From Bacteroidales bacterium (GTDB lineage Bacteria > Bacteroidota > Bacteroidia > Bacteroidales > VadinHA17): a DNA stretch of 64,000 bases. Below are positions 1-64,000 of this stretch, one piece after another (positions within the stretch are counted from its first letter, which is position 1; the number at the start of each line of letters is the position of its first letter). The position numbers were made by a program, and so were the translations under genes. The stretch lies in assembly GCA_035299385.1 (NCBI GenBank), contig DATGWQ010000075.1, forward strand, positions 11,633 through 75,632. Reading direction: 5' to 3'. Below the pieces are notes generated by a model. The model saw nothing but the letters and a program-made list of their open reading frames with translations. It searched no databases and was not told where the DNA came from.

Positions 1-1
1 T

Positions 2-124
2 AAGCAAAATGAACTTTATGTTTGGGCGGTATTTACTGATATGTCTGTAAAAAAAGAATGGAACGATCAGATTCTGCCACCGGAGAATGTTCAGAAAGAT
101 TCTATCAGCAGAATAAATCAATAA
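2..124 (+). CDS. 3' end of an upstream CDS cut by the window edge (product unknown)
   Basis: Frame 2 is open from the window edge to TAA at 122-124 (..KKEWNDQILPPENVQKDSISRINQ*). No motif recognised. Absent from the ORF track because it has no start in the window. Confidence 0.3.
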   Translation, partial: KQNELYVWAVFTDMSVKKEWNDQILPPENVQKDSISRINQ

Positions 125-125
125 T

Positions 126-3100
126 ATGTCAATAAAAGTCAGGTTGCTAAAATTCCTATGGTTGCTGCCATTTTTCTGTTATTCCTGTAACAAACAGACT
201 GGGTACCGTTTGTTTACTCTGATGCCTGCCTCTGTAACTCATTGTGATTTTGTAAACAGGTTAGATTATGACACTCAGCTTAAAAAGAAGTTCAATATTT
301 ACACCTTCCGTAACTTTTACAATGGAGGCGGTGTGGCTTTGGGTGATATTAATAACGATGGCCTCGAGGACATATTCATGACCTCAAATATGGGTACTAA
401 TAAACTTTATGTGAACAAAGGTAACTTTAAGTTTGAAGATATTTCAGTGAAAGCCGGTATTGAGGGTCATGGCTGGTCGACAGGCGTCAGTTTTGCTGAT
501 GTTAACGGTGACGGATTACCGGATATTTATGTATGCAAGTCAGGCAATGAGACTGGAGTTAAAAATCATAATGAGCTGTATATTAACAATGGTGATTTGT
601 CCTTCTCAGAAAAAGCAAAAGAATATGGACTGGATGAGTCATGCGGAAATTCAACAGAAGGAGTGTTCTTTGATTATGACAAGGATGGCGATCTGGATAT
701 GTATTTGTTAAAAAACTTCCCAATTGCTATCGGCAATTTTAATCTGAAGGAAAATAAGCGGCTGGAACGCGATTCTGCCGGAGGGGACAAACTTTTCAGA
801 AACGATCTGAATAAATTTACAGATGTTAGCGCTTCAGCAGGAATTTATGGAAGCTCAATCGGTTTTGGAATGGGTGTTTCGGTTGGCGACATAAATCAGG
901 ATGGCTGGATGGATATCTATGTATCAAATGATTTTTTTGAACGTGACTACCTGTATATTAATAATCATGACGGAACATTTAAGGAAACGCTTTTGAATAT
1001 GATTAAATCTACTCCCATTTCATCAATGGGAAGTGATATGGCAGATCTGAATAATGATCATTATCCCGAGATATTTGCAACGGATATGCTCCCTGAACAT
1101 AATGACCGGCTTAAAACAAAAACGACTTTTGAAGATTGGAGCAATTATAACTCAAATGTTGATAACGGTTATTACCATCAGTTTACCAGGAACATGCTGC
1201 AACTAAACAATTCCGACGGAACCTTCAGTGAAATCGGAAGGTATGCGGGCGTTTCTGCTACTGACTGGTCGTGGGGTTCGTTAATTACAGATCTCGATAA
1301 TGATGGCCTGAAAGATATTTTTGTGGCAAATGGCATATATAAGGATCTTACTGATCAGGATTATATCAGGTATTTCTCGAACCGCGATGTTATTATGTCA
1401 ATCCTAACAGGAAATAATGTTGATTATAAAAAGCTTATCGATGCAATTCCATCAGTTAAACTTTCAAATTATGCCTTCAAGAATATTGGAAATTACAGGT
1501 TTAAGAATATGTCGTCAGAATGGGGACTCGGGGATCCGGGGTTTTCAAACGGAGCTGCCTATGGTGACCTGGACAATGATGGAGACCTGGACCTTGTGAT
1601 TAACAATGTCAATTTACCCATGTCGATTTACAGGAATGAAACCAATAAACGCCTCCCGGGAAATCATTATCTAAAAGTTATCTTAAAAGGTAAGCCGGGG
1701 AATACACAGGCGATTGGGGCAAAAGTGACTGTTAAAAACAAAGGAAAGTATATTTATATTGAGCAGATGCCAATGCGTGGATATTTATCCACAATTGATC
1801 CACGCCCCAACCTGGGCCTGGGTCCATTGACGATGGTTGACTCTCTCATTATTGAATGGCCGGAAGGACAAACTACACTTTTAACTAATGTTGCCGCAGA
1901 TCAAACCTTGACGTTATTTCAAAAAGACGCCGGTTCGAGCTCATTTCAAGTGGAACCTGCTATTCAAAAAACTGGATATTTTGAAGATATCAGTAATGAG
2001 AACCGCATAAGCTTTATGCACAGGGAAAGTGCTTTCAATGAGTTCGTGCAGCAGCCTTTGTTGTACCAGATGATGTCGACAGAGGGACCGAGAATGTGCA
2101 AAGGCGACGCTAACGGAGACGGACGTGAAGATATTTTTATAACGGGCGCTAAGGGACAGCCCGGTGCTTTGTTGATACAACGTCAGGACGGCACATTTGA
2201 ATCAGTCGGAGAGCCATTTTTTGAGAAGGATAAGATATCGGAAGGAACTGATTGTGACATGTTTGATGCAAACGGAGACGGCTATCAGGATCTTTATGTG
2301 GCGAGCGGAGGTAATGAATTCCCTGCCAGTTCATCTGCACTCAGCGATCATCTGTACTTCAATGATGGCACGGGAAAATTTACAAGTTCTCAGCAGATAC
2401 TGCCTGTCGGAAAATATGAAAGCAGTTCATGTATCCGTCATTCTGACTTTGACAAAGACGGTGTCATGGAATTATTCGTTGGAATCCGTCTTAAACCATT
2501 TGAATATGGAGTACCGTGTAACGGTTACCTGCTTGAGAATGATGGAAAAGGAAATTTCACCGATGTGACGATGAAAATAGCACCACAATTACTTAACATT
2601 GGCATGATCCATGACATGTTGTGGGCGGATGTTGACGGGGACGACGATCCTGATATGATAATAGCAGGCGATTGGATGCCTTTGAAAGTATTGATTAACG
2701 ACAATGGATTCTTCATTGACAAAACTAATACATTCTTACCGGAAAAAACTCAGGGATGGTGGAACTGTCTTGCCACCGGCGACTTTAACGGTGATGGTGC
2801 GGTGGATTTTATAGCAGGGAATCACGGTCTGAACTCAGGATTCAATGCATCGACTGAAAAGCCCGTAACAATGTATGTAAGCGATTTTGATCTGAATGGT
2901 ACAGTTGAACAGGAAGTATGCACTTATAACGATGATAAATCATACCCTGTATCTCTGAGGCATGATCTGCTACGGCAGATCCCATACCTGGAGAGAAAGT
3001 ATCCGACTTACGAATCATATAAAGATCAACAGATTACAGATATCTTTACTCCTGACCAATTGAAAAATGCAATCTGTCTCGAGGCATCGTTGCTTGAGAC

Positions 3101-3464
3101 ATCTGTTTTCATTAATGATGGTAAAGGACATTTTTCAAGGAAACCGTTGCCGGTTGAAGTGCAGTTTTCACCTGTTTATTCTGTGGAGACGGGAGATTTC
3201 AACGGTGACAGGAATACCGATATCCTGCTTGGAGGGAACCTTTATAATGTAAAGCCTGAGCTGGGGAGATGCGATGCCAGCTACGGTGCATTACTGGCAG
3301 GTGACGGTGAGGGTAATTTCAGTTATGTTCCACCTAAAACCTCAGGCCTATTTCTGGACGGTGAGATAAGGGATTTTTTGCAGGTAAGAACTTCAGAAGG
3401 TATTATCCTGGTGGTAGCTCGAAACAACGATTCTTTAATGGTGTTTAAAGTATCAGGTCGATAA
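126..3464 (+). CDS. FG-GAP/VCBS-repeat plus ASPIC/UnbV-type (CRTAC1-like) lipoprotein, paralog 1
   Basis: 1112-aa ORF. N-terminal signal with Cys (FFCYSCNK). Many Ca-binding FG-GAP-like repeats (GDINNDGLEDIF, DVNGDGLPDIY, GDLDNDGDLDLV). Central UnbV/ASPIC-like stretch (IGAKVTV..MPMRGYLSTIDPRPNLGLG). Confidence 0.85.
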   Translation: MSIKVRLLKFLWLLPFFCYSCNKQTGYRLFTLMPASVTHCDFVNRLDYDTQLKKKFNIYTFRNFYNGGGVALGDINNDGLEDIFMTSNMGTNKLYVNKGNFKFEDISVKAGIEGHGWSTGVSFADVNGDGLPDIYVCKSGNETGVKNHNELYINNGDLSFSEKAKEYGLDESCGNSTEGVFFDYDKDGDLDMYLLKNFPIAIGNFNLKENKRLERDSAGGDKLFRNDLNKFTDVSASAGIYGSSIGFGMGVSVGDINQDGWMDIYVSNDFFERDYLYINNHDGTFKETLLNMIKSTPISSMGSDMADLNNDHYPEIFATDMLPEHNDRLKTKTTFEDWSNYNSNVDNGYYHQFTRNMLQLNNSDGTFSEIGRYAGVSATDWSWGSLITDLDNDGLKDIFVANGIYKDLTDQDYIRYFSNRDVIMSILTGNNVDYKKLIDAIPSVKLSNYAFKNIGNYRFKNMSSEWGLGDPGFSNGAAYGDLDNDGDLDLVINNVNLPMSIYRNETNKRLPGNHYLKVILKGKPGNTQAIGAKVTVKNKGKYIYIEQMPMRGYLSTIDPRPNLGLGPLTMVDSLIIEWPEGQTTLLTNVAADQTLTLFQKDAGSSSFQVEPAIQKTGYFEDISNENRISFMHRESAFNEFVQQPLLYQMMSTEGPRMCKGDANGDGREDIFITGAKGQPGALLIQRQDGTFESVGEPFFEKDKISEGTDCDMFDANGDGYQDLYVASGGNEFPASSSALSDHLYFNDGTGKFTSSQQILPVGKYESSSCIRHSDFDKDGVMELFVGIRLKPFEYGVPCNGYLLENDGKGNFTDVTMKIAPQLLNIGMIHDMLWADVDGDDDPDMIIAGDWMPLKVLINDNGFFIDKTNTFLPEKTQGWWNCLATGDFNGDGAVDFIAGNHGLNSGFNASTEKPVTMYVSDFDLNGTVEQEVCTYNDDKSYPVSLRHDLLRQIPYLERKYPTYESYKDQQITDIFTPDQLKNAICLEASLLETSVFINDGKGHFSRKPLPVEVQFSPVYSVETGDFNGDRNTDILLGGNLYNVKPELGRCDASYGALLAGDGEGNFSYVPPKTSGLFLDGEIRDFLQVRTSEGIILVVARNNDSLMVFKVSGR

Positions 3465-3473
3465 GGCTTATTT

Positions 3474-6400
3474 ATGAAGAAATCTGTTTCGGTTTTATTT
3501 CTTATTCTTCTGCTAGCTTCCTGTAACCCTGATGTAAGAAAAGGAGAACATTTGTTCACTTTGCTTCCCTCCTCGTCCACTCATATTCACTTTAATAATC
3601 AGCTTACGGAAACTGAGCAATACAATATTATTGAATACCTGTATTTCAATAATGGTGCAGGAGTGGCCGCCGGTGATATTAATAATGACGGGCTGGTTGA
3701 TCTTTATTTTACTTCAAACCAGCTTCCTGACAAGTTATATCTCAACAAAGGGGATCTAAAATTTGAGGATATTACTCAAAATGCAGGAGTTGCCGGAACA
3801 GGAGACTGGAAAACCGGTGTCACTATGGCTGATGTAAATGCCGACGGGCTGCTTGATATTTACGTGTGCGGCGTCGGCAATTACAAGAATTTTCATACAA
3901 GGAACCAGCTTTATATTAATAATGGTGATCTCACCTTTACTGAAAAGGCATCAGAGTATGGTCTTGATTTCAGCGGTCTTTCCACGCAGGCAGCGTTTTT
4001 TGATTATGATCTTGATGGGGATATCGACATGTACCTTCTCAACCATTCTGTTCATACCGTCTCCAGCTATGGAAATGCTTCACTTCGCAATGCGTCAGAC
4101 TCAATTGCAGGCGACAGGCTGTACCGGAACGATTCAAGGGAAGGAACCACAAAGTTCAGCAATGTAACAAAGAGGGCCGGAATTTTTAATAGCCAGATAG
4201 GCTATGGCCTGGGAATAAGCACATGTGATATCAACAATGATGGCTACCCTGATATATATATTTCAAACGATTTTCATGAAAATGATTACCTGTATATAAA
4301 TAATGGGAACGGAACCTTTTCCGAACGCCTCACTGAAATGATCCGCCACACAAGCAGATCCTCGATGGGTAATGATGCCGGAGATCTAAATAATGACGGA
4401 TTCAACGATATCATTGTCCTTGATATGCTGCCCGTTGAAGAGAAAATACGAAAGAGCGCTGGTGGTGAGGATGACTTAGATTTGTATGAATTCAAGCAAC
4501 AGATGGGCTACAATAAGCAGTTCGTGAGGAACACACTGCAGCTCAACCTGGATTGCGGTCTTTTCAGCGAAATAGGAGCCTATGCGGGCATCTGTTCAAC
4601 GGACTGGAGCTGGTCACCGCTTATTTTTGACATGGATAATGATGGACTCAAAGATATCTTCATTTCCACCGGTATCTACAGAAGGGCCAATGACTTGGAT
4701 TACATTAGCTTCCTTACAGGCGGAAACAGGTATTTCCCTGAAAAAGATAACAGCTCGCTAACAGATAAAGATCTATATGATAAAATGCCCGTTTTTCCGA
4801 ATTGTAACTATTTCTACAGGAATAATGGCGACCTGACATTCACCAATATGTCAGGGAAATGGGGCCTGAAGACAGCATCATTCTCGAACGGAGCTGTTTA
4901 CGCAGATCTTGATAACGATGGTGACATGGATGTTGTAACAAATAATATTAACGATAAAGCATTCATTTACAGGAACAACTCGGAAAGAAAGTATGGTAAT
5001 CATTACCTCGAAATTTTGCTCAGGGCCCCATCACCAAACTCTTCAGCTGTCGGATCAAGAGTCACAATCTATGCCGGAGGTCAGATTCAGATGAAAGAGC
5101 AATTCACAACCAGGGGATTTATGTCAGGTTCATCCGGCGTAGTACATTTTGGACTTAGCAGTGAAGCTGAAGCTGATTCACTGGTTATCAGATGGCCCGA
5201 CAGATCAGAACAAAAGATGGCAAATATCAATGCCAACCAGAGGCTGACAATTGTTAAAGATGATATAAAAGCATCTCCATACAAAAATGAATTAAAACCT
5301 GCAAAGAGATTTCAGTCAGCGGCTCCTGAAGGACTGAACTTCATCCATAAGGAAGATCCGTACAATGATATGCTGCAGCAAAATTTCCTGGTGCCGTTCA
5401 GTTTCTCGGCTGAAGGACCGGCCTTAGCTGTAGGCGACCTTAATGGCGACAAACTTGACGACCTGTTCGCGGGCGGTGCCAGAGATTGCACTTCAGCCAT
5501 CTTTTTTCAAAATAAAGACGGGTCATTCAGGAGATTTGACATTCCAATAAGATTAGAGGATAATTTCTCAGACGATGTTGATGCAGTGATCTTTGACGCT
5601 GATGGTGATAATGACAATGATATTTACATTGTGCACGGCGGCAATCAACTGGTTCCGGGAAATCCCTTCCTCACTGATAATCTTCTCATCAATGATGGAA
5701 ACGGGAACTTCGCGAGAAGAAAATTACCCTTCATCTCTCACAATGGATCATGTGTAAAACCCTGCGATTTTGATAATGACGGGGATATTGATCTCCTGGT
5801 GTGCTCAATATCAGTTCCGGGCGTATTCGGGTTGTCCCCTGCCAGCTACCTGCTGGAGAATACCGGAAGTGGCGAATTCAGAGATGTGACCCCGTTAAGA
5901 GCAAAAGGACTCGGGAATGCAGGCATGGTATCCGGGGCTGACTGGCTGGATTATGACCTTGACGGTGATATGGATTTTGCAATAGCCGGACCATGGATGA
6001 GAATAAAGGTTTTTGAAAATATTTCAGGTCATTTCGCAGAAACTGATTCAGTAAAAGGTCTTGAAAACACTTACGGATGGTGGAGCTGCCTGAAAACGAT
6101 AGACATAGATAATGACGGCGACATGGACATGATAGCCGGAAATCTAGGACTCAATTCCATGCTGCACGCATCACCTTCCAAACCTGTTGAACTTTACCTT
6201 GCCGATTTTGATAATAACGGAATCCCCGATCCTATTATATGTTCATACAATGACGGGATAAGCTATCCTTTTTCATCACTGGATGAACTCACCAGTCAGA
6301 TACCTGATCTGAAAAAGGAATTCAGGAGCTATTCCGATTTTGGTAAAAAGACAGTCGTGGATATCTTCGGCTCAAATGTTCTTGAAAAAAGCATACATCT

Positions 6401-6782
6401 TAAAATCACACTTTTTGAAAGTTGTCTTATTCAGAATAACGGAAAAGGAAATTTTGAAGTCATTAAACTCCCTGCGCCTGCACAGTTTTCAGAACTAAGA
6501 GATGTGGTTGTCCTTGCTCCGGATGAAGAGGGGAAAACAGAACTCGTTCTCGCTGGAAACAACAATGCAATACGACCTTCCATTGGCATCCAGGATGCCA
6601 GTTATGGTTTGTTTCTGCAATATGACGCTGAGAATGGATTTATTCCCTTCGGCTCATATCTCAGTGGACTGGTCATAAAGGGAGATGCAAGAAAGCTTGC
6701 TTGCATAATGATCAAAGGAAAGCAGTATGTTGTTGCCGGAATAAACAATGGAGACCTGCAAATAATTTCTCCAGGAAGATGA
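3474..6782 (+). CDS. FG-GAP/VCBS-repeat plus ASPIC/UnbV-type (CRTAC1-like) lipoprotein, paralog 2
   Basis: 1102-aa ORF starting 10 nt after paralog 1. Lipobox LLLASCN. Same repeat architecture (GDINNDGLVDLY, DVNADGLLDIY, ADLDNDGDMDVV; VGSRVTIY..TTRGFMSGSSGVVHFGLS). Collinear with paralog 1, roughly half the residues identical by eye. Confidence 0.85.
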   Translation: MKKSVSVLFLILLLASCNPDVRKGEHLFTLLPSSSTHIHFNNQLTETEQYNIIEYLYFNNGAGVAAGDINNDGLVDLYFTSNQLPDKLYLNKGDLKFEDITQNAGVAGTGDWKTGVTMADVNADGLLDIYVCGVGNYKNFHTRNQLYINNGDLTFTEKASEYGLDFSGLSTQAAFFDYDLDGDIDMYLLNHSVHTVSSYGNASLRNASDSIAGDRLYRNDSREGTTKFSNVTKRAGIFNSQIGYGLGISTCDINNDGYPDIYISNDFHENDYLYINNGNGTFSERLTEMIRHTSRSSMGNDAGDLNNDGFNDIIVLDMLPVEEKIRKSAGGEDDLDLYEFKQQMGYNKQFVRNTLQLNLDCGLFSEIGAYAGICSTDWSWSPLIFDMDNDGLKDIFISTGIYRRANDLDYISFLTGGNRYFPEKDNSSLTDKDLYDKMPVFPNCNYFYRNNGDLTFTNMSGKWGLKTASFSNGAVYADLDNDGDMDVVTNNINDKAFIYRNNSERKYGNHYLEILLRAPSPNSSAVGSRVTIYAGGQIQMKEQFTTRGFMSGSSGVVHFGLSSEAEADSLVIRWPDRSEQKMANINANQRLTIVKDDIKASPYKNELKPAKRFQSAAPEGLNFIHKEDPYNDMLQQNFLVPFSFSAEGPALAVGDLNGDKLDDLFAGGARDCTSAIFFQNKDGSFRRFDIPIRLEDNFSDDVDAVIFDADGDNDNDIYIVHGGNQLVPGNPFLTDNLLINDGNGNFARRKLPFISHNGSCVKPCDFDNDGDIDLLVCSISVPGVFGLSPASYLLENTGSGEFRDVTPLRAKGLGNAGMVSGADWLDYDLDGDMDFAIAGPWMRIKVFENISGHFAETDSVKGLENTYGWWSCLKTIDIDNDGDMDMIAGNLGLNSMLHASPSKPVELYLADFDNNGIPDPIICSYNDGISYPFSSLDELTSQIPDLKKEFRSYSDFGKKTVVDIFGSNVLEKSIHLKITLFESCLIQNNGKGNFEVIKLPAPAQFSELRDVVVLAPDEEGKTELVLAGNNNAIRPSIGIQDASYGLFLQYDAENGFIPFGSYLSGLVIKGDARKLACIMIKGKQYVVAGINNGDLQIISPGR

Positions 6783-6790
6783 ATAAAGGC

Positions 6791-7903
6791 TTACCGCCAG
6801 GTTTTGCCTTCAAGAAATCTATTAAGATCATTCAATTCAGGACTATGCCCGCTCTGAATGTAGAAGCCGGTCACTGCATTGGCAAGGAGAAGGGACTGAT
6901 AAAGGTCCAGGTTGAAGAAGGTAGAGTAGCAAAATCCTGCGTTAAAGTTATCTCCTCCCCCTGTAAGTATTTTGGGATCCTTGCAAAAGAAAGTTTCACA
7001 GGAATTATACTCAGAACCATCAAAAGCTATTGAGTCCTTTATCCTGTGGATAAGCAGTAAATCGCAGTTGCATGCATAGTGAAGCTCTTTTATAAACGAT
7101 TCGTCCGGAAGATGGTGGGATATGCCGAGCGCTTTAGCAACGATAATCGATTCATTCACATTAAGGCTGAGTATCACCCTGAAGTATTTCCTGAATTTCC
7201 AAAGCAGGGACATGACTTCCCTTATTTGTTCCTTTGATTTCCTTGAGCAATCAGACAAATCGGTGAAGAAGACACGCCCTTTAACCGGAGATATCCGGGG
7301 AAATATTGCATTGAGAAACCATGTCCATATTTCGGTTGAATTCTCAATCTCGCTCCAGTTCAGGAATGCAGTGAGAAATTTCCCTTCGGCCATCTTCCTG
7401 ATGCTTTCTGTTCCCAGCACTTCCCTCAGAGTCTTACTATCCAGGCATTTGTAAGGGCCTGGATCGAACATGATCACTTTCGAAACATCAAACTCGAGGG
7501 CTGTGGCTGTAATGGTATCGGCAACGCTGGACAGCGAGCAGTTAGGTGAAATATTCCTGAAGACAGGTAAAATCTCCGGGTAACCGAAAGTCCCGATACA
7601 ATCAGACCTGACGCCGAGTAATCCGAGTGCATTGGCAGTAATTACCATGTTGCCGCCGGGCCTTGAAACCTTGGTTTCGAGCTCAAGGCCGCAGCTTCTG
7701 GTGCCCAGGTTTTTAAGAAAATCACCGAGTTCAGCAGTGGAGTTGAAGTAACCGGCAGTATCATCTTCATTCCTGTAACTGATTATCCTTACCAGTGTAT
7801 CAATACAGGCATCGAAACCCATCAATGCAGGAACATCTTTCCTGTCGAAATTCTCAACCTCTGAGATGATCTTCAAAACTGAATTCCTGAATTTTCCTTC
7901 CAC
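6791..7903 (-). CDS. PfkB/ribokinase-superfamily carbohydrate kinase (substrate unknown)
   Basis: 370-aa ORF. C-terminal TGGGDNFNAGF resembles the PfkB GAGD ATP/anion-hole signature. N-terminal GFDACIDTLV resembles ADP/ATP sugar-kinase beta1. Lies next to a NagB-like gene. Confidence 0.5.
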   Translation of the reverse strand: MEGKFRNSVLKIISEVENFDRKDVPALMGFDACIDTLVRIISYRNEDDTAGYFNSTAELGDFLKNLGTRSCGLELETKVSRPGGNMVITANALGLLGVRSDCIGTFGYPEILPVFRNISPNCSLSSVADTITATALEFDVSKVIMFDPGPYKCLDSKTLREVLGTESIRKMAEGKFLTAFLNWSEIENSTEIWTWFLNAIFPRISPVKGRVFFTDLSDCSRKSKEQIREVMSLLWKFRKYFRVILSLNVNESIIVAKALGISHHLPDESFIKELHYACNCDLLLIHRIKDSIAFDGSEYNSCETFFCKDPKILTGGGDNFNAGFCYSTFFNLDLYQSLLLANAVTGFYIQSGHSPELNDLNRFLEGKTWR

Positions 7904-7914
7904 TGTGAAATCTT

Positions 7915-8634
7915 TTAGATCCCGGCTGCCTCCTCGTCAATGACAAGAAAAGAATTAGGATGAAGCTTCATGGCAGAAGCAGGAAGTGATTCAGACGGGT
8001 CTTCATTCAAAAGCCTCGATGCGACAGCAGCTTTCCTCACACCCGAAAGCTGGAGAATAGCTGTTTTGGATTCCAGGATATGCTTTATGCCAAGTGTTAT
8101 CCCCCTTGTCAGCCTGGCACTGCCGGAAAAATACTTCTGTCCCACGGATTTAGTTGTATCGTCAAGCGTCACAATATGAGAATACAGCCCGAAAGAAGTC
8201 CCAGGTTCATTCAGTCCAAGGTGCCCGTTCATGCCTGCACCGAGTAAGATCATGTCAACCGGCCCATGTTCTTTAATGAAGCTGTCGGTTTTCCTGCATT
8301 CTGATTCGAGATCATCCGACTCACCGTCAAAAAAGCAGAAATTCTTTTCTGAGAATTTAATCTTGCTGAAAAAATGCTTCTTAAGAAACGAATAGCAGTT
8401 TTCGGATTTCATCTTCCCGAGACCTACCCATTCATCCAGCCCAACGATCTTTGATTTTTTAAAGCTTACTTTCTTTTCTTTTTCCAGGCGAACAAGCTGT
8501 TCAAAAGTTCCGATCGATGTTTCGCCGGCAGGAAAGCAGAGCAGTGCTTCAGGTTTACTGTTAATAATTTCACAGATCATCCAGGCGCTTTTCTGAGAAA
8601 GCTCCGAATAGTCTTTGCAGGTTATAATTTTCAT
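7915..8634 (-). CDS. Glucosamine-6-phosphate deaminase / 6-phosphogluconolactonase family (NagB-like) protein
   Basis: 239-aa ORF. FPAGETSIGTF, LGAGMNGHLGLNEPG and ITLGIKHIL match the NagB/SugarP_isomerase family layout. Confidence 0.8.
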   Translation of the reverse strand: MKIITCKDYSELSQKSAWMICEIINSKPEALLCFPAGETSIGTFEQLVRLEKEKKVSFKKSKIVGLDEWVGLGKMKSENCYSFLKKHFFSKIKFSEKNFCFFDGESDDLESECRKTDSFIKEHGPVDMILLGAGMNGHLGLNEPGTSFGLYSHIVTLDDTTKSVGQKYFSGSARLTRGITLGIKHILESKTAILQLSGVRKAAVASRLLNEDPSESLPASAMKLHPNSFLVIDEEAAGI

Positions 8635-8644
8635 AGTTTTTATT

Positions 8645-8710
8645 TTTAACTCAAAGAGCGCAGAGAAATTTTTGCGTTCCCTGCGTAACTTCTTTGCGTA
8701 CTCTGGTTAA
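8645..8710. repeat. Degenerate short-period (about 8 nt) TTTGCGT-type repeat patch between two minus-strand genes
   Basis: Reads ..caaagagcgcagagaaatttttgcgttccctgcgtaacttctttgcgtactctgg.. with repeated TGCGT units. Same flavour as the array at 52778-52850. Confidence 0.4.
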
Positions 8711-8716
8711 ATGGTT

Positions 8717-10237
8717 TTAGATTTTTAATTCTTCCCAGCCTTTACGGTACTCCCGTTTAACGAACTGGTTTGCCTGTTCAAAGTTGGTGATCCTCATGTT
8801 TTCGCCGTCCCATTTGTAGTTAATGTACCTTCCCGGGAAAACATATCCCTCCATCTGGCCATAAACCGGGTCCTGTCGCTTAATTTTCTCCTGGATATTG
8901 AAACATCTCAGGAGCAGGTTCCCCATGAGAACCGTTTCGGAAAGTGGGCCCGAATACCCGACAAACGGAGAGTCAACTTCCATGTTACCGTAACCGGCAA
9001 TGCATGCGTCTATCCATTGCCACCAGTGTCCGTCCATGTCACCTTCGACACGCGGGTATTTTTTAGGCACATTTATTTCCTTGTTCCTCGAAATCGGAAG
9101 AAGCACGGGGTTCCTCCCACCCCAACCGCAACCGGCCTTTCCTTTGGTTCCTATGAATAATGTCCCGCCTTCATAATCGCCCAGGTTCGGCCAGTCCGCA
9201 AGGACTTCATTCATATTATCCTTATCATCCAGCTCAAGAGGACGTTCGGGTGTGATGCCGCCATCCATCCAGTAAAGATCGAGGTCTTTGCCGTTTTTGA
9301 GCTTGTACCTGAACCTTATTGAACTCGAAACAGGACCGCTTTCCGGGTAAATGCCTTCTATGAATATACCTTTGTATACAGTACTTGCGCTGCCGGAAAC
9401 TTCAGTAGGATAGCCTAGATTAAGCAGCTTGAAAGGCGGTCCCATTATATGGCATCCCATGTCGCCGAGAGCGCCGGTGCCGAACATCCACCATCCCCTC
9501 CAGTTGAAAGGGACAAGGTTATCAATATAGCCCGGATCTTCGGCGGTGCCGAGCCAGAGGTCCCAGTTAAGCTCCTTCGGTACGGGCGGCCTCGATGAAG
9601 GCCATGCAATGCCTTGCGGCCACACGGGCCTGTCCGTCCAGCAGTACACTTTGGTTATGTCACCGAGAACATCAGCCTCTATCCACTCCCGCAGCGTTCT
9701 CATCCCATCACATGAAGCCCCCTGGTCACCCATCTGTGTAACGACCCGGTACTTTTCCGATGCCTGGGTAAGAATACGTGCTTCATAAATATCATGAGTA
9801 AGGGGTTTCTGAAGGTAAAGATGTTTTTTCAGCTGCATGGCAGCGAGTCCGACGACTGCATGATTATGATCGGGGATTGCGACGGATACAGCATCAAAGT
9901 TTTTGCTTTCCTTATCAAACATCTCCCTCCAGTCATGATAGTATCCTGCTTTCGGGAATTTCTTCCTTGTGTCTGCAGCCCTCCTGTCATCGACATCGCA
10001 GAGAAATGCAACCTCCGCATTCTTTTTGGGCGCGATTGAATAATGGCGGATGTCATCAGCCCCTTCACCCCCGCAACCGACAGCTGCAATCAGGAGCTTG
10101 TCACTTGGAACAACATGGCCCAGCCCGGAAACTGCAAATGAAGGGATAATGGTGAGTGCTGCCGCTCCTGTGGCTGCTTCCCGGACAAATTCCCTGCGGG
10201 TAACTGTCCTTTTTTCTGATCCTGGATTCTTTTTCAT
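8717..10237 (-). CDS. Gfo/Idh/MocA-family NAD-dependent oxidoreductase with twin-arginine (TAT) signal
   Basis: 506-aa ORF. N-terminal TRREFVREAATGAAALTIIP is a TAT motif. Rossmann start LLIAAVGCGGEG. Typical GFO_IDH_MocA central region (PDHNHAVV..LQKPL). Confidence 0.8.
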   Translation of the reverse strand: MKKNPGSEKRTVTRREFVREAATGAAALTIIPSFAVSGLGHVVPSDKLLIAAVGCGGEGADDIRHYSIAPKKNAEVAFLCDVDDRRAADTRKKFPKAGYYHDWREMFDKESKNFDAVSVAIPDHNHAVVGLAAMQLKKHLYLQKPLTHDIYEARILTQASEKYRVVTQMGDQGASCDGMRTLREWIEADVLGDITKVYCWTDRPVWPQGIAWPSSRPPVPKELNWDLWLGTAEDPGYIDNLVPFNWRGWWMFGTGALGDMGCHIMGPPFKLLNLGYPTEVSGSASTVYKGIFIEGIYPESGPVSSSIRFRYKLKNGKDLDLYWMDGGITPERPLELDDKDNMNEVLADWPNLGDYEGGTLFIGTKGKAGCGWGGRNPVLLPISRNKEINVPKKYPRVEGDMDGHWWQWIDACIAGYGNMEVDSPFVGYSGPLSETVLMGNLLLRCFNIQEKIKRQDPVYGQMEGYVFPGRYINYKWDGENMRITNFEQANQFVKREYRKGWEELKI

Positions 10238-10254
10238 CTGATCGGACTTAATCG

Positions 10255-11010
10255 TTATTTCTTCCTGGCTGGTTTTGCAACAGGTTTGCCCAGCTGCCTT
10301 GCGGGAGCCTTCTTCAGTGGCTTGACTGCTATCTCTTTAAAGAAGACCACATCCTTGTCGCTGTGATTCTGCACACCCATATAGCCTGCATTGGGCCTCG
10401 GCCCCCTCTGAGGTTCGAAATCGAATTTCCTGTCGGGGACAGGATCACCTTCTTTGTAATCGGTGACTTTTTCGCCATTCACATAGACAATGGTACGCGG
10501 ACCATCGAGCGTTATCTCAAAGGTGTTCCACTCCGGTCCGGGCTTCCCGTTTTTGACAAGCGGCTTAGTGAGCGAATAGATAGTTCCCGTGTAATGATAT
10601 TCATCCTCATCGGACAATTCGGGCTTATTATCGATCTGTATCTCATAGCCATAATGCACAGGCATCCATTCTTCGCGGGGTTCGACGGGGATACGCACGA
10701 AAACTCCTGAATTGCTGTTTTCATCCCTCATCCTCCACACTATCCTGAAGGTGCAATCGCCGAATTTCTCGGCTGTCCAGTACAGCAGTCCCATGCCACC
10801 CGTGGATTTCAGCAACCCGTCTTCAACATAATGAGTACCGGGTCCCGCCTGCTTCCAGCCCTTAAGGTCCTTGCCATTGAAGAGCTGCCTCCATTCACCA
10901 TCGCTTTTTCCCTGTCCTGATGCCGCAAAACAGATCAGAAACATAAAACCGAGCGTTGTAATGCGGTTCCATGTCAATGTTCCGCGACTGCTTTCATTTT
11001 TCGTTTTCAT
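10255..11010 (-). CDS. DUF1080 (3-keto-disaccharide hydrolase-like, concanavalin-type) secreted protein
   Basis: 251-aa ORF with signal peptide. WRQLFNGKDLKGWKQ.., NSGVFVRIP, YEIQIDN and GYMGVQNH..VFFKEI are characteristic of DUF1080. Lys/Pro-rich basic tail. Confidence 0.75.
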   Translation of the reverse strand: MKTKNESSRGTLTWNRITTLGFMFLICFAASGQGKSDGEWRQLFNGKDLKGWKQAGPGTHYVEDGLLKSTGGMGLLYWTAEKFGDCTFRIVWRMRDENSNSGVFVRIPVEPREEWMPVHYGYEIQIDNKPELSDEDEYHYTGTIYSLTKPLVKNGKPGPEWNTFEITLDGPRTIVYVNGEKVTDYKEGDPVPDRKFDFEPQRGPRPNAGYMGVQNHSDKDVVFFKEIAVKPLKKAPARQLGKPVAKPARKK

Positions 11011-11020
11011 GATATAATTC

Positions 11021-12265
11021 TTAAGTGTTAATATTATTTTTTATCGTAGCGTTCTGAATCAAAGGTTTTGCCTTATAACTTACTATCAGCACATAAATCA
11101 AAGGGATGTACAGAACAAGCATCCCCGGCCTCAGTCCGATCATATCCTTCAATTTGCCTATCAGAAGTGAAAACACAGCCCCTCCTGCAATTGCCGTGCA
11201 TAGTATTCCTGAAAAGGATCCGTGAAACCTTTCGATGCTGTTGAGCGCCAATGAGAATATTATACCGTACATTACAGAAAGGCAGAATCCCAGTGCCGGG
11301 AAACCTATCAGTGCCGTCTGCCTGTTGCCGAACAAGGTTATTCCGAGGATCAGAAAAGCAGAAAAAGTAAAGATCCTTAAAACAATCTTGCTGTCGATTA
11401 TCCTAAGCAGGAATAAGCCCGGAATACATCCGACTGTCATCATGCCCCAGAAAAGGCCAACGGTGGCAGCTCCCCTGGTTTCGGGAACAAGCCCGTGATA
11501 GGTCCTCAGGAATTCGGATATCCAGTTTGCAATGCCCTGTTCCAGTGCGACATATGAAAATATGCCGAAGAAAAAAAAGATTACCACTCCCCTTCTGAAA
11601 AGATCCGCATGCGTCTTCCATGGCCCGACTATCTCATCCTCTTTACGGGTAACGGAGGGGAATCTGACTGATGCAACAACAATTACCAGGAGAATGCTTA
11701 TCAGAACAAAAAGAAGATACATGGAAACCCATGGCATTTGTTCCGGTACACCGCCAGATATTATATTGAATATTCCATTTTTATTACCTGAAGCAAGATT
11801 CGTTACCAGCCAAGAATAGACGAACGGGCTGATGAATGATGCAAGGCCGAAAACCAGCTGCACTATGAGGTTATTGAAAGCAAAATGCCGCTCCCCGCCT
11901 GTTACCCGCAGGAGCGGAAAAAGCGCCACCTGCAGCATGGCCATGCCGCTACCGATCAGGAACAGGGAAAAAAGGAATACCGGGAAGACGGGTCTAAGAG
12001 AGAAAAGAAGTGAACCTGCAAATGCGAGGATCCATGCCCCCGTAAGGCTCTTCCTTTCACCGAACCTCTGCACTATCATTCCTGAAGGAATTGACATCAG
12101 TGCATAAGCTATGAAGAATGAGAAAGGCAGAAGGCCTGTCATGGTCCCGGTGAGATTGAAGCTGTCGCTTACGTTCGGATTGATCGATCCGAGAATATTC
12201 GTAAGGAACGAAATGGCAAAAAATATCAAAAATATAAGCGAGACAAGAAAATATCTTTTTTCCAT
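11021..12265 (-). CDS. MFS sugar transporter (FucP / glucose-galactose transporter-like)
   Basis: 414-aa ORF, about 12 hydrophobic segments. N-terminal FFAISFLTNILGSINPNV..LLPFSFFIAYALMSIPSGMIVQRFGERK resembles the FucP/GluP family. Confidence 0.8.
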   Translation of the reverse strand: MEKRYFLVSLIFLIFFAISFLTNILGSINPNVSDSFNLTGTMTGLLPFSFFIAYALMSIPSGMIVQRFGERKSLTGAWILAFAGSLLFSLRPVFPVFLFSLFLIGSGMAMLQVALFPLLRVTGGERHFAFNNLIVQLVFGLASFISPFVYSWLVTNLASGNKNGIFNIISGGVPEQMPWVSMYLLFVLISILLVIVVASVRFPSVTRKEDEIVGPWKTHADLFRRGVVIFFFFGIFSYVALEQGIANWISEFLRTYHGLVPETRGAATVGLFWGMMTVGCIPGLFLLRIIDSKIVLRIFTFSAFLILGITLFGNRQTALIGFPALGFCLSVMYGIIFSLALNSIERFHGSFSGILCTAIAGGAVFSLLIGKLKDMIGLRPGMLVLYIPLIYVLIVSYKAKPLIQNATIKNNINT

Positions 12266-12389
12266 GAGATTCTCTGCCTTTTTTGAATGAAAAACAGGAT
12301 TAACTGCCTATGACCTATTGATTTATAAAGTTAATCAATTTTAAGGCATCATGAGCATTTTTTTGAATAACTTGCGAAAAACTTGAATA

Positions 12390-12866
12390 ATGGAGCAGAT
12401 GTATTTTCCATTGGGGAGCAATGATGATAACAGGTTTGTGAAAATAATCAGGATCCTGTTCGGTTTTGCATGTATTGCCATGGCCGTCTACTGGGGACTT
12501 TTCAACATGAGGTCAGATGAGGCACGAAAGGCAATGTGGGCGACCATCATCTTCATGCTGGGGTTTGGTTTATACCAGGTATGGGCAGGTCTCGGAAAAA
12601 CAAGCCGTTTCATTATAATCGGCAACGATTTTATCAGGATGAAACAGCATTCCCTTATTCATCCTCAGACTTTTCATTCAGATGATCTCAGCAAAATTGA
12701 AATTCATCCTCTCAGCATAATTTTCTTCTTCAAAAGGGGAAAAAAAACAATCCTCAGGCTTGGTGCAATCAATTACGAGACAAACGAGGACATCGCTAAC
12801 AGCATAGCATCGTTCTGCGAGAGCAGCAATATCCCTTACGAGGTGAAGGAGGAAAAAATATTCTGA
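12390..12866 (+). CDS. Hypothetical small membrane protein (two TM helices plus soluble C-terminal domain)
   Basis: 158-aa ORF in a clean intergenic slot. Two hydrophobic helices (ILFGFACIAMAVYWGLF, ATIIFMLGFGLYQVWAGL). No catalytic motif. Confidence 0.5.
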   Translation: MEQMYFPLGSNDDNRFVKIIRILFGFACIAMAVYWGLFNMRSDEARKAMWATIIFMLGFGLYQVWAGLGKTSRFIIIGNDFIRMKQHSLIHPQTFHSDDLSKIEIHPLSIIFFFKRGKKTILRLGAINYETNEDIANSIASFCESSNIPYEVKEEKIF

Positions 12867-12872
12867 TAAAAC

Positions 12873-12918
12873 GTAGAGACAAGGCATGCCTTGTCTCTAA
12901 CGCATGCCTTGTCTCTAC
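12873..12918. terminator. Bidirectional terminator-like structure with alternative hairpins between convergent genes
   Basis: Perfect 24-nt palindrome AGAGACAAGGCATGCCTTGTCTCT (12875-12898). A third copy of the right arm, GCATGCCTTGTCTCTAC (12902-12918), follows and can also pair with the first arm. The structure overlaps the stop of the minus-strand gene. Confidence 0.6.
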
Positions 12919-13928
12919 AGGGTCAATATTTTTTCCCATATATCTTTTTTTACGGGAATTCCGTTCTTTTGATTATCCTCCCGTATCGATGCGATGTTTT
13001 CGCCCGGATACCTCACCTTTGATCCTTTTGCTGGAACCGACCTGTGGAGATTATTGATGATCCTTTTAATTGTTCCCTGGTAAGTTGCAGAATTACTTAG
13101 CTTTGAAGGATCTATGGCGATGAAAACCTGAGAAATCTTCGTCTCTGAAATGCACGATTTCACTTCATGGGTCGACAGTCCGCCGGATAAGACAGCTGCC
13201 AGGATATCGAGCATCAAAGACAATCCCGAACCTTTCCAGAATCCGGTGGGAAGTATTCTCCAAGATTCAAGTATTTCCACAGGATCCGATGTAAGCTCGC
13301 CGGATTTGCTGTAACCACCTGGATAAGGGAGCTTTTTACCCGCATCACGGTACGATTCCAGCTTTCCATAAGAAAACTGGGACATTGCAAAATCAAAAAC
13401 GATCGCATCATTTCCATACGGAACTGCAATGACCATGGGATTATTCCCAAGTCGTGGATCAGCAGCTCCCCATGCCGGCATATTGGGGCATGTGTTGGTC
13501 CAGCAGATAAAAATGAATCCCTTTCTTGCAGCCTGCCAGCCATATGTTCCTGCTCTCATCCAGTGATTTGTGTTTGCGAGCGCAACCAGCCCGATTGTAC
13601 TTTCAGCCGCAAGCGCTGTAGCCCTGTTAGTCGCAAAAGCGGCGTTGAGCGGTCCGGGGCCTCTGTTTCCGTCCCATTGCTCGACATGACCGGTCTTATG
13701 GACCAGGGTTGGGAAATTTGCCGGGATAACATAGCCTTCGCGTATATTCTTAACAAACCTTGGAAACCTGTTTACCCCATGGGAGTACACGCCTTCGAGG
13801 CTGTTGTCGAGGAATATTTCAGCGCATTGGATGGCTTTTTCACGTGTGAAGCCATGCGAAAGAAGAATCCTTTCAAATTCGGATCTCATCTTTCCGGAGT
13901 CAATCCTGGTATAATCATCATTATTCAT
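12915..13928 (-). CDS. Ldh_2 family (malate/L-lactate/2,3-diketo-L-gulonate reductase-type) NAD(P)H oxidoreductase
   Basis: 337-aa ORF. SHGVNRFPRFV, NTNHWMRAGTYGW, GNNPMVIAVP and FDFAMSQFSYGKLE match type-2 malate/lactate dehydrogenase family features. Confidence 0.75.
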   Translation of the reverse strand: MNNDDYTRIDSGKMRSEFERILLSHGFTREKAIQCAEIFLDNSLEGVYSHGVNRFPRFVKNIREGYVIPANFPTLVHKTGHVEQWDGNRGPGPLNAAFATNRATALAAESTIGLVALANTNHWMRAGTYGWQAARKGFIFICWTNTCPNMPAWGAADPRLGNNPMVIAVPYGNDAIVFDFAMSQFSYGKLESYRDAGKKLPYPGGYSKSGELTSDPVEILESWRILPTGFWKGSGLSLMLDILAAVLSGGLSTHEVKSCISETKISQVFIAIDPSKLSNSATYQGTIKRIINNLHRSVPAKGSKVRYPGENIASIREDNQKNGIPVKKDIWEKILTL

Positions 13929-13948
13929 AGATTCAGATCATATGATAT

Positions 13949-16900
13949 TTATTTCCAAACCCTGTCAGCAAAATCCATAAACCGATTCCAGTCCTTAAGA
14001 AGCAGGTTATGGCCACCATCGCGGACATGAAATCCGACATTCCCGCTTATCACCTGGCTGTTCAAAGGAGGCATTACTGAAGAAATAGAGGATTTTTTAC
14101 CAAGAAAGTTAAATACCGGGACGGCATTGCAAAGTGAAATGTAAGAACCTTTCGGGTCTCCCCACAGGTCATCTGATGCACATGCTACATACAAAGGACG
14201 CGGGGCGGAAAGAGCCAGGAGCATGTGCATGTCTACGGGAAGTGCATTCTCATTCCCGCTGTACTTCCTGTAATTAGTACAAAACCAGTGCGGAAAGGAT
14301 TTATTTATTCTTTCGATGGTCTCTCCATAGCATCTTCTCGCAATTGCAGCTCCGGTGCAGCCCGACTCGTTCGAGATGACCATCCCGAACCTTGTATCCT
14401 CAGCCCCTGCCCACAAGGCTGTTTTCCCTCCTCTCGAATGACCAACAACAGCAACCTTTGCCGGATCTATTTTATTATCGGTGACCAGGTAATCGAGGCA
14501 CCTGCTGGCACCCCAGGCCCAGGCAGAAATAGTTCCCCACGACTCGCCATCACGGTTTTCGTCCAGCACGCCATGGATGCCATTTTTAAAATCGTCGAAA
14601 CTGTCGGGGTCCACATCCGAATTGTTGAAAGCTGCTATGGCATAACCTCTCGCAATGACCTCTTCAGCCGGCCAGAACTCGCTTTTTTGATTCCGTGTCG
14701 GATCTGTATTTGTCTTCGCCCGGTTATTGATGAGGAGAAATGCAGGAACAGGCTTCTTTACTTTATTGGGTGTGAATAGTGAAAGATGAATTACAAGCGA
14801 CCGGTCCTCACGGCTGATCTCCACTTCAACCTGCCTGAGAGTAGCTGCGCCTCCCATGGCGTTTTCATCAGTGTTGACAATTCTGAAGGTTTCCTTGTAC
14901 CTGGTTGAAGGCACTCTCCCGAATACTTCTGAGCGGAACAGGTCGATGATCTCATTCCTCCTTGAATCCCAACCCGCCGTACTTATTGGCTTCCCATTTT
15001 TCCCGGCAAGCGGATCCGGCAAAGTGTATGAAGGCACATTTTCTTCATAATAGTTTATCTCCGGCCTCTCTGCCGACAGTTTCTTCGCCAATAAAGCAGA
15101 AGCTTCCCAGCCTTGTTCCTGGGGTTGTTCACTAATAACCCCGTTGTGTACCTCAGGAATAGTGAAAAATATGCCTCCCCTGGTTTTGTTCACGGGAACC
15201 GTCAGCTGCTTTCCTGACTCCATTAGATATAATTTTTTGTACCTGAACGGAAGGGTGATCTTAACCGGCTGATTTGAATTTATTATCAATTCCTTCCCTT
15301 TTATCTGAAGGTTTGCTGATCCGCTGTCAACATCTGATTGAATGGAATAACCGCCAAAATTTATCTCTTTGCCTTTACCGAGATAGAGTGAGCTCAGCTT
15401 ATTGTTTTTTATATCCGCAACACCGAAATAGCCTGTTATGGAACCGCCTGCTGCTGTAAAGGTCTTCGCTGGTGAAACAGACTGGTAGATGATCTGTACG
15501 GAATTGTTTTTCCCGGTAACTTTCAGTGCGGTGAATTCTTTGCCGTCTTTTCGTTTTTCGACGTTTATTCTCTCGATTGAATAGCCTTTTTCACCACTGA
15601 AGGGCTCAAACACGACAATAAACGGTTTGCTTTCAGATTCGGCGTTATCGATCATGGTAAAGACGGGCAGCTTGTCATCGGAATAATTCCAGGCTGCCGT
15701 TTCGGCTTTCAATGACCGGGCCTGGTAATAAGTGCGGTTCTCCTTTGCCGGGATAAGAAGCTGCATGTTTACCGGTTCCGACTTCGCATTTTTCCCACGG
15801 AATACAGCTATCAGGCTGTTGTTCCATTTCTCAACCTTCCTGACATCAGAATAGAACCGAAAGCCGGGAATATCCTTCCCCACAAGCGGGTATTCTGCCG
15901 GTGAAGATGATACCGGTTCCCTCCTCTCATTCAAAAAAATAAGCTCATCGCCCAGATTATGGTAAACGTAATCATTTCTGCTCGGGTTGTCAGATCTGTA
16001 AATATCAACATAATACCCGCTTGTATCTGAGGTTCTTATAAGTGCAAGAGTCCGGGATTGTTTTGTTCCTGTGGATTGCTCGTTGTAGCGTGTGTCGGTG
16101 AAGGAAAAAGCAGGCGACACAGCATTCCTGCCCGGCATAGGCTCCATCGCTGCAAGCGCGATCTCACCGATATTTTTTCTGCCGGCACTTCCTGAAACAG
16201 GCACTGAACCGGATGATCCTTCAGCTACAACAGTATTATGGGCAGCCCACTGGCTGTAATAATTAACATGAAGCGGGTGCTCGTAAGTGGGGCCTTTCCC
16301 CGCATCGATGCCAAGAACCGTACCTCTGCCATACAGCTCCATGGCCATCCCGTTGCAGTGATTATGGTTATAACTTGCACCCTGCACCGAATACATAAGG
16401 CCATTCACCGGATCCATGCCATTGCGCTGCAGGAAGAATTTTGCAAAATCAAGAGTGCCGCTCCTGGGCCATGAGTAGGATGACTTTACCACAGGGAGTT
16501 CGCCGGGGAAGCAAAGCAATCCGATGTAACCCGAGTTTTCGCGTTCATACCGTCCCCCCGAAATAAGCTTTGTCAGAGATGCGATCATCTCGGGTAATTC
16601 AGGCTGATTATAGGTGATGGCTCCGAGTATCCCGGTTTCAAGCGAACGTGCATCCTGAAGGGCTCTTCCGGTATCACCAAATGCTGATACGGTAAGATCG
16701 GGGAATGAGTATTTCAGCATAGCATACGAGGCCCTGAACAAGGCAGGAAATTTCCGGAATACATCATACCCGTTCTTTTCAAGGGCCATGGCAGCAGTGA
16801 GCAGGTTTGAAACAGGGAAGTTGTGATATCCTCCCGGCTCTTTCCAGTGACCGTCGGGAGTAAGCCATTTTTCAACAGTCGAAGGTAAGGCCAACTGCCC

Positions 16901-17836
16901 GCATGCACCGTTTATTGTGTCTTTTGAAAGATAGTACTGCAGATAGTATTCCCTTTTCACTGGGTTTTCCAGGCTCAGGCAGGCATAGACGAACGTCGAG
17001 CTTTCGGCCGCATACCAGTTGTTGTTCCAGAACCCCCTGAATGCTAGTGTGGATGCGATTTTCTCAAACACACTTTCATAATATGACAGGTCATAGCCTT
17101 TACCCTGCATGTAGTCGTGAAGGAAATCATATGCGAGAATAAGTCCCGAATACTGGGACTCCCCAAGGGTTTGCATGTTCAGAAACCCTGTCCTGCAGGG
17201 ACCGATAATCGGTTCCATATAGTAAGCCCCTTTCACCCATTGATCGAGAATATCTGCAGCAAACTTTGCATATTTTTCATCACCCTTCATCCAGTACACA
17301 ATGGCTGACTGCAATGCAAGCTGGTTTATCCTGCTGTTGATATCGCCTGTAAAGGATTGCGGATCTATCCACTCTTTCTGCTTTGTCTCACTGTTATAAA
17401 GGTACATGAGCCTCGATGTATCATACGGAACAATCTCCTCGAGAGCCGGTCTCCTGTAGGAAGCCCCGGATGCAGTAACAGGCACCCTGATGTGCGATCC
17501 CACCCTTACCGTCGGAACAGGTGCATCCCCTTCGTACCTGGTGACCTTCAGTCCTCCTGCATCCGAAAATACTTTCGTGTATCGTTTGCCGGGAACACGG
17601 TTCATCTGGTACCTGCTAAGTATCCACTCAGGATCAGAAACATGCCTTTCGACATAAGGCGTTACCTCCTCAGACATCCCCGACCATATGCTTTTTGCCC
17701 ATGCTTGTTCGCGGATCTTTTCATCTATTGCAGCTCTGTCTCGGTCATTTACAAGAATATGCGGCCTTGTCACCTGTGCCCTGCTGTTCACGGCGAAAGA
17801 GCTGAATGCAATCAGGATAATCAGTATTCTTTTCAT
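13949..17836 (-). CDS. Secreted fusion protein: heparinase-II/III-like polysaccharide lyase region plus C-terminal CE15-type glucuronoyl esterase domain
   Basis: 1295-aa ORF with signal peptide. The N-terminal about 550 aa look like an alpha/alpha-toroid lyase (DILDQWV.., NNNWYAAES, HWKEPGGYHNFP, NHNHCNGMAMELY). A beta-rich middle follows. The C-terminal about 400 aa carry CE15 hallmarks (PSYTLPDPL, VVGHSRGGKTALWAGAEDTRF nucleophile elbow, DDLWGDPKG, GGHN). Confidence 0.8.
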   Translation of the reverse strand: MKRILIILIAFSSFAVNSRAQVTRPHILVNDRDRAAIDEKIREQAWAKSIWSGMSEEVTPYVERHVSDPEWILSRYQMNRVPGKRYTKVFSDAGGLKVTRYEGDAPVPTVRVGSHIRVPVTASGASYRRPALEEIVPYDTSRLMYLYNSETKQKEWIDPQSFTGDINSRINQLALQSAIVYWMKGDEKYAKFAADILDQWVKGAYYMEPIIGPCRTGFLNMQTLGESQYSGLILAYDFLHDYMQGKGYDLSYYESVFEKIASTLAFRGFWNNNWYAAESSTFVYACLSLENPVKREYYLQYYLSKDTINGACGQLALPSTVEKWLTPDGHWKEPGGYHNFPVSNLLTAAMALEKNGYDVFRKFPALFRASYAMLKYSFPDLTVSAFGDTGRALQDARSLETGILGAITYNQPELPEMIASLTKLISGGRYERENSGYIGLLCFPGELPVVKSSYSWPRSGTLDFAKFFLQRNGMDPVNGLMYSVQGASYNHNHCNGMAMELYGRGTVLGIDAGKGPTYEHPLHVNYYSQWAAHNTVVAEGSSGSVPVSGSAGRKNIGEIALAAMEPMPGRNAVSPAFSFTDTRYNEQSTGTKQSRTLALIRTSDTSGYYVDIYRSDNPSRNDYVYHNLGDELIFLNERREPVSSSPAEYPLVGKDIPGFRFYSDVRKVEKWNNSLIAVFRGKNAKSEPVNMQLLIPAKENRTYYQARSLKAETAAWNYSDDKLPVFTMIDNAESESKPFIVVFEPFSGEKGYSIERINVEKRKDGKEFTALKVTGKNNSVQIIYQSVSPAKTFTAAGGSITGYFGVADIKNNKLSSLYLGKGKEINFGGYSIQSDVDSGSANLQIKGKELIINSNQPVKITLPFRYKKLYLMESGKQLTVPVNKTRGGIFFTIPEVHNGVISEQPQEQGWEASALLAKKLSAERPEINYYEENVPSYTLPDPLAGKNGKPISTAGWDSRRNEIIDLFRSEVFGRVPSTRYKETFRIVNTDENAMGGAATLRQVEVEISREDRSLVIHLSLFTPNKVKKPVPAFLLINNRAKTNTDPTRNQKSEFWPAEEVIARGYAIAAFNNSDVDPDSFDDFKNGIHGVLDENRDGESWGTISAWAWGASRCLDYLVTDNKIDPAKVAVVGHSRGGKTALWAGAEDTRFGMVISNESGCTGAAIARRCYGETIERINKSFPHWFCTNYRKYSGNENALPVDMHMLLALSAPRPLYVACASDDLWGDPKGSYISLCNAVPVFNFLGKKSSISSVMPPLNSQVISGNVGFHVRDGGHNLLLKDWNRFMDFADRVWK

Positions 17837-17869
17837 AGTATCATAATGGTTGTTCTTTCAGGTTAATTT

Positions 17870-19756
17870 TTACCAGCTTGCCAGTGGGTATACCGGGGCT
17901 GAATATGAACTTTCACCAGACCAGTCGGGGGACAGCATAAGGACCATCCTTACCTGTCCAGTTCTGCCGGCAAGAAGGACTTCGAGCCTTTTTACGCCGG
18001 CATTGGTTTTCTGAGGCGGGGCCTGCTCAGCCGTGGAAACCGTAAAGGAAGCATCGGGCGGATCCAGTATCTTTGCGGTAAGAGTCTTTCCATTCAGGGT
18101 TAACCTGGCTTTTTGTGAAGTGACAAGGGTTATGGATGCATCGGTCGTGATGCCGCTCATCACATTGCATGCTTTTGAAAGTGTGAACTCATCCTGGATT
18201 ATCACTGACTTTTTCCCGTCCACCACCTTCACCCCTCTTTTTGCTGATGATGCATAATCCTTATAAGCCTCGGTAAGATCGATTATTCCAAACGGCTCAG
18301 CCACATCAACGGAAGTTGAAATAAAATGCGAGGTGGCATAGATGTTCTGGTTAGCCCCACCGAGAACCGGTACGTTATGGCTTAATGAACTTATCCTGTA
18401 ATAGGTCCATCTTTTGCCGGTCGTTCCCGTACTGAAGTACCCGGGCAGATTATAATCATCAGAACCAAGATCTCTTACCCATCTCTCGCCAAGTGCATCA
18501 AATTCGAAATTGCCAATATCGAGATGAGCATGATTCGCCTGGTTATATCCTGCCTTCACGCCGATAAAAAGAGCATTCGTATTGTTCCATTCGCTTCTTG
18601 AACAGAACAATGACACTTTCCCGTTCAGAAACATGTCGGTCTTTGCGGTAAAAGCAGTTGAAGGAAAAGGCCTGTACCATATTATGTGCCACACATCGGG
18701 AGACCTGGATGATAATTGGTTTTCCACAAAATCTGAAAAGACAGGATTGGTATATGCATTTGCCAGCCACATCAGTTCCGAGGGAGCACCAAGCTTCGAT
18801 CGTTCTCCGGCGTCGGCATAATTTAGCAGGTACCCGGCTGGCCCGGCAGTATATAATGGAAAATATCCTGTTTCTGACATGCCTTCATAATCAGTAAGGC
18901 CGAATGTGCTTCCCAATGCCGTTTTAAGTGCCCATACAGCATAAGCCGTATAGCTTGTTGCATAGCCCCAGTAGCCCGGACCCTCCGGCCACACTCCGTC
19001 CGGCGCATAACTTGCAAGGGCGTAATGCAGATTATCTATTGACTTCGGAACCATCGACAGAGCATAAGTTGAATCTGATTCGGCAACAGCCAGGGCTCCG
19101 ATGAGAAGTCCCCCGTTGCAAACCTGGTTCCAGTTATGATCGACAGTTCTCCACCAGTTGTAAGGATATGATGTAAAATAAGCTTTCCTGCCTTCTTCAA
19201 GACCAAGCTTAATAAGGCCCGCCCTGATAAATTCTCTTGATTCGGAATCCATGTCATTATAAAGCCAGTCGTATCCGATTGCCACAGCATGCGTCATTTC
19301 AGCAACATCGAGGAAATGTGAAGGGTTCCAGTCTGCAAAGCTGCATACAGTTTTCATATTGTTCACGGCAGATACCAAATATTTCTCATTGCGGGTCCAC
19401 CTGTATGCGAAAGAAAGATTGTAGATGCGCCTTAGCGCTTCCCTGCTTTTATCAAGTAGCCTGGGCCCGATAAGGACATGTTCGATTGGCGGCTTGGGTA
19501 TTTCACTGTCTGCCTTCGATGTGATCTTACTGATATAAGAGGCCAACCGTGAATCGGACTTGATCATCGTTTTCAATTCATCCAGCCGTGAATCATTAAG
19601 CAGAAGCCTTGGATGATCCGTGCGCAATGTTTTCAGGATACCGGAGAAATGAGTTTCCGGTTCCTCCTCCTCATTAATCTCTTTCCTGCATGAACATGTT
19701 GTTGCAAGCAATACAAGGATTATAAGGCAAAGATGATCTTTAAGATTCTTCTCCAA
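17870..19756 (-). CDS. Heparinase II/III-family polysaccharide lyase-like lipoprotein
   Basis: 628-aa ORF, lipoprotein-type N-terminus (LLATTCSC). HNWNQVCNGGLLIGALAV, GPGYWGYATSY and NHAHLDIGNFEFDALGERW resemble the heparinase II/III N- and C-domains. Confidence 0.8.
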   Translation of the reverse strand: MEKNLKDHLCLIILVLLATTCSCRKEINEEEEPETHFSGILKTLRTDHPRLLLNDSRLDELKTMIKSDSRLASYISKITSKADSEIPKPPIEHVLIGPRLLDKSREALRRIYNLSFAYRWTRNEKYLVSAVNNMKTVCSFADWNPSHFLDVAEMTHAVAIGYDWLYNDMDSESREFIRAGLIKLGLEEGRKAYFTSYPYNWWRTVDHNWNQVCNGGLLIGALAVAESDSTYALSMVPKSIDNLHYALASYAPDGVWPEGPGYWGYATSYTAYAVWALKTALGSTFGLTDYEGMSETGYFPLYTAGPAGYLLNYADAGERSKLGAPSELMWLANAYTNPVFSDFVENQLSSRSPDVWHIIWYRPFPSTAFTAKTDMFLNGKVSLFCSRSEWNNTNALFIGVKAGYNQANHAHLDIGNFEFDALGERWVRDLGSDDYNLPGYFSTGTTGKRWTYYRISSLSHNVPVLGGANQNIYATSHFISTSVDVAEPFGIIDLTEAYKDYASSAKRGVKVVDGKKSVIIQDEFTLSKACNVMSGITTDASITLVTSQKARLTLNGKTLTAKILDPPDASFTVSTAEQAPPQKTNAGVKRLEVLLAGRTGQVRMVLMLSPDWSGESSYSAPVYPLASW

Positions 19757-19890
19757 ATTTTCAGGATTAGAAATTCTTTCACCAATATACTTTGTTTTCG
19801 GTTAAAACCTAATGGGACCTATTTTTAAATGCCGGATGAACTTTAACGGCAATCGCCGGTTTAGCCTGAAAAGACTAACTTTATCCTGTA

Positions 19891-20904
19891 ATGGGTTCAT
19901 ATTTCGAAAAATCAGGTGACAGGCTTCAATGCCTGGTTTGTCCTCACAACTGCAGGATAGCAGAAGGAAAGACGGGAATATGCGGTGTAAGAAAGAACAA
20001 CGGGGAAGAGATAGAACTGATAACGTATGGCGTCATATCAGGTTACTCGGCCGATCCTGTTGAAAAGAAACCATTATATCATTTTTTTCCGGGGTATAAG
20101 ATATTGTCAATCGGTTCTTATGGCTGCAACATGAGGTGCGATTTCTGCCAGAATTATCAAATCTCGCAAACTGTTCCTAAATCTGGGCACGATGACATGC
20201 CGCCTGAGGAAATTGTGTCCGCAGCCCTGCGTACTCCAAAAAATATCGGAATAGCTTTTACATATAATGAACCGACCATATGGTTCGAATTCATAAGGGA
20301 TGTGTCCATCTCAGCTCGGAATGCAGGACTAAATACAGTTGTTGTCAGCAATGGCTATGTAAACCCGGAGCCTTTGAAAGAGATAACAGGCTTCATTGAT
20401 GCGTTCAATATAGACCTGAAGTCGTTCAATGACAATTCATACAGGACACTCACAGGGGCACACCTTGAACCTGTGCTGAATTCTTTGAAGATAATTGCAG
20501 GATCAGGAAAGCACCTCGAAGTCACATCCCTGATAATCCCAGGGCACAACGACAATCTTGGAGAAATGGAGAAACAGTCAGAATGGATTGCCGGGGAGCT
20601 GGGGAAAGATGTGCCCCTTCACCTGAGCAGGTATTACCCGATGTACAAGCGTGATGATCCTGCGACATCGACTGAGACGCTTCTCAGGCTTTATGAGAAA
20701 GCTTCGGAGAAGCTTGATTTTGTATATATGGGAAACCTGCATTCAGGCGAAGGACAGGATACAAAATGTCCATCCTGTGGAACTGTTGTCACGCAGAGAT
20801 CGGGTTACAGCACGACCCTGAAAAATATTGATGAAGGGAAATGCACCGGTTGCGGCACCCTGATCTATAAGTATTTCACTTTTTCTTTGGCGCAAGAGCG
20901 CTGA
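19891..20904 (+). CDS. AmmeMemoRadiSam-system radical SAM enzyme (PflA-like activase fold)
   Basis: 337-aa ORF. N-terminal Cys cluster LQCLVCPHNCRIAEGKTGICGVR. Radical-SAM CNMRCDFCQN (CxxxCxxC). C-terminal CPSCG..CTGCG zinc-ribbon-like pair. Confidence 0.8.
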   Translation: MGSYFEKSGDRLQCLVCPHNCRIAEGKTGICGVRKNNGEEIELITYGVISGYSADPVEKKPLYHFFPGYKILSIGSYGCNMRCDFCQNYQISQTVPKSGHDDMPPEEIVSAALRTPKNIGIAFTYNEPTIWFEFIRDVSISARNAGLNTVVVSNGYVNPEPLKEITGFIDAFNIDLKSFNDNSYRTLTGAHLEPVLNSLKIIAGSGKHLEVTSLIIPGHNDNLGEMEKQSEWIAGELGKDVPLHLSRYYPMYKRDDPATSTETLLRLYEKASEKLDFVYMGNLHSGEGQDTKCPSCGTVVTQRSGYSTTLKNIDEGKCTGCGTLIYKYFTFSLAQER

Positions 20905-21169
20905 GCCTTTCAAACAGATTATCCACTCCTGACAGAAGATCTTTATTCACGTTCCTGTAAAAAGACCTGACAATTTTCGGATTATCCTTGCCGTCGGGAT
21001 TGTTCACCCTTGCGACAAGATCGTTTCTGAGGTTGACCGCATCGTTCAGTATTGCCTTAACCTCATCATCTTTTGAATCAGGGTGAACAGCTGCAAAGGC
21101 AAAACAATCTGATATAACTTCAAACACCAGATAATCGATATCTTTCTTAAGATTTTTTATACTTGACAT
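20876..21169 (-). CDS. Hypothetical small helical protein
   Basis: 97-aa ORF in otherwise empty space. Its 3' end overlaps the convergent radical-SAM gene by 29 nt. No motif recognised. Confidence 0.4.
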   Translation of the reverse strand: MSSIKNLKKDIDYLVFEVISDCFAFAAVHPDSKDDEVKAILNDAVNLRNDLVARVNNPDGKDNPKIVRSFYRNVNKDLLSGVDNLFERLSALAPKKK

Positions 21170-21226
21170 AACAAGGGCGAATTGAATTATTAATATTCAA
21201 AGATACGAAAAAACCGTGTTTGAAAT

Positions 21227-22063
21227 TCAACTTCCGGTGCTGTTTTTGAATTGATTGATACTATCATTGACACGACTCAGATACTCATTTCTGAGCTTTT
21301 CAAATACGGGAAAACCTGAATTGAAATGCACATCGTTTATGCAGCAGAAAGGAAGAACCATGGGTGAAGTGCCCGTCATGAATACGGCATCATATTTCGC
21401 AATATCATCGGCATCTGCACACCGGAACTCCATTCTTATCCCCTGTTCCCTGCAGATTTCAAGAATGTGCTTCCGGGTTACACCCTTAAGTATCACTTCA
21501 TCGGGAGCAGTTACAAGAAGATCATCCTTAAGGAAGAAGATGTTTGACTTGCTACCTTCCGTTACCAGGTTCTCATCGTTGACAAGGAGGGCTTCATAAG
21601 CGCCTTCATTCATAAGCTCCTGGTGTATGTCAGACCTGAGCTTGTAATTGATGACTTTTGAGTGCGGATTTTTCCTTTCGGCATAAAAAAGGACCCCCTT
21701 GACTCCTTTCCTGTACTGTTCAGGGGTAGGATATATGGATTCAATATAATATGCCAGGTAATTATCATTGCCTTCATTATAATTGAAAACAAGTTTTATG
21801 TTTATCTCCTTCCTCCTGTCACTGTTCACCAGGGCAACTATGTCTTTCTTCAACTTATCAAAATCTGCAAGCGAACTGAAATGCTGGAGGGAGAGGCTGT
21901 TTTCCAGTCTTTTGAAGTGATCGTCGAAGAAGATGGGGACTCCGCCTGTAACCCGGATGACTTCGTAAACCGAATCACCTTTGTAAACCAGTGAATTGTC
22001 GAACTCTGCAGAAGGCTCCAGTTTCCCGTTGAGAATAAAGTAGTTTCCAATACATTCCTTCAT
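21227..22063 (-). CDS. Class IV aminotransferase (branched-chain/D-amino-acid aminotransferase or ADC lyase-like)
   Basis: 278-aa ORF. DSVYEVIRVTGGVPIFFDDHFKRLENS, EGSKSNIFF, ILKGVTRKHIL and FMTGT follow the fold-type IV PLP enzyme pattern. Confidence 0.75.
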   Translation of the reverse strand: MKECIGNYFILNGKLEPSAEFDNSLVYKGDSVYEVIRVTGGVPIFFDDHFKRLENSLSLQHFSSLADFDKLKKDIVALVNSDRRKEINIKLVFNYNEGNDNYLAYYIESIYPTPEQYRKGVKGVLFYAERKNPHSKVINYKLRSDIHQELMNEGAYEALLVNDENLVTEGSKSNIFFLKDDLLVTAPDEVILKGVTRKHILEICREQGIRMEFRCADADDIAKYDAVFMTGTSPMVLPFCCINDVHFNSGFPVFEKLRNEYLSRVNDSINQFKNSTGS

Positions 22064-22155
22064 CTTGACACAGGTTAAAACTCAAAATTAACAATAATGC
22101 TGATATGAATTTCTGATTATATTCACAGGCGGAATTTCTTGTGCCGCCCTGACCT

Positions 22156-23529
22156 ATGTATGCTATAATTGATATTGAAACCACCGGAGGTTCGTCGAGG
22201 CTGGAAAAGATAACCGAGATAGCCATTTACCAGCACGACGGGGAGAACATTACCGGAGAATTTGCTTCCCTTATCAACCCGGAAAGGAATATCCCTTACT
22301 TCATTACAAGCCTTACGGGAATAACAAATGAGATGGTCGAAAATGCACCGAGGTTTTATGAGGTTGCACGCAAAATTGTGGAGTTTACTGAAGGTAGGAC
22401 ATTCGTGGCACACAATGCAAGATTCGATTATTCATTTATTCGCGAGGAATTCAAATCTCTGGGTTTCAATTTCCGCCGTCCCCTGCTCGATACTGTCACT
22501 CTGAGCCGGAAACTTCTGCCCGGACACACCTCGTACAGTCTTGGAAACATATGCAAGGATCTTCATATTGTCATCAACGGCAGGCACCGGGCTGCAGGGG
22601 ATGCACTCGCAACCGTGAAGCTTTTCGAGATGCTCCTTGAAAAAGATCGTGAGCTGGCGCTCTCCGGGAAGAACATCATGAAGAGCACAAGGGTGTCGAA
22701 GCTTAATCCAAACCTCGACCTTGAAAAGCTGGAGAACATCCCGGAGGAGCCGGGAGTGTACTATTTCTACAATGACAGGCATGATCTGATCTACATCGGA
22801 AAGAGCCGCAACCTTCAGCAAAGGATCAGCACGCATCTTTCAAACAATACCACCAACAGAGCGATGGAGATGCGCGATCTCATCTCTGATATCGACTGGG
22901 AAACAACAGGAAGCGAGCTGATTGCACTACTTAAGGAATCAGCTGAGATCAAGAAGAACAAACCTGTTTATAACCGCGCCCAGAGGTCTTCGGGTTTCCA
23001 GTGGGGCATTTTCAGCTTCGTTGATGAAAAAGGATACATAAACTTCAGGTTCGGTCGTGTCATCAATCTTGATGAAATACCTGTCTCCGTCTATACTTCA
23101 AAAGAGAAGGCAAGGACAAAGCTTGCCATAATGGTCGAAAAATTCAACCTGTGCCAGAAGCTGTGCGGCTTATACGATACTGACAGTGCCTGTTTTCACC
23201 AGCAGGTCGGAATGTGCCGGGGGGCATGCTGCGGAAAAGAATCGCCGGAAGAATACAACGGGAGAGCATCAAAGGCTGCCGATGAGTTCACCTTTACGAG
23301 GAAGAACTTTTTTATCGTCGACAAGGGTCGCGAATGCGATGAGAGATGTGCCGTGAAGATCATCAACGGCAAATATGCCGGTTACGGGTATTTCAACATA
23401 AACGACATGGGATTCGGCCTCTCCGCACTTCATGAATGCATCAGGACTTCGCAGGACAACAGCGATATACATTCCATTCTCAAGCAATACCTGAGGGCAA
23501 ATAAGGTGGAGAAGATAATCGAATTCTGA
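22156..23529 (+). CDS. DnaQ-like 3'-5' exonuclease fused to GIY-YIG / UvrC-N-terminal-half (Cho-like) nuclease
   Basis: 457-aa ORF. ExoI YAIIDIETTG, ExoII FVAHNARFDYSF, ExoIII HRAAGDALAT. Then GIY-YIG (PGVYYFYNDRHDLIYIGKSRNLQQRISTH). Then a UvrC-like Cys-rich segment (CQKLCG..ACFHQQVGMCRGACCG). Confidence 0.85.
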   Translation: MYAIIDIETTGGSSRLEKITEIAIYQHDGENITGEFASLINPERNIPYFITSLTGITNEMVENAPRFYEVARKIVEFTEGRTFVAHNARFDYSFIREEFKSLGFNFRRPLLDTVTLSRKLLPGHTSYSLGNICKDLHIVINGRHRAAGDALATVKLFEMLLEKDRELALSGKNIMKSTRVSKLNPNLDLEKLENIPEEPGVYYFYNDRHDLIYIGKSRNLQQRISTHLSNNTTNRAMEMRDLISDIDWETTGSELIALLKESAEIKKNKPVYNRAQRSSGFQWGIFSFVDEKGYINFRFGRVINLDEIPVSVYTSKEKARTKLAIMVEKFNLCQKLCGLYDTDSACFHQQVGMCRGACCGKESPEEYNGRASKAADEFTFTRKNFFIVDKGRECDERCAVKIINGKYAGYGYFNINDMGFGLSALHECIRTSQDNSDIHSILKQYLRANKVEKIIEF

Positions 23530-23530
23530 C

Positions 23531-23690
23531 CTCTCCTCCTGAATCCTCCTCCTGCTTCTCACCGCCGTCCTCACCCACTGAATCCCCCTCCCGCTAAAGG
23601 GGAGGAGGACATTCGTAAACATGAATTATATTACATTTTGAATCCAGCCCCTCCCACTTTAGGGGAGGGGCCGGGGAGAGGTTTACGATC
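23531..23690. repeat. Pair of inverted GC-rich hairpin elements flanking an AT-rich core (BIME/MITE-like), between convergent genes
   Basis: Left copy in reverse orientation: CTCACCCACTGAATCCCCCTCCCgctaaaGGGGAGG. Core: ..catgaattatattacattttgaatc.. Right copy: CCCCTCCCactttaGGGGAGGGGCCGGGGAGAGGTT, with a 9-bp stem. Same family as 26848, 28699, 41384, 41580 and 58752-58957. Confidence 0.6.
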
Positions 23691-23699
23691 ACAAACAAT

Positions 23700-25760
23700 T
23701 TAATTTTCCACCGGCAAATACGAATAATTCTTACCGTAATACAGCATCTGCCCCAGGTAGTCATCAGTATATTCGACCACAATGTCGGTTATATTTCCGT
23801 TTGCATCGTATTTCGGGAAGAGATATGGGTTTACAAAACCGGTGTATGGCGCAAGGTTAAGCTTCGCATACCGGTCAAGCATCTGCTGGTGAAGCTGCGG
23901 ATCGATCTTCACACCGTAGTTTTCGACCAGGTTTTTACCTGCTTCATAGTCACCTTCCGACTTTATTCTCTGGATTTCCTTAAGCAGGTCCCCGAACAAT
24001 GCCTGCAGCTTTTTGTAATCGTTTATTTTTACATATGTTTTGCCGTCACGGTCAAAAATTTCAACGACATTGTCAGGCTTGCCCCTTTCATAAACCCATT
24101 GACAGATAAGAGCGCGGTTGCGCATGTGAGCCTCCTCAATATCCCTGCCCGGCTTGACCCGGACAATCTGCGTGAGAAGTCCGTTTCTGATATAAGTGTC
24201 GTATTCGGCTTTTGCAGCATCATCGTCAGGAATGAGTCCGAGGTCTGACAATTTCTTATCCATCATATAGTAGAGGGCAAAAAGATCAGCCCTTGCCTCC
24301 TCCAGCGTTGATGCATAATTCCTGAGTGCATTCGGGTCTGTCCCGGGAGCCAGCTTTCCGCTGGCATGCCCGACACATTCATGAAGGTCGGTGTGAAGCT
24401 CTCCTGACAAAGAACCATATTTTTTCACCCGTTCGACTTCCTCCGGGCTTGCTGCAAACTCCTCAAGAAAGCCGTTTCCCCTTGATGCGACATCATACGC
24501 ATTAGTAATATTGGCCAGCGTGACGGACTTGGAGCCGACTTCCTTTCTTATCCAGTCTGCATTGGGAAGGTTGATGCCGAGGGGTGAAGCGGGATAAACA
24601 GCTCCGCCGAGCATTGCAATGTTGATGACCTTGGCATTTATTCCGGTAACCTTCTCTTTCCGGTACTCCGGCTGAATGGGCGAATTGTCTTCAAACCACT
24701 GTGCATTTGCAGTGATGATCTTTGTCCGCTTTGTTGCCTCCGGATCAGTGTATTCGACCGAAGCTTCCCATGTTGCCTTCATCCCAAGCGGATCGTCATA
24801 ATTTTCTATGAAGCCATTTATATAATCCACAACAGGGTCGGCATCTTTCGCCCAGGCGACATTGTATTCGTCCCAGGTATGAAGGTCGCCTGTCCTGTAA
24901 TAATCTATAAGGAGTCCCAGTTCATTTTTCTGGGCATCGGTTTCCGCAACTTCCCTTGCTTTTCCGAGCCATTTGATTATGCTGTCGATAGCCTGACCGT
25001 ACTTGCCTCCCGATTTATAGACCTCTTCGGTTACCTTCCCGTTTTTCTTTGTAAGCTTTGAATTGAGGCCCGCAGAGACGGGATGCGGATCATCCTTTTT
25101 GATCTGACCTTTATAGAAATCCTCAGCTTCCTTCTCGGTGACACCTTCATAAAAGTTTACAGCAGATTCACTGACCATGTCCACTCCGGCTTTCTGCTCA
25201 ACCTTGCGGGCGAACAGCTTTTCGTCAAAAAGAACCGGGGTGAGCATATCAGCCAATTCTGATGGCGACTGGTTGCGCACAAGAGGAAGTGCCGATGAAT
25301 CGGACCCTGAAATCAGCTTTGCAAAATAATCTTCGGAGAATTCAGGTTTGAACTTATCCTGTGAATAATGGTGATGTATTCCGTTGGCAAAGAATACTTT
25401 TTTCGCATATTTCAGAAAAGCCTTGTAGTCATTTGATTCCTTGTCGCCATTGTAGGTGTTCAGGATGGTCTCTATGGTTTTCCTTATCAGAAGGTTGTAT
25501 TTGAAGTTCTGATCCCAGAATATATCCCTTCCGGACAGCGCTGCCTGGCTAAGGTAATATGCATATTCCTTTTGCCTGAGTGTCAGGGAGTCGAAATCGG
25601 GAAGCTTGTATCTGAGTACCCTTATGTCGTCGAATTGACCGACAAAATATTTGAAATCGTCCTCTTTCTCGTTCCCGGCTTGAGGTTTTTCTTCTTTACA
25701 TGATGCTGACAAGAGTGTAATCATAAGAAAAGGTATGATGAATTTTCGGAATGTTTTCAT
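23700..25760 (-). CDS. Dipeptidyl-peptidase III (M49 family zinc metallopeptidase), secreted lipoprotein form
   Basis: 686-aa ORF, lipobox LLSASC. M49 zinc motifs HECVGH (HExxGH) and EEARADLFALY (EExR[AK][DE]). Confidence 0.85.
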   Translation of the reverse strand: MKTFRKFIIPFLMITLLSASCKEEKPQAGNEKEDDFKYFVGQFDDIRVLRYKLPDFDSLTLRQKEYAYYLSQAALSGRDIFWDQNFKYNLLIRKTIETILNTYNGDKESNDYKAFLKYAKKVFFANGIHHHYSQDKFKPEFSEDYFAKLISGSDSSALPLVRNQSPSELADMLTPVLFDEKLFARKVEQKAGVDMVSESAVNFYEGVTEKEAEDFYKGQIKKDDPHPVSAGLNSKLTKKNGKVTEEVYKSGGKYGQAIDSIIKWLGKAREVAETDAQKNELGLLIDYYRTGDLHTWDEYNVAWAKDADPVVDYINGFIENYDDPLGMKATWEASVEYTDPEATKRTKIITANAQWFEDNSPIQPEYRKEKVTGINAKVINIAMLGGAVYPASPLGINLPNADWIRKEVGSKSVTLANITNAYDVASRGNGFLEEFAASPEEVERVKKYGSLSGELHTDLHECVGHASGKLAPGTDPNALRNYASTLEEARADLFALYYMMDKKLSDLGLIPDDDAAKAEYDTYIRNGLLTQIVRVKPGRDIEEAHMRNRALICQWVYERGKPDNVVEIFDRDGKTYVKINDYKKLQALFGDLLKEIQRIKSEGDYEAGKNLVENYGVKIDPQLHQQMLDRYAKLNLAPYTGFVNPYLFPKYDANGNITDIVVEYTDDYLGQMLYYGKNYSYLPVEN

Positions 25761-25835
25761 GTCAATGTATTAAAATGTTCTGTATCAACTAAGTCTAACA
25801 CCGGTATTATTTTTTGGTTCAATGAAAACCATTTA

Positions 25836-25919
25836 CACAGAGGTGCACAGAGTTGCACAGAGGTGCACAGAGGTTATACTCTGTGGTTCTCTGTGCTTCT
25901 CTGTGTTTCTCTGTGTAAC
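25836..25919. repeat. Multi-stem inverted tandem repeat: 4x CACAGAGNNN followed by 4x CTCTGTGNNN
   Basis: Reads cacagaggtg cacagagttg cacagaggtg cacagaggtt ata ctctgtggtt ctctgtgctt ctctgtgttt ctctgtgtaac. Four 7-bp stems are separated by 3x3 internal loops. It lies in a divergent intergenic region. ORF 25819..26103 is its translation artefact. Confidence 0.75.
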
Positions 25920-25956
25920 AAAAAATTAAATTATATTGCATTACATTAATAAGAAC

Positions 25957-26664
25957 ATGGAAAAAATTCTGCACTCCATCAGAGCCGAGCTTCTCAGCAA
26001 TGCTAATGAGAAGGACAGGATTTCCGGTCAGAGGTTTTTTAAGGAGGAAGTGAAGCTTTTGGGCATTAAAACTGCTGTTGTAACGGCAATCGGGAAAAAA
26101 CACTTCAACAATCTGCCGGATAAATCAAAACCATTTGTATTTCAGATCTGCGATGAGCTGCTGAAAAGCGGCGTAATGGAGGAATGTTTCATTGCCTGTG
26201 AATGGTCATATTTTGTTCATAAAGAGTATGTTCCTGAAGATATTGAAGTTTTTGGCAAATGGGTGAACACTTATGTGAATAACTGGGCTGTATGCGACAC
26301 ATTATGCAACCACTCTGCCGGTGAACTTGTTGAAATGTATCCACGGTTGATAAAGAGGCTCAGGAAATGGGCTGGAGCGCCGAACCGCTGGATGAAGCGT
26401 GCATCAGCCGTAACACTTATCATTCCTGCCAGGAAAGGATTATTCCTCAACGATATTTTTGAAATTGCCGGTATCCTGCTCATGGATAAGGACGATATGG
26501 TGCAGAAAGGTTACGGCTGGATGCTTAAAGCTGCAAGCCAGGCCCACCAGAACGAAGTATTTGACTTTGTTATGAAGCACAGATCCGTGATGCCCAGGAC
26601 AGCGCTGAGGTATGCCATTGAGAAGATGCCGGCGGAGATGAAGAAAGAGGCGATGGGGAGATAG
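25957..26664 (+). CDS. DNA alkylation repair enzyme family (AlkD/AlkC-like HEAT-repeat) protein
   Basis: ORF-track start 25936 is TTG. The first ATG at 25957 (MEKILHSIRAEL) is preferred. ..FKEEVKLLGIKT.., WAVCDTLC, NRWMKRASAVTLI and GYGWMLK resemble the DNA_alkylation family. Confidence 0.7.
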   Translation: MEKILHSIRAELLSNANEKDRISGQRFFKEEVKLLGIKTAVVTAIGKKHFNNLPDKSKPFVFQICDELLKSGVMEECFIACEWSYFVHKEYVPEDIEVFGKWVNTYVNNWAVCDTLCNHSAGELVEMYPRLIKRLRKWAGAPNRWMKRASAVTLIIPARKGLFLNDIFEIAGILLMDKDDMVQKGYGWMLKAASQAHQNEVFDFVMKHRSVMPRTALRYAIEKMPAEMKKEAMGR

Positions 26665-26806
26665 GGCGAGAGGGCGAGGGGGCGAGGGGGCGAGGGGGCG
26701 ACAGGGCGAGGGAGCGAAGGGGCGATAGGACGAGGGGGCCAAGGGGCGATAGGGCAAGAGGGCGAGGGGGCGAAAAGTCGAGGGGGCGAAGGGGCGATAG
26801 GGCGAA
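26647..26806 (+). repeat. Tandem array, about 20 units of an 8-nt G-rich repeat (AGGGGGCG consensus)
   Basis: Reads aagaggcg atggggag atagggcg agagggcg agggggcg x3 acagggcg ... atagggcg. It starts inside the last codons of the AlkD-like CDS and runs 140 nt past its stop. Minus-strand ORFs 26440..26757 and 26511..26840 (PLAPSPPR periodicity) are artefacts of it. Confidence 0.85.
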
Positions 26807-26837
26807 AGAAAGGCTTATCGAAATGATGAAGTAAAGG

Positions 26838-26882
26838 CATGCGCGAAGGAATTCCCCTCCCTGGAGGGGGCAGGGGTGGGTT
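26838..26882 (+). repeat. 45-nt conserved element, copy 1 (GCATGYGCG..GGAATTCCCCTCCCYGGAGGGGGCAGGGGTGGGTT)
   Basis: gcatgcgcgaaggaattcccctccctggagggggcaggggtgggtt. Near-identical (about 4 mismatches) direct copy at 28689-28733. Contains the small hairpin CCCCT..AGGGG plus a G-rich tail. Confidence 0.8.
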
Positions 26883-26925
26883 CCATGTGAAAATTTCTTA
26901 TTTTTATACAGCCATATTCAATGAA

Positions 26926-28614
26926 ATGAAAAGGACAGTTCTTTTGTTTTTATTGTTTGTTATCTCTTTGGTTTCAAAAAGCCAGGACAGGATCACGGGA
27001 AGGGATTTTGCAACCCGGTCCGAAGTGATCGCCAGGAACGGGATGGCTGCGACAAGCCATCCGCTGGCAACCCAAACAGCCCTCGACATCCTTAAGCGCG
27101 GCGGCAATGCCATCGATGCTGCAATAGCCGCAAATGCCGTTCTCGGCGTCGTCGAGCCGACCGGGTCGGGTATCGGCGGTGACCTTTTCGCCATTATCTG
27201 GGTTGCCGACAGGGGCAAATTGTATGGTCTGAATGCCAGCGGCAGGTCACCACGATCACTCAAGCTTGAGTATTTCAGGGATAAAGGCCTGGAATTTATT
27301 CCATCATATGGCCCCCTGCCCGTATCTGTCCCGGGTTGTGTCGACGGATGGTTCGAAATGCACGATATGTTCGGGAAGCTTCCGATGTTAGACCTGTTGC
27401 AACCTGCAATCAGCTATGCACGCGACGGATTCCCGATGACAGAGGTTATTGGCTTCACCCTTGACCGGAATACTCAACTGCTTAAGGATTATCCCAACAT
27501 CAAGGAAGTTTATATGCCAAACGGCAAATCACCGGCAAAGGGAGAGATCTTCAGGAATCCTGCACTTGCAAATACTCTTTCAAAAATAGCCAAAGGCGGA
27601 AGGAACGAATTTTACAGGGGATCGATCGCACGCGATATTGAGGCCTTCATGAAGAAACAGGGTGGATTTCTCAGCTACGATGACCTTGCGAGGCATCATT
27701 CCGAATGGATAGAGCCGGTAAGCACCAACTACAGAGGTTATGATATCTGGGAGCTGCCGCCAAACGGCCAGGGTATCGCCGCACTTCAGATACTGAACAT
27801 ACTTGAAGGATACGATATATCATCAATGGGCTTTGGCTCTGCGGAGTACATGCATGCATTCACCGAAGCAAAAAAAGTAGCCTTCGAGGACAGGGCAAAA
27901 TATTATGCAGATCCTCTCTTCAGCGAAACACCTGTAAACCAGCTCATATCAAAAAAATATGCTGCCGAGAGAAGAAAGCTGATAGATCTGAATCATGCGG
28001 CTAAGGTTTATGACGCAGGCAGAATCGAAGCCGGAAACACAATCTACATGACAGTCGCTGACAGGTTCGGCAATATGGTCTCACTAATACAGAGCAATTA
28101 TCGTGGCATGGGTTCAGGCATGTGCCCAACAGGCATGGGCTTTGTCCTGCAGGACAGGGGTGAGATGTTCTCTTTGCAGGAAGGACATAATAATGTTTAT
28201 GCTCCGGGCAAAAGGCCATTTCATACAATTATCCCAGCCTTCATCACAAAAGATGGCAAACCACTGATCAGCTTCGGTGTCATGGGCGGTGACATGCAGC
28301 CGCAGGGTCATGTTCAGGTTGTTGTAAACCTGATCGATTTCAAAATGAACCTGCAGGAAGCCGGTGATGCCCCGAGAATGTACCATACAGGCTCTTCCGA
28401 ACCTACAGGCCAGCAAATGACGAACGGCGGTATTCTCCATCTCGAAAGCGGCTTCAGGACCGATGTCATCCAGAAATTGATGTCAATGGGCCATACGATC
28501 CAATGGGACCTGGGTGATTACGGTGGTTACCAGGCTATTATGTGGGACGAAAAGAATAAGGTCTATTTCGGCGCCTCAGAGTCGAGGAAAGATGGCCAGG
28601 CGGCGGGGTATTGA
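26926..28614 (+). CDS. ggt: Gamma-glutamyltransferase (Ntn-hydrolase), secreted
   Basis: The ORF opens at 26839, but its first 29 codons translate the repeat element (PLPGGGRGGF). The likely start is MKRTVLLFLLF at 26926, with a signal peptide. GGT hallmarks: GMAATSHPLATQ, GGNAIDAA, TGSGIGGD, autoprocessing region GNTIYMTVADRFGNMVSLIQS, and MGGDMQPQGHVQ. Confidence 0.9.
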   Translation: MKRTVLLFLLFVISLVSKSQDRITGRDFATRSEVIARNGMAATSHPLATQTALDILKRGGNAIDAAIAANAVLGVVEPTGSGIGGDLFAIIWVADRGKLYGLNASGRSPRSLKLEYFRDKGLEFIPSYGPLPVSVPGCVDGWFEMHDMFGKLPMLDLLQPAISYARDGFPMTEVIGFTLDRNTQLLKDYPNIKEVYMPNGKSPAKGEIFRNPALANTLSKIAKGGRNEFYRGSIARDIEAFMKKQGGFLSYDDLARHHSEWIEPVSTNYRGYDIWELPPNGQGIAALQILNILEGYDISSMGFGSAEYMHAFTEAKKVAFEDRAKYYADPLFSETPVNQLISKKYAAERRKLIDLNHAAKVYDAGRIEAGNTIYMTVADRFGNMVSLIQSNYRGMGSGMCPTGMGFVLQDRGEMFSLQEGHNNVYAPGKRPFHTIIPAFITKDGKPLISFGVMGGDMQPQGHVQVVVNLIDFKMNLQEAGDAPRMYHTGSSEPTGQQMTNGGILHLESGFRTDVIQKLMSMGHTIQWDLGDYGGYQAIMWDEKNKVYFGASESRKDGQAAGY

Positions 28615-28692
28615 GCATGGAGCAGGGAGCATGGAGCAGTGAGCATGGGGCAGGGAGCGTGGGGCATGGGGCAAGGACAGAGAATGAGCATG
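28613..28692 (+). repeat. Tandem array, about 11 units of a 7-nt repeat (GAGCATG/GAGCAGG)
   Basis: Reads gagcatg gagcagg gagcatg gagcagt gagcatg gggcagg gagcgtg gggcatg gggcaag... It begins on the ggt stop codon. ORF 28563..28757 (HAPCPMLTAPCSLLHA) is its artefact. Confidence 0.8.
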
Positions 28693-28733
28693 TGCGCCGG
28701 AATTCCCCTCCCCGGAGGGGGCAGGGGTGGGTT
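28689..28733 (+). repeat. 45-nt conserved element, copy 2
   Basis: gcatgtgcgccggaattcccctccccggagggggcaggggtgggtt. Direct repeat of 26838-26882. Its 3' end overlaps the stop codon of the minus-strand gene 28732..29493. Confidence 0.8.
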
Positions 28734-29493
28734 ATTGCTGTAAGACCTTAATTCCAAGCAAATCCATTACCCCGTTGATGAATGTCAACGGATGCACCGG
28801 GTTTCCGGGGACGTAAAGATCAATCTGATGTTCCTCTAAAAAGCTCCTGTCGAGCGCCGGGCTGCCGGCAAAAATCCCGCCGCTGATCGCATCGGTTCCG
28901 GCAAGAATTATTATACGCGGCGAGGGTATTGCTTCCCATGTGAGCAGGAGAGCCTCTGCCATGTTCTTCGAAATGGGCCCGGTAATCACAATCCCGTCAG
29001 CATGCCTTGGCGAGGCTACAAACTCGATGCCGTATCTTCCCATATCGAAATTGACGTTGCCCGCGGCATTCAGCTCCATTTCGCAGCTGTTGTCGCCACC
29101 GGCAGAGACCTGCCTGAGCTTCAGCGATCCCCTGAAAAGTTTCCTTATCTCCTTCCTGACAAGTTCAGGATCAACGATAATATCCTGTTCCGGCCCCTCT
29201 GCAATGATAAGCCTTTTGCGCTCATTAGTGGCAAACCTGTAGCTGGTTGTAAATTGGATCTTTTCAGGAAAGAGCCTTGCACATTCACCGCAAAAAACAC
29301 ATTTTCCAAGGTCTATACTGACAGGTGCGGTTGATATTGCATCGGTGGGACAACACCCCCCCAAAGCTTTTTCATCCACCTTAACGCTACTGATTACCGG
29401 CAGTCCCCTGAATATCCCGGGGACCCTGGCTTTGGACAGGTCGGGAATGTATTGTTTTCCCTGGTGATATAATATTTTGAGCGTGTTCAGCAT
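28732..29493 (-). CDS. Fused ferredoxin-like (HyfH/HycF-type) plus NuoB/HycG-like small-subunit homolog with degenerate FeS ligands
   Basis: 253-aa ORF. The N-terminal part has GGCCPTDAI and CVFCGECARLFP. The C-terminal part aligns by eye to NuoB/HycG (ASPRHADGIVITGPISKNM). The expected Cys positions read GGDNSCEME, GTDAISGG and PGNPVHP. Confidence 0.7.
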   Translation of the reverse strand: MLNTLKILYHQGKQYIPDLSKARVPGIFRGLPVISSVKVDEKALGGCCPTDAISTAPVSIDLGKCVFCGECARLFPEKIQFTTSYRFATNERKRLIIAEGPEQDIIVDPELVRKEIRKLFRGSLKLRQVSAGGDNSCEMELNAAGNVNFDMGRYGIEFVASPRHADGIVITGPISKNMAEALLLTWEAIPSPRIIILAGTDAISGGIFAGSPALDRSFLEEHQIDLYVPGNPVHPLTFINGVMDLLGIKVLQQ

Positions 29494-29502
29494 ATTTTCT
29501 TT

Positions 29503-30996
29503 CTAAAGATCATGCCCGCAATATGACAGGTTGAAGCTTTTATTGCAGACAGGGAAATCTGAAATCTCGTTGTATCTTACGGCAAGGGCAAGGGCCAGCC
29601 AGTTATGGAAGGATGGATCTTTCACCCTGTAAACTTTAATTTCGCCATCAGAGTCAGTAATTGCCGCATGGCAGGTCTCCCCTCTCCAGCCTTCATTCAT
29701 CGAAATTGCGAATGAATCCGGCTTCGGATTTAAACTGGCTTCACCAGCTGGATCCGGCAAACTGCTGATCAGCTTTCTCACGTAAGCAATTGATTGCAGG
29801 GTCTCTTCCTTCCTTATCTGCACCCTTGAATAAACGTCCCCATGATGCTTGATTACAGGCTTATGATCCAGTTCCGGATAAAGTCCGTACGGATGCGACA
29901 CTCTGATATCTCTTTCGAGGGCATTCATCCTGGCAGCCATTCCGACGGTACCAATCGAAAGCAGTTGTTCATAACTGAGGGCGCCGGTCCTCTCGAATCT
30001 CGAAAGTGCACTGGGAAGTTTCGAAACCTCCCTGTTCATTTCGATGAAATCGGGCTCGAAATTATCAAGTACTGAATTCAGCCTGTCAGCAAGCTCATTA
30101 TTGAAGGCATAAGCATTGTATCCCGGCCTTATCAATCCTTTTCCCAGCCTGTTCCCGCACCATTCCTGCATGAAATTGATTACCGGCGTACGGAGTCTTC
30201 CGAATACCGCGCTGCCGAGCTGATAGGCGATGTCCGTGCAAAGCGCGCTCAGGTCACCCGTGTGAACAGCAATTCTTTCAAGTTCCTGCGCCAGTGTACG
30301 CGCAAAAAGTACTTCCCTCTGCTGCTTTACCCCCGAAAGCGCTTCCGCCAGGAAAGCATATGATGATGCATGTCCCGCGACGCTGTCCCCTGCAATTGAT
30401 TCGGAAAGTACAATTCTCTGGATCGCTTTCTTCTTTTCGAGGAAAAGATTTTCAATCCCCCGGTGCTGGTAGCCAAGCTGTATTTCGAGATGAAGTATCT
30501 GTTCACCCTTGCACACAAACCTGAAATGACCAGGTTCGATTATCCCGGCATGAACAGGCCCCACTCCCACTTCATGCAGCTCCTCACTGTCTATCCTGAA
30601 AAACGGATAGTCGTACATTGAAAGTTTTTTATCGAACCTGTTTTCAGCATACCGGGCCGGTTTGAGCCACGGGTGATCAGAATAATTCAGCCCGAAGCTC
30701 TCATTCAAAACCCTCTCGAATTTCTCAAAATTGAAATTCACCGATGAAAATGATTCCAATGCTGAATCCTGTTCTGCAAGCGCAGAAGAAACCAGTATGT
30801 TATGATTCCGGTCATCGGCAATGCAGCATACAAGCTTTATATGACCCCCTTCATGATATCCAAAATATAATAGGCAATGTCTCTCCGGGTGATCTGTCAT
30901 AAGATCGAGATTTGCTTTCCTGAACTCGCCGTAAGGCATGACAGGTATCAGTGCAACACCCGCGGACTCATTATTATATATAGTTAAAAAGCTCAT
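29503..30996 (-). CDS. NuoC-NuoD / HycE(HyfG)-like large-subunit homolog lacking the canonical NiFe cysteine motifs
   Basis: 497-aa ORF. NuoC-like N-terminus, then GPVHAGIIEPGHFRFVCKGEQILHLEIQLGYQHRGIE (group-4 hydrogenase/NuoD signature). The L1 position reads SESIAGDSVAGH rather than CGICxxxH. The C-terminus reads DFPVCNKSFNLSYCGHDL rather than DPCxxC. Confidence 0.75.
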   Translation of the reverse strand: MSFLTIYNNESAGVALIPVMPYGEFRKANLDLMTDHPERHCLLYFGYHEGGHIKLVCCIADDRNHNILVSSALAEQDSALESFSSVNFNFEKFERVLNESFGLNYSDHPWLKPARYAENRFDKKLSMYDYPFFRIDSEELHEVGVGPVHAGIIEPGHFRFVCKGEQILHLEIQLGYQHRGIENLFLEKKKAIQRIVLSESIAGDSVAGHASSYAFLAEALSGVKQQREVLFARTLAQELERIAVHTGDLSALCTDIAYQLGSAVFGRLRTPVINFMQEWCGNRLGKGLIRPGYNAYAFNNELADRLNSVLDNFEPDFIEMNREVSKLPSALSRFERTGALSYEQLLSIGTVGMAARMNALERDIRVSHPYGLYPELDHKPVIKHHGDVYSRVQIRKEETLQSIAYVRKLISSLPDPAGEASLNPKPDSFAISMNEGWRGETCHAAITDSDGEIKVYRVKDPSFHNWLALALAVRYNEISDFPVCNKSFNLSYCGHDL

Positions 30997-30998
30997 TG

Positions 30999-32429
30999 TC
31001 AGTTTGGCAAAATACTTACAACATCCCTGATCAGCCTGACAAAAACATCAGGAGGATTAAGACCAAGCCAGACAGCAGCGGCAAGAAGCAGGTACTGCGA
31101 AAGCGATTCCCATGGGCTGGTCGCCTGAACAGCGCTGTCATCAAAACCATTTGCAGGTATGAAAAGTATCCTCATTATGTTTTTTCCGAATGCATAAATG
31201 ATGATCGTGAGGAGCAGAAGAACAAGAACAAGCAAAAGAATATGATTGCCTTCAAAGAGTGACCTGAAAATAAGGAATTCACTCACGAACAGCCCTGAGG
31301 GAGGCATCGCAGCAGCACAGACAAACCCGGCAAGCAGTACAATTGCACCGGCAGAATTGTATTTGAAATAATTCCCGGTGTCTTCCATGTTTTTGCTTCC
31401 GAAAACCCTGTAAACCTGGTTGAACTGGAAGAACAGCGATGACTTCACAAAAGCATGCAGAACGATATGCAGTATTGCTGCATAATAACCGATGCCGCCT
31501 GCAGCAATGCCGAGCATAACAATGCCCATATGCTCGATGCCTGAATAGGCGAACATCCTTTTGATATTTGTAACCCTCGACATGTACACTGCAGCAACAA
31601 AAACTGACAGCACCGCGGCGACGATGATCACAAGATTCGCCCAGTTATGAAGGCTTGTAGATGAGATAACGGCATAAAATCTGAAGACGCCGGCAAAGCC
31701 AAGATTCATCAGCACGCTGGCAAGAAGTGCGCCTGCAGGAGCGGGAGCCTTGTCCTTTGCGTCGATACCGGCCGTGTACATCGGCACAAGTCCGAGCTTT
31801 GCGGTAAAGCCTGTGAATATGAACAGGAACGCAAGCCTTAACCAGAATGGGTTCAGCCTGTCCCTCGATGCCATCAGGTTGCTGAATGAAAGATCCCGGG
31901 AACCTGCACCCTGAAGAGATAAACTGAGGAAGAGAATCCCGATAAAGACAAATGTGATGCTTATTGCGCAAATGAAGATGTATTTCCATGTCCCTTCAAG
32001 CGCCAGCTTGTTCCTGTGATGATAGATAAGCGCCGAAGCTGACAGCGTGGTAAGCTCGGTAAATATCCATATCACGGCGATGTGATTCGCGAGATAACCT
32101 GCCGTAATGGAAGAAATCAGGACTATCAATGCAGTAAAATAAATTGCCCTTGACTGAGTTGTGCCTGAATGCCTTTTGATGTAAAGCCAGCTGTGAAACA
32201 CTGCAGGAATGACTATTATGCTGAGCGTGACAAGAAGCAGGATCCCGAGTGAATCAAAGGTGAAATAGGTGAATACGGTTTCATTGTACGACATGCATGC
32301 CCATACAGTGAAGCCGGCTTGCAGCAAAGTAAAAAGAATAACAAGAATATAGTTGGTTTTGGTCTTCCTGTTTATGAAAACCAGCCCGGCAATAAGGTAA
32401 GATGCTATAAGGTATGCTGCAATCATCAT
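30999..32429 (-). CDS. Antiporter-like membrane subunit (HyfF / NuoN-NuoM family)
   Basis: 476-aa polytopic ORF. Proton_antipo_M-type segments (FTGFTAKLGLVPMYTAGIDAKDKAPAPAGALLASV, FAYSGIEHMGIV, HAFVKSSLFF). Confidence 0.8.
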   Translation of the reverse strand: MMIAAYLIASYLIAGLVFINRKTKTNYILVILFTLLQAGFTVWACMSYNETVFTYFTFDSLGILLLVTLSIIVIPAVFHSWLYIKRHSGTTQSRAIYFTALIVLISSITAGYLANHIAVIWIFTELTTLSASALIYHHRNKLALEGTWKYIFICAISITFVFIGILFLSLSLQGAGSRDLSFSNLMASRDRLNPFWLRLAFLFIFTGFTAKLGLVPMYTAGIDAKDKAPAPAGALLASVLMNLGFAGVFRFYAVISSTSLHNWANLVIIVAAVLSVFVAAVYMSRVTNIKRMFAYSGIEHMGIVMLGIAAGGIGYYAAILHIVLHAFVKSSLFFQFNQVYRVFGSKNMEDTGNYFKYNSAGAIVLLAGFVCAAAMPPSGLFVSEFLIFRSLFEGNHILLLVLVLLLLTIIIYAFGKNIMRILFIPANGFDDSAVQATSPWESLSQYLLLAAAVWLGLNPPDVFVRLIRDVVSILPN

Positions 32430-32435
32430 TTCATT

Positions 32436-33068
32436 TTAAAAATCCTTCAGGTTGCTCAGCTGATCCACATCCGCATCCCTGAACACATCGCCGATCTTGT
32501 TCAGGAAAATACCCAGTATCAGCACACTCGCAAACACGTCGAGCATCACTCCGAGGTTGACAAGCCCGGGCATCTCATTGCCCACAGCCAGTGATAATAC
32601 GAAAACACCGTTTTCTATCATCATATAACCCATCACATGAGTTATGATCTTTTTTCTTGAAGCTATTAAGTACAACCCTGTGAAAAGTGTGGACAGGGAA
32701 ACAATGAAGAAGAGCTTGTCAAGGTTTGTATCCTTTACCGAACCTGCAAGCAGCACCGTAACAACCACGATCAGTGTTGTGATCAGCAGAGATATGAAAT
32801 TGGGCAGATAGGGCTCTGCATCCCTCGTGATTTTATTTCTCTTTATCAGGTAACCGAGAAATACCGGTACTGCCACAGCCTTGAAGACAACCGTCTCCAG
32901 AAGGATCAGTACCAGGTTGACCGTATTCATTTCGGACAGTTGCATGAAGGCAACCGAAAACAGCAGTAAACCCTGAAGCGCCAGCACTCTCACATAGGTG
33001 ATGATCCTGTTTGCAATTGAGACATAAAACAGTGTTATTATAAATATTATCAGTAAAACGTCTGTCAT
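32436..33068 (-). CDS. Small polytopic membrane subunit (HyfE-like)
   Basis: 210-aa ORF with about 6-7 TM helices. It sits at the HyfE position between HycD-like and HyfF-like genes. Called from position and hydrophobicity only. Confidence 0.55.
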   Translation of the reverse strand: MTDVLLIIFIITLFYVSIANRIITYVRVLALQGLLLFSVAFMQLSEMNTVNLVLILLETVVFKAVAVPVFLGYLIKRNKITRDAEPYLPNFISLLITTLIVVVTVLLAGSVKDTNLDKLFFIVSLSTLFTGLYLIASRKKIITHVMGYMMIENGVFVLSLAVGNEMPGLVNLGVMLDVFASVLILGIFLNKIGDVFRDADVDQLSNLKDF

Positions 33069-33079
33069 TCTGGCATTGA

Positions 33080-33991
33080 TTATGCAAATTTCCCGAGAAC
33101 GAGCAATGCTCCCAGGAAGATTATGAAACTAACTGATGAAAGTGCGAGGATAAACTGTGGATTATGGCTCATCCTGAAACGGGCCATGAACGATTCTATT
33201 AATCCCGCAGTAACGGCAAACATTAGCTGGATGCCGATAAATACCGGGACAGCAACCGCAAGTTGCAGCCCGGTTATGAAGAAATTTGCTATAAGTGCGC
33301 CGTAGATAGCAAACTTCAGATAACCGGCCGTAAGTATAAGTCCGAGATCGAACCCGCTGTTATCGAGTATCATCACCTCGTGGACCATTGTAAGCTCGAG
33401 GTGTGTTTTCGGATCATCGACAGGCATCCTGCTGTTCTCGATCATGGCGATCATTATCAGCACGAATGCAGCCAGGCCACCGAGCAGGTAGGTCACATAT
33501 GAACCCAGGTGTAGGCTGGCAAAAATTTCCCGGAACGATGCATGTCCTGAGATAAGCGCGAATGATCCGATGAGCACAAAGAAAGCAGGCTCGGCAAAGA
33601 GCGAGTACAAAGCTTCCCTGCTTGCCCCCATTCCCTCGAAGCTGCTGCCCGTATCCATTGCAGCAATGATGCTGAAGAATTTTCCCAATGCCAGCATGTA
33701 TGCAAAAAAAACAAAATCACCGTCAAAGCTCATTATCCCTTTTTCACCGCTGAAAGGAATTACAAGGGCGGCCATCAAAACCGTGCTAATGTAAATTGAA
33801 GGTGCAATCCTGAAAATAACGCCGGTCGTGTCGCTTATGACAGCTCCCTTCCTGAATAACCTTATGACATCCTTTACCGGCTGGATAATTCCGGGCCCTT
33901 TTCTGCCTGATGCAAGGCTTTTTGTCCGGTTCACAGTGCCTGTGAAGAAAACTGCGGAAAATAATATCAGCGTTAAACTCAGCATTGTCAT
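33080..33991 (-). CDS. NuoH / HycD(HyfC)-like membrane subunit
   Basis: 303-aa polytopic ORF. N-terminal region ..GRKGPGIIQPVKDVIRLFRKG.. and ..SSFEGMGASRE.. fit the NADHdh (NuoH/HycD) family. Its ATG overlaps the upstream stop (ATGA at 33988-33991). Confidence 0.75.
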   Translation of the reverse strand: MTMLSLTLILFSAVFFTGTVNRTKSLASGRKGPGIIQPVKDVIRLFRKGAVISDTTGVIFRIAPSIYISTVLMAALVIPFSGEKGIMSFDGDFVFFAYMLALGKFFSIIAAMDTGSSFEGMGASREALYSLFAEPAFFVLIGSFALISGHASFREIFASLHLGSYVTYLLGGLAAFVLIMIAMIENSRMPVDDPKTHLELTMVHEVMILDNSGFDLGLILTAGYLKFAIYGALIANFFITGLQLAVAVPVFIGIQLMFAVTAGLIESFMARFRMSHNPQFILALSSVSFIIFLGALLVLGKFA

Positions 33992-36024
33992 AAAGATTTT
34001 AAGATATGAAGAGCCGACATTATCTTATCCCAGAGCAGCGGAAGCAGCAGGACGGTTGTAATAAAGATGATACCATAAAGAATGTACCGCTGCAGCCTCC
34101 CGTTCTGAAGAAAGCGGAAAGCATCAGTGATCCGGTTGATGAGCTTCAGGGATCTGTCAATCAGAACCTTTTCAACCTTGTCGTAGGGATGCGTCTCATA
34201 ATGCTTTTCACCCGGGAAAATTTCAGTTACTTCATCTTCGTGCTTTTCAATTTCGAGCACAGGCCTGGCCAGCTTCGAATATGTGCGCACATATGATGTT
34301 GCCGTGTACTGCAGCTTGCTGTCAGCAGCAGGATAACCGCATCCCCATGTCGGGCCTGTCCTGACCTCCGATTTCCTCGTGGCAACCTTCCTTATGCCGA
34401 TGATGAGAAGGACAAGGACAATGAACAACGCTGAGAGCCTGCTGATGCTGGTAAGGGAATCCAGGGCTTCGATCCTTGCAAAACGGGTGCTGACGGAGCC
34501 ACCGGCTGTCAGAAGATTCACAGGCTGCTTCAATGCCCCGATGAAGAATGAAGGGAACAAACCGATAAGTATGATAAGCCCTCCGGTAAAATACATCGGA
34601 ATAAGGCCGCTTTTTGAAGTTTCTGTAATGTTACCGTAATCGGAACGTGCGGTGCCGAGGAAGACTATGCTGAAAGCTTTCGTAAAGCAAAGTATGGCGA
34701 GCCCGCCGATAAGCGCCAGTCCCGTCAGTGCGAAAACGACTGCAACCTGCGAGATCACTCCTGCACTGAACAGCCAGTTGTAGAGTGAGCCATAGATGAT
34801 AAATTCCGAAATAAAACCATTGAGTGGCGGCAGCCCGCATATTGCAAGGGCTGCCAGAAGAAAGAGCAAGGCAGTAGATGGCATTTTTTTCATTATTCCT
34901 CCCAGCTTTTCAATATTCATCGAATGTACTGCCTGCAGGATATTTCCCGCGCTGTAAAACAGCAGTGATTTGAACAAAGAATGATTGAGCGTATGAAGAA
35001 GGGCGCCGGAAAAACCAAGCACAGCCATCCAGGTATTGCCTGTTCCCATGCCGATGCAACCTGCACCGATGCCAATACCTATAATGCCGATGTTTTCAAT
35101 ACTGTGGTAAGCCAGAAGACGCTTAAGATCATGCTGAATTGTGGCAAGCATAACCCCATACACACCCGAAACCAGTGAAATGACAAGGATAAAACATCCG
35201 GCAGTGAACCAGTCTACCTTCATCACCAGCAGAATCCTGAGAATCCCGTAAATGCCTATTTTTATAACAACGCCCGACATTATTCCTGAAACATGCGAAG
35301 GCGCTGCAGGATGTGCAAGCGGCAGCCAGGTATGGAATGGTATAAAGCCCGCTTTCAGCGCAAAACCTGCAAAGAAGAGGATGAAGAGCGCGGTGCCGTC
35401 GAGAGAGGGACGTGACGAAGAATACTGAGTTATTGCATCAAAATCATATGACCCTGCCTTAACTGCATAATACATAAAGCCGAGCATAAGAAGGACAATG
35501 CTGATATGAGACTGGACAAGGTAATTGATGCCCGCTTTTATCACAGACGGATTGCTGCTTTCAAATATCACGAGGATGAAAACTGCAAGAGCCATCACCT
35601 CCCATAAAAGAAGGAAGATGAAGCTGTTTCTCACCAGGCATACTCCGACAAGCGAAAAATGAACAAGGATGAAAGCAATTGTGTGAAGGGTTATGGCATT
35701 TTTCCTCTCACTGTATTTCCTCATGTAGTTGAAGCCATAAAAGGCTCCTGTAAGCATGGTGAAATTGATAACAAGGATGAACCATGCTGACAACGAATCC
35801 AGCTCAACACTTACCGGGCCAAACATTGCCGGTCCCGCAAGATCGGCACTGAAAGGAACGGAGATGAGTGATTTAAAGGAAAAAAACGACGTTACCGCAG
35901 ACAGGATGACTATTGCCGAAAGTGCAACAAGACCTTTTGCTCCAACCTTTTTCAGAAGTATAATTGAAACAATGGAGATAAAAAGAACAGCAATAAGTGC
36001 ATTTACCCAGCCTGCAAAGTTCAT
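33988..36024 (-). CDS. Antiporter-like membrane subunit (HyfB / NuoL family)
   Basis: 678-aa polytopic ORF. WEVMALAVFILV, FAGFALKAGFIPFHTWLPLAHPAAPSHVSGIMSGV, LAYHSIENIGII and HSLFKSLLFYSAG are Proton_antipo_M hallmarks. It is the first gene of the minus-strand cluster. Confidence 0.8.
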   Translation of the reverse strand: MNFAGWVNALIAVLFISIVSIILLKKVGAKGLVALSAIVILSAVTSFFSFKSLISVPFSADLAGPAMFGPVSVELDSLSAWFILVINFTMLTGAFYGFNYMRKYSERKNAITLHTIAFILVHFSLVGVCLVRNSFIFLLLWEVMALAVFILVIFESSNPSVIKAGINYLVQSHISIVLLMLGFMYYAVKAGSYDFDAITQYSSSRPSLDGTALFILFFAGFALKAGFIPFHTWLPLAHPAAPSHVSGIMSGVVIKIGIYGILRILLVMKVDWFTAGCFILVISLVSGVYGVMLATIQHDLKRLLAYHSIENIGIIGIGIGAGCIGMGTGNTWMAVLGFSGALLHTLNHSLFKSLLFYSAGNILQAVHSMNIEKLGGIMKKMPSTALLFLLAALAICGLPPLNGFISEFIIYGSLYNWLFSAGVISQVAVVFALTGLALIGGLAILCFTKAFSIVFLGTARSDYGNITETSKSGLIPMYFTGGLIILIGLFPSFFIGALKQPVNLLTAGGSVSTRFARIEALDSLTSISRLSALFIVLVLLIIGIRKVATRKSEVRTGPTWGCGYPAADSKLQYTATSYVRTYSKLARPVLEIEKHEDEVTEIFPGEKHYETHPYDKVEKVLIDRSLKLINRITDAFRFLQNGRLQRYILYGIIFITTVLLLPLLWDKIMSALHILKSL

Positions 36025-36193
36025 CTCAAATTCTCACGAGGGATTAAAAAAAACGGTGGCAAAGAAAAGAAAAAATATTCAATAGTGGGGTTAATGGTGA
36101 TAAAAACCTGTTCTCAGTAAAAATTATTCCACAAAAATCTTATTAGGATCCTGCATGTACAAGGGCAGGTTTCAGGTAAATTATCCACATCAT

Positions 36194-36235
36194 AAGAATT
36201 ACGTAATTAATTCCGTAATTAATTACGTAATTCTT
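36194..36235. promoter_or_regulatory. Perfect 19-bp inverted repeat (4-nt loop) carrying two TTACGTAA palindromes; operator or terminator candidate
   Basis: AAGAATTACGTAATTAATT ccgt AATTAATTACGTAATTCTT, checked base by base. It lies about 170 nt upstream of the Hyf-like cluster start (36024) and 17 nt downstream of the stop of gene 36252..37319. Confidence 0.6.
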
Positions 36236-36251
36236 TTAAGCGGGTAGTTTT

Positions 36252-37319
36252 TTATTTTCTTTTGATCGAATTGATAAAGGTGTATGAAATAGAAGCGCCC
36301 ATTTCAAACTTATTCATTTTCAATTCATTGTCCTGGTAATAATAATCATTCAGCAAAAATTCCTTCTGCCTTCCATTGCCGGGATTTGCCAGGCTCGTAA
36401 GGCCAAGGTAGTATCTCAGGTCAAGATATAATCCAACATTTTTTATCCTGTACCCGATCCCTGCACCCGCAAGCCATTCAAAATTCAACCTGTTCCGGGC
36501 TTCGATGACGTTTATGCCGTTGACATAATAAGTCATGTTTGCAGCATTGTCAGTCTTGCTTACGTTGGCAGTTGTTTTGGTCAGGTACAATGCACCCAGC
36601 CCTGAAGCAACATATGGTTTGAGATTCTTTGCAATCGTAAAATACTTTTTGGCATATACCGGGATCTCCACGAATTCTGGCCATTCCTGGTAATACAGGT
36701 CAAGGTCGGGTTCCCTTGAATAACTTTTATAATAGTAGGATGTCCACCACATCAGATCTGCGTTCAAAGAAATATTCCTGTCAAATTCTACCTCTGCCCA
36801 GCCGTAATATGAGAAAAAGTATGCTCCGGCTCCATATGGTTCGCTGTTCAGAGAACCATCCGGCAGAGAAAAGACCTTTGTCGTGTTGAAACCTGTCCAG
36901 AGAATGACATTCCTAATGCCAAGAGATAATGCGGGATGAATTTTATATTTCCTGATAAGCCGGTTGTATGATTCAAAATTATCATCTTCATTTAATTCAT
37001 AATGAGGATATTTATGAAGCAATACCTCCGCCGAACGCCTTGCCTGAAGCTCGTCAGGGATCTCGGTGTATGCTTTTGTCAGAAGCTCCAGGGCATGCTC
37101 CCTGTCCTTCCTTGCAAGATCCCTGTTATTCAATAATTTCTGAACCGAAGCGGTGCATTCCTCGTATAATCCCTGTTGATACAATTTTTCTGCATCGGCA
37201 AGTTTTGTTTTGGGATCCGGATTATAAAAGGTAACGGTCTGACTCTGAATGGAGAAACCATTGATCAGAAAGATCAACAGCAAGCATAAGCGTATATATC
37301 CAGAGTTATTTTGAATCAT
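36252..37319 (-). CDS. Secreted protein: TPR-like helical N-domain plus C-terminal outer-membrane beta-barrel-like domain
   Basis: 355-aa ORF. Signal peptide (LCLLLIFLINGFSIQSQ). Helical region (AEKLYQQGLYEECTASVQKLL..ALELLTKAY). Then alternating-hydrophobic, aromatic/Gly-rich strands (AGAGIGYRIKNVGLYLDLRYYLGL, FEMGASISYTF). It starts 5 nt after the upstream stop. Confidence 0.6.
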   Translation of the reverse strand: MIQNNSGYIRLCLLLIFLINGFSIQSQTVTFYNPDPKTKLADAEKLYQQGLYEECTASVQKLLNNRDLARKDREHALELLTKAYTEIPDELQARRSAEVLLHKYPHYELNEDDNFESYNRLIRKYKIHPALSLGIRNVILWTGFNTTKVFSLPDGSLNSEPYGAGAYFFSYYGWAEVEFDRNISLNADLMWWTSYYYKSYSREPDLDLYYQEWPEFVEIPVYAKKYFTIAKNLKPYVASGLGALYLTKTTANVSKTDNAANMTYYVNGINVIEARNRLNFEWLAGAGIGYRIKNVGLYLDLRYYLGLTSLANPGNGRQKEFLLNDYYYQDNELKMNKFEMGASISYTFINSIKRK

Positions 37320-37324
37320 ATAAA

Positions 37325-40159
37325 CTATCTTTTTTGGGTCAGTGTCGTATCGGAGATGATACCCGGTATCTTTTCACGTATCATATCAGCAAGCTTCATA
37401 TATGATGTTTCCCATATCCTTATGCTTTTATCGGATAATCCTGCGACCAGTTTGTCATCCTTTGTAAAAACAAGTGATCTCACCCGTCCGGGAAGGTTTT
37501 TAAAGTGCACCACTCCGCCGTATGTGTTATTCCTTGAAAAATACTCATCGACATAGAACAGGCTTATGGTTCTATCCCGGCTTGCCATAGCCAGCAGCTT
37601 ATTGTCATTGCTGAAAGCCATTTTGTCAATACCGGATTTATTCTGTTCCACCCGGTACTCAAACCGGACCGGATCTTTCCTGCTGAACACACCCATCGAT
37701 CCGGATTGATAACCGACTACGAGCTTCCTGCCTGCCATCCCCATTGATAAAGGTTTATCGTTAAAGGACGCCAGGTTCTCAGTTTTACCGTTCTTCATGA
37801 TATTTACTGATCCGTCACTGCAAGCATAAAATACTGTATCAGGACTGCAAAAAAGGACAGAAAGTACTTCTGAGGAAACCCGGAAGGTTTTCAATAAAAC
37901 GGGAGAATCTGATACATTCCATATTTTAATGATGCTGTCGTTAGCGCCTGTAACGAGGTACCTGCCACGATCACAAAAGTCAGCTGACCTGATGATTCCG
38001 CCTGATGGAATTTTGAAAGGTTCAAATCTGCCGGTTCCCATTTTAGTCAATTTCCATAAACTGATTTCACCGTTATCGCACTGGGTAAGAATGTTTTGAG
38101 ATACTCTGTCAATTTGAACAAACCTCACAGGTGAGCCTGTATTGAGCTGTTCGCTCCCCGATACTTTTCCGTCAGAAGTCCATCTGCAAAATTTGCCGTC
38201 AAGATCAGCGGTTGCGATAAATAAGGAATCATCAGCTATACTCCATATCTCAGATCCTGTTCCCGTAAAAACGGAATGTCTTGCACTGTCCGCGACTATC
38301 CATGCTTTATTCAGGGCTTCATAGATCACCGGGTCGTAATCCGGTCCACCATTGTCAAGGTTGTATTTATATGAAAGGTATGCCAGGGTGCAGCCTATTT
38401 TCGGAGTATTCTCCAGTGAGACGTTACTGAGTGAGCTCAGAGCCAGGTTCTGCGCTTTTGAAAGATTGCTCATCCTGGTGGATGCAGCTTCAGCTTCAAC
38501 AGCTTTCTGCCTTTCATGTTCTGCAACGTTCCGCTGTTCTGTGGCAATTCGTGCCTGTTCAGTTGATTCGATGGTCAGTTTTTCTGCAAGGCTCTTCTGC
38601 TGGATTGCGAGTTCTTTCTGTAAAAGAGCTTCCTTCCTCGACTGCTCGGACTGTGACTGTGCCACGAGGGCAATCTGCTCATTCTTCACTGCCAGGTCCT
38701 TTGACCGGACTGCTTCTTTTCTTGCTGAGTCAGCAACCATCATGGCCCTGACGGCAGAGTTCTTCTGCTGCTCGGCAATATCCTGCTGCACGACGGCATT
38801 CCGCTTTTCGCGCATCGCCCATATCGTAAAGAAAGAGAGTATGGCGATCAGCACAGCCGCTGAAATTATCATCGCATTCTGGCGGCGCCTTTTGGCCTTA
38901 TGAATTATTCTTTTGCTCTGGGAAATAAACTTTGTAAGCTTTTCATTCAGGAACAGCTTGTCCTCGTAAGGGGCAATATATTCCAGATCGTCTGAATTCA
39001 GGTAAAGGTTTCTTCGCTCGAAATTATTCCAGCTGTTTTCAATGAATTGCCTGATCTCCAGAAGCTCTTTTTCGACAAGGGTGATCTTTTCATATATGCA
39101 TGAAGCAAGACTGTCGTGACGAAGCTCGTATCTTCCGTGTTCATCCTTGTCGCGGAGGATCCTGAGCTTTATAAATTTCTGGATGAGGTCTTTCACCTTT
39201 TCATTTCCAAGCTCTTTCCCCAGGGTCCGGGTATATTCGATCACTTCATCCTCTGTTATCTGGTGCTTGGTGCCATGTACCGATACAAAAGATTTGAGGA
39301 TGACCAGGCCTGCATCAGGATCATCGAGCCTGGATATCTGCTCCTCGAGGAAAGCTCCAAGCAGGTCTTTCACATCGCCGATCTTTTCGGTATGTGCAAG
39401 GCTCAGCCTTATTACATCCTCATTCTCCTCAGAAGCTATCCTGAAAAGCTTGTCGAGATAGACCTGGAGGTAAGTCAGCTCGACCTCAGGATTGTCCGGG
39501 TTCAGTTTTTCCAGGATGATCTTTGACAGGCCCTCATCGGTTGCAATCCTGTTTACTTCACAGGGTCCCTCAATGGCTTTTGCAGCATTCTGCCTGGTCA
39601 TTTTCTCGATCCTTATCCTGTTATCGAGGAAATCAGGTATTATCTTTTCAAATTCCGTGAAACCGGCAAGATACTCCTCACGCATGGAGAAAATCAGCCG
39701 GCACTGGATATCCGAATCTATGATCTTCTTTACTGTCTGAATGAATTCCTCCCTTTCGGCACGGGACCCGAATATGAATACTTCCTCAAACTGGTCAAGA
39801 ATGAGAAAAATGGGTTTGAAATGATCGAGATAAACTGACCTGAGGAGCTTAAAGATGCTTTTCGAATTTTCACCGGGAATACTCGAAAGCATATTCCGTT
39901 TCAGCGATTCATAAAGGCTCAGGTTTATGTTCGATCCCCTCCTGATATTTACAGGGAGCCAGTCGGAATCGTTGAACTTGTTTGCAAGGCCGCAATTTAT
40001 CAATGATGATTTTCCGGTTCCTGAAATTCCGTATACAACAAGTATCCTGCTCTGAAAGACTCTTGAGTGAAGCTCTTCGATCTCATTGTCGCGGCCAAAG
40101 AAAACATTACGGTCTTCTTTGGAATAGCTGTCCAGGAATTTGAACGGGCTCTTTTTCAT
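37325..40159 (-). CDS. STAND-like P-loop NTPase, single TM helix, long coiled coil, C-terminal WD40 beta-propeller
   Basis: 944-aa ORF. FFGRDNEIEELHSRV..ILVVYGISGTGKSSLINCGL (Walker A) and PIFLILDQFEEVF (Walker B). TM at about aa 430-452 (KAKRRRQNAMIISAAVLIAILSFFTIWAMREKRN). About 110 aa Q/E/K/A-rich coiled coil. WD40-like blades (ISLWKL, IKIWNV, SIRIWET). Confidence 0.8.
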   Translation of the reverse strand: MKKSPFKFLDSYSKEDRNVFFGRDNEIEELHSRVFQSRILVVYGISGTGKSSLINCGLANKFNDSDWLPVNIRRGSNINLSLYESLKRNMLSSIPGENSKSIFKLLRSVYLDHFKPIFLILDQFEEVFIFGSRAEREEFIQTVKKIIDSDIQCRLIFSMREEYLAGFTEFEKIIPDFLDNRIRIEKMTRQNAAKAIEGPCEVNRIATDEGLSKIILEKLNPDNPEVELTYLQVYLDKLFRIASEENEDVIRLSLAHTEKIGDVKDLLGAFLEEQISRLDDPDAGLVILKSFVSVHGTKHQITEDEVIEYTRTLGKELGNEKVKDLIQKFIKLRILRDKDEHGRYELRHDSLASCIYEKITLVEKELLEIRQFIENSWNNFERRNLYLNSDDLEYIAPYEDKLFLNEKLTKFISQSKRIIHKAKRRRQNAMIISAAVLIAILSFFTIWAMREKRNAVVQQDIAEQQKNSAVRAMMVADSARKEAVRSKDLAVKNEQIALVAQSQSEQSRKEALLQKELAIQQKSLAEKLTIESTEQARIATEQRNVAEHERQKAVEAEAASTRMSNLSKAQNLALSSLSNVSLENTPKIGCTLAYLSYKYNLDNGGPDYDPVIYEALNKAWIVADSARHSVFTGTGSEIWSIADDSLFIATADLDGKFCRWTSDGKVSGSEQLNTGSPVRFVQIDRVSQNILTQCDNGEISLWKLTKMGTGRFEPFKIPSGGIIRSADFCDRGRYLVTGANDSIIKIWNVSDSPVLLKTFRVSSEVLSVLFCSPDTVFYACSDGSVNIMKNGKTENLASFNDKPLSMGMAGRKLVVGYQSGSMGVFSRKDPVRFEYRVEQNKSGIDKMAFSNDNKLLAMASRDRTISLFYVDEYFSRNNTYGGVVHFKNLPGRVRSLVFTKDDKLVAGLSDKSIRIWETSYMKLADMIREKIPGIISDTTLTQKR

Positions 40160-40168
40160 TTCAACATA

Positions 40169-41251
40169 TCATAATGCGCCCGGTGATATAAGCGAAACCA
40201 TCTGCCTGAATTCGGTCAGGAGTATGTCGTAATTCTTCAATGACCTGAGATCCACTTTCTCCGTTACTTCGGTTCCCAGGTACATCAGCTGGTCATTCCG
40301 GAATTTGGAATACATGAAGATGTCCTTTTTAATATCGAATTTCTCCTTTGAATCGAGTATTTCCGTGCTTGTGTCAATGATCAGCGGAGAAAGATTTAGA
40401 TAAGTGTCGATTGATTTTATACTCTTCAGGAGAAGCACTGAGTGGCTGTCTGTATAAGTTGATTCGTCAAACTCATTAGCCTTGAAATCGGAATCGGAGC
40501 TGTTGAGCAGATCGAAGATATGATGGAATGAAGCTTTTGTCATTTTCGATTTGAAGACTTTGATTTCCTTCACTGAAACCAGCCTGTATTTTGCAAGGAA
40601 TGATATCCTGGATAAAATAAAGGTCAGCTTTTCTTCATATTCGACGCATCTCTTTTCGATTTCCTCCTGGGTAAGGTTGATCTGGTAATGGCCTATTTCG
40701 TTCCGTTCCGGGACCCAGAAATCCAGCGCGGCATAAAATTTATCATCACAGCAGCCGGAAAGCTCGGGCATAAACCATTCTATCTTCTGGGAAGAAAACA
40801 TGTTTCCCATAGCCCTTATCATCCAGGAATAATTGCCGAGGCTAAGAACAAGGAACCTGTTTTTGAATTCCTTAGCAAAGCTTTCACTGATCTTTATGCT
40901 GCCTTCCTCGCACATTTTTGAAAGCTGCGAGAGCATAACGAATGACAGGAACTGCATTGACCTCTCAATAGTTTTGAAAATCTGGTCAAGGCGCATCCTG
41001 TCGAGCTGCCGCATGGACCCTGAGAAGAGCCTCCTGAGCTCCACTCCTACCGGCCACGGAAAATTCTTGATAATCAGGTCTGCAAGTATCCTGTAATCAG
41101 GCAGGTCGCCTTCATCTTCATCGGTAAGGACCATTTTTGACAGAGATGCCTTATGTTTCAGCATTTCATCAAAAACTTTCCTTATAAGGTCTTCATTTAT
41201 GCTTGCCATCCCCTTATTATGACTAGCTAAATTTATAACTTTTTTATTCAA
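40169..41251 (-). CDS. Hypothetical 360-aa protein, first gene of the STAND cassette (no recognisable domain)
   Basis: The ORF-track start at 41251 is TTG; an ATG alternative lies at 41209 (MASINEDL). No signal peptide or TM. Helical N-half, mixed C-half. Its stop lies 9 nt before the NTPase start. Confidence 0.6.
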   Translation of the reverse strand: MNKKVINLASHNKGMASINEDLIRKVFDEMLKHKASLSKMVLTDEDEGDLPDYRILADLIIKNFPWPVGVELRRLFSGSMRQLDRMRLDQIFKTIERSMQFLSFVMLSQLSKMCEEGSIKISESFAKEFKNRFLVLSLGNYSWMIRAMGNMFSSQKIEWFMPELSGCCDDKFYAALDFWVPERNEIGHYQINLTQEEIEKRCVEYEEKLTFILSRISFLAKYRLVSVKEIKVFKSKMTKASFHHIFDLLNSSDSDFKANEFDESTYTDSHSVLLLKSIKSIDTYLNLSPLIIDTSTEILDSKEKFDIKKDIFMYSKFRNDQLMYLGTEVTEKVDLRSLKNYDILLTEFRQMVSLISPGAL

Positions 41252-41383
41252 CCAAGCAAATTAGATGATTTAATTGATTTTCTGAAAAAAAATTCCCTTG
41301 CACTGCACCCCTGCCCCCAGGGGCATAGCATCAAACTAAAAGATCGCGATTTTATGTATTAGGTTGATTATCATTCTGTTATT

Positions 41384-41410
41384 CTCCCTCCTTTTGAAGG
41401 AGGGGTGGCC
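41384..41410 (+). repeat. GC-rich hairpin element (CCCTCCTT ttg AAGGAGGG + GTGG tail)
   Basis: ctccctccttttgaaggaggggtggcc. 8-bp stem. Same family as the elements at 26848 and 28699. Confidence 0.5.
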
Positions 41411-41579
41411 AGACTGAAATCTTTTTACTTCAGGAAGAATGCAATACTGGACGGGGTGGTTGATTATCAGAAGGAATCCCCAGTTACATGTAGGATTATA
41501 GCAGGTCTATAAAAGAAGTGTATAAAGATTAGCTTAAAAAATAAGGGGAGGGCAAGACCTCAGAAACAATGAGATCTCA

Positions 41580-41623
41580 CCCTTTCCCTTATTGTTTTAA
41601 AGGGAAAGGGCAGGGATAGGGTT
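41580..41623 (+). repeat. GC-rich hairpin element with 11-bp stem and CAGGGATAGGGTT tail
   Basis: CCCTTTCCCTT attgtttta AAGGGAAAGGG cagggatagggtt. The tail resembles GCAGGGGTGGGTT of the 45-nt element. Confidence 0.6.
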
Positions 41624-41669
41624 AAGATGAGAGATATTTTTTCTTAAATTTCCCCTCAAATGATCCAGA

Positions 41670-43517
41670 ATGGATGCTCAGAAAAGAATAAGAACAGCTG
41701 TTGATAAGGTCAATGAAGCCGTCTGGGCCCAACGCTACAGCGATCCGGGATCACTGCAGGGCACAATCAGCAGCAATCTTGCAAAGGCCGAAAAAGCAGG
41801 ATATGAGAGGGGAATAGCCTATGCAAATCTTAATACAGCTTCTGTTCTCTTTCACTCCTCACAGAACGATCAGGCATTAATACATCTGAATAAAGCTCTT
41901 CAGTGGTTCAGCAGGCACGAGAATGAAAACGGATACGTGAGGGCCATCCTCCTGCAGGGCAATGTACATGAAAGCTATGGTGACTATGAACAAACACTTA
42001 CGCTGTGGCTCCTCGCCCTGAAAAAATCGAAACAGATAAATTACAGGGAAGCAGAATCTGAAGCCTGCAACCAGCTTGGGATTGTCTATTTCAGGCTTGC
42101 AGATTATGAGAAATCGCTCGATTACCTGACGACAGCACTGAAAATAAGGGAAAAGGAAAATGATGAAAACGGGATGGCCTCTTCCCTCAACAGGATCGGA
42201 ATGGTGCTGAGACAAACGAAAAAATATTCCGAATCTCTTCAATATTATTTTAAAAGTCTTGAGATAAGGGAAAAGAACAGGCAATTCTCGGCCATTCTCT
42301 GGACAATGCTTGGCATAGCGAGCACCTGCGAGGAATCAGGAAATCTTGATGAAGCGCTGGAATATTACACAAAGGGAATGGAGAGCAAGGATCTCCCCTG
42401 TTTTGTACAATGCCTTATGGGAGCCGGAAGGATCCATAGCCGGAGGGGTGAAAATGTGCTAGCGGAAGGAATGCTTGAAGAGGCATCAAAGAAAGCTGAG
42501 CAATCGGGCACACTATATCTTCTTGCTGATGCATATTATTCGCTTGCAGCACATTATGAAAGAACAGGAAAGTTTTCCGGGGCGCTTGACCATTACAAAT
42601 TATACCAGAAAACGAAGGAATCACAGCTTAGTGAGGAATCGCAGCGAAAACTCAGGAACATAGAGATTTCGCATGCTATTGAAAAATCAGAGCAGGAAAA
42701 AGAGATCTTCCGCTTGCGGAATGTCGAGCTGAAGCAGGCATATGACATAATCGAGGAGAAGAACAAGGACATAACCTCAAGCATAAACTATGCCAGCAGG
42801 ATCCAGGGTGCGATACTCCCCAGGTTATCGGATATAAAGGGCCTTTCTGGGCATGTTTTCGTACTTTATCTGCCCAAGGATATCATAAGCGGGGATTTTT
42901 ACTGGTTTTCAAGGATGAAGGATCAGATAGTCCTCGTTGCCGGCGACTGTACAGGTCACGGTGTTCCCGGGGCCCTGATGAGCATGCTTGGTATTTCTTT
43001 CCTTGAAGAGATAGTGAACCGGCAGGGGATCAATGAACCAAATGTGATCCTCGATGAACTGGGAAAGGAGATCAGGAGAGCACTCAGGCAGAAATCAGGT
43101 GAAACGAAAGACGGGATGGACATGTCGCTCTGCCGCATTGATACGAAATCGGGCAGGCTTCTGTTTTCAGGGGCTAATAACAATCTTTACCTTGTGAGGG
43201 ATAACCAGCTTATCGAGATCAAGTCCGACAGGATGGCTGTTGGCTTTAATGAGGATGTCAACAGGAAATTCAGCCTGCAGGAGGTTAACCTTGCCGGCGG
43301 GGACATGCTGTACATGTTCTCAGATGGCTTTGCCGACCAGTTCGGCGGCGAGCATAACAAAAAATACAAATATTCAGCTTTCAAGGAATTCCTTCTGGGT
43401 ATCCATAATCAGCCGCTCAGCGAGCAGAAATTATGCCTGAGGAAGGAGTTTTTTTCCTGGAAAGCTGAATATGAGCAGGTGGACGATGTGCTCGTAATGG
43501 GCTACAGGTTCAAATAG
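41670..43517 (+). CDS. TPR-repeat plus coiled-coil plus PP2C/SpoIIE-type serine phosphatase (RsbU-like)
   Basis: 615-aa ORF. N-terminal about 300 aa of TPR-like repeats (..LGIVYFRLADYEKSLDYLTTALKI.., ..IGMVLRQTKKYSESLQYYFKSLEI..). Then YASRIQGAILP, GDFYWF, VAGDCTGHGVPGALMS, SDGFADQFG and QVDDVLVMGYRF (SpoIIE motifs). Confidence 0.85.
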   Translation: MDAQKRIRTAVDKVNEAVWAQRYSDPGSLQGTISSNLAKAEKAGYERGIAYANLNTASVLFHSSQNDQALIHLNKALQWFSRHENENGYVRAILLQGNVHESYGDYEQTLTLWLLALKKSKQINYREAESEACNQLGIVYFRLADYEKSLDYLTTALKIREKENDENGMASSLNRIGMVLRQTKKYSESLQYYFKSLEIREKNRQFSAILWTMLGIASTCEESGNLDEALEYYTKGMESKDLPCFVQCLMGAGRIHSRRGENVLAEGMLEEASKKAEQSGTLYLLADAYYSLAAHYERTGKFSGALDHYKLYQKTKESQLSEESQRKLRNIEISHAIEKSEQEKEIFRLRNVELKQAYDIIEEKNKDITSSINYASRIQGAILPRLSDIKGLSGHVFVLYLPKDIISGDFYWFSRMKDQIVLVAGDCTGHGVPGALMSMLGISFLEEIVNRQGINEPNVILDELGKEIRRALRQKSGETKDGMDMSLCRIDTKSGRLLFSGANNNLYLVRDNQLIEIKSDRMAVGFNEDVNRKFSLQEVNLAGGDMLYMFSDGFADQFGGEHNKKYKYSAFKEFLLGIHNQPLSEQKLCLRKEFFSWKAEYEQVDDVLVMGYRFK

Positions 43518-45014
43518 CTACTTTACATTAAGCTGCATCTCCGGTTTTGACTCGGAAACCTCCAGCACCTTTGTCGTGCCACCGGTCTCAAGATTTATCC
43601 CGTGAGGTTTGTTGGTCTTCCACGATCCGCCTGTGAAATCCGGTACGTCAATAGATTGTGAGCGGTTGGCGACTGACCATTCGCTTAACGGTGCAACCGA
43701 GCTCCAAACGGCGCCGTCGTAGACATCCTGGTCGAGAGGCAGCCCGTTTCTGAGGCAGTCGATCAGTCTCCAGTCCATAATGAAATCCATTCCCCCGTGA
43801 CCGCCTACTTTCTTTGCCAGCTCACCTACCCTTTTCACTATTTCAGGAGTGTATTTTTCTGTTATGGCTTTCATTTCTTCATCGTTGGCCCATGCTTCAC
43901 CGAGAGCAATACGTTCTTCCGGGTATTTCCTGACCATTCCCTGGGTACCTTTTACAAGATGTATCCTGGAGTAAGGCTGGGTGGAAGAAACATCATGCTG
44001 GATCATGATTGTCTTTCCGAGTGTCGTATGAACCATTGTGGTATTGAGATTGCCGCGGAATTTTGAATTTTTCCAGTCATTGTAGAAAGGATCGTTTGCC
44101 GAAAGCTGTTTCTCAGTGGGAGCCATGCTGTAATCGTTTGTCGACATGGAAGTGAGGTATTCCATCTTGTCACCCCTGTTGATGCTGAGAGCCTGGCACA
44201 CGGGACCGAGTCCGTGGGTGGGATAAAGGTTCCCGTTTCTCGTGGCGTTTTCCCTGAGGCGCCACATGTTTGTATATGCGCCGTCGGCCTGCTTGCTGTC
44301 ATCGGGTTTCTTGAAATTCATTCCGAGAAGATTGTGTATGTAGGCGCCTTCTCCATGTATGATTTCGCCAAACAGGCCGTTTCTCGCCATGTTCAGGGTA
44401 AGCAGCTCAAAAAAGTCGTAGCAGCAGTTCTCGAGCATCATGCAATGCTTCTTCGTTCTTTCGGAAGTCTCGACAAGCTGCCATGCCTCGTCTATTGTCT
44501 TTGCTATAGGCACTTCACTTGCAGCATGCTTTCCATGTTCCATCGCATAAACGCATATGGGGGTATGAAGCTCCCAGGGAGTACACGTATATATAAGGTC
44601 AAGATCAGGCAATTCAACAAGTTTTTTCCATGCGTCATTCGAGCCTGTAAATTCCTGTGCGGCAGCTCGTCCGATACTTTTCAGGTATTTCTGTGAGCCA
44701 TCGACGGCTGCCTGGCGCATATCGCAGAGGGCTTTTATTTCAACGCCCTCAATGTACGACAGCCTCTGTACTGCACCGCTTCCACGGTCGCCGAGCCCGA
44801 TGATCCCTATTCTTACAACAGGAATTGCCGGCGCCGCATACCCGCTCATGTTGAATCTCTGGCTATGGGTCTTTTTGACTGATTCAAGAATACCTGCAAG
44901 GTTAGACTCGGCAACGGGCTGCTTGCCGTTGCAACCGGATAAGAACCCACTGGTAAGAGCCCCTGCCCCGGCGAACGAGGCTGCCTTAAGAAAATTTCTG
45001 CGGTTTGTAGTCAT
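43518..45014 (-). CDS. TAT-secreted Gfo/Idh/MocA oxidoreductase-fold protein, GH109 (alpha-N-acetylgalactosaminidase)-like
   Basis: 498-aa ORF. TAT signal NRRNFLKAASFAGAGAL. Rossmann VRIGIIGLGDRG. Length and layout are typical of NAD-dependent GH109-like enzymes. Confidence 0.75.
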   Translation of the reverse strand: MTTNRRNFLKAASFAGAGALTSGFLSGCNGKQPVAESNLAGILESVKKTHSQRFNMSGYAAPAIPVVRIGIIGLGDRGSGAVQRLSYIEGVEIKALCDMRQAAVDGSQKYLKSIGRAAAQEFTGSNDAWKKLVELPDLDLIYTCTPWELHTPICVYAMEHGKHAASEVPIAKTIDEAWQLVETSERTKKHCMMLENCCYDFFELLTLNMARNGLFGEIIHGEGAYIHNLLGMNFKKPDDSKQADGAYTNMWRLRENATRNGNLYPTHGLGPVCQALSINRGDKMEYLTSMSTNDYSMAPTEKQLSANDPFYNDWKNSKFRGNLNTTMVHTTLGKTIMIQHDVSSTQPYSRIHLVKGTQGMVRKYPEERIALGEAWANDEEMKAITEKYTPEIVKRVGELAKKVGGHGGMDFIMDWRLIDCLRNGLPLDQDVYDGAVWSSVAPLSEWSVANRSQSIDVPDFTGGSWKTNKPHGINLETGGTTKVLEVSESKPEMQLNVK

Positions 45015-45074
45015 GATCTTATATCTGTTAATTTGATTTCACTCCGGCAAATGTATCTCATTTTTATTTTAGAA

Positions 45075-45638
45075 TCACATCATACCCGGACGTTTATTCT
45101 TCTCAGAAAGCTCTACAATTTTCACGATGCGTCTCTGTCTTGTCTCAGGCCTTTTTGCACTCCGGAGCCAGAAAAGGTACATCCTCCTTCCTGAAAGTGA
45201 AAAGTTCATGAAATTGTCGTATGCTTTCCTGTTCTTTTTAAGAGACCCGAGAAGGTCTTCCGGGACAACCGGCTCATCATCATCTTTGTTGTCGTACACA
45301 ATAGAAGGATCGGCTAGGGCTCTTTCGTACTCTCTTAAACCTGCAGGTTGCATCAGCCCCTGTTCGATCAACTTCTTCGCCCTTTGCAGGTTCAGCTTCG
45401 ACCAGAGGCTCCTTTTCCTTCTTGGGGTAAAGTGCTGGATATAATAATCTTCATTCACGCTTTTCAGCTTGCTGTCTATCCACCCGAAACAGAGTGCCTC
45501 CTCCACTGCATCATCGTATTTAATCCTTGGCTTGCCCGATTTGGGCTTGTAGTAAATAACCCATATGCCATCTGAGCCGGAATGATTTTCTTCAAGCCAT
45601 TTTCTCCATTCCTCCCTTGTGGCAAAATACAGTTCCAT
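45075..45638 (-). CDS. YdeI/OmpD-associated family protein
   Basis: 187-aa ORF. FATREEWRKWLEENH..GIWVIYYKPKSGKPRIKYDDAVEEALCFGWIDS.. is characteristic of this family. Confidence 0.7.
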   Translation of the reverse strand: MELYFATREEWRKWLEENHSGSDGIWVIYYKPKSGKPRIKYDDAVEEALCFGWIDSKLKSVNEDYYIQHFTPRRKRSLWSKLNLQRAKKLIEQGLMQPAGLREYERALADPSIVYDNKDDDEPVVPEDLLGSLKKNRKAYDNFMNFSLSGRRMYLFWLRSAKRPETRQRRIVKIVELSEKNKRPGMM

Positions 45639-45775
45639 ATTTGTTTATCAGTTAATGTCATGATAAAATTATATAAAACTCATCATTTTATAAATATAAA
45701 GATTCTGCTCTTTATTTGCTATCTTTAAGGCCTGTTCGCCAGATCCGAATCACTTAAAACTCAATAAGTAAGGCA

Positions 45776-46792
45776 ATGAAAATTGAAGAAAATGTTTCAT
45801 TGAAAAACTATAATACTTTCCATCTGGAATATATTGCTGACTGTATAATCCACCTTTTCACGGAAAAAGCGACGACTGACCTGTTCAGAAAGGATCACAG
45901 GTGGAAAGAGCCGATGTTCATCCTTGGAAGCGGCAGCAATTTGTTGTTCAGGGGAGATTTCAGGGGTACAATTTTACATCCCCGGTTCGGAGGCATTGAG
46001 ATCGAATCAGAAAATAATGATCATGTTGTAATTTCAGCAGGTGCCGGCATAAACTGGGATGATCTTGTGGAATGGACTGTCGAAAATGGGCTCAGCGGTC
46101 TTGAAAACCTGTCACTCATTCCCGGATGTGTCGGAGCCAGCCCGGTTCAGAATATAGGAGCCTACGGGAGGGAAGTAAGGGAAAGCATAGAAAAAGTGGA
46201 GGCAGTCAGCATAAGCGATGGCACGTTCACCGTTTTCAGTAATCCCGAATGCGAATTCAGGTACCGTTACAGCATATTCAAGGGCAGAGAAAAAGGAAGA
46301 TACCTTGTTACCAGGGTTTATTTCAGGTTAAGCAGGAAGCCGGACCTGATGCTTGATTACGGGATGCTGAAGGATGAAGTGAAAAGGCTCGGAGCTGAAT
46401 CTGTCCATAATGTCAGGAAAGCGGTGATCAATATCAGGAGAAACAAACTTCCGGATCCCGATCAGACAGGGAATGCCGGCAGCTTTTTCAAGAATCCCGT
46501 CATTCCTGAAAAGCAAGCCCTCGAAATCAAAAGGAATTACGCGATGATGCCTGCTTTCCTTGAGAGTGAAGGAATGATAAAAGTGCCTGCTGCATGGCTC
46601 ATAGAGCAGTGCGGATGGAAAGGGAAAAGAGTCGGGAATGCCGGGGTGCATGAAAAACATGCCCTCATACTCATAAACCTTGGGAATGCAACAGGAGATG
46701 ATATTTTCCTGCTCTCGGAGGAAATAAGAAAATCAGTAAAGGAAAAATTCGATATCGGGCTCGAAAGAGAAGTTGAAGTTATCCCGAACTAA
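45776..46792 (+). CDS. murB: UDP-N-acetylenolpyruvoylglucosamine reductase
   Basis: 338-aa ORF. LKNYNTFHL, ILGSGSNLLF, PGCVGASPVQNIGAYG, GNAGSFFKNP and HALILINLGNATG are MurB type II features. Confidence 0.9.
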   Translation: MKIEENVSLKNYNTFHLEYIADCIIHLFTEKATTDLFRKDHRWKEPMFILGSGSNLLFRGDFRGTILHPRFGGIEIESENNDHVVISAGAGINWDDLVEWTVENGLSGLENLSLIPGCVGASPVQNIGAYGREVRESIEKVEAVSISDGTFTVFSNPECEFRYRYSIFKGREKGRYLVTRVYFRLSRKPDLMLDYGMLKDEVKRLGAESVHNVRKAVINIRRNKLPDPDQTGNAGSFFKNPVIPEKQALEIKRNYAMMPAFLESEGMIKVPAAWLIEQCGWKGKRVGNAGVHEKHALILINLGNATGDDIFLLSEEIRKSVKEKFDIGLEREVEVIPN

Positions 46793-47814
46793 TCAAAGAT
46801 CTTTCTCCTGTTCAGCTCTGCCTGGTACTGTGCTGCATAACGGTTATGCTCGCTGAGAGTCCTGGAAAAGTTGTGATATCCTGAAAAATCAGCCTTCGCT
46901 GCAAAATAAAGATAATCGTTATTCTCAGCATTCAGTACGGCCTCGATGCCCTGTATCGAAGGACACCCGACAGGTCCGGGGGGTAGACCTTTATATTTAT
47001 ACGTATTATAAGGTGACTCGACAACAAGGTGCTTCCTGAGCACCCGGGTGATCGTAAAATCATTCAACGCAAACTTAATGGTGGGACATGACTGAAGAAG
47101 CATTCCCCTTTTCAGCCTGTTGAGGTATACACCTGCAATGCGTGGCTTCTCGTCCCCTTTGGCAACTTCATCGTCCACTATTGAGGCGAGTATTGAAACA
47201 TCGAGGGGGGTCAATCCCTTTGCTTTTGCACGTGCGATCCTGTCCTGGTTCCAGAAATTATGATACTCCTTCAGCATCCGTGAATAGAAGCCCTTTGCAT
47301 CTGTATTCCAGAAAATCTGGTAAGTGTTAGGCAAGAAAACCGAAATTATTGTTGCCCGGTTGAAGCCATCGGAAGCATAGTTTCTTTCATCATTGAAAAA
47401 AGCCATCAGGCTTGAAGAATCACCTTCAATCCTTCCGCCCAATCTTCCTGCAAGCTGGGCAAGCGTTCGTATGTTATTGAATGTGACATTTACGGGTTTT
47501 TGCCTGCCTGCCCTCAGCATATCGATGAGCCCTGAATAGTTCACACCCGGATCGATCATGTATCTCCCCGCTTTTACATGCTGCGGATAACCTTTCCTGT
47601 CCGCAATCCAGTCAAAAACCTTCTGGTTCTCTATTCTCGTGACTGTATTAATGCTGTCTATAACATCCTGGTATGTCGAGCCGGTAGGAATAAGAAGAAC
47701 CTTGCTCTCGTCCCCGGTGTTAAGCCTGAGCCCTGAATAGCCCTTCCACATAAAGAAGAGAGCTATCAACAGCAGTGATGCTGCAGCTGCAAGTATGATT
47801 CTTCCTTTTTTCAT
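46789..47814 (-). CDS. mltG: Endolytic murein transglycosylase MltG (YceG-like)
   Basis: 341-aa ORF. N-terminal TM anchor. ILASIVDDEV, GVYLNRLKRGMLLQSCPT and SPYNTYKYKGLPPGPVGCPS match the YceG family. It overlaps the convergent murB end by 4 nt. Confidence 0.85.
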   Translation of the reverse strand: MKKGRIILAAAASLLLIALFFMWKGYSGLRLNTGDESKVLLIPTGSTYQDVIDSINTVTRIENQKVFDWIADRKGYPQHVKAGRYMIDPGVNYSGLIDMLRAGRQKPVNVTFNNIRTLAQLAGRLGGRIEGDSSSLMAFFNDERNYASDGFNRATIISVFLPNTYQIFWNTDAKGFYSRMLKEYHNFWNQDRIARAKAKGLTPLDVSILASIVDDEVAKGDEKPRIAGVYLNRLKRGMLLQSCPTIKFALNDFTITRVLRKHLVVESPYNTYKYKGLPPGPVGCPSIQGIEAVLNAENNDYLYFAAKADFSGYHNFSRTLSEHNRYAAQYQAELNRRKIFD

Positions 47815-47872
47815 TCTGAATCAGCAGGAGGCAAATGTAGGCAATTATTCATATAGTTTCTTAAATTTGCTT

Positions 47873-48262
47873 ATGACAGTTAATATGAAGGATATGACGA
47901 CAGCAACATTGCTTATACTTGTGGGGATAGGCGTACTTACCGGATTTTTTGCAGGAATGCTTGGCATCGGGGGAGCAATAATAATGGTTCCTGCCCTCGT
48001 ATTCATACTTGGGCTGACTCAGCAGAATGCACAGGGCACAAGCATTGCCGTAATGTTGCCCCCGATAGGCATAATCGCAGCATTGAATTATTACAAACAG
48101 GGCCAGGTGAATCTCAAATTCGCTTTGATCCTGGCTGTCTTCTTTATTGCAGGGTCATATTTCGGGTCAAAGTTTGCCCTTTCCGTCCCTGAAAACATGC
48201 TGAAAAAGATCTTCGGAGTGCTACTTCTGGCCGTTGCACTAAAGATGCTTCTCTCCAAATAA
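47873..48262 (+). CDS. Small TauE/SafE (DUF81)-type membrane protein
   Basis: The ORF opens at 47795 and overlaps the mltG start. The internal start MTVNMKDMTT (47873) is preferred. GVLTGFFAGMLGIGGAIIMVPALVF is the TauE-family signature. 4 TM helices. Confidence 0.6.
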   Translation: MTVNMKDMTTATLLILVGIGVLTGFFAGMLGIGGAIIMVPALVFILGLTQQNAQGTSIAVMLPPIGIIAALNYYKQGQVNLKFALILAVFFIAGSYFGSKFALSVPENMLKKIFGVLLLAVALKMLLSK

Positions 48263-48270
48263 TAAAATAA

Positions 48271-48330
48271 CACAGAGAATGAACAGGGGCTCTGTGATCC
48301 ACTGTGCACCTCTGTGTAACTATGTGTAAC
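48271..48330. repeat. CACAGAG/CTCTGTG-family hairpin patch between convergent genes (terminator candidate)
   Basis: CACAGAG aatgaacagggg CTCTGTG atccactgtgcac CTCTGTGTAAC tatgtgtaac. Shares the CTCTGTGTAAC end with the 25836-25919 element. Confidence 0.55.
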
Positions 48331-48338
48331 TGGTTTCC

Positions 48339-48956
48339 TCAGAACATTATCCCGAGACTCAGCGAGATCGAGGGCTGCCGGTTATCGAGCCTGAATGTCT
48401 GGCTGCCTATATTTACAGAGTTGCCGAATTCCTTGGCAAGGCTGCCGTTATACCTGGCGTCAATTGTAAGGGTATTAAGTATATCCACACCAATACCAGC
48501 CTGGTAGCCAAATGTCGTCCCCCTGTAAAGATCATTGAAGCTGGGATCATTGACAAGAGCCTTCGGTGACCCGATCGGAACAGTAGCCGACGGACCTGCA
48601 TTGAGTCTCAGCGGACCAAGCTTCAACCCAACCAGAACCGGAATTTCCAGCCTGTTGAATTTCTGGGTTTTGACAACATCAGCGACACCTGTTGTCTGAA
48701 TCTTGTAATCATAAGAGTTTGAACCAAAAACTGCTTCTGGCTGGAGATAAACAGGACCTATCCCTGCCCTGATAAAAATGCCTGCGTGAAAACCCCACGC
48801 TGCTGTCTTAAGAGAGCTGATCGATGTCGTTCCGGTGGTTGCGTTGTATTTCGGTACCGTCGTAGTCGAGGCGCCAGCCTTAATTCCGAACTTTACCTGC
48901 GAAAATGCCGGAATCACCAACATCACAGCAAATAGTACTGCAAATAACTTTTTCAT
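48339..48956 (-). CDS. Small outer-membrane beta-barrel protein (OmpW/PorT-like porin family)
   Basis: The ORF opens at 48995; the start MKKLFAVLFAVMLVIPAFSQ (48956) gives a clean signal peptide. Alternating strands, with the C-terminal ..SLSLGIMF ending in Phe. Confidence 0.65.
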   Translation of the reverse strand: MKKLFAVLFAVMLVIPAFSQVKFGIKAGASTTTVPKYNATTGTTSISSLKTAAWGFHAGIFIRAGIGPVYLQPEAVFGSNSYDYKIQTTGVADVVKTQKFNRLEIPVLVGLKLGPLRLNAGPSATVPIGSPKALVNDPSFNDLYRGTTFGYQAGIGVDILNTLTIDARYNGSLAKEFGNSVNIGSQTFRLDNRQPSISLSLGIMF

Positions 48957-49089
48957 GACTTTCATTATTAAAATTTTTGTTAAAACATTGACCATATTAA
49001 TGATCGGCGGTAATTAAACCCCATATTAATAACATAATTTTAAGCCAAAAGGTTGCACAAAACAGCATTTGCCATTACCCTGCCTGAGA

Positions 49090-49620
49090 TCATTTTTTCT
49101 CAAGCTCAGCAAAAATAACCTTCTTCATGCTGTCGAATTCAGTACGGTCAAACAGCCTCGTAACAAAAATGATCTTTCCCTTTCTGTCAACAATTACATT
49201 CCTGGTAACTCCAGCATCCTTCTGTGCATACAAACCGAATATGTCTGCGCCCGGATCAAGAGCAAGGGGGTAAGTGATCTTCATGTCTTTCTGAAACTTA
49301 AGGACCTTGTCAGCCGGCTCATCCCTGTCTATTCCCACAACTGCAAGTCCAGAATTCTTCTTTTCCTTCCATATCTCACTTTCTATGAAGGGCATCTCCT
49401 TGCGACACACACTGCACCAGCTCGCCGTGAACTGAAGCATTACCACCTTTCCCCGGAGCTCGGATAACCTGTAAGTTTTCCCTCCTGCTTCCTTTATGGT
49501 AAAATCCGGCGCCATATCACCGTGTTTCACAAGATAACCGTTCTCATAAACAGCCTTCCCCTGTCCAAATGCAAGGATCCCAATGAAAAACATCAACGCT
49601 GCAACAGAATATTTCCCCAT
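49090..49620 (-). CDS. TlpA-like thiol:disulfide oxidoreductase / redoxin
   Basis: 176-aa ORF, signal peptide, thioredoxin-fold CxxC (FTASWCSVCRKEMP). Confidence 0.8.
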   Translation of the reverse strand: MGKYSVAALMFFIGILAFGQGKAVYENGYLVKHGDMAPDFTIKEAGGKTYRLSELRGKVVMLQFTASWCSVCRKEMPFIESEIWKEKKNSGLAVVGIDRDEPADKVLKFQKDMKITYPLALDPGADIFGLYAQKDAGVTRNVIVDRKGKIIFVTRLFDRTEFDSMKKVIFAELEKK

Positions 49621-49717
49621 ACTATCTATTTTAATTTTTCAAATATATAACGCAGCATCCAATAACAAGAAATACTAACTTAGTAAATTCATTGCAAAAA
49701 CCGTACAATTTTCAATT

Positions 49718-51268
49718 GTGAAAAAGACATCGATAAACATCTTTTCATTACTGACCTTGTTTTCAGCTGTTATCTATGGACAGGAAACGTCTGAATTTAA
49801 AGGGTTTAAAACAATTAACGAATCGGTTATCAGGGCACAGCTAGAATTTCTTTCCTCCGACTGGATGGAAGGAAGAAGGGCCGGTGACAAGGGAGAGCTT
49901 CTCTCCTCTGATTATATAGCCAGTATGCTGAGGCTTTATGGGGTGAAGCCATGGGGAGATGACAAATCGTATTTCCAGAAATTCACACTTATAAAATCTA
50001 CTCCCGGAGCTGTTCAGCGCATGAAACTGACATCTGAAGATGAAAATACTACAAAGGAAAAGGAGTTTACTTACGGAGTTGATTTCAGCCTGTGGCCTCC
50101 TTACTCTGCAGAGATAAAAGCACCGGTCGTGTTCGCCGGATATGCCTTAATAAGTAAATATCCCGGGGCAAATGAGCTATCAGGTCTGGATGTAAGTGGA
50201 AAGTTCATCCTGAAGATAGCAGGTTTCCCCGCATGGGCATCAGGCAAGCTTTCACCGGAAGAAATGAAAGAAGCACGAGATGCACTTGACCGGTTTGCAA
50301 TGGAGAACGGAGCCGCCGGAATTATTGAATTCAATCCTACATTACCCGTTTTAAGAACCCCCGGCAGGGATCTGCGGGATCCTTCGCCTTCTGAAAGGAA
50401 CCCGCGGCCGGCGGATGTGTATTCGGAATATTCAATTGCTGGGAGTGAGCAGGAGCCTGATTTATTAAGGATAGTCGTCTCATCTTCCGTTGCAGAGGCA
50501 ATTCTTGAAGGCACAGAAGTAAATTACCGCGATTATATAAATAAAGCAGGAAAGAATGAAAAATACGTCATTCCTCCGCTTGAAAACAAATTGATAACCA
50601 TAAAGACACAGGTCGGCACATCGGCGGTCAATGTCAGGAACGTCCTGGGAATCATTGAAGGAAACAACACGAAAGAATTCATCGTGCTGGGCGCCCATTA
50701 CGATCATATGGGCAGCAATAATGGATATATCTGGAATGGCGCAGACGACAATGCTTCAGGCACAGTCGGTGTTATGACTCTGGCAAAAGCATTTATGGAA
50801 ACAGGAAAGAAGCCTGAGAAATCAATCGTCATTGCTCTATGGACAGCTGAAGAGGAAGGGCTGCTGGGTTCACGGTATTTTGTAGAGAGCTTTGACAAAT
50901 CATCTGGAAAAATAATTCTGAACGTGAATTTCGACATGATATCGAGATATGTCTCAGAGGAAGAAAAGAACAAGGCAGTAATGACTTATTCTTCATCACA
51001 GGCAGGTTTCCGCGAAATGACCGCGGGCAATCTCAAAAAGTACGGCATAGACCTGGATGTGAATTACCAGCCTTCTGATAATCCTCCCGGCGGATCTGAC
51101 CACAGGTCCTTTGTTGCAGCCGGAATACCGGTAATGAGGTTCAAACCAGGCCACAGGGAGGAATATCATACACCGGCTGATGAGATCAGTACCATCGACT
51201 GGGATATAATGGAAAAGATAATCAGAATAAGTTATGCAAATATCTGGCAATTAGCCAATAGCAAATAG
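49718..51268 (+). CDS. M28-family aminopeptidase with PA domain
   Basis: 516-aa ORF (GTG start in the track). Signal peptide. GAHYDHMG..GADDNASGTVGV, WTAEEEGLLGS, FDMIS and SDHRSF are M28 zinc-ligand motifs. Confidence 0.85.
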   Translation: MKKTSINIFSLLTLFSAVIYGQETSEFKGFKTINESVIRAQLEFLSSDWMEGRRAGDKGELLSSDYIASMLRLYGVKPWGDDKSYFQKFTLIKSTPGAVQRMKLTSEDENTTKEKEFTYGVDFSLWPPYSAEIKAPVVFAGYALISKYPGANELSGLDVSGKFILKIAGFPAWASGKLSPEEMKEARDALDRFAMENGAAGIIEFNPTLPVLRTPGRDLRDPSPSERNPRPADVYSEYSIAGSEQEPDLLRIVVSSSVAEAILEGTEVNYRDYINKAGKNEKYVIPPLENKLITIKTQVGTSAVNVRNVLGIIEGNNTKEFIVLGAHYDHMGSNNGYIWNGADDNASGTVGVMTLAKAFMETGKKPEKSIVIALWTAEEEGLLGSRYFVESFDKSSGKIILNVNFDMISRYVSEEEKNKAVMTYSSSQAGFREMTAGNLKKYGIDLDVNYQPSDNPPGGSDHRSFVAAGIPVMRFKPGHREEYHTPADEISTIDWDIMEKIIRISYANIWQLANSK

Positions 51269-51289
51269 TTTAACTAAAAACAACGAAAT

Positions 51290-52183
51290 ATGAAATCACT
51301 TTATTCATTATTCTGTTTAGCGCTCCTTTTTGCGCTGATGCCTTCATTAAAGGCTCAGGACAAGCAGGGCAACAAGCTTAATGTAATTATTATCGGGGCG
51401 CACCCAGACGATCCCGATAAAGCTGCGGGAACCGCCTATAAATGGGCGCAGCTGGGATATAATGTTGAGATGGTTTCCCTCACGAATGGCGATGCAGGCC
51501 ATCAGTCGATCCCGCCTGACGAGCTTGCAAAGATTCGCAGGGAAGAAGCACGGCGGGCCGGCGAGGTGATCGGGGTAAAATATATCACCCTCGATAACCA
51601 TGACGGCCAGCTCATGCCAACATATGAGAACCGCCTCCAGGTGATCAGGCTTATCCGTGAACAGAAAGCTGACATTGTCATCTTCCCGCGTCCTTATGAT
51701 TATCACCCGGATCACAGGTATACCGGCGTGCTCGTCCTGGATGCAGCATACATGGTTACTGTACCGAGAATACTGCCGGAGGTTCCGTTCCTTGAAAAGA
51801 ACCCGATGTTTCTTTTTATGAGTGATGGATTTATACATCCCGAGCCCTTCAAGGCAGACGTGTGTGTACCAATTGATGATGTTATTGAGAAGAAGGTGGA
51901 CATGTATCACCAGCATACATCGCAAATGTATGAATGGCTTCCATTCAACAGGGGTGAGCTTGACAAGGTGCCAAAAACAGATGCTGAAAGACGGGCATGG
52001 CTTGGAAAAACGAGAGTTATCGGTTCAGGCGCTGAGCCTTACAGGGCAAAGCTTATCGAAATGTTCGGAAAGGAGAAAGGCTCAAAAATTAAATATTGTG
52101 AGGCTTACCAGGATTCCGGTTACGGAACAAAGCTCACAAAGGATAACCTGTATTACTATTTCCCTTTCCTGAAAAATCAATAG
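51290..52183 (+). CDS. PIG-L/LmbE-family N-acetylglucosaminyl deacetylase
   Basis: 297-aa ORF, signal peptide. IIIGAHPDDPD and YDYHPDHRYTG are zinc-binding motifs of the PIG-L family. Confidence 0.8.
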   Translation: MKSLYSLFCLALLFALMPSLKAQDKQGNKLNVIIIGAHPDDPDKAAGTAYKWAQLGYNVEMVSLTNGDAGHQSIPPDELAKIRREEARRAGEVIGVKYITLDNHDGQLMPTYENRLQVIRLIREQKADIVIFPRPYDYHPDHRYTGVLVLDAAYMVTVPRILPEVPFLEKNPMFLFMSDGFIHPEPFKADVCVPIDDVIEKKVDMYHQHTSQMYEWLPFNRGELDKVPKTDAERRAWLGKTRVIGSGAEPYRAKLIEMFGKEKGSKIKYCEAYQDSGYGTKLTKDNLYYYFPFLKNQ

Positions 52184-52245
52184 GTTCGTCAGGCTCCCTA
52201 TGGCATGAATTTTGAGTTGTTGAAAGGGTATAAAACCCTTCTGCA

Positions 52246-52764
52246 ATGAAAAATTTATATTATATACTCTCAGTCTTTTCAATACTGCTCATCAGTTCAT
52301 GTTCAGTATCCAGGGAAGCTGGTGAAAGTCAGCTTGATGAAGCTGTTGTAAGACAGGCCATCGAATCACGACGATTTATAGTAAAGCTCGACAGGCTCTA
52401 TACATATGGCGGCATGATGTTCCTTCGGCCAAGGGCGAACTATATCATAGTTGATGGTGAGAAGGCCATAATTAGCACGGCATATGTCGGCAGGCAATAT
52501 GACATCAGGCCCATCGCCGGCATAAACATGCATGGCCTTACAAGCGATTACAGGATCACAGGCAGGGAATCACGCGGCACTTATGAAATAAGCATGAAAG
52601 TGGGGAACCAGGCAAGTTCGTTCGACATATACCTCACTGTCGGCAAGACGGGTTCAGTAAGCGCATCAGTAAACAGCATCAGGATAGAAAGCGCCAGGTA
52701 CTCGGGTTACATAGTTCCGATCGGGGAACGGCCGGAGAATAGTGAGCCAGGTGAGTTGATCTAG
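52246..52764 (+). CDS. Hypothetical lipoprotein (possibly DUF4251-like)
   Basis: 172-aa ORF, lipobox LLISSCS. The family assignment is from memory of similar Bacteroidota lipoproteins and is unverified. Confidence 0.45.
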   Translation: MKNLYYILSVFSILLISSCSVSREAGESQLDEAVVRQAIESRRFIVKLDRLYTYGGMMFLRPRANYIIVDGEKAIISTAYVGRQYDIRPIAGINMHGLTSDYRITGRESRGTYEISMKVGNQASSFDIYLTVGKTGSVSASVNSIRIESARYSGYIVPIGERPENSEPGELI

Positions 52765-52777
52765 TAAGTAGGACAGA

Positions 52778-52850
52778 TTTTGCGACTGGGCGATTGTGCG
52801 ACTTTGCGACCGTGCGGCTTTGAAACTTTGCGGCTGTGCGTCTTTGCTTG
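52778..52850 (+). repeat. Tandem array, about 9 units of an 8-nt repeat (TTTGCGAC consensus)
   Basis: tttgcgac tgggcgat tgtgcgac tttgcgac cgtgcggc tttgaaac tttgcggc tgtgcgtc tttgcttg. Lies between convergent genes. Confidence 0.75.
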
Positions 52851-52857
52851 AAATTCA

Positions 52858-53223
52858 CTATTGATAATCCAGGTACTGGCTGTTCCTGCTCAGCTCCAGG
52901 AAATCATTGCCCGCCTCCCTGTATCCATACTCAAAACAATAGTGGAATCTTTGTCCGGTGCTCGTTTCGATCACGTGGGTGAAGAAGCTGAAGTTATACC
53001 CCAGGGCAAACAAGGCATCTTTATGCACTTTCGTCCTGCCGTCGGTATAAAGATCTGAAAGTATCCTCCTGTTCTTCCTGAGGAGGCCGTGCACGTTCCT
53101 GACGAAATTGTTCGAATCACGGTTAAGCCTGTTATTGTAATTGTTCCTGCACTGGTCGGAGCAGAATTTCTTGTCGGTTCTACCGTGAATCACATCACCG
53201 CAATCGAGACATTTCCTTTCCAA
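52858..53223 (-). CDS. Hypothetical zinc-ribbon protein
   Basis: 121-aa ORF. N-terminal CLDCGDVIHGRTDKKFCSDQCRNNYNN (CxxC..CxxxC). Confidence 0.5.
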   Translation of the reverse strand: MERKCLDCGDVIHGRTDKKFCSDQCRNNYNNRLNRDSNNFVRNVHGLLRKNRRILSDLYTDGRTKVHKDALFALGYNFSFFTHVIETSTGQRFHYCFEYGYREAGNDFLELSRNSQYLDYQ

Positions 53224-53388
53224 AGCACTTAAACTTTCTATAAAGATATAAAAATAAGATTGACATAACAGGTCTATTTTATATCATATTATATTGATTC
53301 TTAATATAAAAACCGCTTACAAACGGATACAACCGGTTACAAAACGTGTATAAATGATTAACAACCGATACAGGCAGTGGAGGGGGTG

Positions 53389-53396
53389 TAAGTTTG
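53389..53396 (+). promoter_or_regulatory. Bacteroidota -7 promoter box candidate (TAAGTTTG = TAnnTTTG) upstream of ssb
   Basis: Exact match to the TAnnTTTG consensus, 14 to 47 nt upstream of the candidate ssb starts. No clear -33 TTTG seen. Confidence 0.3.
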
Positions 53397-53409
53397 TCTC
53401 ATAAACCAG

Positions 53410-53796
53410 ATGTCAAACTTAAAACTTAAAGACATGAGCACAATGAAAAACAGGGTTACACTGATCGGAAACCTCGGAGTTGATCCGGAAATCAGAACGA
53501 CTGAAAACGGCAAGAAAGTGGTTCACTTCACCCTTGCAACCAAAGACGGGTTTAAAAACGCCGAAGGGCAGAAGGTAACCGAAACAACATGGCACAATAT
53601 TGTGGCATGGAACGGACTGGCAGAAACAGCTACAAAGTTCCTTAAGAAAGGAAATGAAGTTGCTGTCGAGGGCAGGATCGTATACCGCACTTATGAAGAT
53701 AAGAAGGGTGTTACGAAACAGTCAACTGATATCGTCCTCAGCGATCTCGCGCTTCTCAGGAACGGTAAAACTGAAACTGAAAGCCCCAAAAAGTAG
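53410..53796 (+). CDS. ssb: Single-stranded DNA-binding protein
   Basis: OB-fold signature NRVTLIGNLGVDPEIRTTENGKKVVHFTLAT..TTWHNIVAW. The true start may be an internal ATG (53434 or 53443). Confidence 0.85.
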   Translation: MSNLKLKDMSTMKNRVTLIGNLGVDPEIRTTENGKKVVHFTLATKDGFKNAEGQKVTETTWHNIVAWNGLAETATKFLKKGNEVAVEGRIVYRTYEDKKGVTKQSTDIVLSDLALLRNGKTETESPKK

Positions 53797-53829
53797 CCGG
53801 CCGGACCGCGCTGCATTTTCCCGTGCGGA

Positions 53830-53858
53830 GGGCTGCCGTTAAAGGCGGCCCTTTTTAT
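53830..53858 (+). terminator. Rho-independent terminator after ssb
   Basis: GGGCTGCC gttaaa GGCGGCCC (8-bp stem with one G-U pair), followed by TTTTTATTATT. Confidence 0.7.
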
Positions 53859-53920
53859 TATTAATAGTTCAGGGTTTACCGGAGATTGATATCTTTATTC
53901 CCTGAATTTACCTGACCGAA

Positions 53921-54916
53921 ATGAAGAAGACCATTCTTGTAACACTGACTGCTTTATTTTGCATTTATACTGTTTGTTCACAAAATATTATACGCGCTAA
54001 GCCTATAACCGAGATATTTGCTGATTTTCATTATTTTCCTGATAATGATTCTTCCACAACCACCGGATTTGCCGTGAACAGAGCTTATCTTGGCTGCAAC
54101 TTCACAACTGACACAAGGTTTACGGGCAGTGTCATTGTCAATGTTGCAAATCCATCTGAGCTTGCTCCCGGTGCGAAGTCGAGGAGGGTTGCCTATTTCA
54201 GGGAAGCATCAGTCACCTGGAACGGAGACAGGCTTACGCTATCAGGGGGAATGACTACAACAAAAGGTACGATCTTCCAGCAGAGGTTTATAGGGAAAAG
54301 ATATGTTGCGGAAAACTTCGAGGCGCTCGACGGATATATAAGTGTCGCTGACCTTGGGTTCACGGTAGAGTATAAGATCAATGACCGTCTGAAAGCGGAT
54401 ATGAGCCTGATGAACGGGGAAGGATACTCCGAGCTTCATCTTGACAACAGCATAAGGGGTTCAGTCGGTTTAACAATAGTACCTCTGAAAAATACGGTGA
54501 TCAGGTTGTATGGAGATATGGATCGCCCGGGAGGGATCCGGCAAAACATGCTTCTGTGCTTTATCGGTTATAAAAACAACAGGGTAAACCTTGCAGCGGA
54601 AGTGGCCGGCAGGACCAGCCTGGACAAAATTCCCGGACATAATGCATGGGGATTTTCTTCAACATGCAGTGTGAAAATCTTCGAAAAGACAGAATTATTC
54701 GGAAGGTTTGATCATACGGCCTCGAAAACTGTACCAAATGAAGATCTTCCATGGAACTACGACAGCGACAGGCAGTTTGCTGTAACAGGAATACAATACT
54801 CATTCACCGATGCCTTCAGGATAGCGCTGGATTACCAGGGAATATTTCCTTCATCCCCGGAATTTCCTTATCAGCATGGAATTTATCTTAATGCCCATTT
54901 CAGGCTGCTGGACTGA
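53921..54916 (+). CDS. Putative outer-membrane beta-barrel (porin-like) protein
   Basis: 331-aa ORF, signal peptide, alternating amphipathic strands, near-terminal ..GIYLNAHFRLL. Confidence 0.45.
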   Translation: MKKTILVTLTALFCIYTVCSQNIIRAKPITEIFADFHYFPDNDSSTTTGFAVNRAYLGCNFTTDTRFTGSVIVNVANPSELAPGAKSRRVAYFREASVTWNGDRLTLSGGMTTTKGTIFQQRFIGKRYVAENFEALDGYISVADLGFTVEYKINDRLKADMSLMNGEGYSELHLDNSIRGSVGLTIVPLKNTVIRLYGDMDRPGGIRQNMLLCFIGYKNNRVNLAAEVAGRTSLDKIPGHNAWGFSSTCSVKIFEKTELFGRFDHTASKTVPNEDLPWNYDSDRQFAVTGIQYSFTDAFRIALDYQGIFPSSPEFPYQHGIYLNAHFRLLD

Positions 54917-54918
54917 AA

Positions 54919-55500
54919 TCACATCATACGTGAGGCGTATTGTCTTCCTGCGTCGAGGGCTTTAATATTTATCGAGACCACCTCCTCCCCTTTTCTCTCA
55001 AAAAGCTTTTTAACAGCATTCTCCAGGGTTGAAAAGGGCACACTGATGAAGTGCGACCCGGCTCCAAGCATCACTATATTCCCTGCGCGTGCCGAGCCTG
55101 CTTCCTTTGCGACAAGGTCAGCATCTATGATGATGTGATTCCTGACTTTCCTTATTTCTTTCAGAATGTCTTCGACAGGAGGATAATCAGGGATATTTAT
55201 GAACGGGGCTGAATTCGTGACTATCCATCCTTTATGCGACAGCCAGGGAAGATACCTGAGGGATTCCATCGGTTCGACTGAAAGGATAAGGTCAGCAGAT
55301 CCATCAGGGATGAGATCAGATGCCACAGGCTGATCAGAGAGCCGCAGATGAGACTGGACATCTCCCCCTCTCTGGCTCATTCCATGCACTTCGGATTGCT
55401 TGAGATAAAGATTGTTTTCAATTGCAGCAAGCCCGATTGCAGCCGCAATTGACAATATACCCTGACCGCCGACGCCTGATAAGATAATATCGTTTTTCAT
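54919..55500 (-). CDS. iorB: Indolepyruvate:ferredoxin oxidoreductase beta subunit
   Basis: The ORF opens at 55584 inside iorA. The start MKNDIILSGVGGQGILS at 55500 (8 nt after the iorA stop) is preferred. GVGGQGI and EVHGMSQRGG are POR-gamma/IorB motifs. Confidence 0.85.
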   Translation of the reverse strand: MKNDIILSGVGGQGILSIAAAIGLAAIENNLYLKQSEVHGMSQRGGDVQSHLRLSDQPVASDLIPDGSADLILSVEPMESLRYLPWLSHKGWIVTNSAPFINIPDYPPVEDILKEIRKVRNHIIIDADLVAKEAGSARAGNIVMLGAGSHFISVPFSTLENAVKKLFERKGEEVVSINIKALDAGRQYASRMM

Positions 55501-55507
55501 AATGACT

Positions 55508-57106
55508 TTATTCTGCATTTTCTGATTTCCTGCGTCTGGAAGCAGTCTGGATGCACTCCCTCGAGGCAATAATGACGGAAACACCTTTGTGCTCGAATTC
55601 CTCCTTCATGATACGTATGTTTTCTTCATGGTTTTTACGTAAGGGGGACATAAGTCTTATATGCCCGGGCAGCACTCCTATACCGGAACAGATGTTCTCC
55701 AGCTTTCCGGTCGCCTTTGATCTCTGACCACCTGTCATGCCTGTCGTTGAATTGTCGGAGATAATGACTGTAACATGCGAATTTTTAGTAACAGCATCGA
55801 GCAGGCCTGTCATTCCGGAGTGTGTGAAAGTGGAGTCGCCGATTACTGCAACAGCAGGAAACACACCGGCATCGGCTGCACCGATTGCCATTGTCACCGA
55901 CGCGCCCATATCGACGCATGAGTTTATGGAGCTGTACGGAGGCAAAGCGCCAAGAGTATAACAACCAATATCTGAAAATATTTTTCCCGGTCCATAAGGC
56001 TTCATTGCTTCGATGAGCGCATTGAACATATCTGCATGTCCGCAGCCTTTACAGAATGAAGGGGGACGCATTTTAACAACCGAAGGCACAGGATATCCAT
56101 GATGGACCTCCATTCCGAGGGCTTTTGCGACAATCGAGGGGTTAAGCTCCCCGTCCCTCGGCAATGTTCCGTCCATCCTGCCATAGATCTTCGGACCACA
56201 GTCAAGGTGGCCTCTGAGCATTTCCTCGATTACGGGAGCTCCTTCTTCAAGGACAAGAATTTCCCTGCATCTTGAAACGAGATCTTTTATTGAATCATCA
56301 GCAAACGGGTAAGCCGATATCTTGAGGACAGGAATTTTGCTGTCTGAACCTATATTCTCGATAAGGTAATTATATGCTATACCGCTCGCGATAATGCCAA
56401 GGTCACGGTTATCTGAATCACGGAAGTTGTTGTATTTCGAAATCCTTACGTCGTATCTCACCTTTTCATATACAGAAAGCAGGTTCCGGTATCTTCTGCG
56501 TGCAATAGCCGGGAGAAGGACAAAACGCAGGGGATCGGCAGGCAATGAAATTTTCTTTTGTGGAACAGGTTCACCGATTTCCACATTTGCCCTCGAATGC
56601 GCCAGCCTGGTTGTGATCCTGAAAAGAACAGGTATTTCATATTTTTCCGACAGCTCAAAAGCATCAGAAATCATGTCATAGGCCTCCTGCTGGTTTGAAG
56701 GCTCAAAGCAAGGCACACATGCAAATTTTCCGTAGAAACGTGAATCCTGCTCATTTTGTGATGAGTGCATTGAAGGATCGTCCGCAGAAACTACGACAAG
56801 ACCTCCGTTTACCCCGGTCATGGCAGCATTCACAAAGCCATCGGCTGCGACATTGAGGCCGACATGCTTCATTGCGACCATCGCCCGCTTGCCTGCATAT
56901 GACATGCCAAGCGCCGCCTCCATTGCCGTCTTCTCGTTGGCTGACCATTCACGGTGCACATTTCTTTCAGCTGCAAGAGGTGATCCCTGAATGTATTCCA
57001 TTATTTCAGTGGAGGGAGTACCCGGATATGCATACATTCCGCTAAGTCCTGCATCGAGGGCAGCCTGTGCAATTGCTTCATCACCCAGCAATAATAACCG
57101 CTTCAT
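55508..57106 (-). CDS. iorA: Indolepyruvate:ferredoxin oxidoreductase alpha subunit
   Basis: 532-aa ORF. LLGDEAIAQAALDAG..YPGTPSTEI. TPP motif GDSTFTHSG..N. Cys motif FCKGCGH..GCY. Confidence 0.85.
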   Translation of the reverse strand: MKRLLLLGDEAIAQAALDAGLSGMYAYPGTPSTEIMEYIQGSPLAAERNVHREWSANEKTAMEAALGMSYAGKRAMVAMKHVGLNVAADGFVNAAMTGVNGGLVVVSADDPSMHSSQNEQDSRFYGKFACVPCFEPSNQQEAYDMISDAFELSEKYEIPVLFRITTRLAHSRANVEIGEPVPQKKISLPADPLRFVLLPAIARRRYRNLLSVYEKVRYDVRISKYNNFRDSDNRDLGIIASGIAYNYLIENIGSDSKIPVLKISAYPFADDSIKDLVSRCREILVLEEGAPVIEEMLRGHLDCGPKIYGRMDGTLPRDGELNPSIVAKALGMEVHHGYPVPSVVKMRPPSFCKGCGHADMFNALIEAMKPYGPGKIFSDIGCYTLGALPPYSSINSCVDMGASVTMAIGAADAGVFPAVAVIGDSTFTHSGMTGLLDAVTKNSHVTVIISDNSTTGMTGGQRSKATGKLENICSGIGVLPGHIRLMSPLRKNHEENIRIMKEEFEHKGVSVIIASRECIQTASRRRKSENAE

Positions 57107-57296
57107 CTTGAATTTTTAAGTGAACAAAAATAAGATTATTAATGCCAAATTAAAATGACACTTCGCATCATCCGCTAACCAAACCACAGCAGGTGCTTTC
57201 CTGTTTCACAGTATTAAAATATAGTTAAATGTTTTACCGTTACGGTCAATATTGCTTACTTTGCATTGTGTTCCTGATAAATGAGAGAGTGGACTT

Positions 57297-57980
57297 TTGA
57301 ACAGGTTTTTATATATAGTTGTTTTCCTCAGTCTCAGCATGACCGACATTTTTGGCCAGGAGCGGGACGAGAGGTATATTCAGGTCAGCGGCATCATAAC
57401 GGATGTCTATCACAGGCCTGTGGCAGGTGTTTCCATTGTTTCAAAAAAACTCAGGCGGGCAACGGCAAGCGAGCCAACCGGAATCTACTCCATAACAAGC
57501 ACACCCGGTGACACAATATTCTTCAGGGCCCTTGGTTATAAGAGATATCATACAGTGATCCCGCAGGATTACACGGAAAGACATGCAAATGCAGACATTA
57601 TGCTGGAACAGGATACCATTGCAATAGGAGAAGTCAGCATTCTTCCGTGGAAAACCTACAGCGAATTCCTGAGGGATGTGACTAAAGAAAGGCCTGTGGA
57701 TCCCAAGATCGAAAACATGAATGAAAATATAGCTTCAATTTATGTTGCAATTGCAAACCAGACAGGAGTCATTTCAAGTCCTGAAGCAGGTTTCAGGTAT
57801 TCCATGCAACAGAATTTCAATGCAACTGCAACAAGAGGACAGTACCCTGTAAACAATCTGCTTAATCCCTTTGCGTGGGCTAAATTTATAAATGGTCTTA
57901 AAACCGGTCTCCTTAAAAACCAGCAACCAATCAAGCCGGCCAAATACGCCAAGGTGAGAAAGAAGAAAAGTAAAGATTAG
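57297..57980 (+). CDS. CarboxypepD_reg-like domain protein
   Basis: 227-aa ORF with a TTG start that gives signal peptide NRFLYIVVFLSLS. VSGIITDVYHRPVAGVSIVSKK..TGIYSITSTPGDTIFFRALGYK is the carboxypeptidase-regulatory-like fold signature. Confidence 0.6.
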   Translation: MNRFLYIVVFLSLSMTDIFGQERDERYIQVSGIITDVYHRPVAGVSIVSKKLRRATASEPTGIYSITSTPGDTIFFRALGYKRYHTVIPQDYTERHANADIMLEQDTIAIGEVSILPWKTYSEFLRDVTKERPVDPKIENMNENIASIYVAIANQTGVISSPEAGFRYSMQQNFNATATRGQYPVNNLLNPFAWAKFINGLKTGLLKNQQPIKPAKYAKVRKKKSKD

Positions 57981-57992
57981 TTGTTTGCAGGG

Positions 57993-58751
57993 ATGAAAAA
58001 ATACGACAGCAGGCTGGTGGGAATTTTGGGGACAGTGATCATTCATCTAATTGCTGCAATCATTTTCATGCTCTTTAAGATCGGCTCACAGCAAAAGATC
58101 ATAAAAGAGCAATTTACCGTTGAGTTTGTTCCCCAGGAAGAGATATATACTCCCGAGAAAAAGGAACAGCCGATAAATCTCCCCACCACATCGGTCGAAA
58201 AAGTATTGAAAGGTGATAATGAGATGCTGAACATCGCCCGTAACCTGGCAAACAAGAGTAATCCCAAAGTGGACGCTCAGGAATATATCGACATGGTCAA
58301 AAATGAATTGATCAAAAGCGGCAAGCTTGGCGTCGATAATTTCATCGATGAGCAGAAAATGAAAGCTGAACAGGGAGACGAAGACATATCAACGGAAAAC
58401 CAGGTAAAGAAAGCAGATCCCCAGTCTGAAAAACCAAGTGCATCACAGGAGCTTGCAGCCAACTACAAAGGGCCGACAAGGATCTATTATGATCTGCAGG
58501 GGAGAAATCACACATACCTTCCTATACCTATTTATATGTGCCAGGGTTCAGGTAAGATCACACTTGCAATCGCAGTCAATCAGAAAGGAGATGTTGAGAG
58601 TGCAAAGGTGATTTCATCTGAAAGCACTACAAGCGATCCCTGCCTGGTTGAGACAGCAGTCAACACAGCATTGATGTCGAGGTTCAACTATGATGAAAAA
58701 GCCCCTAAATCTCAATCAGGAACACTGACGTATCATTTTGTGGCACAGTAG
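57993..58751 (+). CDS. TonB-C-terminal-like membrane-anchored protein
   Basis: The ATG at 57993 (MKKYDSRL) is preferred to the TTG at 57981. N-terminal TM helix, charged linker, C-terminal GSGKITLAIAVNQKGDVESAKVISSES..AVNTALMSRF resembling TonB_C. Confidence 0.5.
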   Translation: MKKYDSRLVGILGTVIIHLIAAIIFMLFKIGSQQKIIKEQFTVEFVPQEEIYTPEKKEQPINLPTTSVEKVLKGDNEMLNIARNLANKSNPKVDAQEYIDMVKNELIKSGKLGVDNFIDEQKMKAEQGDEDISTENQVKKADPQSEKPSASQELAANYKGPTRIYYDLQGRNHTYLPIPIYMCQGSGKITLAIAVNQKGDVESAKVISSESTTSDPCLVETAVNTALMSRFNYDEKAPKSQSGTLTYHFVAQ

Positions 58752-58957
58752 GAACACAAACTCACCCACCGCCCACTATCAAATCTCATGAACTCACCCC
58801 CAACCCCCTCTCTGCAAAGCAAAGAGGGGGCTAGTTTCACAAGGAACTAGATTCTTTAGTTTGCGAAGTGCATTACATCTCAATTACATTGGACACCCCC
58901 TCTCTAAAGCATTAGAGAGGGGGCCGGGGGGGTGAGTTCGTGTGAATTTGAGGGTGG
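58752..58957. repeat. About 200-nt composite element: two inverted about 60-nt copies, each with a CCCCCTCTCT/AGAGAGGGGG hairpin, flanking an AT-rich core
   Basis: Left: ..CAAATCTCATGAACTCACCCCCAACCCCCTCTCTgcaaagcaAAGAGGGGG. Right (reverse complement): ..CAAATTCACACGAACTCACCCCCCCGGCCCCCTCTCTaatgctttAGAGAGGGGG. The core contains gcattacatctcaattacatt. It fills the whole gap between convergent genes. Confidence 0.65.
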
Positions 58958-59683
58958 TCAGAACAGTGTATTCTGAATGTAATAATGAAAAGGCCGGATA
59001 ACTTCCGGGGTGTTGCGGTCGGCATTTTTGTCATTGACCAGGGGGCCTATCGTATGAGCCCTCAGTATTCCGTCAGCAAGTGGTTGTAAAAGCCTCATGG
59101 CATCTTCTGAAGATGTATCACCATCAAGCCATATTCGCCCGGATTCCCTGTCAAGGATGGCAGGCATCCTCTTCGTCGAGTTATGGATTTCGGAAAGCAG
59201 CGTGTTAGATTCGGTTGTTATTACGGTAAAGGTGTTAATGAGCTCGCCTGTAACATCAGAGGTCCAGTGGTCGTACAACCCTGCAAGTGACATTATCTCC
59301 TTATCGGGCAGATAAATGTACCAGGGGATTTTTTCCCTCGCCGCATGCTGCCACTCAAAAAAGCCTCTTACCGGGATAATGCATCTTTTGGTCCTGAATG
59401 AGCATGAAAAAGACGGCTTATCTTCGATGCTTTCGCATCTTGCATTGAATGTTTTTGATCTTATGTTTTCAGCATCCTTGGATGTGCGGGTGCGTGCAGG
59501 GATCAATCCCCATCTGAACAGGTTGATCCTGGAAGGATCCTCCGAACAGACTACCGGCAACTCGGGAATGGCAAAAGCATGGTAATAATAGCTTGGCCTG
59601 TACCTCTCGGGATCGATAAGAGTTGCGCCGAACCTGCTTTCGAGCTCCTCTTTTACCAGGTTGACATTTACAGAGAAACACAT
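58958..59683 (-). CDS. SOS-response-associated peptidase (SRAP/YedK, abasic-site DNA-protein crosslinking)
   Basis: 241-aa ORF. The N-terminal Met-Cys (MCFS) would supply the catalytic Cys2. ..WGLIP.., FFEW and KRMPAIL match the SRAP family. Confidence 0.8.
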   Translation of the reverse strand: MCFSVNVNLVKEELESRFGATLIDPERYRPSYYYHAFAIPELPVVCSEDPSRINLFRWGLIPARTRTSKDAENIRSKTFNARCESIEDKPSFSCSFRTKRCIIPVRGFFEWQHAAREKIPWYIYLPDKEIMSLAGLYDHWTSDVTGELINTFTVITTESNTLLSEIHNSTKRMPAILDRESGRIWLDGDTSSEDAMRLLQPLADGILRAHTIGPLVNDKNADRNTPEVIRPFHYYIQNTLF

Positions 59684-59685
59684 GA

Positions 59686-60996
59686 TCAGTTGGGATAAGC
59701 CTCAATACTTGTCTTGAGAGGGACGGGGAGCGAAAGGTTAAAAAGATCATAATCGGGCCACATGTCTATCTGCGCGATTACTTTTGACATCATGTTATTG
59801 ATTGATGAATATACTTCCGGACCATTCCATGCGCTCGAATTGCATAGCACAACCCAGGAATATCCGTCAGGCTGCCTTTTCAGCATTGCCGTTGTACCCG
59901 GGAAATAGCCGGTACGCCACCAGGTGCCATTGTCCACAGTGCTCTTCCATCCCACAGGGGCATAACCGTTTCCGCTGTCTGTCATAAACCTGATGCTTTC
60001 GGTACTGAGAATGTCTGGTCTTGTATCTTTGCCGTCAACCGCCAGCATAAGCCTCATCAGGTCAGGTGCTGTGGCAAGCCATGCGCCCGCAGCGCCAAGA
60101 GTTCTGATATCGTTTCCTCCATAGCTGGAGCGGCACATTACCGAATGATCATAAATCGATGGTTTCATGGGGGCATCGGACGGCTCGTAATACGTTACCT
60201 CCAGGGGAGCCTTCTCCGTCGGAAGGTTGCCTGCAATCTTCATGTCATATATGCCAAGTGGCTCGAATATTGCAGTCCTGATATAATCTTCGTAATTCAT
60301 TCCCGAGACTTTCTCGATAACCATCCCGAGGATGCTGTATCCCAGGTTGGAATATGACCGTCCTGCACCCGGGGTGAAATGCAGTCTCTTATCAAGTGCA
60401 AAGCGGATGATCGTCCTCAGGTCAACAGGGCCTGCGACGCCCATCTTTTCTGCAATAACTGTCGGCATGAACATCTGGTCGCCATATCTCGGGGTCCAGC
60501 CTCCTTCATGACTCAGAAGGTGGGCGACAGTTATATCATAGACGCGTTTATCTTTCGGATTGTCAAAGTATGGATCGTTCAAAATGCCGCCAGGGCCAAA
60601 TACTTTGTCGTCGAGTGAAAGTTTACCCTGTTCTTTCAGCTTCATAATACCTATAGCCGTAACCAGCTTGGAGACACTGGCGATACGGAATTTATTGAAT
60701 GGCTGTGTTTCTGCTTTTCCTGATGTATCTGCATACCCGAATCCATGTGCATAGACAAGCCTGCCGTCCTTGGCAATGGCAACCGATACGCCCTTTATCG
60801 ACCATTTGTGAAGAAATGTGCCGACATTTTTCTCGACGATTGCAAATTCAGTTCCCGACGATGAACTGTTTACAAGCCGTACATTGGCAGGCACGAGCTT
60901 ATCTGTCACAACAGCCAGATTTTCTCTTGCAACAGGATTAATACTCAGGACCAATCCAAGGACAGCTATAAGAATCAGTATTTTTTTCCTCCCCAT
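59686..60996 (-). CDS. Serine hydrolase, class C beta-lactamase/PBP-like family
   Basis: The ORF opens at 61050; the start MGRKKILILIAVL (60996) gives a signal peptide. SxxK (ASVSKLVT) and YxN (YSNLGY) motifs. Confidence 0.8.
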   Translation of the reverse strand: MGRKKILILIAVLGLVLSINPVARENLAVVTDKLVPANVRLVNSSSSGTEFAIVEKNVGTFLHKWSIKGVSVAIAKDGRLVYAHGFGYADTSGKAETQPFNKFRIASVSKLVTAIGIMKLKEQGKLSLDDKVFGPGGILNDPYFDNPKDKRVYDITVAHLLSHEGGWTPRYGDQMFMPTVIAEKMGVAGPVDLRTIIRFALDKRLHFTPGAGRSYSNLGYSILGMVIEKVSGMNYEDYIRTAIFEPLGIYDMKIAGNLPTEKAPLEVTYYEPSDAPMKPSIYDHSVMCRSSYGGNDIRTLGAAGAWLATAPDLMRLMLAVDGKDTRPDILSTESIRFMTDSGNGYAPVGWKSTVDNGTWWRTGYFPGTTAMLKRQPDGYSWVVLCNSSAWNGPEVYSSINNMMSKVIAQIDMWPDYDLFNLSLPVPLKTSIEAYPN

Positions 60997-61256
60997 CAGC
61001 ATTTCTGATTCATTTGCAAATTTAACAAAAAAACATGAAAAAAGACTCATTTTTTAAGCAAACAACATCTCTGTTCATGTAACGTAACATAAAAGCTTAT
61101 ATTATTATAAAATAATTTAAAACAGGAAAATTGTCACAATTTAAACCAGATATTATGCCATTTTGTTGTATTTCAAAACGATAAAGATGTTAAAATTTTC
61201 CTAAAAAATAGTTTATCTCCTTTTTTTATTATGGCGAAAAATAAAAAGCAAAAAGA

Positions 61257-61264
61257 TAACTTTG
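61257..61264 (+). promoter_or_regulatory. Bacteroidota -7 promoter box candidate (TAACTTTG) only 4 nt upstream of the ankyrin-gene ATG
   Basis: Exact TAnnTTTG match at 61257-61264. The ATG is at 61269, which implies a leaderless or near-leaderless mRNA if the box is functional. Confidence 0.3.
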
Positions 61265-61268
61265 CAGG

Positions 61269-62702
61269 ATGTCACCAAAAAGACGAAAACTTCCTGAGCT
61301 GCTTATCCTGTTGTTCATACTCAACACTGGTGCATCTTTTGGCCAGGAACAATTGATCGACACATCCGAATATGTACCGTACATGTTCTCAGATGCGCTG
61401 GAATACAACCTCATGATTGCAGCCTCGAAGGGGTATGTTAAAGAAATAAACAAACTGGTTGCACGGGGCGCTGATGTAAATGCCGAGAACCAGAATGGCG
61501 TTACGCCGCTCATACTTGCAGTTGCAGAAAACAAAGCTGATGCTGTGGCTGCATTGCTTGCCCACGACCCTGATGTTGACAAATTCACGTCCCTTAACGA
61601 GACACCGCTCCTGATCGCAGTTAAAAACAATTTTTTTTCAATTGCAGAAATGCTTTTAAGGGCCGGGGCCGACATTAATCTTGCCGATATGTATGGAGCT
61701 GTTCCTCTTCATTATGCATCGCTTTACGGCCTCACGGGCATGGCTGACATGCTGATCTATTATGATGCAGATCTTAATGCCAGGACACAGGACGGATCAA
61801 CACCACTCATGGCTTCTGTATGGGCGGGAAGTTATCTTTCCTCAGAGCTGCTTATACACAATGGCGCCGGCATGGAAGAAAAAGACAACCAGGGCTTCAC
61901 TCCTTTCCTGCTGGCTTCATGGTTCGGAGATACGGCAACAATGGACCTTCTTTTCATGAACGGCGCCAATTTGTTTGCCAGCACCAACTCGGGACATAAT
62001 GCTATGACACTGGCTGTTATTTCCGGCCAAAGCGAAGCAGTCAGCTTTCTCCTGCGGCTCGATAAACGATGGGAAGGCAAAAAGGGAACAGCTTCCGATC
62101 CCTACCTGGTCGCATCCAAATACGGAAGAATGGATATCCTTGAGATGCTTCAGAAAAGTAACGTGCCCGGAAAGGTCAGGTATGAAGCAGACCAGTTCAC
62201 ATTATCTCTCTCGGAAAGATTTGGGTTTCATGATGCACTCACAGGAATCTCGCTTACCCTCAAGGAGCCTCTGTTTGGAGTCGGTATCGTTGCCGGTTGT
62301 GATTTCAAGCCATGGAGCACCAGGGTACTCATCAAAAACAATGATGATCAGTTCTTTCAGTATTTCGACAGGGGATCTGTCGCATACACAGGCTTATTCA
62401 GGGATTTTGAGATCAAAAAGTACCAGAACACATCCGCCTTTTACCTTTCAACATCCCTGCTTGCCGGGTATTCATTCGGCAACAATCTAAGGGGCACGAC
62501 ATTAACTCCGGAAAATAAATTCAAATTAATACCGTCTGTTTCGCTTAAGTTTAATTACGGGAGTTTTAACTTGTTTGCAGGAACTGAATACATAAAAACT
62601 CCGTTTTATAAGTCCGGACCTGTCTGGTTCCGCATTGGCACGGGTTATACCACCTTCTTCAGCAATATAAGGACAAAGGTCAAACTGCCAAAATGGTACT
62701 GA
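61269..62702 (+). CDS. Secreted ankyrin-repeat protein with C-terminal beta-rich (barrel-like) domain
   Basis: 477-aa ORF, signal peptide. About 7 ANK repeats (GADVNAENQNGVTPLILAV, GADINLADMYGAVPLHYAS, DADLNARTQDGSTPLMASV ..). The C-terminal about 170 aa are alternating-strand sequence ending ..KVKLPKWY. Confidence 0.75.
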   Translation: MSPKRRKLPELLILLFILNTGASFGQEQLIDTSEYVPYMFSDALEYNLMIAASKGYVKEINKLVARGADVNAENQNGVTPLILAVAENKADAVAALLAHDPDVDKFTSLNETPLLIAVKNNFFSIAEMLLRAGADINLADMYGAVPLHYASLYGLTGMADMLIYYDADLNARTQDGSTPLMASVWAGSYLSSELLIHNGAGMEEKDNQGFTPFLLASWFGDTATMDLLFMNGANLFASTNSGHNAMTLAVISGQSEAVSFLLRLDKRWEGKKGTASDPYLVASKYGRMDILEMLQKSNVPGKVRYEADQFTLSLSERFGFHDALTGISLTLKEPLFGVGIVAGCDFKPWSTRVLIKNNDDQFFQYFDRGSVAYTGLFRDFEIKKYQNTSAFYLSTSLLAGYSFGNNLRGTTLTPENKFKLIPSVSLKFNYGSFNLFAGTEYIKTPFYKSGPVWFRIGTGYTTFFSNIRTKVKLPKWY

Positions 62703-62703
62703 G

Positions 62704-63120
62704 ATGAAAAAACCTGTATTTATATTGTTGTTTTTTGCTGCAACGTTTGTCTTTTCATGCGAGAAGATGCCTGTGGTCAATTGTTCTGACTGCCTTGACA
62801 ATGAACCAATCGATGCCGAAATCACCGTGAAGCTGGATGACAGTGCAATGTCAGCTGATATTCTCGTATACGAAGGGGATATCGAGGACAACGTTGTTTT
62901 CAGATCGATAAATTACACCCAGCTCGGTGATGCGACGGTGAAAGTCCCAATCAATAAAAAATTCACTTTCGCCGCCACCTACCGTTATCAGTTCATGAGC
63001 GGAACATACACAGCAGTCGACAGTGCATTCCCGAGGGTAAAATATGATGAAAGCCAGTGCGAGAATCCCTGTTATTATGTATATGATAACAAGGTGAATC
63101 TCGTGATCAAGTATCATTGA
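62704..63120 (+). CDS. Hypothetical lipoprotein
   Basis: 138-aa ORF starting 2 nt after the ankyrin gene. Lipobox FVFSCEK. Beta-rich. Confidence 0.5.
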   Translation: MKKPVFILLFFAATFVFSCEKMPVVNCSDCLDNEPIDAEITVKLDDSAMSADILVYEGDIEDNVVFRSINYTQLGDATVKVPINKKFTFAATYRYQFMSGTYTAVDSAFPRVKYDESQCENPCYYVYDNKVNLVIKYH

Positions 63121-64000
63121 TCATGCTGAAGGATATCTGAACAAAGGAACTCCTTTCATTCCTCTCTCCTTTATTGCCTTTGTTTCTTCTGCAGTGAGAG
63201 GCTGCAGCCTGTCAGAAACCTTCAGAGCTATGCGGAACAATTCTTCCTCGCCGGGTGTCAGTGCCGCAGTTACTGGATGCGAAAGAGTGAATCTCAGGCC
63301 CATCCTTATGTCATCCCCGGAAGTAAGAGGCTCATACCAGCATTTTTTGTACTTTGACCTGTCCGCTCCTTCCTGCCATGGCCCTTTTGCCATTGCCTTA
63401 AGTGCAAGTATCCCCATGTTCTTCTGTTTCGCCCTCTCAAGGACCTGTGGTCCGAAATTTCCTGCATTCCAGGTGGTGAAGTTTACAGGGAAAAGGATTG
63501 TATCGAAATCAAACCTGTCCATAAGAGCCATCGCAGCTTCAACAGAATGTGCAGAGAATCCTATGAATTTAACTTTACCCTCATCCCTTGCTGCCCTGAA
63601 TGTTTCAATAGCTCCGCCCTGCCCGAAGATAGTATCCACATCCTTAAGCGTTGTTACAGCATGAAGCTGGTAAAGATCGAAGTGATCTGTCCTGAGGTTT
63701 TTCAATGACTTCTCAAGCTCATCCCTCGATTTATCTTTAGACCTCTCAGTCGTTTTGCAGGCCAGAAATACATTTTTCCTGTAGGGTTCCAACGCGGGTC
63801 CGAGCTTCAGTTCAGCATCACCGTATGATGGAGCTACGTCAAAATAATTTATTCCGTTATCGATAGCGAGCTTTACGAGTTCAGAAGCTTTGTCGGGTGT
63901 TGCATCTTTCACCAGTATGCCCCCGAAACCTATCATTGAAAGCATCTGTCCTGTTTTTCCAAGTGACCTCTTCTCAACAGATCCCGGGTTTGCAACCCTT
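63121..64000 (-). CDS. Aldo/keto reductase (5' end runs off the window)
   Basis: The frame stays open upstream of the Met at 63945 to the window edge (..VEKRSLGKTGQMLSMIGFGG, the typical AKR N-terminus). DVAPSYGDAE and LYQLH follow. Confidence 0.8.
   Translation of the reverse strand, partial: RVANPGSVEKRSLGKTGQMLSMIGFGGILVKDATPDKASELVKLAIDNGINYFDVAPSYGDAELKLGPALEPYRKNVFLACKTTERSKDKSRDELEKSLKNLRTDHFDLYQLHAVTTLKDVDTIFGQGGAIETFRAARDEGKVKFIGFSAHSVEAAMALMDRFDFDTILFPVNFTTWNAGNFGPQVLERAKQKNMGILALKAMAKGPWQEGADRSKYKKCWYEPLTSGDDIRMGLRFTLSHPVTAALTPGEEELFRIALKVSDRLQPLTAEETKAIKERGMKGVPLFRYPSA

What the first reader, a model, noticed from the sequence alone, without database searches (positions are those of the whole stretch)
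26647..28733. ggt bracketed by two copies of a composite structure: stop-codon-anchored G-rich micro-tandem array followed by a conserved 45-nt hairpin element
Both the AlkD-like gene and ggt end in the same way. Each stop codon is embedded in the first units of a short-period tandem array: 8 nt x about 20 (AGGGGGCG) and 7 nt x about 11 (GAGCATG). The 8-nt array is followed about 30 nt later by a near-identical 45-nt element; the 7-nt array runs directly into its copy. The element reads GCATGYGCG..GGAATTCCCCTCCCYGGAGGGGGCAGGGGTGGGTT, has about 4 mismatches between copies, and lies in the same orientation both times. ggt is therefore flanked by direct repeats. The arrays differ in unit sequence and period while the 45-nt module is conserved. 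This suggests the module seeds or tolerates local micro-satellite expansion. The G-runs on the plus strand have G-quadruplex potential. Possible roles are terminator/insulator, recombination hot spot or phase-variable spacer. Neither array is coding, although ORF callers will emit Pro/Ala-rich artefact proteins from them.
Basis: seen in the sequence. Interest (0 to 1): 0.5.

Follow-up and report, generated by a model that had tools for sequence, protein, structure and literature searches.

The report
Triplex-type repeat beside stop-anchored micro-arrays
The two structures around ggt are real copies of a 52-copy DNA repeat whose core is a known kind of triple-helix-prone hairpin, each sitting next to short tandem repeats that are common in this group of bacteria. 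This is an ordinary pile-up of repeat DNA behind genes, not a ggt cassette or a terminator.

Summary
In detail: an 8-nt array (26649-26805), a 7-nt array (28613-28677) and two co-oriented 47-nt modules (26836-26882, 28687-28733) that differ at 4 positions.

The module is not a plain hairpin. It is a class II purine-motif intrastrand-triplex motif of the BoxC/PIT/TM kind: CCCCTCC, then GGAGGGG, then the mirror tail GGGGTGG. Relatives occur across Bacteroidales, and in them the tail co-varies with its own stem.

The genome holds 52 copies at 38 loci. Of 33 scorable loci, 29 lie behind a same-strand gene. Spacers with a module hold arrays about ten times more often than other spacers, and adjacent arrays are co-oriented 42:3.

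The reading that the module seeds arrays fails:
- 421 of 460 short arrays have no module nearby.
- Other triplex families in this genome show no coupling (6 of 115).
- Most of the 29 related species examined carry an array behind ggt; 25 of the 29 have no triplex-type motif there.

ggt is ancestral at this site (80 of 80 relatives). No terminator signature was found. A G4 motif is present in these two arrays but in only 20 of 460.

In related species the same motif type brackets DUF559 nuclease genes. This genome's assembly has no such gene.

This scan has noted stop-anchored heptamer arrays and a heptamer-tailed BoxC/TM mosaic before, on other DNA.

The parts
25936..26664 (+). AlkD-like DNA alkylation repair gene. 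Its last two codons and the TAG stop are array-like.
   Evidence: Pfam PF08713, E = 5e-59. Relatives end ...AMAK*, this genome ends ...AMGR* with the array starting at 26649.
26649..26805 (+). Degenerate 8-nt tandem array (GGCGAGGG, 19.6 copies). It is the third longest short-period array in the genome and carries three G4 motifs on the sense strand.
   Evidence: TRF. Length rank. G4 scan. About 20 of 23 relatives with the same gene pair have only a 30-51-nt spacer here.
26806..26835 (+). Linker between the array and the module. It corresponds to the weakly conserved 5' extension seen in other copies.
   Evidence: MAFFT alignment of 49 genomic copies. Conservation fades upstream of the GGC at -23.
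26836..26882 (+). Module copy 1. 5' arm 26836-26853; Y domain CCCCTCC 26854-26860; loop 26861-26862; R domain GGAGGGG 26863-26869; loop GCA 26870-26872; mirror (reverse-Hoogsteen) domain GGGGTGG 26873-26879; tail GTT.
   Evidence: Family and domain logic.
26883..26925 (+). A+T-rich 43-nt stretch before the ggt start. It presumably holds the ggt promoter, which the insertion has pushed about 220 nt away from the AlkD-like stop.
   Evidence: Relatives carry a conserved TTTACCTTTG-type box in a 30-51-nt spacer. In this genome the promoter is inferred only.
26926..28614 (+). ggt (gamma-glutamyltranspeptidase, signal peptide at the N-terminus). It is ancestral at this site.
   Evidence: Pfam PF01019, E = 4e-162. 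80/80 genus genomes match, with conserved neighbours.
28613..28686 (+). Degenerate 7-nt array (GAGCATG/GGGCAGG, 9.3 copies to 28677, then a decayed tail). It has one G4 motif. Its unit resembles the module's own 5' heptamer.
   Evidence: TRF. G4 scan. Most relatives have an array at the same place with other units such as GGGCGCA, GGGCACA, AGCGTAG.
28687..28733 (+). Module copy 2. 5' arm 28687-28704; Y 28705-28711; loop 28712-28713; R 28714-28720; loop 28721-28723; mirror domain 28724-28730; tail GTT.
28732..29493 (-). Convergent ferredoxin/NuoB-like gene. Its stop codon (28732-28734) is formed by the module's terminal TT plus A, and the protein is 4 residues (VLQQ) longer than in most relatives.
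   Evidence: ORF list. Pfam PF01058. C-terminal comparison.

Best explanation
The two structures are local pile-ups of two kinds of repeat DNA typical of this uncultured Bacteroidales lineage. I do not think they are a device built around ggt.

(1) Arrays. The arrays belong to the heptanucleotide-class simple-sequence repeats. They most likely arise by replication slippage of a short word at or including the stop codon. They can grow only away from the coding sequence, so they abut the stop with the G-rich strand in the sense direction. They turn over quickly between species.

(2) Module. The 47-nt module is one family of class II purine-motif intrastrand-triplex repeats (the BoxC/PIT/TM kind). 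It consists of a C-rich arm, its G-rich complement, and a second G-rich arm that mirrors the first, so the single strand could fold into a triplex. This family has been amplified in this genome to at least 52 copies at 38 loci. Its copies lie almost always in the spacer behind a gene, in the sense orientation, and next to or inside the arrays.

Shown: the family, its domain logic and covariation, its orientation, its coupling to arrays, and the fact that ggt and the post-ggt array site are older than the module.

Inferred:
- The module arrived at both spacers by independent copy events in this lineage.
- Copying carries some flanking DNA. The 5' boundary is fuzzy, and composite units are tandemly duplicated at 7 loci.
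- The copies are non-autonomous relatives of the triplex repeats that bracket DUF559 (Vsr-like) nuclease genes in sister species.
- The element has no dedicated role for ggt.

Side effects are real. The module supplies the stop codon of the convergent NuoB-like gene. The array has rewritten the last two codons of the AlkD-like gene. Two 47-nt direct repeats now flank ggt.
For: Family size and identity: 52 copies, 37 with an identical 27-mer core.

Triplex logic:
- In 20 elements from 19 loci of other Bacteroidales genomes, an A in the purine arm is mirrored by A/T in 30/33 cases and a G by G in 34/38.
- That is 90% compatible positions, against 70% for permuted partners. None of 2000 permutations reached the observed value.
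- The genome holds 161 G/C-rich class II motifs, against 0 in a block-shuffled genome.

Orientation: at 29 of 33 scorable loci the upstream neighbour is the 3' end of a same-strand gene (p = 1e-5). Between co-directional genes the ratio is 21 sense to 1 antisense.

Coupling to arrays:
- 29/52 modules have an array within 60 nt, against 5.6 expected.
- The coupling survives stratification by spacer length (odds ratio 10.4).

Arrays are a genome-wide class: 900 TRF arrays, of which 225 have period 7. The median distance from the upstream stop is 8 nt. AGCGTAR arrays are 23 sense to 1 antisense.

Order of events: the AlkD-like/ggt/NuoB-like arrangement is conserved. Most relatives have an array directly behind the ggt stop, and 25 of 29 have no triplex-type motif in that spacer.

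DUF559 link:
- The same motif type (CCCCTCC / GGAGGGG / GGGGTGGG) brackets a DUF559 subfamily in six congeners.
- Of 30 DUF559 genes in the genus, 24 have a triplex motif on at least one side and 19 on both.

Published background: PMC4666352 for the motif class; PMC4679880 and PMC4692102 for the array class.
Against: - The strong sense orientation (29:4) and the family-specific coupling to arrays are not explained by neutral accumulation alone. They could reflect a function or a directed insertion mechanism that I could not identify.
- No copy mechanism was demonstrated. The module has no terminal inverted repeats, no clear target duplication and no crisp 5' end.
- The DUF559 subfamily that carries this motif type in relatives is missing from this assembly (best match 45% identity).
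- Presence or absence of the motif does not track DUF559 across 37 genomes.
- Triplex formation itself is untested.
- No strain-level data were available to show that the arrays slip.
Confidence: 0.6

Rival explanations
1. Functional 3'-end element. The array plus module acts on transcripts or transcription behind genes. It could be an RNA hairpin that protects the mRNA 3' end, as REP elements do in E. coli. It could be an insulator between neighbouring units. Or its C-rich antisense transcript could be a good Rho loading site that suppresses antisense or read-through transcription.
For: Strong sense orientation of the module (29:4; 21:1 between co-directional genes) and of AGCGTAR arrays (23:1). 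Position directly behind stop codons. In the ggt/NuoB-like convergent gap, array and module fill the whole 117-nt spacer with no other candidate terminator.
Against: There is no U-tract, and no terminator-like site was called at either copy. The conserved mirror arm has no role in an RNA hairpin, and purine-motif triplexes are reported not to form in RNA (PMC4666352, introduction). E. coli PIT/BoxC elements showed no promoter or terminator activity (same source). About 90% of gene ends have no such structure, and the module is absent from this locus in nearly all relatives.
Confidence: 0.17
2. The module's folded DNA stalls replication, and the stall seeds or drives micro-satellite expansion next to it.
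For: Five- to ten-fold enrichment of arrays beside modules, and 42:3 co-orientation. In six loci, including the post-ggt one, the array unit (GRGCAKG) equals the module's own 5' heptamer. Published triplex motifs stop polymerases in vitro and mark variable intergenic regions in E. coli (PMC4666352).
Against: The 115 other triplex motifs of the same genome have arrays at background rate (6/115; 8/88 when only co-directional and convergent spacers are counted). 421/460 arrays have no module. Arrays beside modules are not longer (39 vs 37 nt, p = 0.54). Most relatives have an array behind ggt without any triplex-type motif in that spacer. In G025 the module sits in the middle of arrays of one and the same unit, which looks like insertion into an existing array.
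Confidence: 0.1
3. Mobile composite run by a nuclease. The module, with or without its array, is the non-autonomous partner of a DUF559 (Vsr-like) endonuclease, in the way REPINs depend on RAYT. The nuclease recognises the folded motif and its nicks lead to copying. Repair synthesis at the nick produces the adjacent arrays.
For: The same motif type brackets a DUF559 subfamily in G016, G025 (twice), G033, G003, G036 and G009. 24/30 DUF559 genes of the genus have flanking triplex motifs, at a density of 2.5 per kb near the gene against 0.53 elsewhere in the same loci. Each genome has its own dominant loop variant, as expected from bursts. A solo copy lies upstream of the ispG-like gene in this genome, where G033 has a full DUF559 cassette.
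Against: The cognate DUF559 subfamily is not in this assembly, although the assembly has the most solo copies. Four genomes have the motif but no DUF559 hit, and the copy-number correlation is weak (rho = 0.42; relatives are not independent). No cut site, target duplication or nuclease activity is known. Later checks recorded in earlier notes of this scan put the same claim on other DNA at roughly 18-27%.
Confidence: 0.1
4. Phase-variable switch or assembly artefact. Either array length toggles expression of ggt, or the arrays are mis-assemblies.
For: Short-unit arrays are classic contingency loci. 13 of the triplex-finder copies of this family touch contig ends, so repeats do disturb this assembly.
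Against: The arrays lie behind stop codons and upstream of the promoter region, not between promoter boxes or in frame. They are degenerate (74% matches), which short reads resolve and which slips poorly. The same architecture recurs in many independent genomes.
Confidence: 0.03

Closest known systems
BoxC / PIT elements / G/C-rich intrastrand triplex motifs (TM, TMECO) of E. coli and other bacteria (Holder et al. 2015, PMC4666352, citing Bergler 1992 and Hoyne/Maher 2000-2002)
   Same: Same domain order on one strand (C-rich arm, complementary G-rich arm, 3-nt loop, mirror G-rich arm: class II purine motif). Intergenic, tens of near-identical copies per genome. Copy number differs greatly between close relatives. 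Inverted pairs occur. Some Bacteroidales variants even share the TTA second loop.
   Different: Arms are 7 nt here, not 9, and the sequence does not fit the TMECO pattern. E. coli copies show no strand bias, whereas this family is 29:4 sense-oriented behind genes. This family is coupled to short tandem arrays, which that paper does not mention. The word 'Bacteroid' does not occur in the paper's main text.
Heptanucleotide-class long simple sequence repeats: Mrazek 2007 as summarised in PMC4679880; cyanobacterial STRR; TAACTGA repeats (PMC4679880); G-rich GGGNATC repeats of Xanthomonas/Nostoc (PMC4692102)
   Same: Units of 7-8 nt with period 7 dominant in the genome. [quoted passage not shown] Some are G4-capable. 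Fast turnover between species.
   Different: Many different unit words occur in one genome, several laid side by side in one spacer. One third of the copies of one dispersed repeat family are welded to them.
REP/REPIN-RAYT systems and BIME mosaics
   Same: Short structured intergenic repeats behind genes, often clustered into mosaics. Relatives of the repeat bracket a small nuclease-type gene in inverted orientation.
   Different: The only Y1 transposase gene of the genome is flanked by an unrelated palindrome. The bracketing gene in relatives is DUF559 (Vsr-like fold), not a RAYT. There is no GTAG head.
BrickBuilt MITE of Porphyromonas gingivalis (PMC4596501)
   Same: A Bacteroidales intergenic dispersed element that contains an internal tandem array between conserved leader and tail parts.
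   Different: BrickBuilt has 23-nt units, inverted-repeat ends and promoter activity. Here the units are 7-9 nt and vary between copies, there are no inverted ends, and the conserved part is a triplex-type motif.

Membership tests
Class II purine-motif intrastrand triplex repeats (BoxC/PIT/TM class) | One strand carries, in order, a pyrimidine arm, its Watson-Crick purine complement and a third purine-rich arm that mirrors the second (G opposite G, A or T opposite A), joined by short loops | tested here: met
   CCCCTCC / GGAGGGG / GGGGTGG with loops of 2 and 3 nt in both window copies. My finder gives 161 such motifs in the genome and 0 in a shuffled genome.
Class II purine-motif intrastrand triplex repeats (BoxC/PIT/TM class) | The third arm follows its own stem when the stem sequence changes (three-way covariation) | tested here: met
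   20 elements from 19 loci of other Bacteroidales genomes: A to A/T in 30/33, G to G in 34/38, 0 of 2000 partner permutations as good. The first four G of each arm were fixed by the search pattern and were not counted.
Class II purine-motif intrastrand triplex repeats (BoxC/PIT/TM class) | The strand actually folds into a triplex (CD, NMR, DMS footprint, polymerase stop) | not testable with these tools
   Only Watson-Crick folding is available here. The hairpin alone gives -8 to -9 kcal/mol, z about -0.3.
TMECO proper (E. coli consensus) | Pattern CCCTCNCCC N3-6 GGGNGAGGG N3 GGGNGAGGG with 9-nt arms | tested here: not met
   Arms here are 7 nt with a different sequence (pattern from PMC4666352, section on G/C-rich motifs). 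It has the same architecture but is not the same family.
Heptanucleotide-class simple sequence repeats (LSSR/STRR) | Head-to-tail units of 5-11 nt, at least 3 copies, with period 7 over-represented in the genome | tested here: met
   900 arrays, 225 of period 7, 460 with period 6-12 and at least 3 copies.
Heptanucleotide-class simple sequence repeats (LSSR/STRR) | Unit number varies between strains (slippage) | not testable with these tools
   No same-species DNA was found. The best metagenome relative of ggt is 86% identical in protein. Between species the arrays differ in unit and length.
REP/REPIN-RAYT | A Y1 (RAYT) transposase gene flanked by inverted copies of the repeat | tested here: not met
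   One PF01797 hit, at G000:C340, flanked by a different palindrome. No core motif lies on that contig.
Intrinsic (Rho-independent) terminator | G+C-rich hairpin directly followed by a T/U run | tested here: not met
   The consensus scan of 25700-29600 calls no site at either module. The sequence after the hairpin is GCAGGGGTGGG.
MITE | Terminal inverted repeats and a target-site duplication with sharp ends | tested here: not met
   Alignment of 49 copies: the 3' end is sharp (GGGT, then T/A, then A), the 5' end fades, and there are no terminal inverted repeats. Target duplication was not resolvable.
DUF559-cassette end repeats | Inverted copies of the repeat bracket a DUF559 gene | tested here: inconclusive
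   Met in six congeners for this motif type, and for other motif types at all 5 DUF559 genes of this genome. No DUF559 gene with this motif type is in this assembly.
G-quadruplex-forming repeat | Four runs of at least 3 G separated by 1-7 nt | tested here: met
   Met for both arrays (three motifs and one motif). Not met for the module. Only 20/460 arrays in the genome qualify.

The most novel reading that the evidence does not exclude
This sense-oriented, array-welded triplex repeat is the non-autonomous half of a REPIN/RAYT-like partnership whose enzyme is a DUF559 (Vsr-fold) nuclease. The nuclease recognises the folded motif and copies it into spacers behind genes. Repair at its nicks creates or reshapes the adjacent 7-8-nt arrays. 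That would give both the long-orphan BoxC/triplex repeats and bacterial heptamer arrays a shared enzymatic cause.
Probability: 0.12. Interest if true: 0.75.

Novelty: new variant of a known kind. Interest (0 to 1): 0.36.

Why it matters
Both components are known but unexplained classes of bacterial repeat DNA. Three things here go beyond what I found in print.

- There is three-way covariation evidence, across many Bacteroidales genera, that the triplex-capable design itself is what is conserved.
- One triplex family, unlike its E. coli relatives and unlike the other triplex families of the same genome, is almost always sense-oriented behind genes and joined to short tandem arrays.
- Cross-species evidence at one locus shows that the array site is older than the module.

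For annotation, such spacers produce Pro/Ala-rich false ORFs. They can also rewrite the last codons and the stop codons of neighbouring genes. If the DUF559 link held, it would name an enzyme for a repeat class that has had none since the 1990s.

Tried and rejected
- Rfam at E up to 1 over 25700-29000 found nothing at either module. Only the inverted decamer arrays at 25829-25925 gave sub-threshold miRNA-hairpin matches.
- RAYT/REP: the single Y1 transposase has other flanking palindromes.
- Terminator scan: negative.
- Hairpin energy: not better than shuffles.
- ggt as a repeat-bounded cassette: rejected, because the gene order is conserved in the genus.
- Strain-level array variation: one metagenome scan with the ggt protein returned nothing closer than 86% identity, so this could not be tested.
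- Correlation of motif count with DUF559 count across 37 genomes: rho = 0.42, but presence/absence shows no link (15/4 vs 15/3). It is uninformative, and relatives are not independent.
- Convergent-gene stop codons supplied by the module's TTA end: only a few convincing cases, so not pursued.
- I considered testing whether composite copies at dispersed loci share linker sequence beyond chance. I did not run it, because shared array units make similarity trivial.
- Orientation relative to replication could not be tested in a 363-contig assembly.


Full report
**What is there.**
- TRF finds an 8-nt array at 26649-26805 (19.6 copies, 74% matches) and a 7-nt array at 28613-28677 (9.3 copies).
- The 35-nt core of the conserved element occurs exactly twice in the window (26848-26882, 28699-28733), against none in 100 shuffles.
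- With the conserved 5' arm the two copies are 26836-26882 and 28687-28733. They are on the same strand, 1851 nt apart, and differ at 4 positions.
- The flanking genes are an AlkD-like DNA alkylation repair gene, ggt and a convergent ferredoxin/NuoB-like gene.
- The AlkD-like stop lies in array-like units. TRF's start of the 7-nt array overlaps the last two bases of the ggt stop.

**The module is a family.** The window's own genome is an uncultured Bacteroidales assembly of 4.98 Mb in 363 contigs with 45% G+C.
- It holds 52 copies of the 27-nt core at up to 4 mismatches, 37 of them identical. The reversed control pattern gives none.
- The copies fall into 38 loci. Seven loci are tandem duplications of the whole array-plus-module unit, with 2 to 6 units each.
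- An alignment of 49 copies shows a sharp 3' end (GGGT, then T/A, then A). The 5' arm (GGCATGTGCG, two variable bases, GGRATT) fades into weakly similar sequence, and there are no terminal inverted repeats.

**What the module is.**
- The core reads CCCCTCC, 2 nt, GGAGGGG, GCA, GGGGTGG. The third block is not complementary to anything. It is the mirror image of the second block, with T opposite the A.
- That is the design of a class II purine-motif intrastrand triplex. This is the class to which the E. coli BoxC/PIT/TMECO repeats belong (PMC4666352).
I then tested it myself.
- A loose pattern (ATTCCCC, 4-14 nt, GGGG, 3 nt, GGGG) hits 66 of 401 sampled Bacteroidales genomes in 56 of 236 genera. 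The controls are nearly empty, and the stems differ between genera.
- I fetched 20 such places and compared arms beyond the four G fixed by the pattern. An A in the purine arm is mirrored by A/T in 30 of 33 cases, and a G by G in 34 of 38.
- Overall 90% of positions are triplet-compatible, against 70% when tails are paired with other elements' stems. None of 2000 permutations reached the observed value.
- A finder written for this design gives 161 motifs in this genome and none in a block-shuffled copy.
- The hairpin alone is energetically unremarkable. No Rfam family matches.
- The module fits the architecture of the class but not the TMECO sequence pattern: its arms are 7 nt, not 9.

**The arrays are a genome-wide class.**
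- TRF finds 900 arrays in the genome, 225 of period 7. Of all arrays, 460 have period 6-12 and at least 3 copies.
- They start a median of 8 nt after the stop of the upstream gene.
- Some unit families are almost always sense-oriented: AGCGTAR is 23:1 between co-directional genes. Those units contain TAG or TAA.
- In several loci the gene's own stop codon is the first unit. This fits slippage seeded at the stop and free to grow only downstream.
- The class is known in print. See heptamer-dominated long simple sequence repeats (Mrazek 2007, as summarised in PMC4679880) and G-rich heptamers within 50 bp of stop codons on the sense strand in Xanthomonas and Nostoc (PMC4692102).
- This scan has also noted it repeatedly in other Bacteroidales genomes.
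- Only 20 of 460 arrays carry a canonical G4 motif. The two arrays here are among them, and the module has none.

**Coupling of module and arrays.**
- Of 52 modules, 29 have an array within 60 nt: 26 on the 5' side, 15 on the 3' side, 12 on both. Random intergenic windows give 5.6 (maximum 14 in 200 draws).
- Adjacent arrays share the module's G-rich strand 42:3.
- Stratified by spacer length, 13-18% of module-free spacers of at least 60 nt hold an array, against 45-83% of module-bearing spacers of 120 nt or more (1 of 3 in the 60-120-nt bin). Overall the odds ratio is 10.4 (p = 4e-8).
- The coupling is specific to this family. The other 115 triplex motifs of the genome have arrays nearby in 6 cases. 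In co-directional or convergent spacers the figure is 8 of 88. They show no orientation bias (25 sense, 20 antisense), whereas this family is 21:1.
- With stricter gene calls, 29 of 33 scorable loci have the 3' end of a same-strand gene upstream (p = 1e-5).
- Arrays next to modules are no longer than others (39 vs 37 nt, p = 0.54).

**History of this locus.**
- All 80 sampled genomes of the genus match the region, and the AlkD-like/ggt/NuoB-like order recurs. ggt was therefore not brought in by the repeats.
- The AlkD-like/ggt spacer is only 30-51 nt in about 20 of the 23 relatives that keep both genes, and it holds a conserved TTTACCTTTG-type box. Two relatives have module-free arrays there. 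Here the spacer is 261 nt.
- Directly behind the ggt stop, most of the 29 relatives carry a short array with varying units (GGGCGCA, GGGCACA, GGGCTCA, AGCGTAG and others).
- Three relatives have other triplex-motif variants in the ggt/NuoB-like gap: L047, L049 and, by the NuoB-like stop, L048. L041 has a hairpin-like element there that I did not classify.
- The array site is therefore older than the module, and this convergent gap has been colonised by triplex motifs several times.
- In this genome the gap has no free sequence left. The NuoB-like protein is 4 residues longer than in most relatives, and its TAA is made from the module's last bases.

**How the module may spread.**
- In a congener (G016) an inverted pair of the same motif type encloses a 120-codon ORF that is a DUF559 (Vsr-like nuclease) gene.
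- The same DUF559 subfamily, with the same motif type on both sides, occurs in G025 (twice), G033, G003, G036 and G009. The reading frame often runs through the motif (...PTPxPSREG).
- Of 30 DUF559 genes from 29 species of the genus, 24 have a triplex motif on at least one side and 19 on both. The density is 2.5 per kb near the gene, against 0.53 elsewhere in the same loci.
- All five DUF559 genes of this genome are framed by triplex-like repeats, but of other families.
- Against a simple enzyme-partner model, the cognate subfamily is missing from this assembly (best match 45% identity).
- Also against it, four genomes have the motif without a DUF559 hit, and the count correlation is weak.
- I found no paper linking DUF559 to repeats among the 25 that mention it. 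Earlier notes of this scan made the same link on other DNA, and later checks recorded there put it at roughly 18-27%.
- I therefore keep it as the most novel reading still open, at about 12%.

**Verdict.**
- The composite is a real, recurrent architecture.
- The evidence speaks against the module seeding the arrays, against a terminator, and against any special relation to ggt.
- My best reading, at about 0.6, is repeat DNA of two known kinds that accumulates behind genes. One triplex family inserts into, or is copied together with, stop-anchored arrays in a fixed orientation.
- The strong sense orientation remains the main unexplained point. It keeps a transcription-related role alive at about 0.17.
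- Strain-level array variation, transcript ends, triplex folding and nuclease activity could not be tested here.

Noticed in passing
window 25829-25925: Four units of CACAGAGGTG are followed by four units of the reverse-complement word (CTCTGTGNTT). Together they form a roughly 80-nt near-perfect hairpin in the spacer between the gene at 23700-25760 (-) and the AlkD-like gene. It scores below threshold on several miRNA-precursor models simply because it is a long hairpin. The same decamer word family recurs elsewhere (48290-48331, and more than 20 arrays genome-wide).
   Followed up: partly
window 52776-52846: A further degenerate 8-nt array (TGCGACTG, also readable as 16- or 24-nt units). Its context was not examined.
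   Followed up: no
G000:C124:1-104 (2028-nt contig): The contig starts with about 15-17 units of CCCTAA, the eukaryote-type telomere hexamer, followed by degenerate CCCTAA-like sequence and later GGGTCTG/TTAGGG-like words. It could be a eukaryotic contaminant in the bin or the end of a linear replicon.
   Followed up: no
G000:C103:2478-2504 and L234 (G033:C1:56100-57400): A solo copy of the triplex motif lies about 35 nt upstream of the ispG-like start in this genome. In G033 the same gene is preceded by a full DUF559 cassette with 11 tandem 42-nt motif units. These are open in frame (GSPPWRGWGWVSSS, about ten times) and continuous with the ispG-like frame.
   Followed up: partly
G000:C340:4030-4263: The genome's only Y1 transposase (RAYT/IS200-like) gene sits at a contig end. 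Next to it are copies of a different palindromic repeat (…ACAGTTGGCTTCAGCCAACTGT…), probably a separate REP-type family.
   Followed up: partly
G000:C39 about 5380-5470; G000:C46 and C238 DUF559 loci: Some copies have a second hairpin of 30-45 nt inserted between the purine arm and the mirror arm (a split third arm). The same expanded form frames two DUF559 genes of this genome.
   Followed up: no
G025 loci L096, L098, L117, L122: In a congener, one subfamily of the motif sits in the middle of AAGACNG arrays at four or more dispersed loci. Its immediate flanks are conserved (TTTTGGAT ... TTCGTGATGAGT) and GAAG lies on both sides. This is compatible with insertion into an existing array with a 4-nt duplication, but a phase effect of the array could explain it too.
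   Followed up: partly
window 26440-26840 (- strand): Two ORFs of 105 and 109 codons run through the 8-nt array on the opposite strand. They would be called as Pro/Leu/Ala-rich proteins and are almost certainly artefacts.
   Followed up: partly

Follow-up and report, generated by a model that had tools for sequence, protein, structure and literature searches.

The six genes studied here form an operon on the minus strand at positions 28732-36024 of the window, the whole 64,000-nucleotide stretch of DNA that was analysed. In ascending coordinates, the genes and the region upstream of them are:

28732-29493, minus strand: EhrS, 253 aa, a degenerate NuoI/HycF-like ferredoxin domain fused to a NuoB/HycG-like domain
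29503-30996, minus strand: EhrL, 497 aa, a NuoC and NuoD/HycE-like fusion, the large subunit, without NiFe ligands
30999-32429, minus strand: EhrD, 476 aa, HyfF-like antiporter-like subunit
32436-33068, minus strand: EhrC, 210 aa, HyfE-like (NuoK-related) membrane subunit
33080-33991, minus strand: EhrB, 303 aa, NuoH-HycD-like membrane anchor
33988-36024, minus strand: EhrA, 678 aa, HyfB-like antiporter-like subunit
36025-36251, minus strand: upstream intergenic region of 227 nt, presumed promoter region

The ORF check placed the six reading frames exactly where the initial annotation had put them, with gaps of 9, 2, 6 and 11 nt (ascending coordinates) and one 4-nt ATGA overlap (33988-33991). 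Pfam and NCBIfam agree with its gene order, giving Oxidored_q6 with weak Fer4/NuoI, Complex1_49kDa with weak NuoC, Proton_antipo_M (HyfF), HyfE (PRK11492), NADHdh and Proton_antipo_M (HyfB), and the motifs it had quoted from the large and small subunits are all found in the translated ORFs. None of the NCBIfam scores reaches its curated cut-off, indicating that the six proteins are divergent. The upstream intergenic region contains a palindrome with 19-nt arms at 36193-36236; no sigma-70-like consensus above shuffled controls was found in these 227 nt. The window had been described as free of hyp, endopeptidase and formate dehydrogenase genes. This holds for the scanned ORFs of at least 150 aa, a size above that of HypA and HypC. 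A 2-oxoacid:ferredoxin oxidoreductase is also encoded in the window.

EhrL matches Complex1_49kDa in Pfam (4e-30). Among solved structures HMMER matched it to HycE and MbhL (both 1.3e-26) and weakly to MbsL (4e-10), and the AF2 model (pLDDT 72) has its best fold match in HycE (7z0s_E, Foldseek E 7e-17, TM 0.69). Three segments of the chain are important for the comparison:

30370-30402, minus strand: former L1 NiFe motif ESIAGDSVAGH (E199-H209), Cys positions occupied by A202 and S205, with G203 and D204 invariant
29506-29535, minus strand: former L2 NiFe motif FNLSYCGHDL, the true C-terminus, Cys positions occupied by S491 and G494, no C-terminal extension
30520-30561, minus strand: beta1-beta2 loop of HycE type, GPVHAGIIEPGHFR, invariant in the clade

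The initial annotation had read the large subunit by eye as lacking both pairs of NiFe-binding cysteines. In the HMMER alignment to solved structures, RVCGICGFAH of HycE corresponds to SIAGDSVAGH of EhrL (C to A, C to S) and DPCYSC to NLSYCG (C to S, C to G). The MAFFT alignment with true-Cys relatives gives an identical register, so the reading by eye was correct. The L1 motif CxxC(x3)H of group 4 [NiFe] hydrogenases is thus absent, with A202-G-D-S205...H209 in its place against both HycE/MbhL and the true-Cys relatives, and the L2 motif [DE][PL]CxxC is replaced by N-L-S491-Y-C-G494. EhrL ends exactly at the cleavage point of HycE, and therefore carries no maturation extension. The position of the quinone Tyr of NuoD is occupied by G203 in the alignment to E. 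coli NuoCD, and the loop histidine, H157, is present in a HycE-type context.

A genuine group-4 [NiFe] hydrogenase, with motifs mis-registered in the first reading, has a negligible probability. HycE and MbhL are the closest solved structures, and relatives carry the JGI name 'Ni,Fe-hydrogenase III large subunit'. However, two alignment methods place non-Cys residues at all four ligand positions, which refutes this assignment at the sequence level; the sole nearby cysteine, C493, is off-register and conserved in only 53%, and no hyp genes occur among the scanned ORFs. The earlier statement that this is not a hydrogenase therefore stands, and the complex should be unable to make or use H2.

EhrS matches Oxidored_q6 (1e-19) and, weakly over residues 56-98, NuoI (Pfam/NCBIfam); in the PDB it matches MbhJ (1e-20) and HycG (5e-19). 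Its former and present cluster sites are:

29083-29094, minus strand: former CxxC of the proximal cluster, now D134-N-S-C137, D134 100% conserved
28891-28893, minus strand: former third Cys of the proximal cluster, now D201, 99-100% Asp
28792-28803, minus strand: former GCPP motif, now N231-P-V-H234, N231 98-100% and H234 100% conserved
29266-29352, minus strand: sole complete FeS site, C48-P49 and C65-x2-C68-x2-C71, formed by the last Cys of ferredoxin motif 1 and motif 2

Three of the four proximal-site cysteines had been reported as replaced by D, D and N, and the alignment with MbhJ, HycG and Nqo6 gives the same result: CxxC corresponds to D134..C137, GxC to D201 and GCP to N231. Position 137 is Cys in about half of 120 protein clusters and Thr, Ser or Asn in the remainder. 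The four-Cys set of the proximal [4Fe-4S] cluster of group 4 [NiFe] hydrogenases is therefore absent, the positions being D134, C/T137, D201 and N231. A point beyond the initial annotation is that the ferredoxin-like N-terminus keeps one of its two cluster sites. Its cysteines were assigned by alignment to the two-cluster ferredoxin of a true hydrogenase relative, and F75 occupies the place of the fourth Cys in motif 2. In 77 loci C48 is conserved at 99% and C65, C68 and C71 at 100%, and the pattern xxxC-CCCx recurs in 120 protein clusters. This 4-Cys stretch is also the confident part of the AF2 model. With a single 4-Cys site remaining and no conserved Cys at position 137, the electron path appears to be broken, and the complex would be unable to hand electrons to the old active site.

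The Glu, Lys and His residues that form the canonical ion pathway in complex I, Mrp and MBH are retained in the membrane arm, in keeping with the ion-translocating module proposed initially. EhrA (NCBIfam hydrogenase-4 subunit B, 520 bits; HycC 4e-57 and MbhH 2e-55 in the PDB) has E142 in TM5, K224 in TM7, K255 in TM8, H344/H348/K352 and E407 in TM12, each at least 95% conserved in 63 orthologues. EhrD, a hydrogenase membrane subunit / HyfF in NCBIfam, has E125 in TM5, K211 in TM7 and E384 in TM12 when aligned to E. coli NuoM, MbhH and MbsH, with N242 at the Lys position of TM8. In EhrC (NCBIfam PRK11492, 7.8e-21; Pfam Oxidored_q2, 3.8e-5) the membrane glutamates E58, E152 and E165 are conserved. 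The residues conserved in the antiporter-like and HyfE-like subunits suggest that the ion machinery is intact. EhrB (Pfam NADHdh, 1e-33; best PDB match HycD, 2.8e-22) differs in one loop, in which D192, D193, K195, H197, E199, H204, E205 and D210 are at least 95% conserved:

33353-33424, minus strand: remodelled TM5-6 loop of EhrB, PVDDPKTHLELTMVHEVMILDNSG, from the alignment with HycD and NuoH; the canonical form is PFDxxEAExEL...EYSG

These features can be compared with the Ehr (Ech/energy-converting-hydrogenase-related) family, on record since 2005, whose function is still called unknown in the 2025 literature. Ehr is defined by a group-4-type large subunit without NiFe-binding cysteines (PMC6349859, PMC10284858, PMC12342949), and EhrL is such a subunit. 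The published composition is a NuoC-D fusion, a NuoI-NuoB fusion, HyfB, HyfF, NuoH and HyfE (PMC6349859 supplement; PMC7894505); the window operon has both fusions, the NuoH-like and HyfE-like subunits and at least two antiporter-like subunits. About 140 of the 150 nearest 50%-identity cluster representatives of EhrL carry the non-Cys motifs GD[ST]...H and FNLSY-x-G-x-DL, while true-Cys hydrogenases appear only at 34-38% identity. In an NJ tree without support values EhrL groups with other Ehr large subunits, and the true-Cys sequences are basal. The earlier wording 'Ehr-like' can thus be made firmer: judged by its sequences, the operon is an Ehr complex, in an unusually stripped-down form. 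The family was reportedly treated by Marreiros et al. in 2013, and Coppi in 2005 is said to have described EhrA-1/A-2/B/C/D/L/S (GSU0739-45) of Geobacter sulfurreducens.

The subunit set, the fusions and the loss of NiFe cysteines are the same as in Ehr of Margulisbacteria/Melainabacteria (PMC6349859), and other Ehr share the EhrL motifs GD[ST] and NLSYxGxDL and the remodelled NuoH loop. GSU0739-45, compared by gene names and order alone (PMC7894505), has two HyfB-like genes, as do most clade relatives with their 7-gene order, whereas the operon in the window has six genes, of which one is HyfB-like. For EhrS of the Melainabacteria/Lentisphaeria type (46% EhrL identity), the full set of 12 cysteines is present in 110 of 120 clusters, unlike the window clade with its four ferredoxin cysteines and D/D/N at the N2 site.

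Close relatives in this gene order occur in at least 585 species-representative genomes. The window clade is a large Bacteroidota clade with one complete 4-Cys [4Fe-4S] site, in the ferredoxin-like domain, and invariant D134, D201 and N231. The dN/dS values of all five genes tested are between 0.03 and 0.09 (EhrS 0.086, EhrL 0.072, EhrB 0.034, EhrC 0.028, EhrD 0.047). No neighbour gene is conserved in 80 clade loci, and neither FDH nor NuoEF adjoins Ehr at 65 diverse loci. The operon is self-contained, under strong purifying selection and closely conserved across hundreds of Bacteroidales species.

It is therefore very improbable that the operon is a decaying, functionless hydrogenase relic. 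Every catalytic ligand is lost, a 2026 paper calls the Geobacter Ehr 'nonfunctional' (PMC13194489), and on a Mucinivorans contig the HyfF-like and EhrL genes alone remain. However, the selection analysis contradicts decay, the reading frames are all intact with tight translational coupling, and all Ehr subunits are seen in the Geobacter proteome (PMC7894505). The low dN/dS, the spread over these genomes and the invariant D134/D201/N231 all argue for function. These comparisons show that the operon encodes a functional Ehr complex derived from Hyf-type group-4 [NiFe] hydrogenases. In its Bacteroidota subclade three metal sites have gone: the NiFe site, the proximal (N2-type) cluster and one ferredoxin cluster of two.

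It is important to compare the complex with better known systems. The large, NuoH-like and HyfB-like subunits find their best matches, in sequence and fold, in E. coli formate hydrogenlyase (HycBCDEFG, PDB 7Z0S), which shares the EPGHFR loop, and homologues of HyfE and HyfF from hydrogenase-4 (Hyf) are present. In contrast to these two enzymes, the window operon has one ferredoxin cluster instead of two and lacks NiFe ligands, the proximal cluster, the HycB/FdhF input module and the C-terminal maturation peptide. Respiratory complex I has homologous NuoB, C, D, H, I, K and L/M/N folds, and its TM5 Glu, TM7 Lys and TM12 Glu/Lys are conserved here. However, the NuoH-loop acidic residues are replaced and the N2 cluster, separate NuoA/J genes and the N-module are missing; a Q-module of complex I type was rejected, since the quinone Tyr aligns with G203 and the N2 ligands are gone. 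The Mrp antiporter shares MrpA/D-type (PF00361) subunits and their key residues with the operon, has no NuoB/C/D/H-like cap, and would be similar in mechanism if the redox-independent reading is correct. It was also rejected, since only MrpA/D-type and NuoK-like subunits are found and the MrpB/C/E/F/G Na+ module is missing. Pyrococcus MBH (6CFW) and MBS/Mbx (6U8Y) share the complex-I-like modular build with antiporter-like subunits, but their Mrp-type Na+ module subunits are absent from the operon. The MBS structure reportedly contains three [4Fe-4S] clusters, with catalysis at the proximal one. An MBS/Mbx sulfane-sulfur reductase was rejected, since the proximal cluster is gone and a single 4-Cys site is left. 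MBS nevertheless sets the precedent that a descendant without NiFe can go on conserving energy (PMC8165549).

One possibility is that the complex has remained a redox enzyme. The surviving [4Fe-4S] cluster would accept electrons from ferredoxin. These would go either directly to a substrate or to a metal or cofactor newly bound by non-Cys ligands where N2 used to be (D134, C/T137, D201, N231, H234), and the turnover would pump ions in the way that FeS-catalysed chemistry does in MBS. The nearly complete conservation of the 4-Cys site, the invariant Asp/Asp/Asn replacements as plausible metal ligands and the 2-oxoacid:ferredoxin oxidoreductase gene favour it. The proximal cluster is kept in 62 of 67 other Ehr small subunits sampled, so the ancestral role of the family may be redox and the function of the clade may have changed. 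With the order of the cluster chain taken from PMC7021789, the retained cluster is probably N2-adjacent (N6b-like), since about 20 other Ehr loci combine the single-cluster ferredoxin pattern with an intact N2. However, position 137 varies among C, T, S and N, Gly occupies the place of the quinone-binding Tyr, and neither a subunit specific to an acceptor nor a partner gene was found in the 80 clade and 65 diverse Ehr loci. In addition, independent lineages (L083, L105 and L118) have all FeS ligands replaced and no ferredoxin domain, with the same pocket motif. On balance we consider a redox function unlikely.

Still less likely is an energy-coupled complex whose chemistry is not redox. Its polar pocket would catalyse or gate a proton-linked reaction, such as vectorial handling of CO2/bicarbonate or another anion, analogous to that in the cyanobacterial NDH-1/Cup and DAB systems. 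SulP-family anion transporters adjoin Ehr in 5 of the 65 diverse loci, and in the N2-less relative L089 such a gene lies immediately downstream. A CBS-domain protein and an anion transporter lie downstream of L083, and an F1Fo operon follows both FeS-free loci that have downstream sequence. However, such cases are few and synteny by itself could explain them, no such neighbour is conserved in the 80 loci of the window's own clade, and the operon contains no carbonic-anhydrase-like or Cup-like subunit.

We slightly favour a functional non-hydrogenase Ehr complex that moves ions without electrons reaching the old active site. It could act as a Mrp-like cation/proton exchanger or as a proton path with the soluble cap as its gate. 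The trigger may be protonatable or ligand-binding, formed by an invariant polar pocket (E199, G203-D204-S/T205, S491-Y492, G494 and D496) together with the remodelled NuoH loop DDPKTHLELTMVHE. Pocket and loop are the same in cluster-complete and FeS-depleted Ehr forms, and the loop recurs in Ehr lineages without FeS clusters. The AF2 monomer models are poor precisely at this pocket and at the subunit interfaces. The remaining [4Fe-4S] cluster could be structural or a redox sensor.

Of the ion-translocating module with a non-redox or other input suggested in the initial annotation, the module fits the membrane-arm residues, while 'non-redox' is less secure in view of the surviving cluster. That the translocator is redox-independent is possible, at somewhat less than even probability. 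The strictly conserved [4Fe-4S] is not obviously needed by a purely non-redox machine, and the absence of MrpB/C/E/F/G-like Na+-module subunits also counts against this reading.

Ehr as a named family, present in hundreds of genomes, was already known. New are a Bacteroidota clade reduced to a single complete 4-Cys site with invariant D/D/N replacements, and an Ehr-specific polar pocket and remodelled NuoH loop common to cluster-complete forms. A complex-I-type machine running without any electron transfer is a bolder and rather doubtful proposal. In it, the hydrogenase/quinone module would have turned into a protonatable or ligand-sensing gate, which drives or controls ions through the canonical antiporter arm, with the old N2 cavity possibly filled by a non-Cys cation site (D134/D201/N231). 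If this were true, the clade would be a 'redox-dead' mutant made by nature, in which the mechanism of conformational coupling of the whole complex I superfamily can be seen in isolation.

The ehr operon of the window consists of six genes, which were assigned by Pfam and NCBIfam as follows.

33988-36024, minus strand, HyfB-like antiporter-like subunit
33080-33991, minus strand, NuoH/HycD-like subunit
32436-33068, minus strand, HyfE-like subunit
30999-32429, minus strand, HyfF-like antiporter-like subunit
29503-30996, minus strand, NuoC+NuoD/HycE-like large subunit (EhrL)
28732-29493, minus strand, small subunit (EhrS), NuoB domain fused to a region that matches NuoI/ferredoxin weakly

The genes are tightly packed, with gaps of 11, 6, 2 and 9 nt and one ATGA overlap, and the NCBIfam scores of all six subunits are far under the curated cut-offs. 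As the initial annotation had stated for the window, hyp, endopeptidase and formate dehydrogenase genes are absent from the scanned ORFs (150 aa or more).

EhrL was aligned by HMMER with HycE of E. coli (7Z0S) and MbhL of Pyrococcus (6CFW). Residues A202 and S205 correspond in position to the N-terminal NiFe Cys pair, and S491 and G494 to the C-terminal pair. The register is identical when EhrL is aligned by MAFFT with 150 cluster representatives, true-Cys relatives among them, and this concordance rules out misregistered motifs. In E. coli NuoCD the residue aligned with G203 is the Tyr that binds quinone. The last residue of EhrL coincides with the cleavage position of HycE, so the protein has no maturation peptide. 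The AF2 model of EhrL (pLDDT 72) has HycE as its top fold match, and an Ehr structure was not found; the model cannot be relied on precisely at the pocket and the C-terminus, and no pocket geometry was taken from it.

In EhrS, residues D134, C137, D201 and N231 align with the four proximal-cluster (N2) Cys of MbhJ, HycG and Nqo6. The ferredoxin-like N-terminus is degenerate. Set against the ferredoxin of a true hydrogenase relative, which has two clusters, motif 1 is without its first three Cys and motif 2 without its fourth, which leaves C48-P49 and C65-x2-C68-x2-C71. In 2x[4Fe-4S] ferredoxins the last Cys of motif 1 and the first three of motif 2 serve one cluster, and by this standard wiring C48, C65, C68 and C71 would make one complete cluster site. 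The AF2 model of EhrS (pLDDT 50) is too poor for use, and the monomer models are unreliable at subunit interfaces. The ligand losses that the initial annotation had described in the two subunits are correct, by HMMER for both and by MAFFT also for EhrL, and its interpretation of a non-hydrogenase, Ehr-like complex is supported.

The absence of the NiFe site, the proximal cluster and the quinone Tyr, together with one isolated 4-Cys site, suggests that the electron route to the old site is closed. If electrons cannot get to the old active site, as we infer, the conserved activity would not be hydrogenase-, quinone- or MBS-like catalysis. That the complex is a true hydrogenase is next to inconceivable.

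Judged by its sequence, the window operon is a member of the known Ehr family. Ehr (Ech- or energy-converting-hydrogenase-related) complexes were first described in Geobacter, as EhrA-1/A-2/B/C/D/L/S (PMC7894505), and have been reported in Nitrospira (PMC10284858, PMC12342949), ammonia-oxidising archaea (PMC10432482), mycobacteria (PMC6728331), CPR bacteria (PMC7304191), Desulfotomaculum (PMC3569383) and relatives of Cyanobacteria including Melainabacteria (PMC6349859). The supplement of the last paper gives Ehr as a NuoC-D fusion, a NuoI-NuoB fusion, HyfB, HyfF, NuoH and HyfE, and the subunit composition of the window operon is exactly alike. When sequences are clustered at 50% identity, nearly all of the 150 nearest cluster representatives (E down to 1e-149) carry xGD[ST]...H and FNLSY-x-G-x-DL, while six, at 34-38% identity, have CG[AV]C...LCYSC and are true hydrogenases. 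The function of Ehr is given as unknown in papers of 2023-2025, and no paper on its structure or biochemistry was found. The window form is an FeS-depleted variant within this family, in which the NiFe site, the proximal cluster and one of the two ferredoxin clusters are gone; an EhrS lacking N2 could already have been noted in earlier work.

With each species represented by a single genome, a scan gave close relatives of EhrL (59-71% identity) in at least 585 genomes. The carriers are nearly all MAGs of Bacteroidales or other Bacteroidota, such as Prolixibacteraceae, Lentimicrobiaceae, Paludibacter and Salinivirgaceae, in which the genes are presently annotated as 'Ni,Fe-hydrogenase III' or 'NADH-quinone oxidoreductase subunit C'. 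The gene order is conserved in the clade. A second HyfB-like gene is present in about 48 of 80 loci; this 7-gene form is like the Geobacter Ehr in gene names and order. The 6-gene form of the window accounts for about 14 of the 80. In a Mucinivorans MAG (L088, 6538-9400) just the HyfF-like and EhrL-like genes are left and the pocket motif is AAGS, not AGD[ST]; this looks like a decaying Ehr operon or a minimal two-gene derivative.

Conservation in EhrS was assessed over 77 loci and 120 protein clusters. Residues D134, D201 and N231 are conserved at 98-100%, position 137 varies between C and T/S/N, and the four ferredoxin Cys are conserved at about 100%. The complex could also be read as an enzyme that still depends on ferredoxin and has acquired a metal site at D134/D201/N231, although we consider this unlikely.

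Other Ehr lineages were sampled via their contigs. In the Melainabacteria/Lentisphaeria-type Ehr (46% EhrL identity) all 12 Cys are present in 110 of 120 sequence clusters, and contigs L084 and L090 represent two further lineages with all FeS clusters intact. Contigs L087 and L089 have the N2-less, one-cluster state of the window clade. In the lineage with the small subunit first in the operon, L081 has all N2 Cys and L083 has none and is without the ferredoxin domain. In a broader metagenome sample all four N2 Cys are found in 62 of 67 small subunits; three of the five exceptions are truncated at contig ends, and ligand loss is seen in L105 and L118 only. These counts and the lineage survey indicate that most Ehr have kept the proximal cluster and that, among the sampled Ehr, the Bacteroidota clade is the largest group without it. 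The NJ tree is star-like, is without support values and does not separate single from repeated N2 loss. An intact N2 occurs alongside the window's single-cluster ferredoxin pattern in about 20 loci. This suggests that the cluster retained in the window EhrS, whose Cys we take to be those of an N6b-like site, is the one next to N2. The order of the electron chain is Fd-N6a-N6b-N2 (PMC7021789).

The dN/dS values (Nei-Gojobori, medians over pairs with dS 0.05-1.5) are 0.086 for the small subunit, 0.072 for the large subunit, 0.034 for the NuoH-like, 0.028 for the HyfE-like and 0.047 for the HyfF-like subunit. Purifying selection on these five genes is strong. A decaying relic is therefore very improbable, since the range of 0.028-0.086 across five subunits rules out decay. 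In the membrane arm, canonical ion-pathway residues are kept in the HyfB-like (E142, K224, K255, H344/H348/K352, E407), HyfF-like (E125, K211, E384, with Asn at the TM8 position) and HyfE-like (E58, E152, E165) subunits. The TM5-6 loop of NuoH is a coupling element in complex I; in the NuoH-like subunit it is remodelled to PVDDPKTHLELTMVHE, and this is common to all Ehr types sampled, regardless of FeS content. The pocket motif of EhrL, likewise, is identical between all-cluster and FeS-depleted forms.

The membrane arm, the Ehr pocket and the NuoH loop are still strongly constrained after the FeS wire has been cut, which suggests that the conserved job of the clade is independent of electron delivery to the old site. 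Our preferred reading, held tentatively, is that the clade Ehr could be a redox-independent ion translocator with the soluble cap as gate. The cap, acting via the polar pocket and the NuoH loop, would be a protonatable or ligand-binding gate, and the remaining [4Fe-4S] cluster may be structural or a sensor.

In the window the operon is isolated, with a 227-nt gap to the upstream beta-barrel and STAND-NTPase/WD40 genes and a convergent gamma-glutamyltranspeptidase gene downstream. The three-gene cluster directly upstream (36252-41251, minus strand) comprises a 360-aa ORF without a Pfam family, a 944-aa fusion of an nSTAND1 NTPase with a WD40 propeller, and the outer-membrane beta-barrel protein; together these genes may form a STAND system for signalling or defence. 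A perfect palindrome with 19-nt arms (36193-36236, AAGAATTACGTAATTAATT-ACGG-AATTAATTACGTAATTCTT), present as a single copy in the window, lies just past the OMP stop codon and some 170 nt before the start of ehr. It is absent upstream of 60 related operons and was rejected as a conserved operator; the palindrome may serve as a terminator hairpin or as an operator of local use. In sigma-70 and terminator scans, scores were no higher than in shuffled controls, and the Rfam scan of the window gave zero matches.

Elsewhere in the window, two tandem FG-GAP/ASPIC-UnbV repeat protein genes of about 1100 aa each (126-6782) are followed by a carbohydrate-related cluster of ketohexokinase-like, 3-keto-disaccharide hydrolase, GFO/IDH/MocA oxidoreductase, MFS transporter, glucuronyl-esterase-domain and heparinase II/III-like genes. 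Genes for 2-oxoacid:ferredoxin oxidoreductase (54919-57106, minus strand; POR_N/TPP and POR gamma domains) indicate that the host has ferredoxin-linked anaerobic metabolism. A 155-aa ORF (47795-48262, plus strand) matches the TauE/SafE sulfite-exporter profile over positions 1-110 of 237 only and may be a truncated or frameshifted gene. A 477-aa ankyrin-repeat protein, of a type uncommon in bacteria, is encoded at 61269-62702 (plus strand).

Clustering of the flanks of 80 clade loci gave no conserved partner genes. The commonest flank gene, a divergently transcribed Crp/Fnr-type regulator, is immediately upstream of ehr in 8 of the 80 and absent from the window. At 65 diverse, non-Bacteroidota loci neither FDH nor NuoEF was found beside Ehr; the recurrent neighbours are histidine kinases (9/65), sigma-54 NtrC-type response regulators (9/65), ArsR-family HTH genes (8/65) and SulP transporters, and several of these contigs carry two Ehr operons in tandem. 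Energy-coupled non-redox chemistry, for example anion or CO2 handling, is a rather improbable reading for which the flanks of Ehr operons offer two hints. SulP-family (Sulfate_transp) anion transporters adjoin Ehr in 5 of the 65 loci (L119, 11417-13180, and three other metagenome loci among them) and in L089, where one (2577-4256) lies directly downstream of the N2-less EhrS and a P-II protein is encoded close by on the other strand. An F1Fo ATP synthase operon (a, c, b, delta, alpha...) follows both FeS-free, small-subunit-first loci that have downstream sequence (L083, 8693-17677; L118, 9254-12804). Between its two operons L083 also encodes a CBS protein and an ArsB/CitMHS-type anion transporter. 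A Na+-type c subunit in these ATP synthases is unsupported, as the motif AEA is of the H+ type.

Ehr is widespread, now including hundreds of Bacteroidales, and has been without an assigned function for two decades; the clade narrows the possibilities. Within the clade at least, its evidence speaks against FDH-Ehr or hydrogenase-like functions such as have been proposed. Metabolic reconstructions of Bacteroidota MAGs should leave the ehr genes out of their counts of hydrogenases and NADH dehydrogenase subunits. The clade provides a natural setting in which to study how complex-I-like machines achieve coupling in the absence of redox chemistry.

Follow-up and report, generated by a model that had tools for sequence, protein, structure and literature searches.

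The locus described here raises the question of how a STAND-type NTPase that crosses a membrane, and that carries no effector of its own, could convert what it senses into an output. To our knowledge, all characterised bacterial STAND/NLR-like receptors are soluble and sense cytoplasmic ligands. In the window, by which we mean the whole 64,000-nt stretch that was analysed from the genome of an uncultured Bacteroidales bacterium, such an NTPase (gene 2) lies in an operon between a gene encoding a hypothetical protein (gene 1) and a gene encoding an outer-membrane protein (gene 3). A sequence-only reading of this DNA had offered two alternatives: that an effector or adaptor is supplied in trans by gene 1, or that the proteins form a trans-envelope sensing device. 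Both were supported by our analysis, and they are not mutually exclusive. We propose, with moderate confidence, that the locus is a trans-envelope STAND switch by which a HEPN-like effector, provided in trans, is turned on; this conserved operon may be an envelope-sensing alarm.

Organization and base composition of the operon

The coordinates of the three minus-strand ORFs agree with the spacings of 9 nt and 5 nt that had been reported for them (Table 1). The TTG at position 41251 merely opens the ORF of gene 1. Because more than 100 homologues and the NCBI record HLP72084.1 begin at the ATG at position 41209, gene 1 probably starts there, giving a protein of 346 aa. With this corrected start, the non-coding gap upstream of the cassette is 460 nt and not 418 nt as first counted; the downstream gap of 227 nt (36025-36251) stood as described.

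Table 1. Coordinates of the genes, protein segments and non-coding elements discussed in the text
Feature	Position in window	Strand	Description
Inverted repeat	36194..36235		Perfect, 19-nt, three AATTACGTAATT units, 16 nt past the gene 3 stop
Gene 3	36252..37319	-	355-aa ORF; HLP72082.1 'porin family protein', annotated 343 aa
Gene 2	37325..40159	-	944 aa; HLP72083.1 'AAA family ATPase'; nSTAND1, one TM helix, helical stalk, WD40 propeller
WD40 propeller	37385..38242	-	Gene 2 residues ~640-925; WD40 and beta-propeller Pfam matches; predicted periplasmic
Stalk	38405..38806	-	Gene 2 residues 452-585; 134 residues, Pro/Gly-free, A/Q/E/S/K-rich
TM helix	38813..38875	-	Gene 2 residues 429-449, preceded by KAKRRRQN; from hydropathy
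nSTAND1 module	39104..40147	-	Gene 2 residues 5-352; PF20703
Walker B	39782-39808	-	Gene 2, FLILDQFEE
Walker A	40007-40030	-	Gene 2, GISGTGKS
Gene 1	40169..41209	-	346 aa; HLP72084.1 'hypothetical protein'; putative cytoplasmic NTPase partner
YLNLSPLIIDT motif	40370..40402	-	Gene 1 residues 270-280, beta domain; kept in all family forms
RNEIGH motif	40688..40705	-	Gene 1 residues 169-174; RNx3H, candidate HEPN Rx4-6H catalytic motif
FPWPVGVELRRL motif	41027..41062	-	Gene 1 residues 50-61; family-wide, kept in stand-alone and fused forms
Shared intergenic region	41210..41669		460 nt between gene 1 and the phosphatase gene; several GC-rich hairpins
TPR-SpoIIE phosphatase	41670..43517	+	615 aa; HLP72085.1; PP2C, RsbU-like; Pfam TPR_12 and SpoIIE; divergent

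The GC contents of genes 3, 2 and 1 (0.413, 0.451 and 0.428) correspond to z-scores of -2.1, -0.35 and -1.4 against the ORFs of the window (mean 0.459, sd 0.023, 41 ORFs). The impression that the cassette is richer in AT than its flanks is therefore marginal only, as further genes of the window are equally low in GC, and the idea of an island of distinct composition found no support, the cassette lying inside the spread of the window. A recently transferred island was rejected on this ground, and also because the closest relatives have the same flanks and no mobile-element genes were seen; in those relatives (L001 and L002) the cassette sits between the same housekeeping genes and was inherited vertically. 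We likewise rejected a strictly syntenic core locus, since the remaining type-A loci have different flanks and a genome can carry several paralogues.

Genes 1 and 2 form a conserved core

The scan for related loci used an alignment of 14 sequences. A homologue of gene 1 was followed by an nSTAND1 gene in 76 of 82 loci, the remainder being truncated contigs. The pairing extends to homologues of only 24-30% identity (L089-L091; local nSTAND1 HMM E 1e-127 to 1e-134) and to loci in which gene 1 is fused to other domains (L083, L084 and L085). Gene 1 is thus an obligate partner of the gene 2 NTPase. Of the trio, this pair is conserved as a unit; gene 3, present in 26 of the 82 loci, is not part of it.

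The core often occurs as several paralogues per genome, with at least four paralogous systems in one 3.5-Mb genome, and two to three tandem NTPase genes can follow a single gene 1. Sequence identity decreases outward from gene 1 (77%) and the NTPase (71%) through the TM helix (60%), stalk (53%) and WD40 domain (43%), with gene 3 at 48-50%. The expanded paralogues therefore combine a constant cytoplasmic part with a variable part that is predicted to be periplasmic.

A position in variable islands had been raised for the cassette; the neighbours are housekeeping and not defence genes. Recurrent ones are GGT, DNA alkylation repair, GH106/GH2/GH88, SDR, hyf-like and GFO genes. When 114 non-redundant neighbour proteins were compared with PADLOC, each of the PADLOC families listed (the first 25 of 90, PDC-S05, PDC-S23 and BrxH among them) was matched by one protein only.

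Gene 2 is predicted to span the inner membrane

The proposed composition of gene 2 (STAND P-loop module, one TM helix, coiled coil and WD40 propeller) was confirmed, with the coiled coil as a predicted structure. The nSTAND1 profile PF20703 matched with an E value of 5.3e-43 (148.5 bits against a cut-off of 27.1; profile positions 1-341 of 379), and Walker A and Walker B were kept in 66 and 64 of 68 homologues, respectively. The match begins at residue 5 and no N-terminal effector or EAD domain precedes it, so that the protein does start directly at the NTPase, as had been noticed. A kinship with Avs-type systems was not upheld: in PADLOC only mad8 was matched, over the P-loop region (E 0.0085), and no Avs or other defence model.

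A single TM helix at about residues 430-445 was found in all full-length homologues, and also in distant branches. In the 15 residues to either side of it, Lys and Arg together average 6.8 before the helix and 3.5 after it, and 67 of 68 homologues have the higher net charge on the N-terminal flank. Because the positive-inside rule is obeyed so consistently, the N-terminal NTPase is predicted to be cytoplasmic and the C-terminal WD40 domain periplasmic. The segment between membrane and propeller is predicted to form a helical or coiled-coil stalk ~20 nm long, and in ~24 orthologous loci its length is kept at 133±1 residues despite just 53% sequence identity. The WD40 domain, which probably acts as the sensor, is the most variable part of the system (mean pairwise identity 43%, whereas the NTPase has 71% and gene 1 has 77%), and the domain that follows the TM helix is also WD40 in 24 of 35 divergent paralogues.

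Gene 3 is an outer-membrane accessory of one clade

A signal peptide, TPR-like helices and a beta-barrel had been read from gene 3, and each was recovered. The N-terminus is hydrophobic and signal-peptide-like (residues 1-27); it is followed by a TPR-like helical domain of four to five helices (36-123) and a barrel (130-348) that matched PF13568 (OMP_b-brl_2; 4e-9, 37.2 bits against a cut-off of 27). The barrel was modelled by AlphaFold with a pLDDT of 88.6, and Foldseek aligned it with the OmpA, OmpX, Ail and NspA barrels (E from 6e-10, for the OmpA transmembrane domain, to 7e-7).

In the 26 loci that have it, gene 3 is always directly 3' of the NTPase gene, on the same strand and after a short gap, including loci with different flanks (L047, L009 and the AraC-fused L083). 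It has 73 homologues vs more than 1000 for gene 1, and it is an accessory of one clade, outside the conserved core; since it is absent from 56 of 82 loci, the outer-membrane link is not general. When gene 1 and the NTPase were controlled for, the TPR-like domain of gene 3 had the highest partial distance correlation (0.49) with the WD40 domain, a correlation of divergence that is no more than suggestive.

Gene 1 is a candidate HEPN-like effector

Gene 1, taken as 360 aa (40169-41251), had been called motif-less. It did lack any match in Pfam, NCBIfam or PADLOC, but its family, which comprises more than 1000 homologues and 580 clusters at 50% identity, has the family-wide motifs FPWPxGxELRRL, RNx3H and YLNLSPxIIDT. 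We propose that FPWPVGVELRRL is a structural or NTPase-docking element. No hydrophobic segment was detected by hydropathy. In the AlphaFold model (pLDDT 88, pTM 0.90), residues 1-207 form a helical, putatively HEPN-like domain; a beta-rich domain (209-312) comes next, and the protein ends in a helix. Foldseek of the whole model against the PDB gave no match with E<0.1, the best having E 0.16, and no HEPN entry was among the 50 matches listed; the family profile matched no PDB sequence. Nor did gene 1 match the effector-associated (EAD) or Death-like families of Pfam. EACC1 was rejected as its identity, since EACC1 is a small domain with a single TM segment, and gene 1 is 346 aa long, is devoid of hydrophobic segments and does not match PF19953. 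Identity among gene 1 proteins is 63-86% across paralogues and species. This conservation is unusually high for a toxin, and we counted it against the effector reading.

Residues R169-N-E-I-G-H174 have the Rx4-6H arrangement of HEPN domains, in which the Arg is followed by a polar residue. Both R169 and N170 are almost unchanged across the family (at least 90% conserved, family alignment A1), and in the model the motif lies between two long helices of the all-alpha region. Profile searches with relatives pointed in the same direction. Among 39 family members the commonest weak Pfam matches were to five HEPN families, all over the motif region; at least eight members gave sub-threshold HEPN matches, the best at 5.5e-4 and 18 bits against a cut-off of 28. 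Six of the ten PADLOC families weakly matched by the gene 1 family are HEPN families (RTasHEPN, CARF_HEPN, Csx1, Csm6, Cas13a and AbiV). HEPN profiles did not match gene 1 of the window itself, and the matches of its relatives were all below the family threshold.

We then compared stand-alone and fused forms of the family. RNx3H is present in 41 of 57 stand-alone representatives (absent from 16) vs none of the 62 that carry N-terminal fusions, and the fused forms bear caspase, CHAT or AraC-HTH/cyclase (Guanylate_cyc) domains. Such a distribution would be expected if stand-alone forms used the motif as their output. In the AraC-fused L083, the same NTPase-WD40-OMP genes lie downstream; in L086 and L087, a caspase protein whose gene immediately follows an EACC1 gene has a distant gene-1-like domain at its C-terminus. 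Because gene 1 is an obligate partner that loses RNx3H exactly upon fusion of other effector domains, it is the strongest candidate for an effector, HEPN-like in character, that acts in trans. The earlier suggestion to that effect is supported by the NTPase neighbour in 76 of 82 loci together with the HEPN-like pattern of the motif.

Relation to known systems

nSTAND1 was defined as a conflict-system NTPase with displaceable effectors (Kaur, Burroughs, Iyer, Aravind 2021, eLife, PMC8195603). Gene 2 is a genuine member of the nSTAND1 NTPases and has superstructure-forming repeats at its C-terminus; the present system further resembles nSTAND1/Avs systems in its several paralogues per genome and in the usual effectors carried by gene 1 relatives, which follow the caspase/CHAT to cyclase displacement theme. 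It differs from the nSTAND1 systems of that study in that no effector or EAD is fused to the NTPase, and from nSTAND1/Avs systems in its partner from an undescribed 346-aa family, in a central TM helix that is predicted to put the sensor outside the cytoplasm, and in the outer-membrane protein added by one clade. Whereas Avs is a single soluble polypeptide with an N-terminal effector, gene 2 has a TM helix and no fused effector, and its locus lies outside defence islands.

Two further comparisons are analogies. TolA/TonB-type proteins are single-pass with the N-terminus inside, a long periplasm-spanning segment and a C-terminal globular domain directed towards an outer-membrane partner. The predicted layout of gene 2 and the expansion of its paralogues resemble these proteins and the anti-sigma/TonB-transducer signalling of Bacteroidota; however, its cytoplasmic part is a STAND ATPase and not a short tail or anti-sigma domain, and the operon contains neither an ExbBD/TolQR motor nor a sigma factor. 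Ire1 joins an extracytoplasmic sensor through one TM helix to a cytosolic module for nucleotide binding and oligomerisation and to a RNase of the HEPN type, and induced proximity switches it on. The likeness to the eukaryotic Ire1/RNase L (KEN/HEPN RNases) is one of logic only: a predicted sensor outside, a single TM helix and a putative proximity-switched RNase. The nucleotide-binding module of the present system is a STAND ATPase, not a kinase, its RNase-like gene 1 product is a separate polypeptide, and homology is at most a possible HEPN fold.

With HEPN RNase effectors (Anantharaman et al. 2013; for example Csm6/Csx1, Cas13, AbiV, RiboL-PSP, Swt1), gene 1 shares an R-N-x3-H motif at a helix-loop-helix junction of a domain modelled as all-alpha and a putative role as the output of a nucleotide-dependent sensor; its family also has a weak profile similarity to several HEPN families, confined to the part that bears the motif. 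It differs in that the matches of its family are all sub-threshold, in having no structural match in the PDB, and in that the domain is one of two in a larger protein whose motifs are specific to the family. EACC1-caspase two-gene systems (PMC7159879; bioRxiv 10.1101/2025.11.14.688446) are connected to the family through the gene-1-like domain of the L086/L087 caspase proteins, and nSTAND1 has been reported to occur sometimes in EACC1 systems (PMC8195603). In contrast to those systems (Kaur et al. 2020; Evans et al. 2025), the window has neither an EACC1 gene nor a protease, and RNx3H is absent from fused forms of the L086/L087 type.

As the sequence-only reading had stated, no described system of this composition was found in the searchable literature. 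For membrane-spanning or periplasm-sensing STAND systems, that literature yielded only one report (Doré et al. 2024, PNAS, PMC10907252), on STAND proteins that are diversified by DGRs and have C-type-lectin sensors. It sets a computational precedent, as the variable sensor domain of these proteins is predicted to be periplasmic. Those proteins are NACHT or nSTAND1 with CLec/FGE sensors and DGRs in multicellular bacteria, and they are without a gene-1-like partner, a WD40 domain or an outer-membrane protein.

Alternative explanations

A different use of the operon, which we judge unlikely though deserving of serious weight, would be non-immune signalling (envelope stress, nutrients, surfaces or development), with gene 1 as a non-catalytic adaptor or regulator and the output running through the TPR-SpoIIE phosphatase or, in other lineages, through an AraC-type HTH or a nucleotide-cyclase domain joined to the gene 1 module. 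Among the 30 loci whose flanks were adequate, 17 have an orthologue of the phosphatase within 3 kb of the core, on the upstream side in one type of locus and on the downstream side in another, and it is a possible regulatory component; yet it is missing from the other 13, and the loci showed no partner-switching genes of the STAS or anti-sigma type. The AraC HTH and Guanylate_cyc fusions are classic signalling outputs, and L083 couples one of them to the same NTPase-WD40-OMP genes, but the caspase and CHAT fusions and the EACC1 link point to conflict systems. The strong conservation of gene 1, its housekeeping flanks, the sub-threshold HEPN matches and the lack of a structural match would all suit a regulator. 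Against this, the absence of RNx3H exactly from the fusions (0/62 vs 41/57) suggests that the motif does something in its own right, for which other output domains are substituted. Because there are no defence neighbours and no Avs/PADLOC match, and the flanks are housekeeping, an immune role for the cassette is plausible by analogy only.

It is improbable that the cassette is not one system and that gene 3, as an ordinary small porin or OmpA-like protein, lies by chance downstream of the pair formed by genes 1 and 2. Its limited distribution and its generic OMP_b-brl_2 barrel would fit such a view; however, it always directly follows the NTPase gene (by 5 nt here) across differing flanks, its helical N-domain is specific to its family, and its divergence tracks that of WD40. 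More improbable still is a conventional Avs-like anti-phage STAND protein whose WD40 domain senses a cytoplasmic phage protein and whose helix is a membrane-disrupting effector or a mere anchor. Transmembrane effectors are indeed common in bacterial immunity. WD40 sensors are found in defence-associated STAND proteins (PMC13581612), and nSTAND1 is a conflict-system clade (PMC8195603). The helix, though, is central and not terminal, with Lys and Arg clustered on the NTPase side in 67 of 68 homologues and a length-conserved stalk beyond it, which fits a type II membrane protein; the operon also encodes a predicted secreted outer-membrane partner, and neither an Avs match in PADLOC nor a defence-island context was found.

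A proposed trans-envelope switch

Onto the observed architecture, linkage across 82 loci, paralogue expansion and motif/fusion complementarity, and the predicted topology, we place a scheme in which the protein contacts, RNase activity, stimulus and biological role of the cassette are what we infer. In this trans-envelope switch, gene 2 would sit in the inner membrane with its ATP-binding nSTAND1 module on the cytoplasmic side, and the fixed-length stalk would keep the propeller in the periplasm, where, in the gene-3 clade, it may dock on the TPR-like periplasmic domain of the dedicated barrel. A change at the propeller or outer membrane would cause the NTPase modules to swap nucleotide and oligomerise, like other STAND proteins, thereby gathering copies of gene 1. 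Through RNx3H, the gathered HEPN-like domains could then build a composite active site of the kind that HEPN RNases have, and cleave RNA, resulting in growth arrest (abortive infection or a response to attack) or in a regulated stress response. Tuning of the signal, or its onward transmission, is probably the part played by the adjacent TPR-SpoIIE phosphatase.

If correct, a widespread clade with a predicted periplasmic sensor that connects to an outer-membrane protein would bring the cell envelope within reach of NLR-type sensing, and gene 1 would be a new protein family, without Pfam entry or PDB relative, that serves as an nSTAND1 coupling and effector module. The complementarity of motif and fusions predicts an RNase activity that depends on R169/H174 and is triggered by NTPase oligomerisation. 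A bolder form of the proposal, which we consider doubtful, is an NLR-like receptor surveying the envelope and not the cytoplasm, in which the WD40 domain is held at the outer membrane by the stalk, as a ruler, and by the dedicated gene 3 protein, and phage adsorption or injection, contact-dependent attack or outer-membrane damage would activate a new HEPN-type RNase family by oligomerisation that is driven by ATP and acts across the inner membrane. Such a receptor would be a prokaryotic functional counterpart of Ire1/RNase L logic, with multi-paralogue repertoires expanded in environmental Bacteroidales. Were the operon instead a housekeeping envelope-signalling pathway, it would represent a new signal-transduction architecture in Bacteroidota.

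Non-coding elements of the locus

The inverted repeat downstream of gene 3 is probably the terminator or an operator of the operon. An Rfam scan of the locus gave chance-level matches only, and a scan for sigma-70 promoters is not informative for Bacteroidota. The intergenic regions have no further copies in the window or in related loci, except for a 25-nt hairpin in L074. The region shared by gene 1 and the phosphatase gene presumably holds the promoters of both; the equivalent spacer is just 135-156 nt long in L001 and L002.

Conserved pairing of gene 1 with an nSTAND1 NTPase

The three minus-strand ORFs of the cassette, separated by spacers of 9 nt and 5 nt, are present as the sequence-only reading had described them; the window belongs to an 82-kb MAG contig of an uncultured member of the Bacteroidales. 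Their extents also held, except at the start of gene 1. That ORF opens at TTG 41251; more than 100 homologues align to residues 15-360 only, and NCBI record HLP72084.1 (346 aa) begins at ATG 41209. We therefore place the gene 1 start at ATG 41209, which makes the upstream spacer 460 nt rather than 418 nt. The NCBI product names of four proteins are "hypothetical protein", "AAA family ATPase", "porin family protein" and "tetratricopeptide repeat protein". The proposed AT-richness of the cassette proved weak: GC is 0.428, 0.451 and 0.413 in genes 1, 2 and 3, against a window mean of 0.459 (sd 0.023, 41 ORFs), and other genes in the window are equally low.

A scan for relatives, taking one genome per species, returned 181, and 80 loci were kept (L numbers denote such related loci in other genomes). 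All but one of the 80 carry titles of uncultured Bacteroidales or Bacteroidota MAGs, with fens, groundwater and sediments among the sources. The odd one out (L003, JBLNAO010000168.1) is titled a Chloroflexota MAG, yet its operon and flanks match those of the window, with proteins 86-90% identical, and it is probably a mis-binned contig. A gene 1 homologue is followed by a same-strand nSTAND1 gene in 76 of 82 loci, the remainder being truncated or interrupted. The pairing persists well beyond the window's clade, at 24-30% gene 1 identity (L089-L091), where the NTPases match a local nSTAND1 HMM with E values of 1e-127 to 1e-134 and carry an equivalent K/R-flanked helix near residue 443. In L031, L035, L044, L049, L065, L070 and L071 a single gene 1 has two or three NTPase genes in tandem behind it, and one 3.5-Mb genome encodes at least four separate systems (L017, L068, L070, L081). 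In several paralogous loci (L033, L056, L069, L072 and L073) the gene 1 homologue is separated from the NTPase gene by one to three inserted AAA_14 + DUF4143 ATPase genes, which may be passengers or additional components.

Gene 2 is predicted to place its propeller in the periplasm

The description of gene 2 as a STAND-type NTPase with WD40 repeats was borne out by Pfam, which placed nSTAND1 (PF20703, E 5e-43) at residues 5-352 and WD40 repeats at about 640-925. The Walker A and Walker B motifs are conserved in its homologues. The sole hydrophobic helix (residues 429-449) is immediately preceded by KAKRRRQN. Across 68 full-length homologues, the 15 residues flanking the helix hold a mean of 6.8 K+R on the N side vs 3.5 on the C side, and in 67 of them the N-side flank has the higher net charge. 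Because of this bias, the NTPase is predicted to be cytoplasmic and everything beyond the helix periplasmic. Every full-length NTPase of the loci surveyed has the helix at about residue 430. Beyond it lies a stalk of 134 residues, free of Pro and Gly and rich in A/Q/E/S/K. Its Pro-free stretch measures 133±1 residues across about 24 orthologous loci, despite a sequence identity of only 53%; if helical, it would be roughly 20 nm long, comparable in scale to the periplasm. WD40 makes up the post-helix domain, as one or two propellers, in the orthologous group and in 24 of 35 divergent paralogues.

The N-terminus of gene 3 resembles a signal peptide, as in the sequence-only reading, and a confident AlphaFold model (pLDDT 88.6) together with Foldseek supported the earlier assignment of a helical domain and a C-terminal barrel: helices span residues 36-123, and the beta-barrel (130-348) matches OmpA, OmpX, Ail and NspA (E down to 6e-10). 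Gene 3 was found in 26 of 82 loci, always directly after the NTPase gene; apart from L009, L047 and L083, these correspond essentially to the clade in which gene 1 shares at least 73% identity with that of the window.

Mean pairwise identity across 22 orthologous operons declines from the inside of the system outward, from gene 1 (77%) through the NTPase domain (71%), transmembrane helix (60%) and stalk (53%) to the WD40 propeller (43%), with the helical domain and barrel of gene 3 at 48% and 50%. For WD40 and the helical domain of gene 3, pairwise distances are correlated (Spearman 0.73), and the partial correlation after removal of gene 1 and NTPase distances (0.49) was the highest of the pairs tested. 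Since the pairs are non-independent, this co-divergence is only suggestive.

Gene 1 defines an unnamed, probable HEPN family

Gene 1 lacks hydrophobic segments and matched nothing in Pfam, NCBIfam, PADLOC or PHROGs. Its confident AlphaFold model (pLDDT 88, pTM 0.90) divides into a helical domain (1-207) and a beta-rich domain (209-312), with a further helix at the end; there was no PDB fold match (best E 0.16 among the matches listed) and no PDB sequence match. More than 1060 homologues were present in a 90%-clustered database, and 580 representatives at 50% clustering, 259 with E<1e-10. Gene 1 had been read as lacking any motif, which alignment contradicted by revealing three family-wide motifs: FPWPxGxELRRL, RNx3H (R169, N170, H174) and YLNLSPxIIDT. 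RNx3H has the shape of the HEPN catalytic motif, reportedly Rx4-6H. When 39 family members were scanned one by one against Pfam, the commonest weak matches, all sub-threshold, were HEPN_RiboL-PSP (3 members, best 5.5e-4), HEPN_Swt1 (2), HEPN_Apea, Cas_Csm6_HEPN and HEPN_MAE_28990. All five profiles align their motif-bearing C-terminal part with the RNx3H region. In PADLOC, an independent library, 6 of 10 families matched were HEPN (RTasHEPN, CARF_HEPN, Csx1, Csm6, Cas13a, AbiV), again sub-threshold. Because every HEPN match is sub-threshold, membership of gene 1 in the superfamily is probable rather than established.

In many representatives the gene 1 module forms the C-terminus of a longer protein, behind an AraC-type HTH (in some cases joined by a nucleotide cyclase), a CHAT domain or a caspase. 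Counting only representatives that cover the motif, and as fused those extended N-terminally by 100 residues or more, RNx3-4H occurs in 41 of 57 stand-alone vs 0 of 62 fused proteins; FPWPxGxELRRL and YLNLSPxIIDT are kept in both classes. Such a distribution would be expected if stand-alone proteins used the motif as their output and could dispense with it once another output domain is attached; the remainder of the module would be a constant coupling scaffold. An AraC-cyclase fusion is followed by nSTAND1, WD40 and OMP genes in L083, and CHAT fusions are followed by nSTAND1 in L084 and L085.

The caspase fusion protein P0203 is preceded by an EACC1 gene rather than taking part in an nSTAND1 partnership, which ties the gene 1 family to EACC1-caspase systems (Kaur et al. 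2020, PMC7159879); nSTAND1 is said to be sometimes present in these (PMC8195603). In L086 and L087, a caspase protein directly follows an EACC1 gene (PF19953), its C-terminal half is a gene-1-like domain without the motif, and the next gene encodes a 231-aa ABC-type ATPase instead of nSTAND1. This arrangement links the family to protease-activated EACC1 pore systems. Upstream of the distant stand-alone homologue in L091 lies a gene whose 298-aa product contains a caspase-like "YFSGHAG" motif but lacks a precomputed Pfam match; it may be a separately encoded protease of that branch.

A candidate trans-envelope switch and its main rival

Best supported is a model in which the locus encodes a trans-envelope STAND switch. 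Its periplasmic propeller, which in the window's clade would dock on the outer-membrane protein, would be joined by the fixed-length stalk and single membrane pass to the NTPase, whose ATP-dependent oligomerisation in the cytoplasm would bring gene 1 partners into induced proximity, and gene 1 copies could then form a HEPN-type composite RNase site. By analogy, this logic resembles that of Ire1/RNase L. Architecture, predicted topology, linkage and motif pattern come from the data presented here; contacts, catalysis, stimulus and role we infer. The most far-reaching reading, an envelope-surveying NLR-like receptor that fires a new HEPN family, we regard as rather unlikely.

The main rival leaves the apparatus unchanged but casts gene 1 as a non-catalytic adaptor, the output passing through the neighbouring PP2C (TPR-SpoIIE) phosphatase. 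The housekeeping context of the loci, the strong conservation and the AraC/cyclase fusions of the gene 1 module all fit an adaptor, whereas the complementarity of motif and fusion, together with the caspase, CHAT and EACC1 links, argues for conflict-system ancestry. An orthologous phosphatase lies at most 3 kb away in 17 of 30 loci with adequate flanks. In loci of the window's type it is divergent and sits upstream, and in the second locus type, type B, it sits downstream; this recurrence in two placements suggests a functional link to the core.

Gene 2 is a member of nSTAND1, but the window's system differs from described nSTAND1/Avs layouts in having no fused effector or EAD, a non-soluble architecture, no defence-model match and no defence context. 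Like the sequence-only reading, we found no described system of this composition: the literature searched, of incomplete coverage such that absence is not proof, described neither a gene-1-like partner nor an nSTAND1-TM-WD40 + OMP operon. As to STAND sensors in the periplasm, the one precedent to emerge was computational, a prediction made for DGR-diversified NACHT/CLec proteins (PMC10907252).

Genomic context

The upstream GFO/GH109 flank of the window is kept in close relatives (L001, L002/L007, L003, L012), and the downstream hyf-like complex in L001, L002/L007 and L003 but not L012; loci beyond these have other housekeeping flanks. When 114 non-redundant neighbour proteins were compared with PADLOC, single members were matched per family, among 25 of 90 families listed. 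Given this flank pattern and neighbour survey, the cassette is neither a hot-swapped defence island nor one fixed core locus. The hyf/Mbx/Mrp-type cluster adjoins the cassette only in the closest relatives, and in L053, L065 and L072 a paralogous system has a similar cluster on its upstream side.

In place of gene 3, type B loci have a convergent polytopic membrane protein of about 240-320 aa, with 4-8 hydrophobic segments, repeated (K/R)xxHWPGAG motifs and a weak GldL_N match, which usually precedes the TPR-SpoIIE gene.

Coordinates of the cassette, its neighbours and selected features of related loci
Feature	Sequence	Position	Strand	Description
Gene 1	window	40169-41209	-	probable HEPN family
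Gene 2	window	37325-40159	-	nSTAND1 NTPase-TM-stalk-WD40
Gene 3	window	36252-37319	-	outer-membrane protein
TPR-SpoIIE phosphatase	window	41670-43517	+	divergent neighbour of gene 1
hyf/Mbx/Mrp-type complex	window	28732-36024	-	multi-gene, proton-antiporter-like/NADH-dehydrogenase-like membrane subunits; directly downstream of cassette
Inverted repeat	window	36194-36235		perfect, 19 nt
Gene 1/phosphatase spacer	window	41210-41669		460 nt
Hairpin in spacer	window	41549-41583		GC-rich
Caspase protein	L086	7346-9818		after EACC1 gene
Caspase protein	L087	90-2562		after EACC1 gene
298-aa protein	L091	638-1534		caspase-like motif
Type B membrane protein	L029	11886-12767		
Type B membrane protein	L046	11772-12542		
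Type B membrane protein	L064	11846-12763		
Type B membrane protein	L080	10163-11119		
Type B membrane protein	L082	11885-12616		
Type B membrane protein	others			

The inverted repeat lies 16 nt downstream of the gene 3 stop and consists of three tandem 12-nt palindromic units (AATTACGTAATT / AATTCCGTAATT / AATTACGTAATT); it may act as an AT-rich terminator hairpin or as an operator bound by protein. In syntenic L001 and L002, gene 1 and the phosphatase gene are only 135-156 nt apart. The extra sequence in the window, which may be a small inserted palindromic element, has GC-rich hairpins and a CTCCCTCC...GGAGGG palindrome with a 25-nt match in L074, in two orientations.
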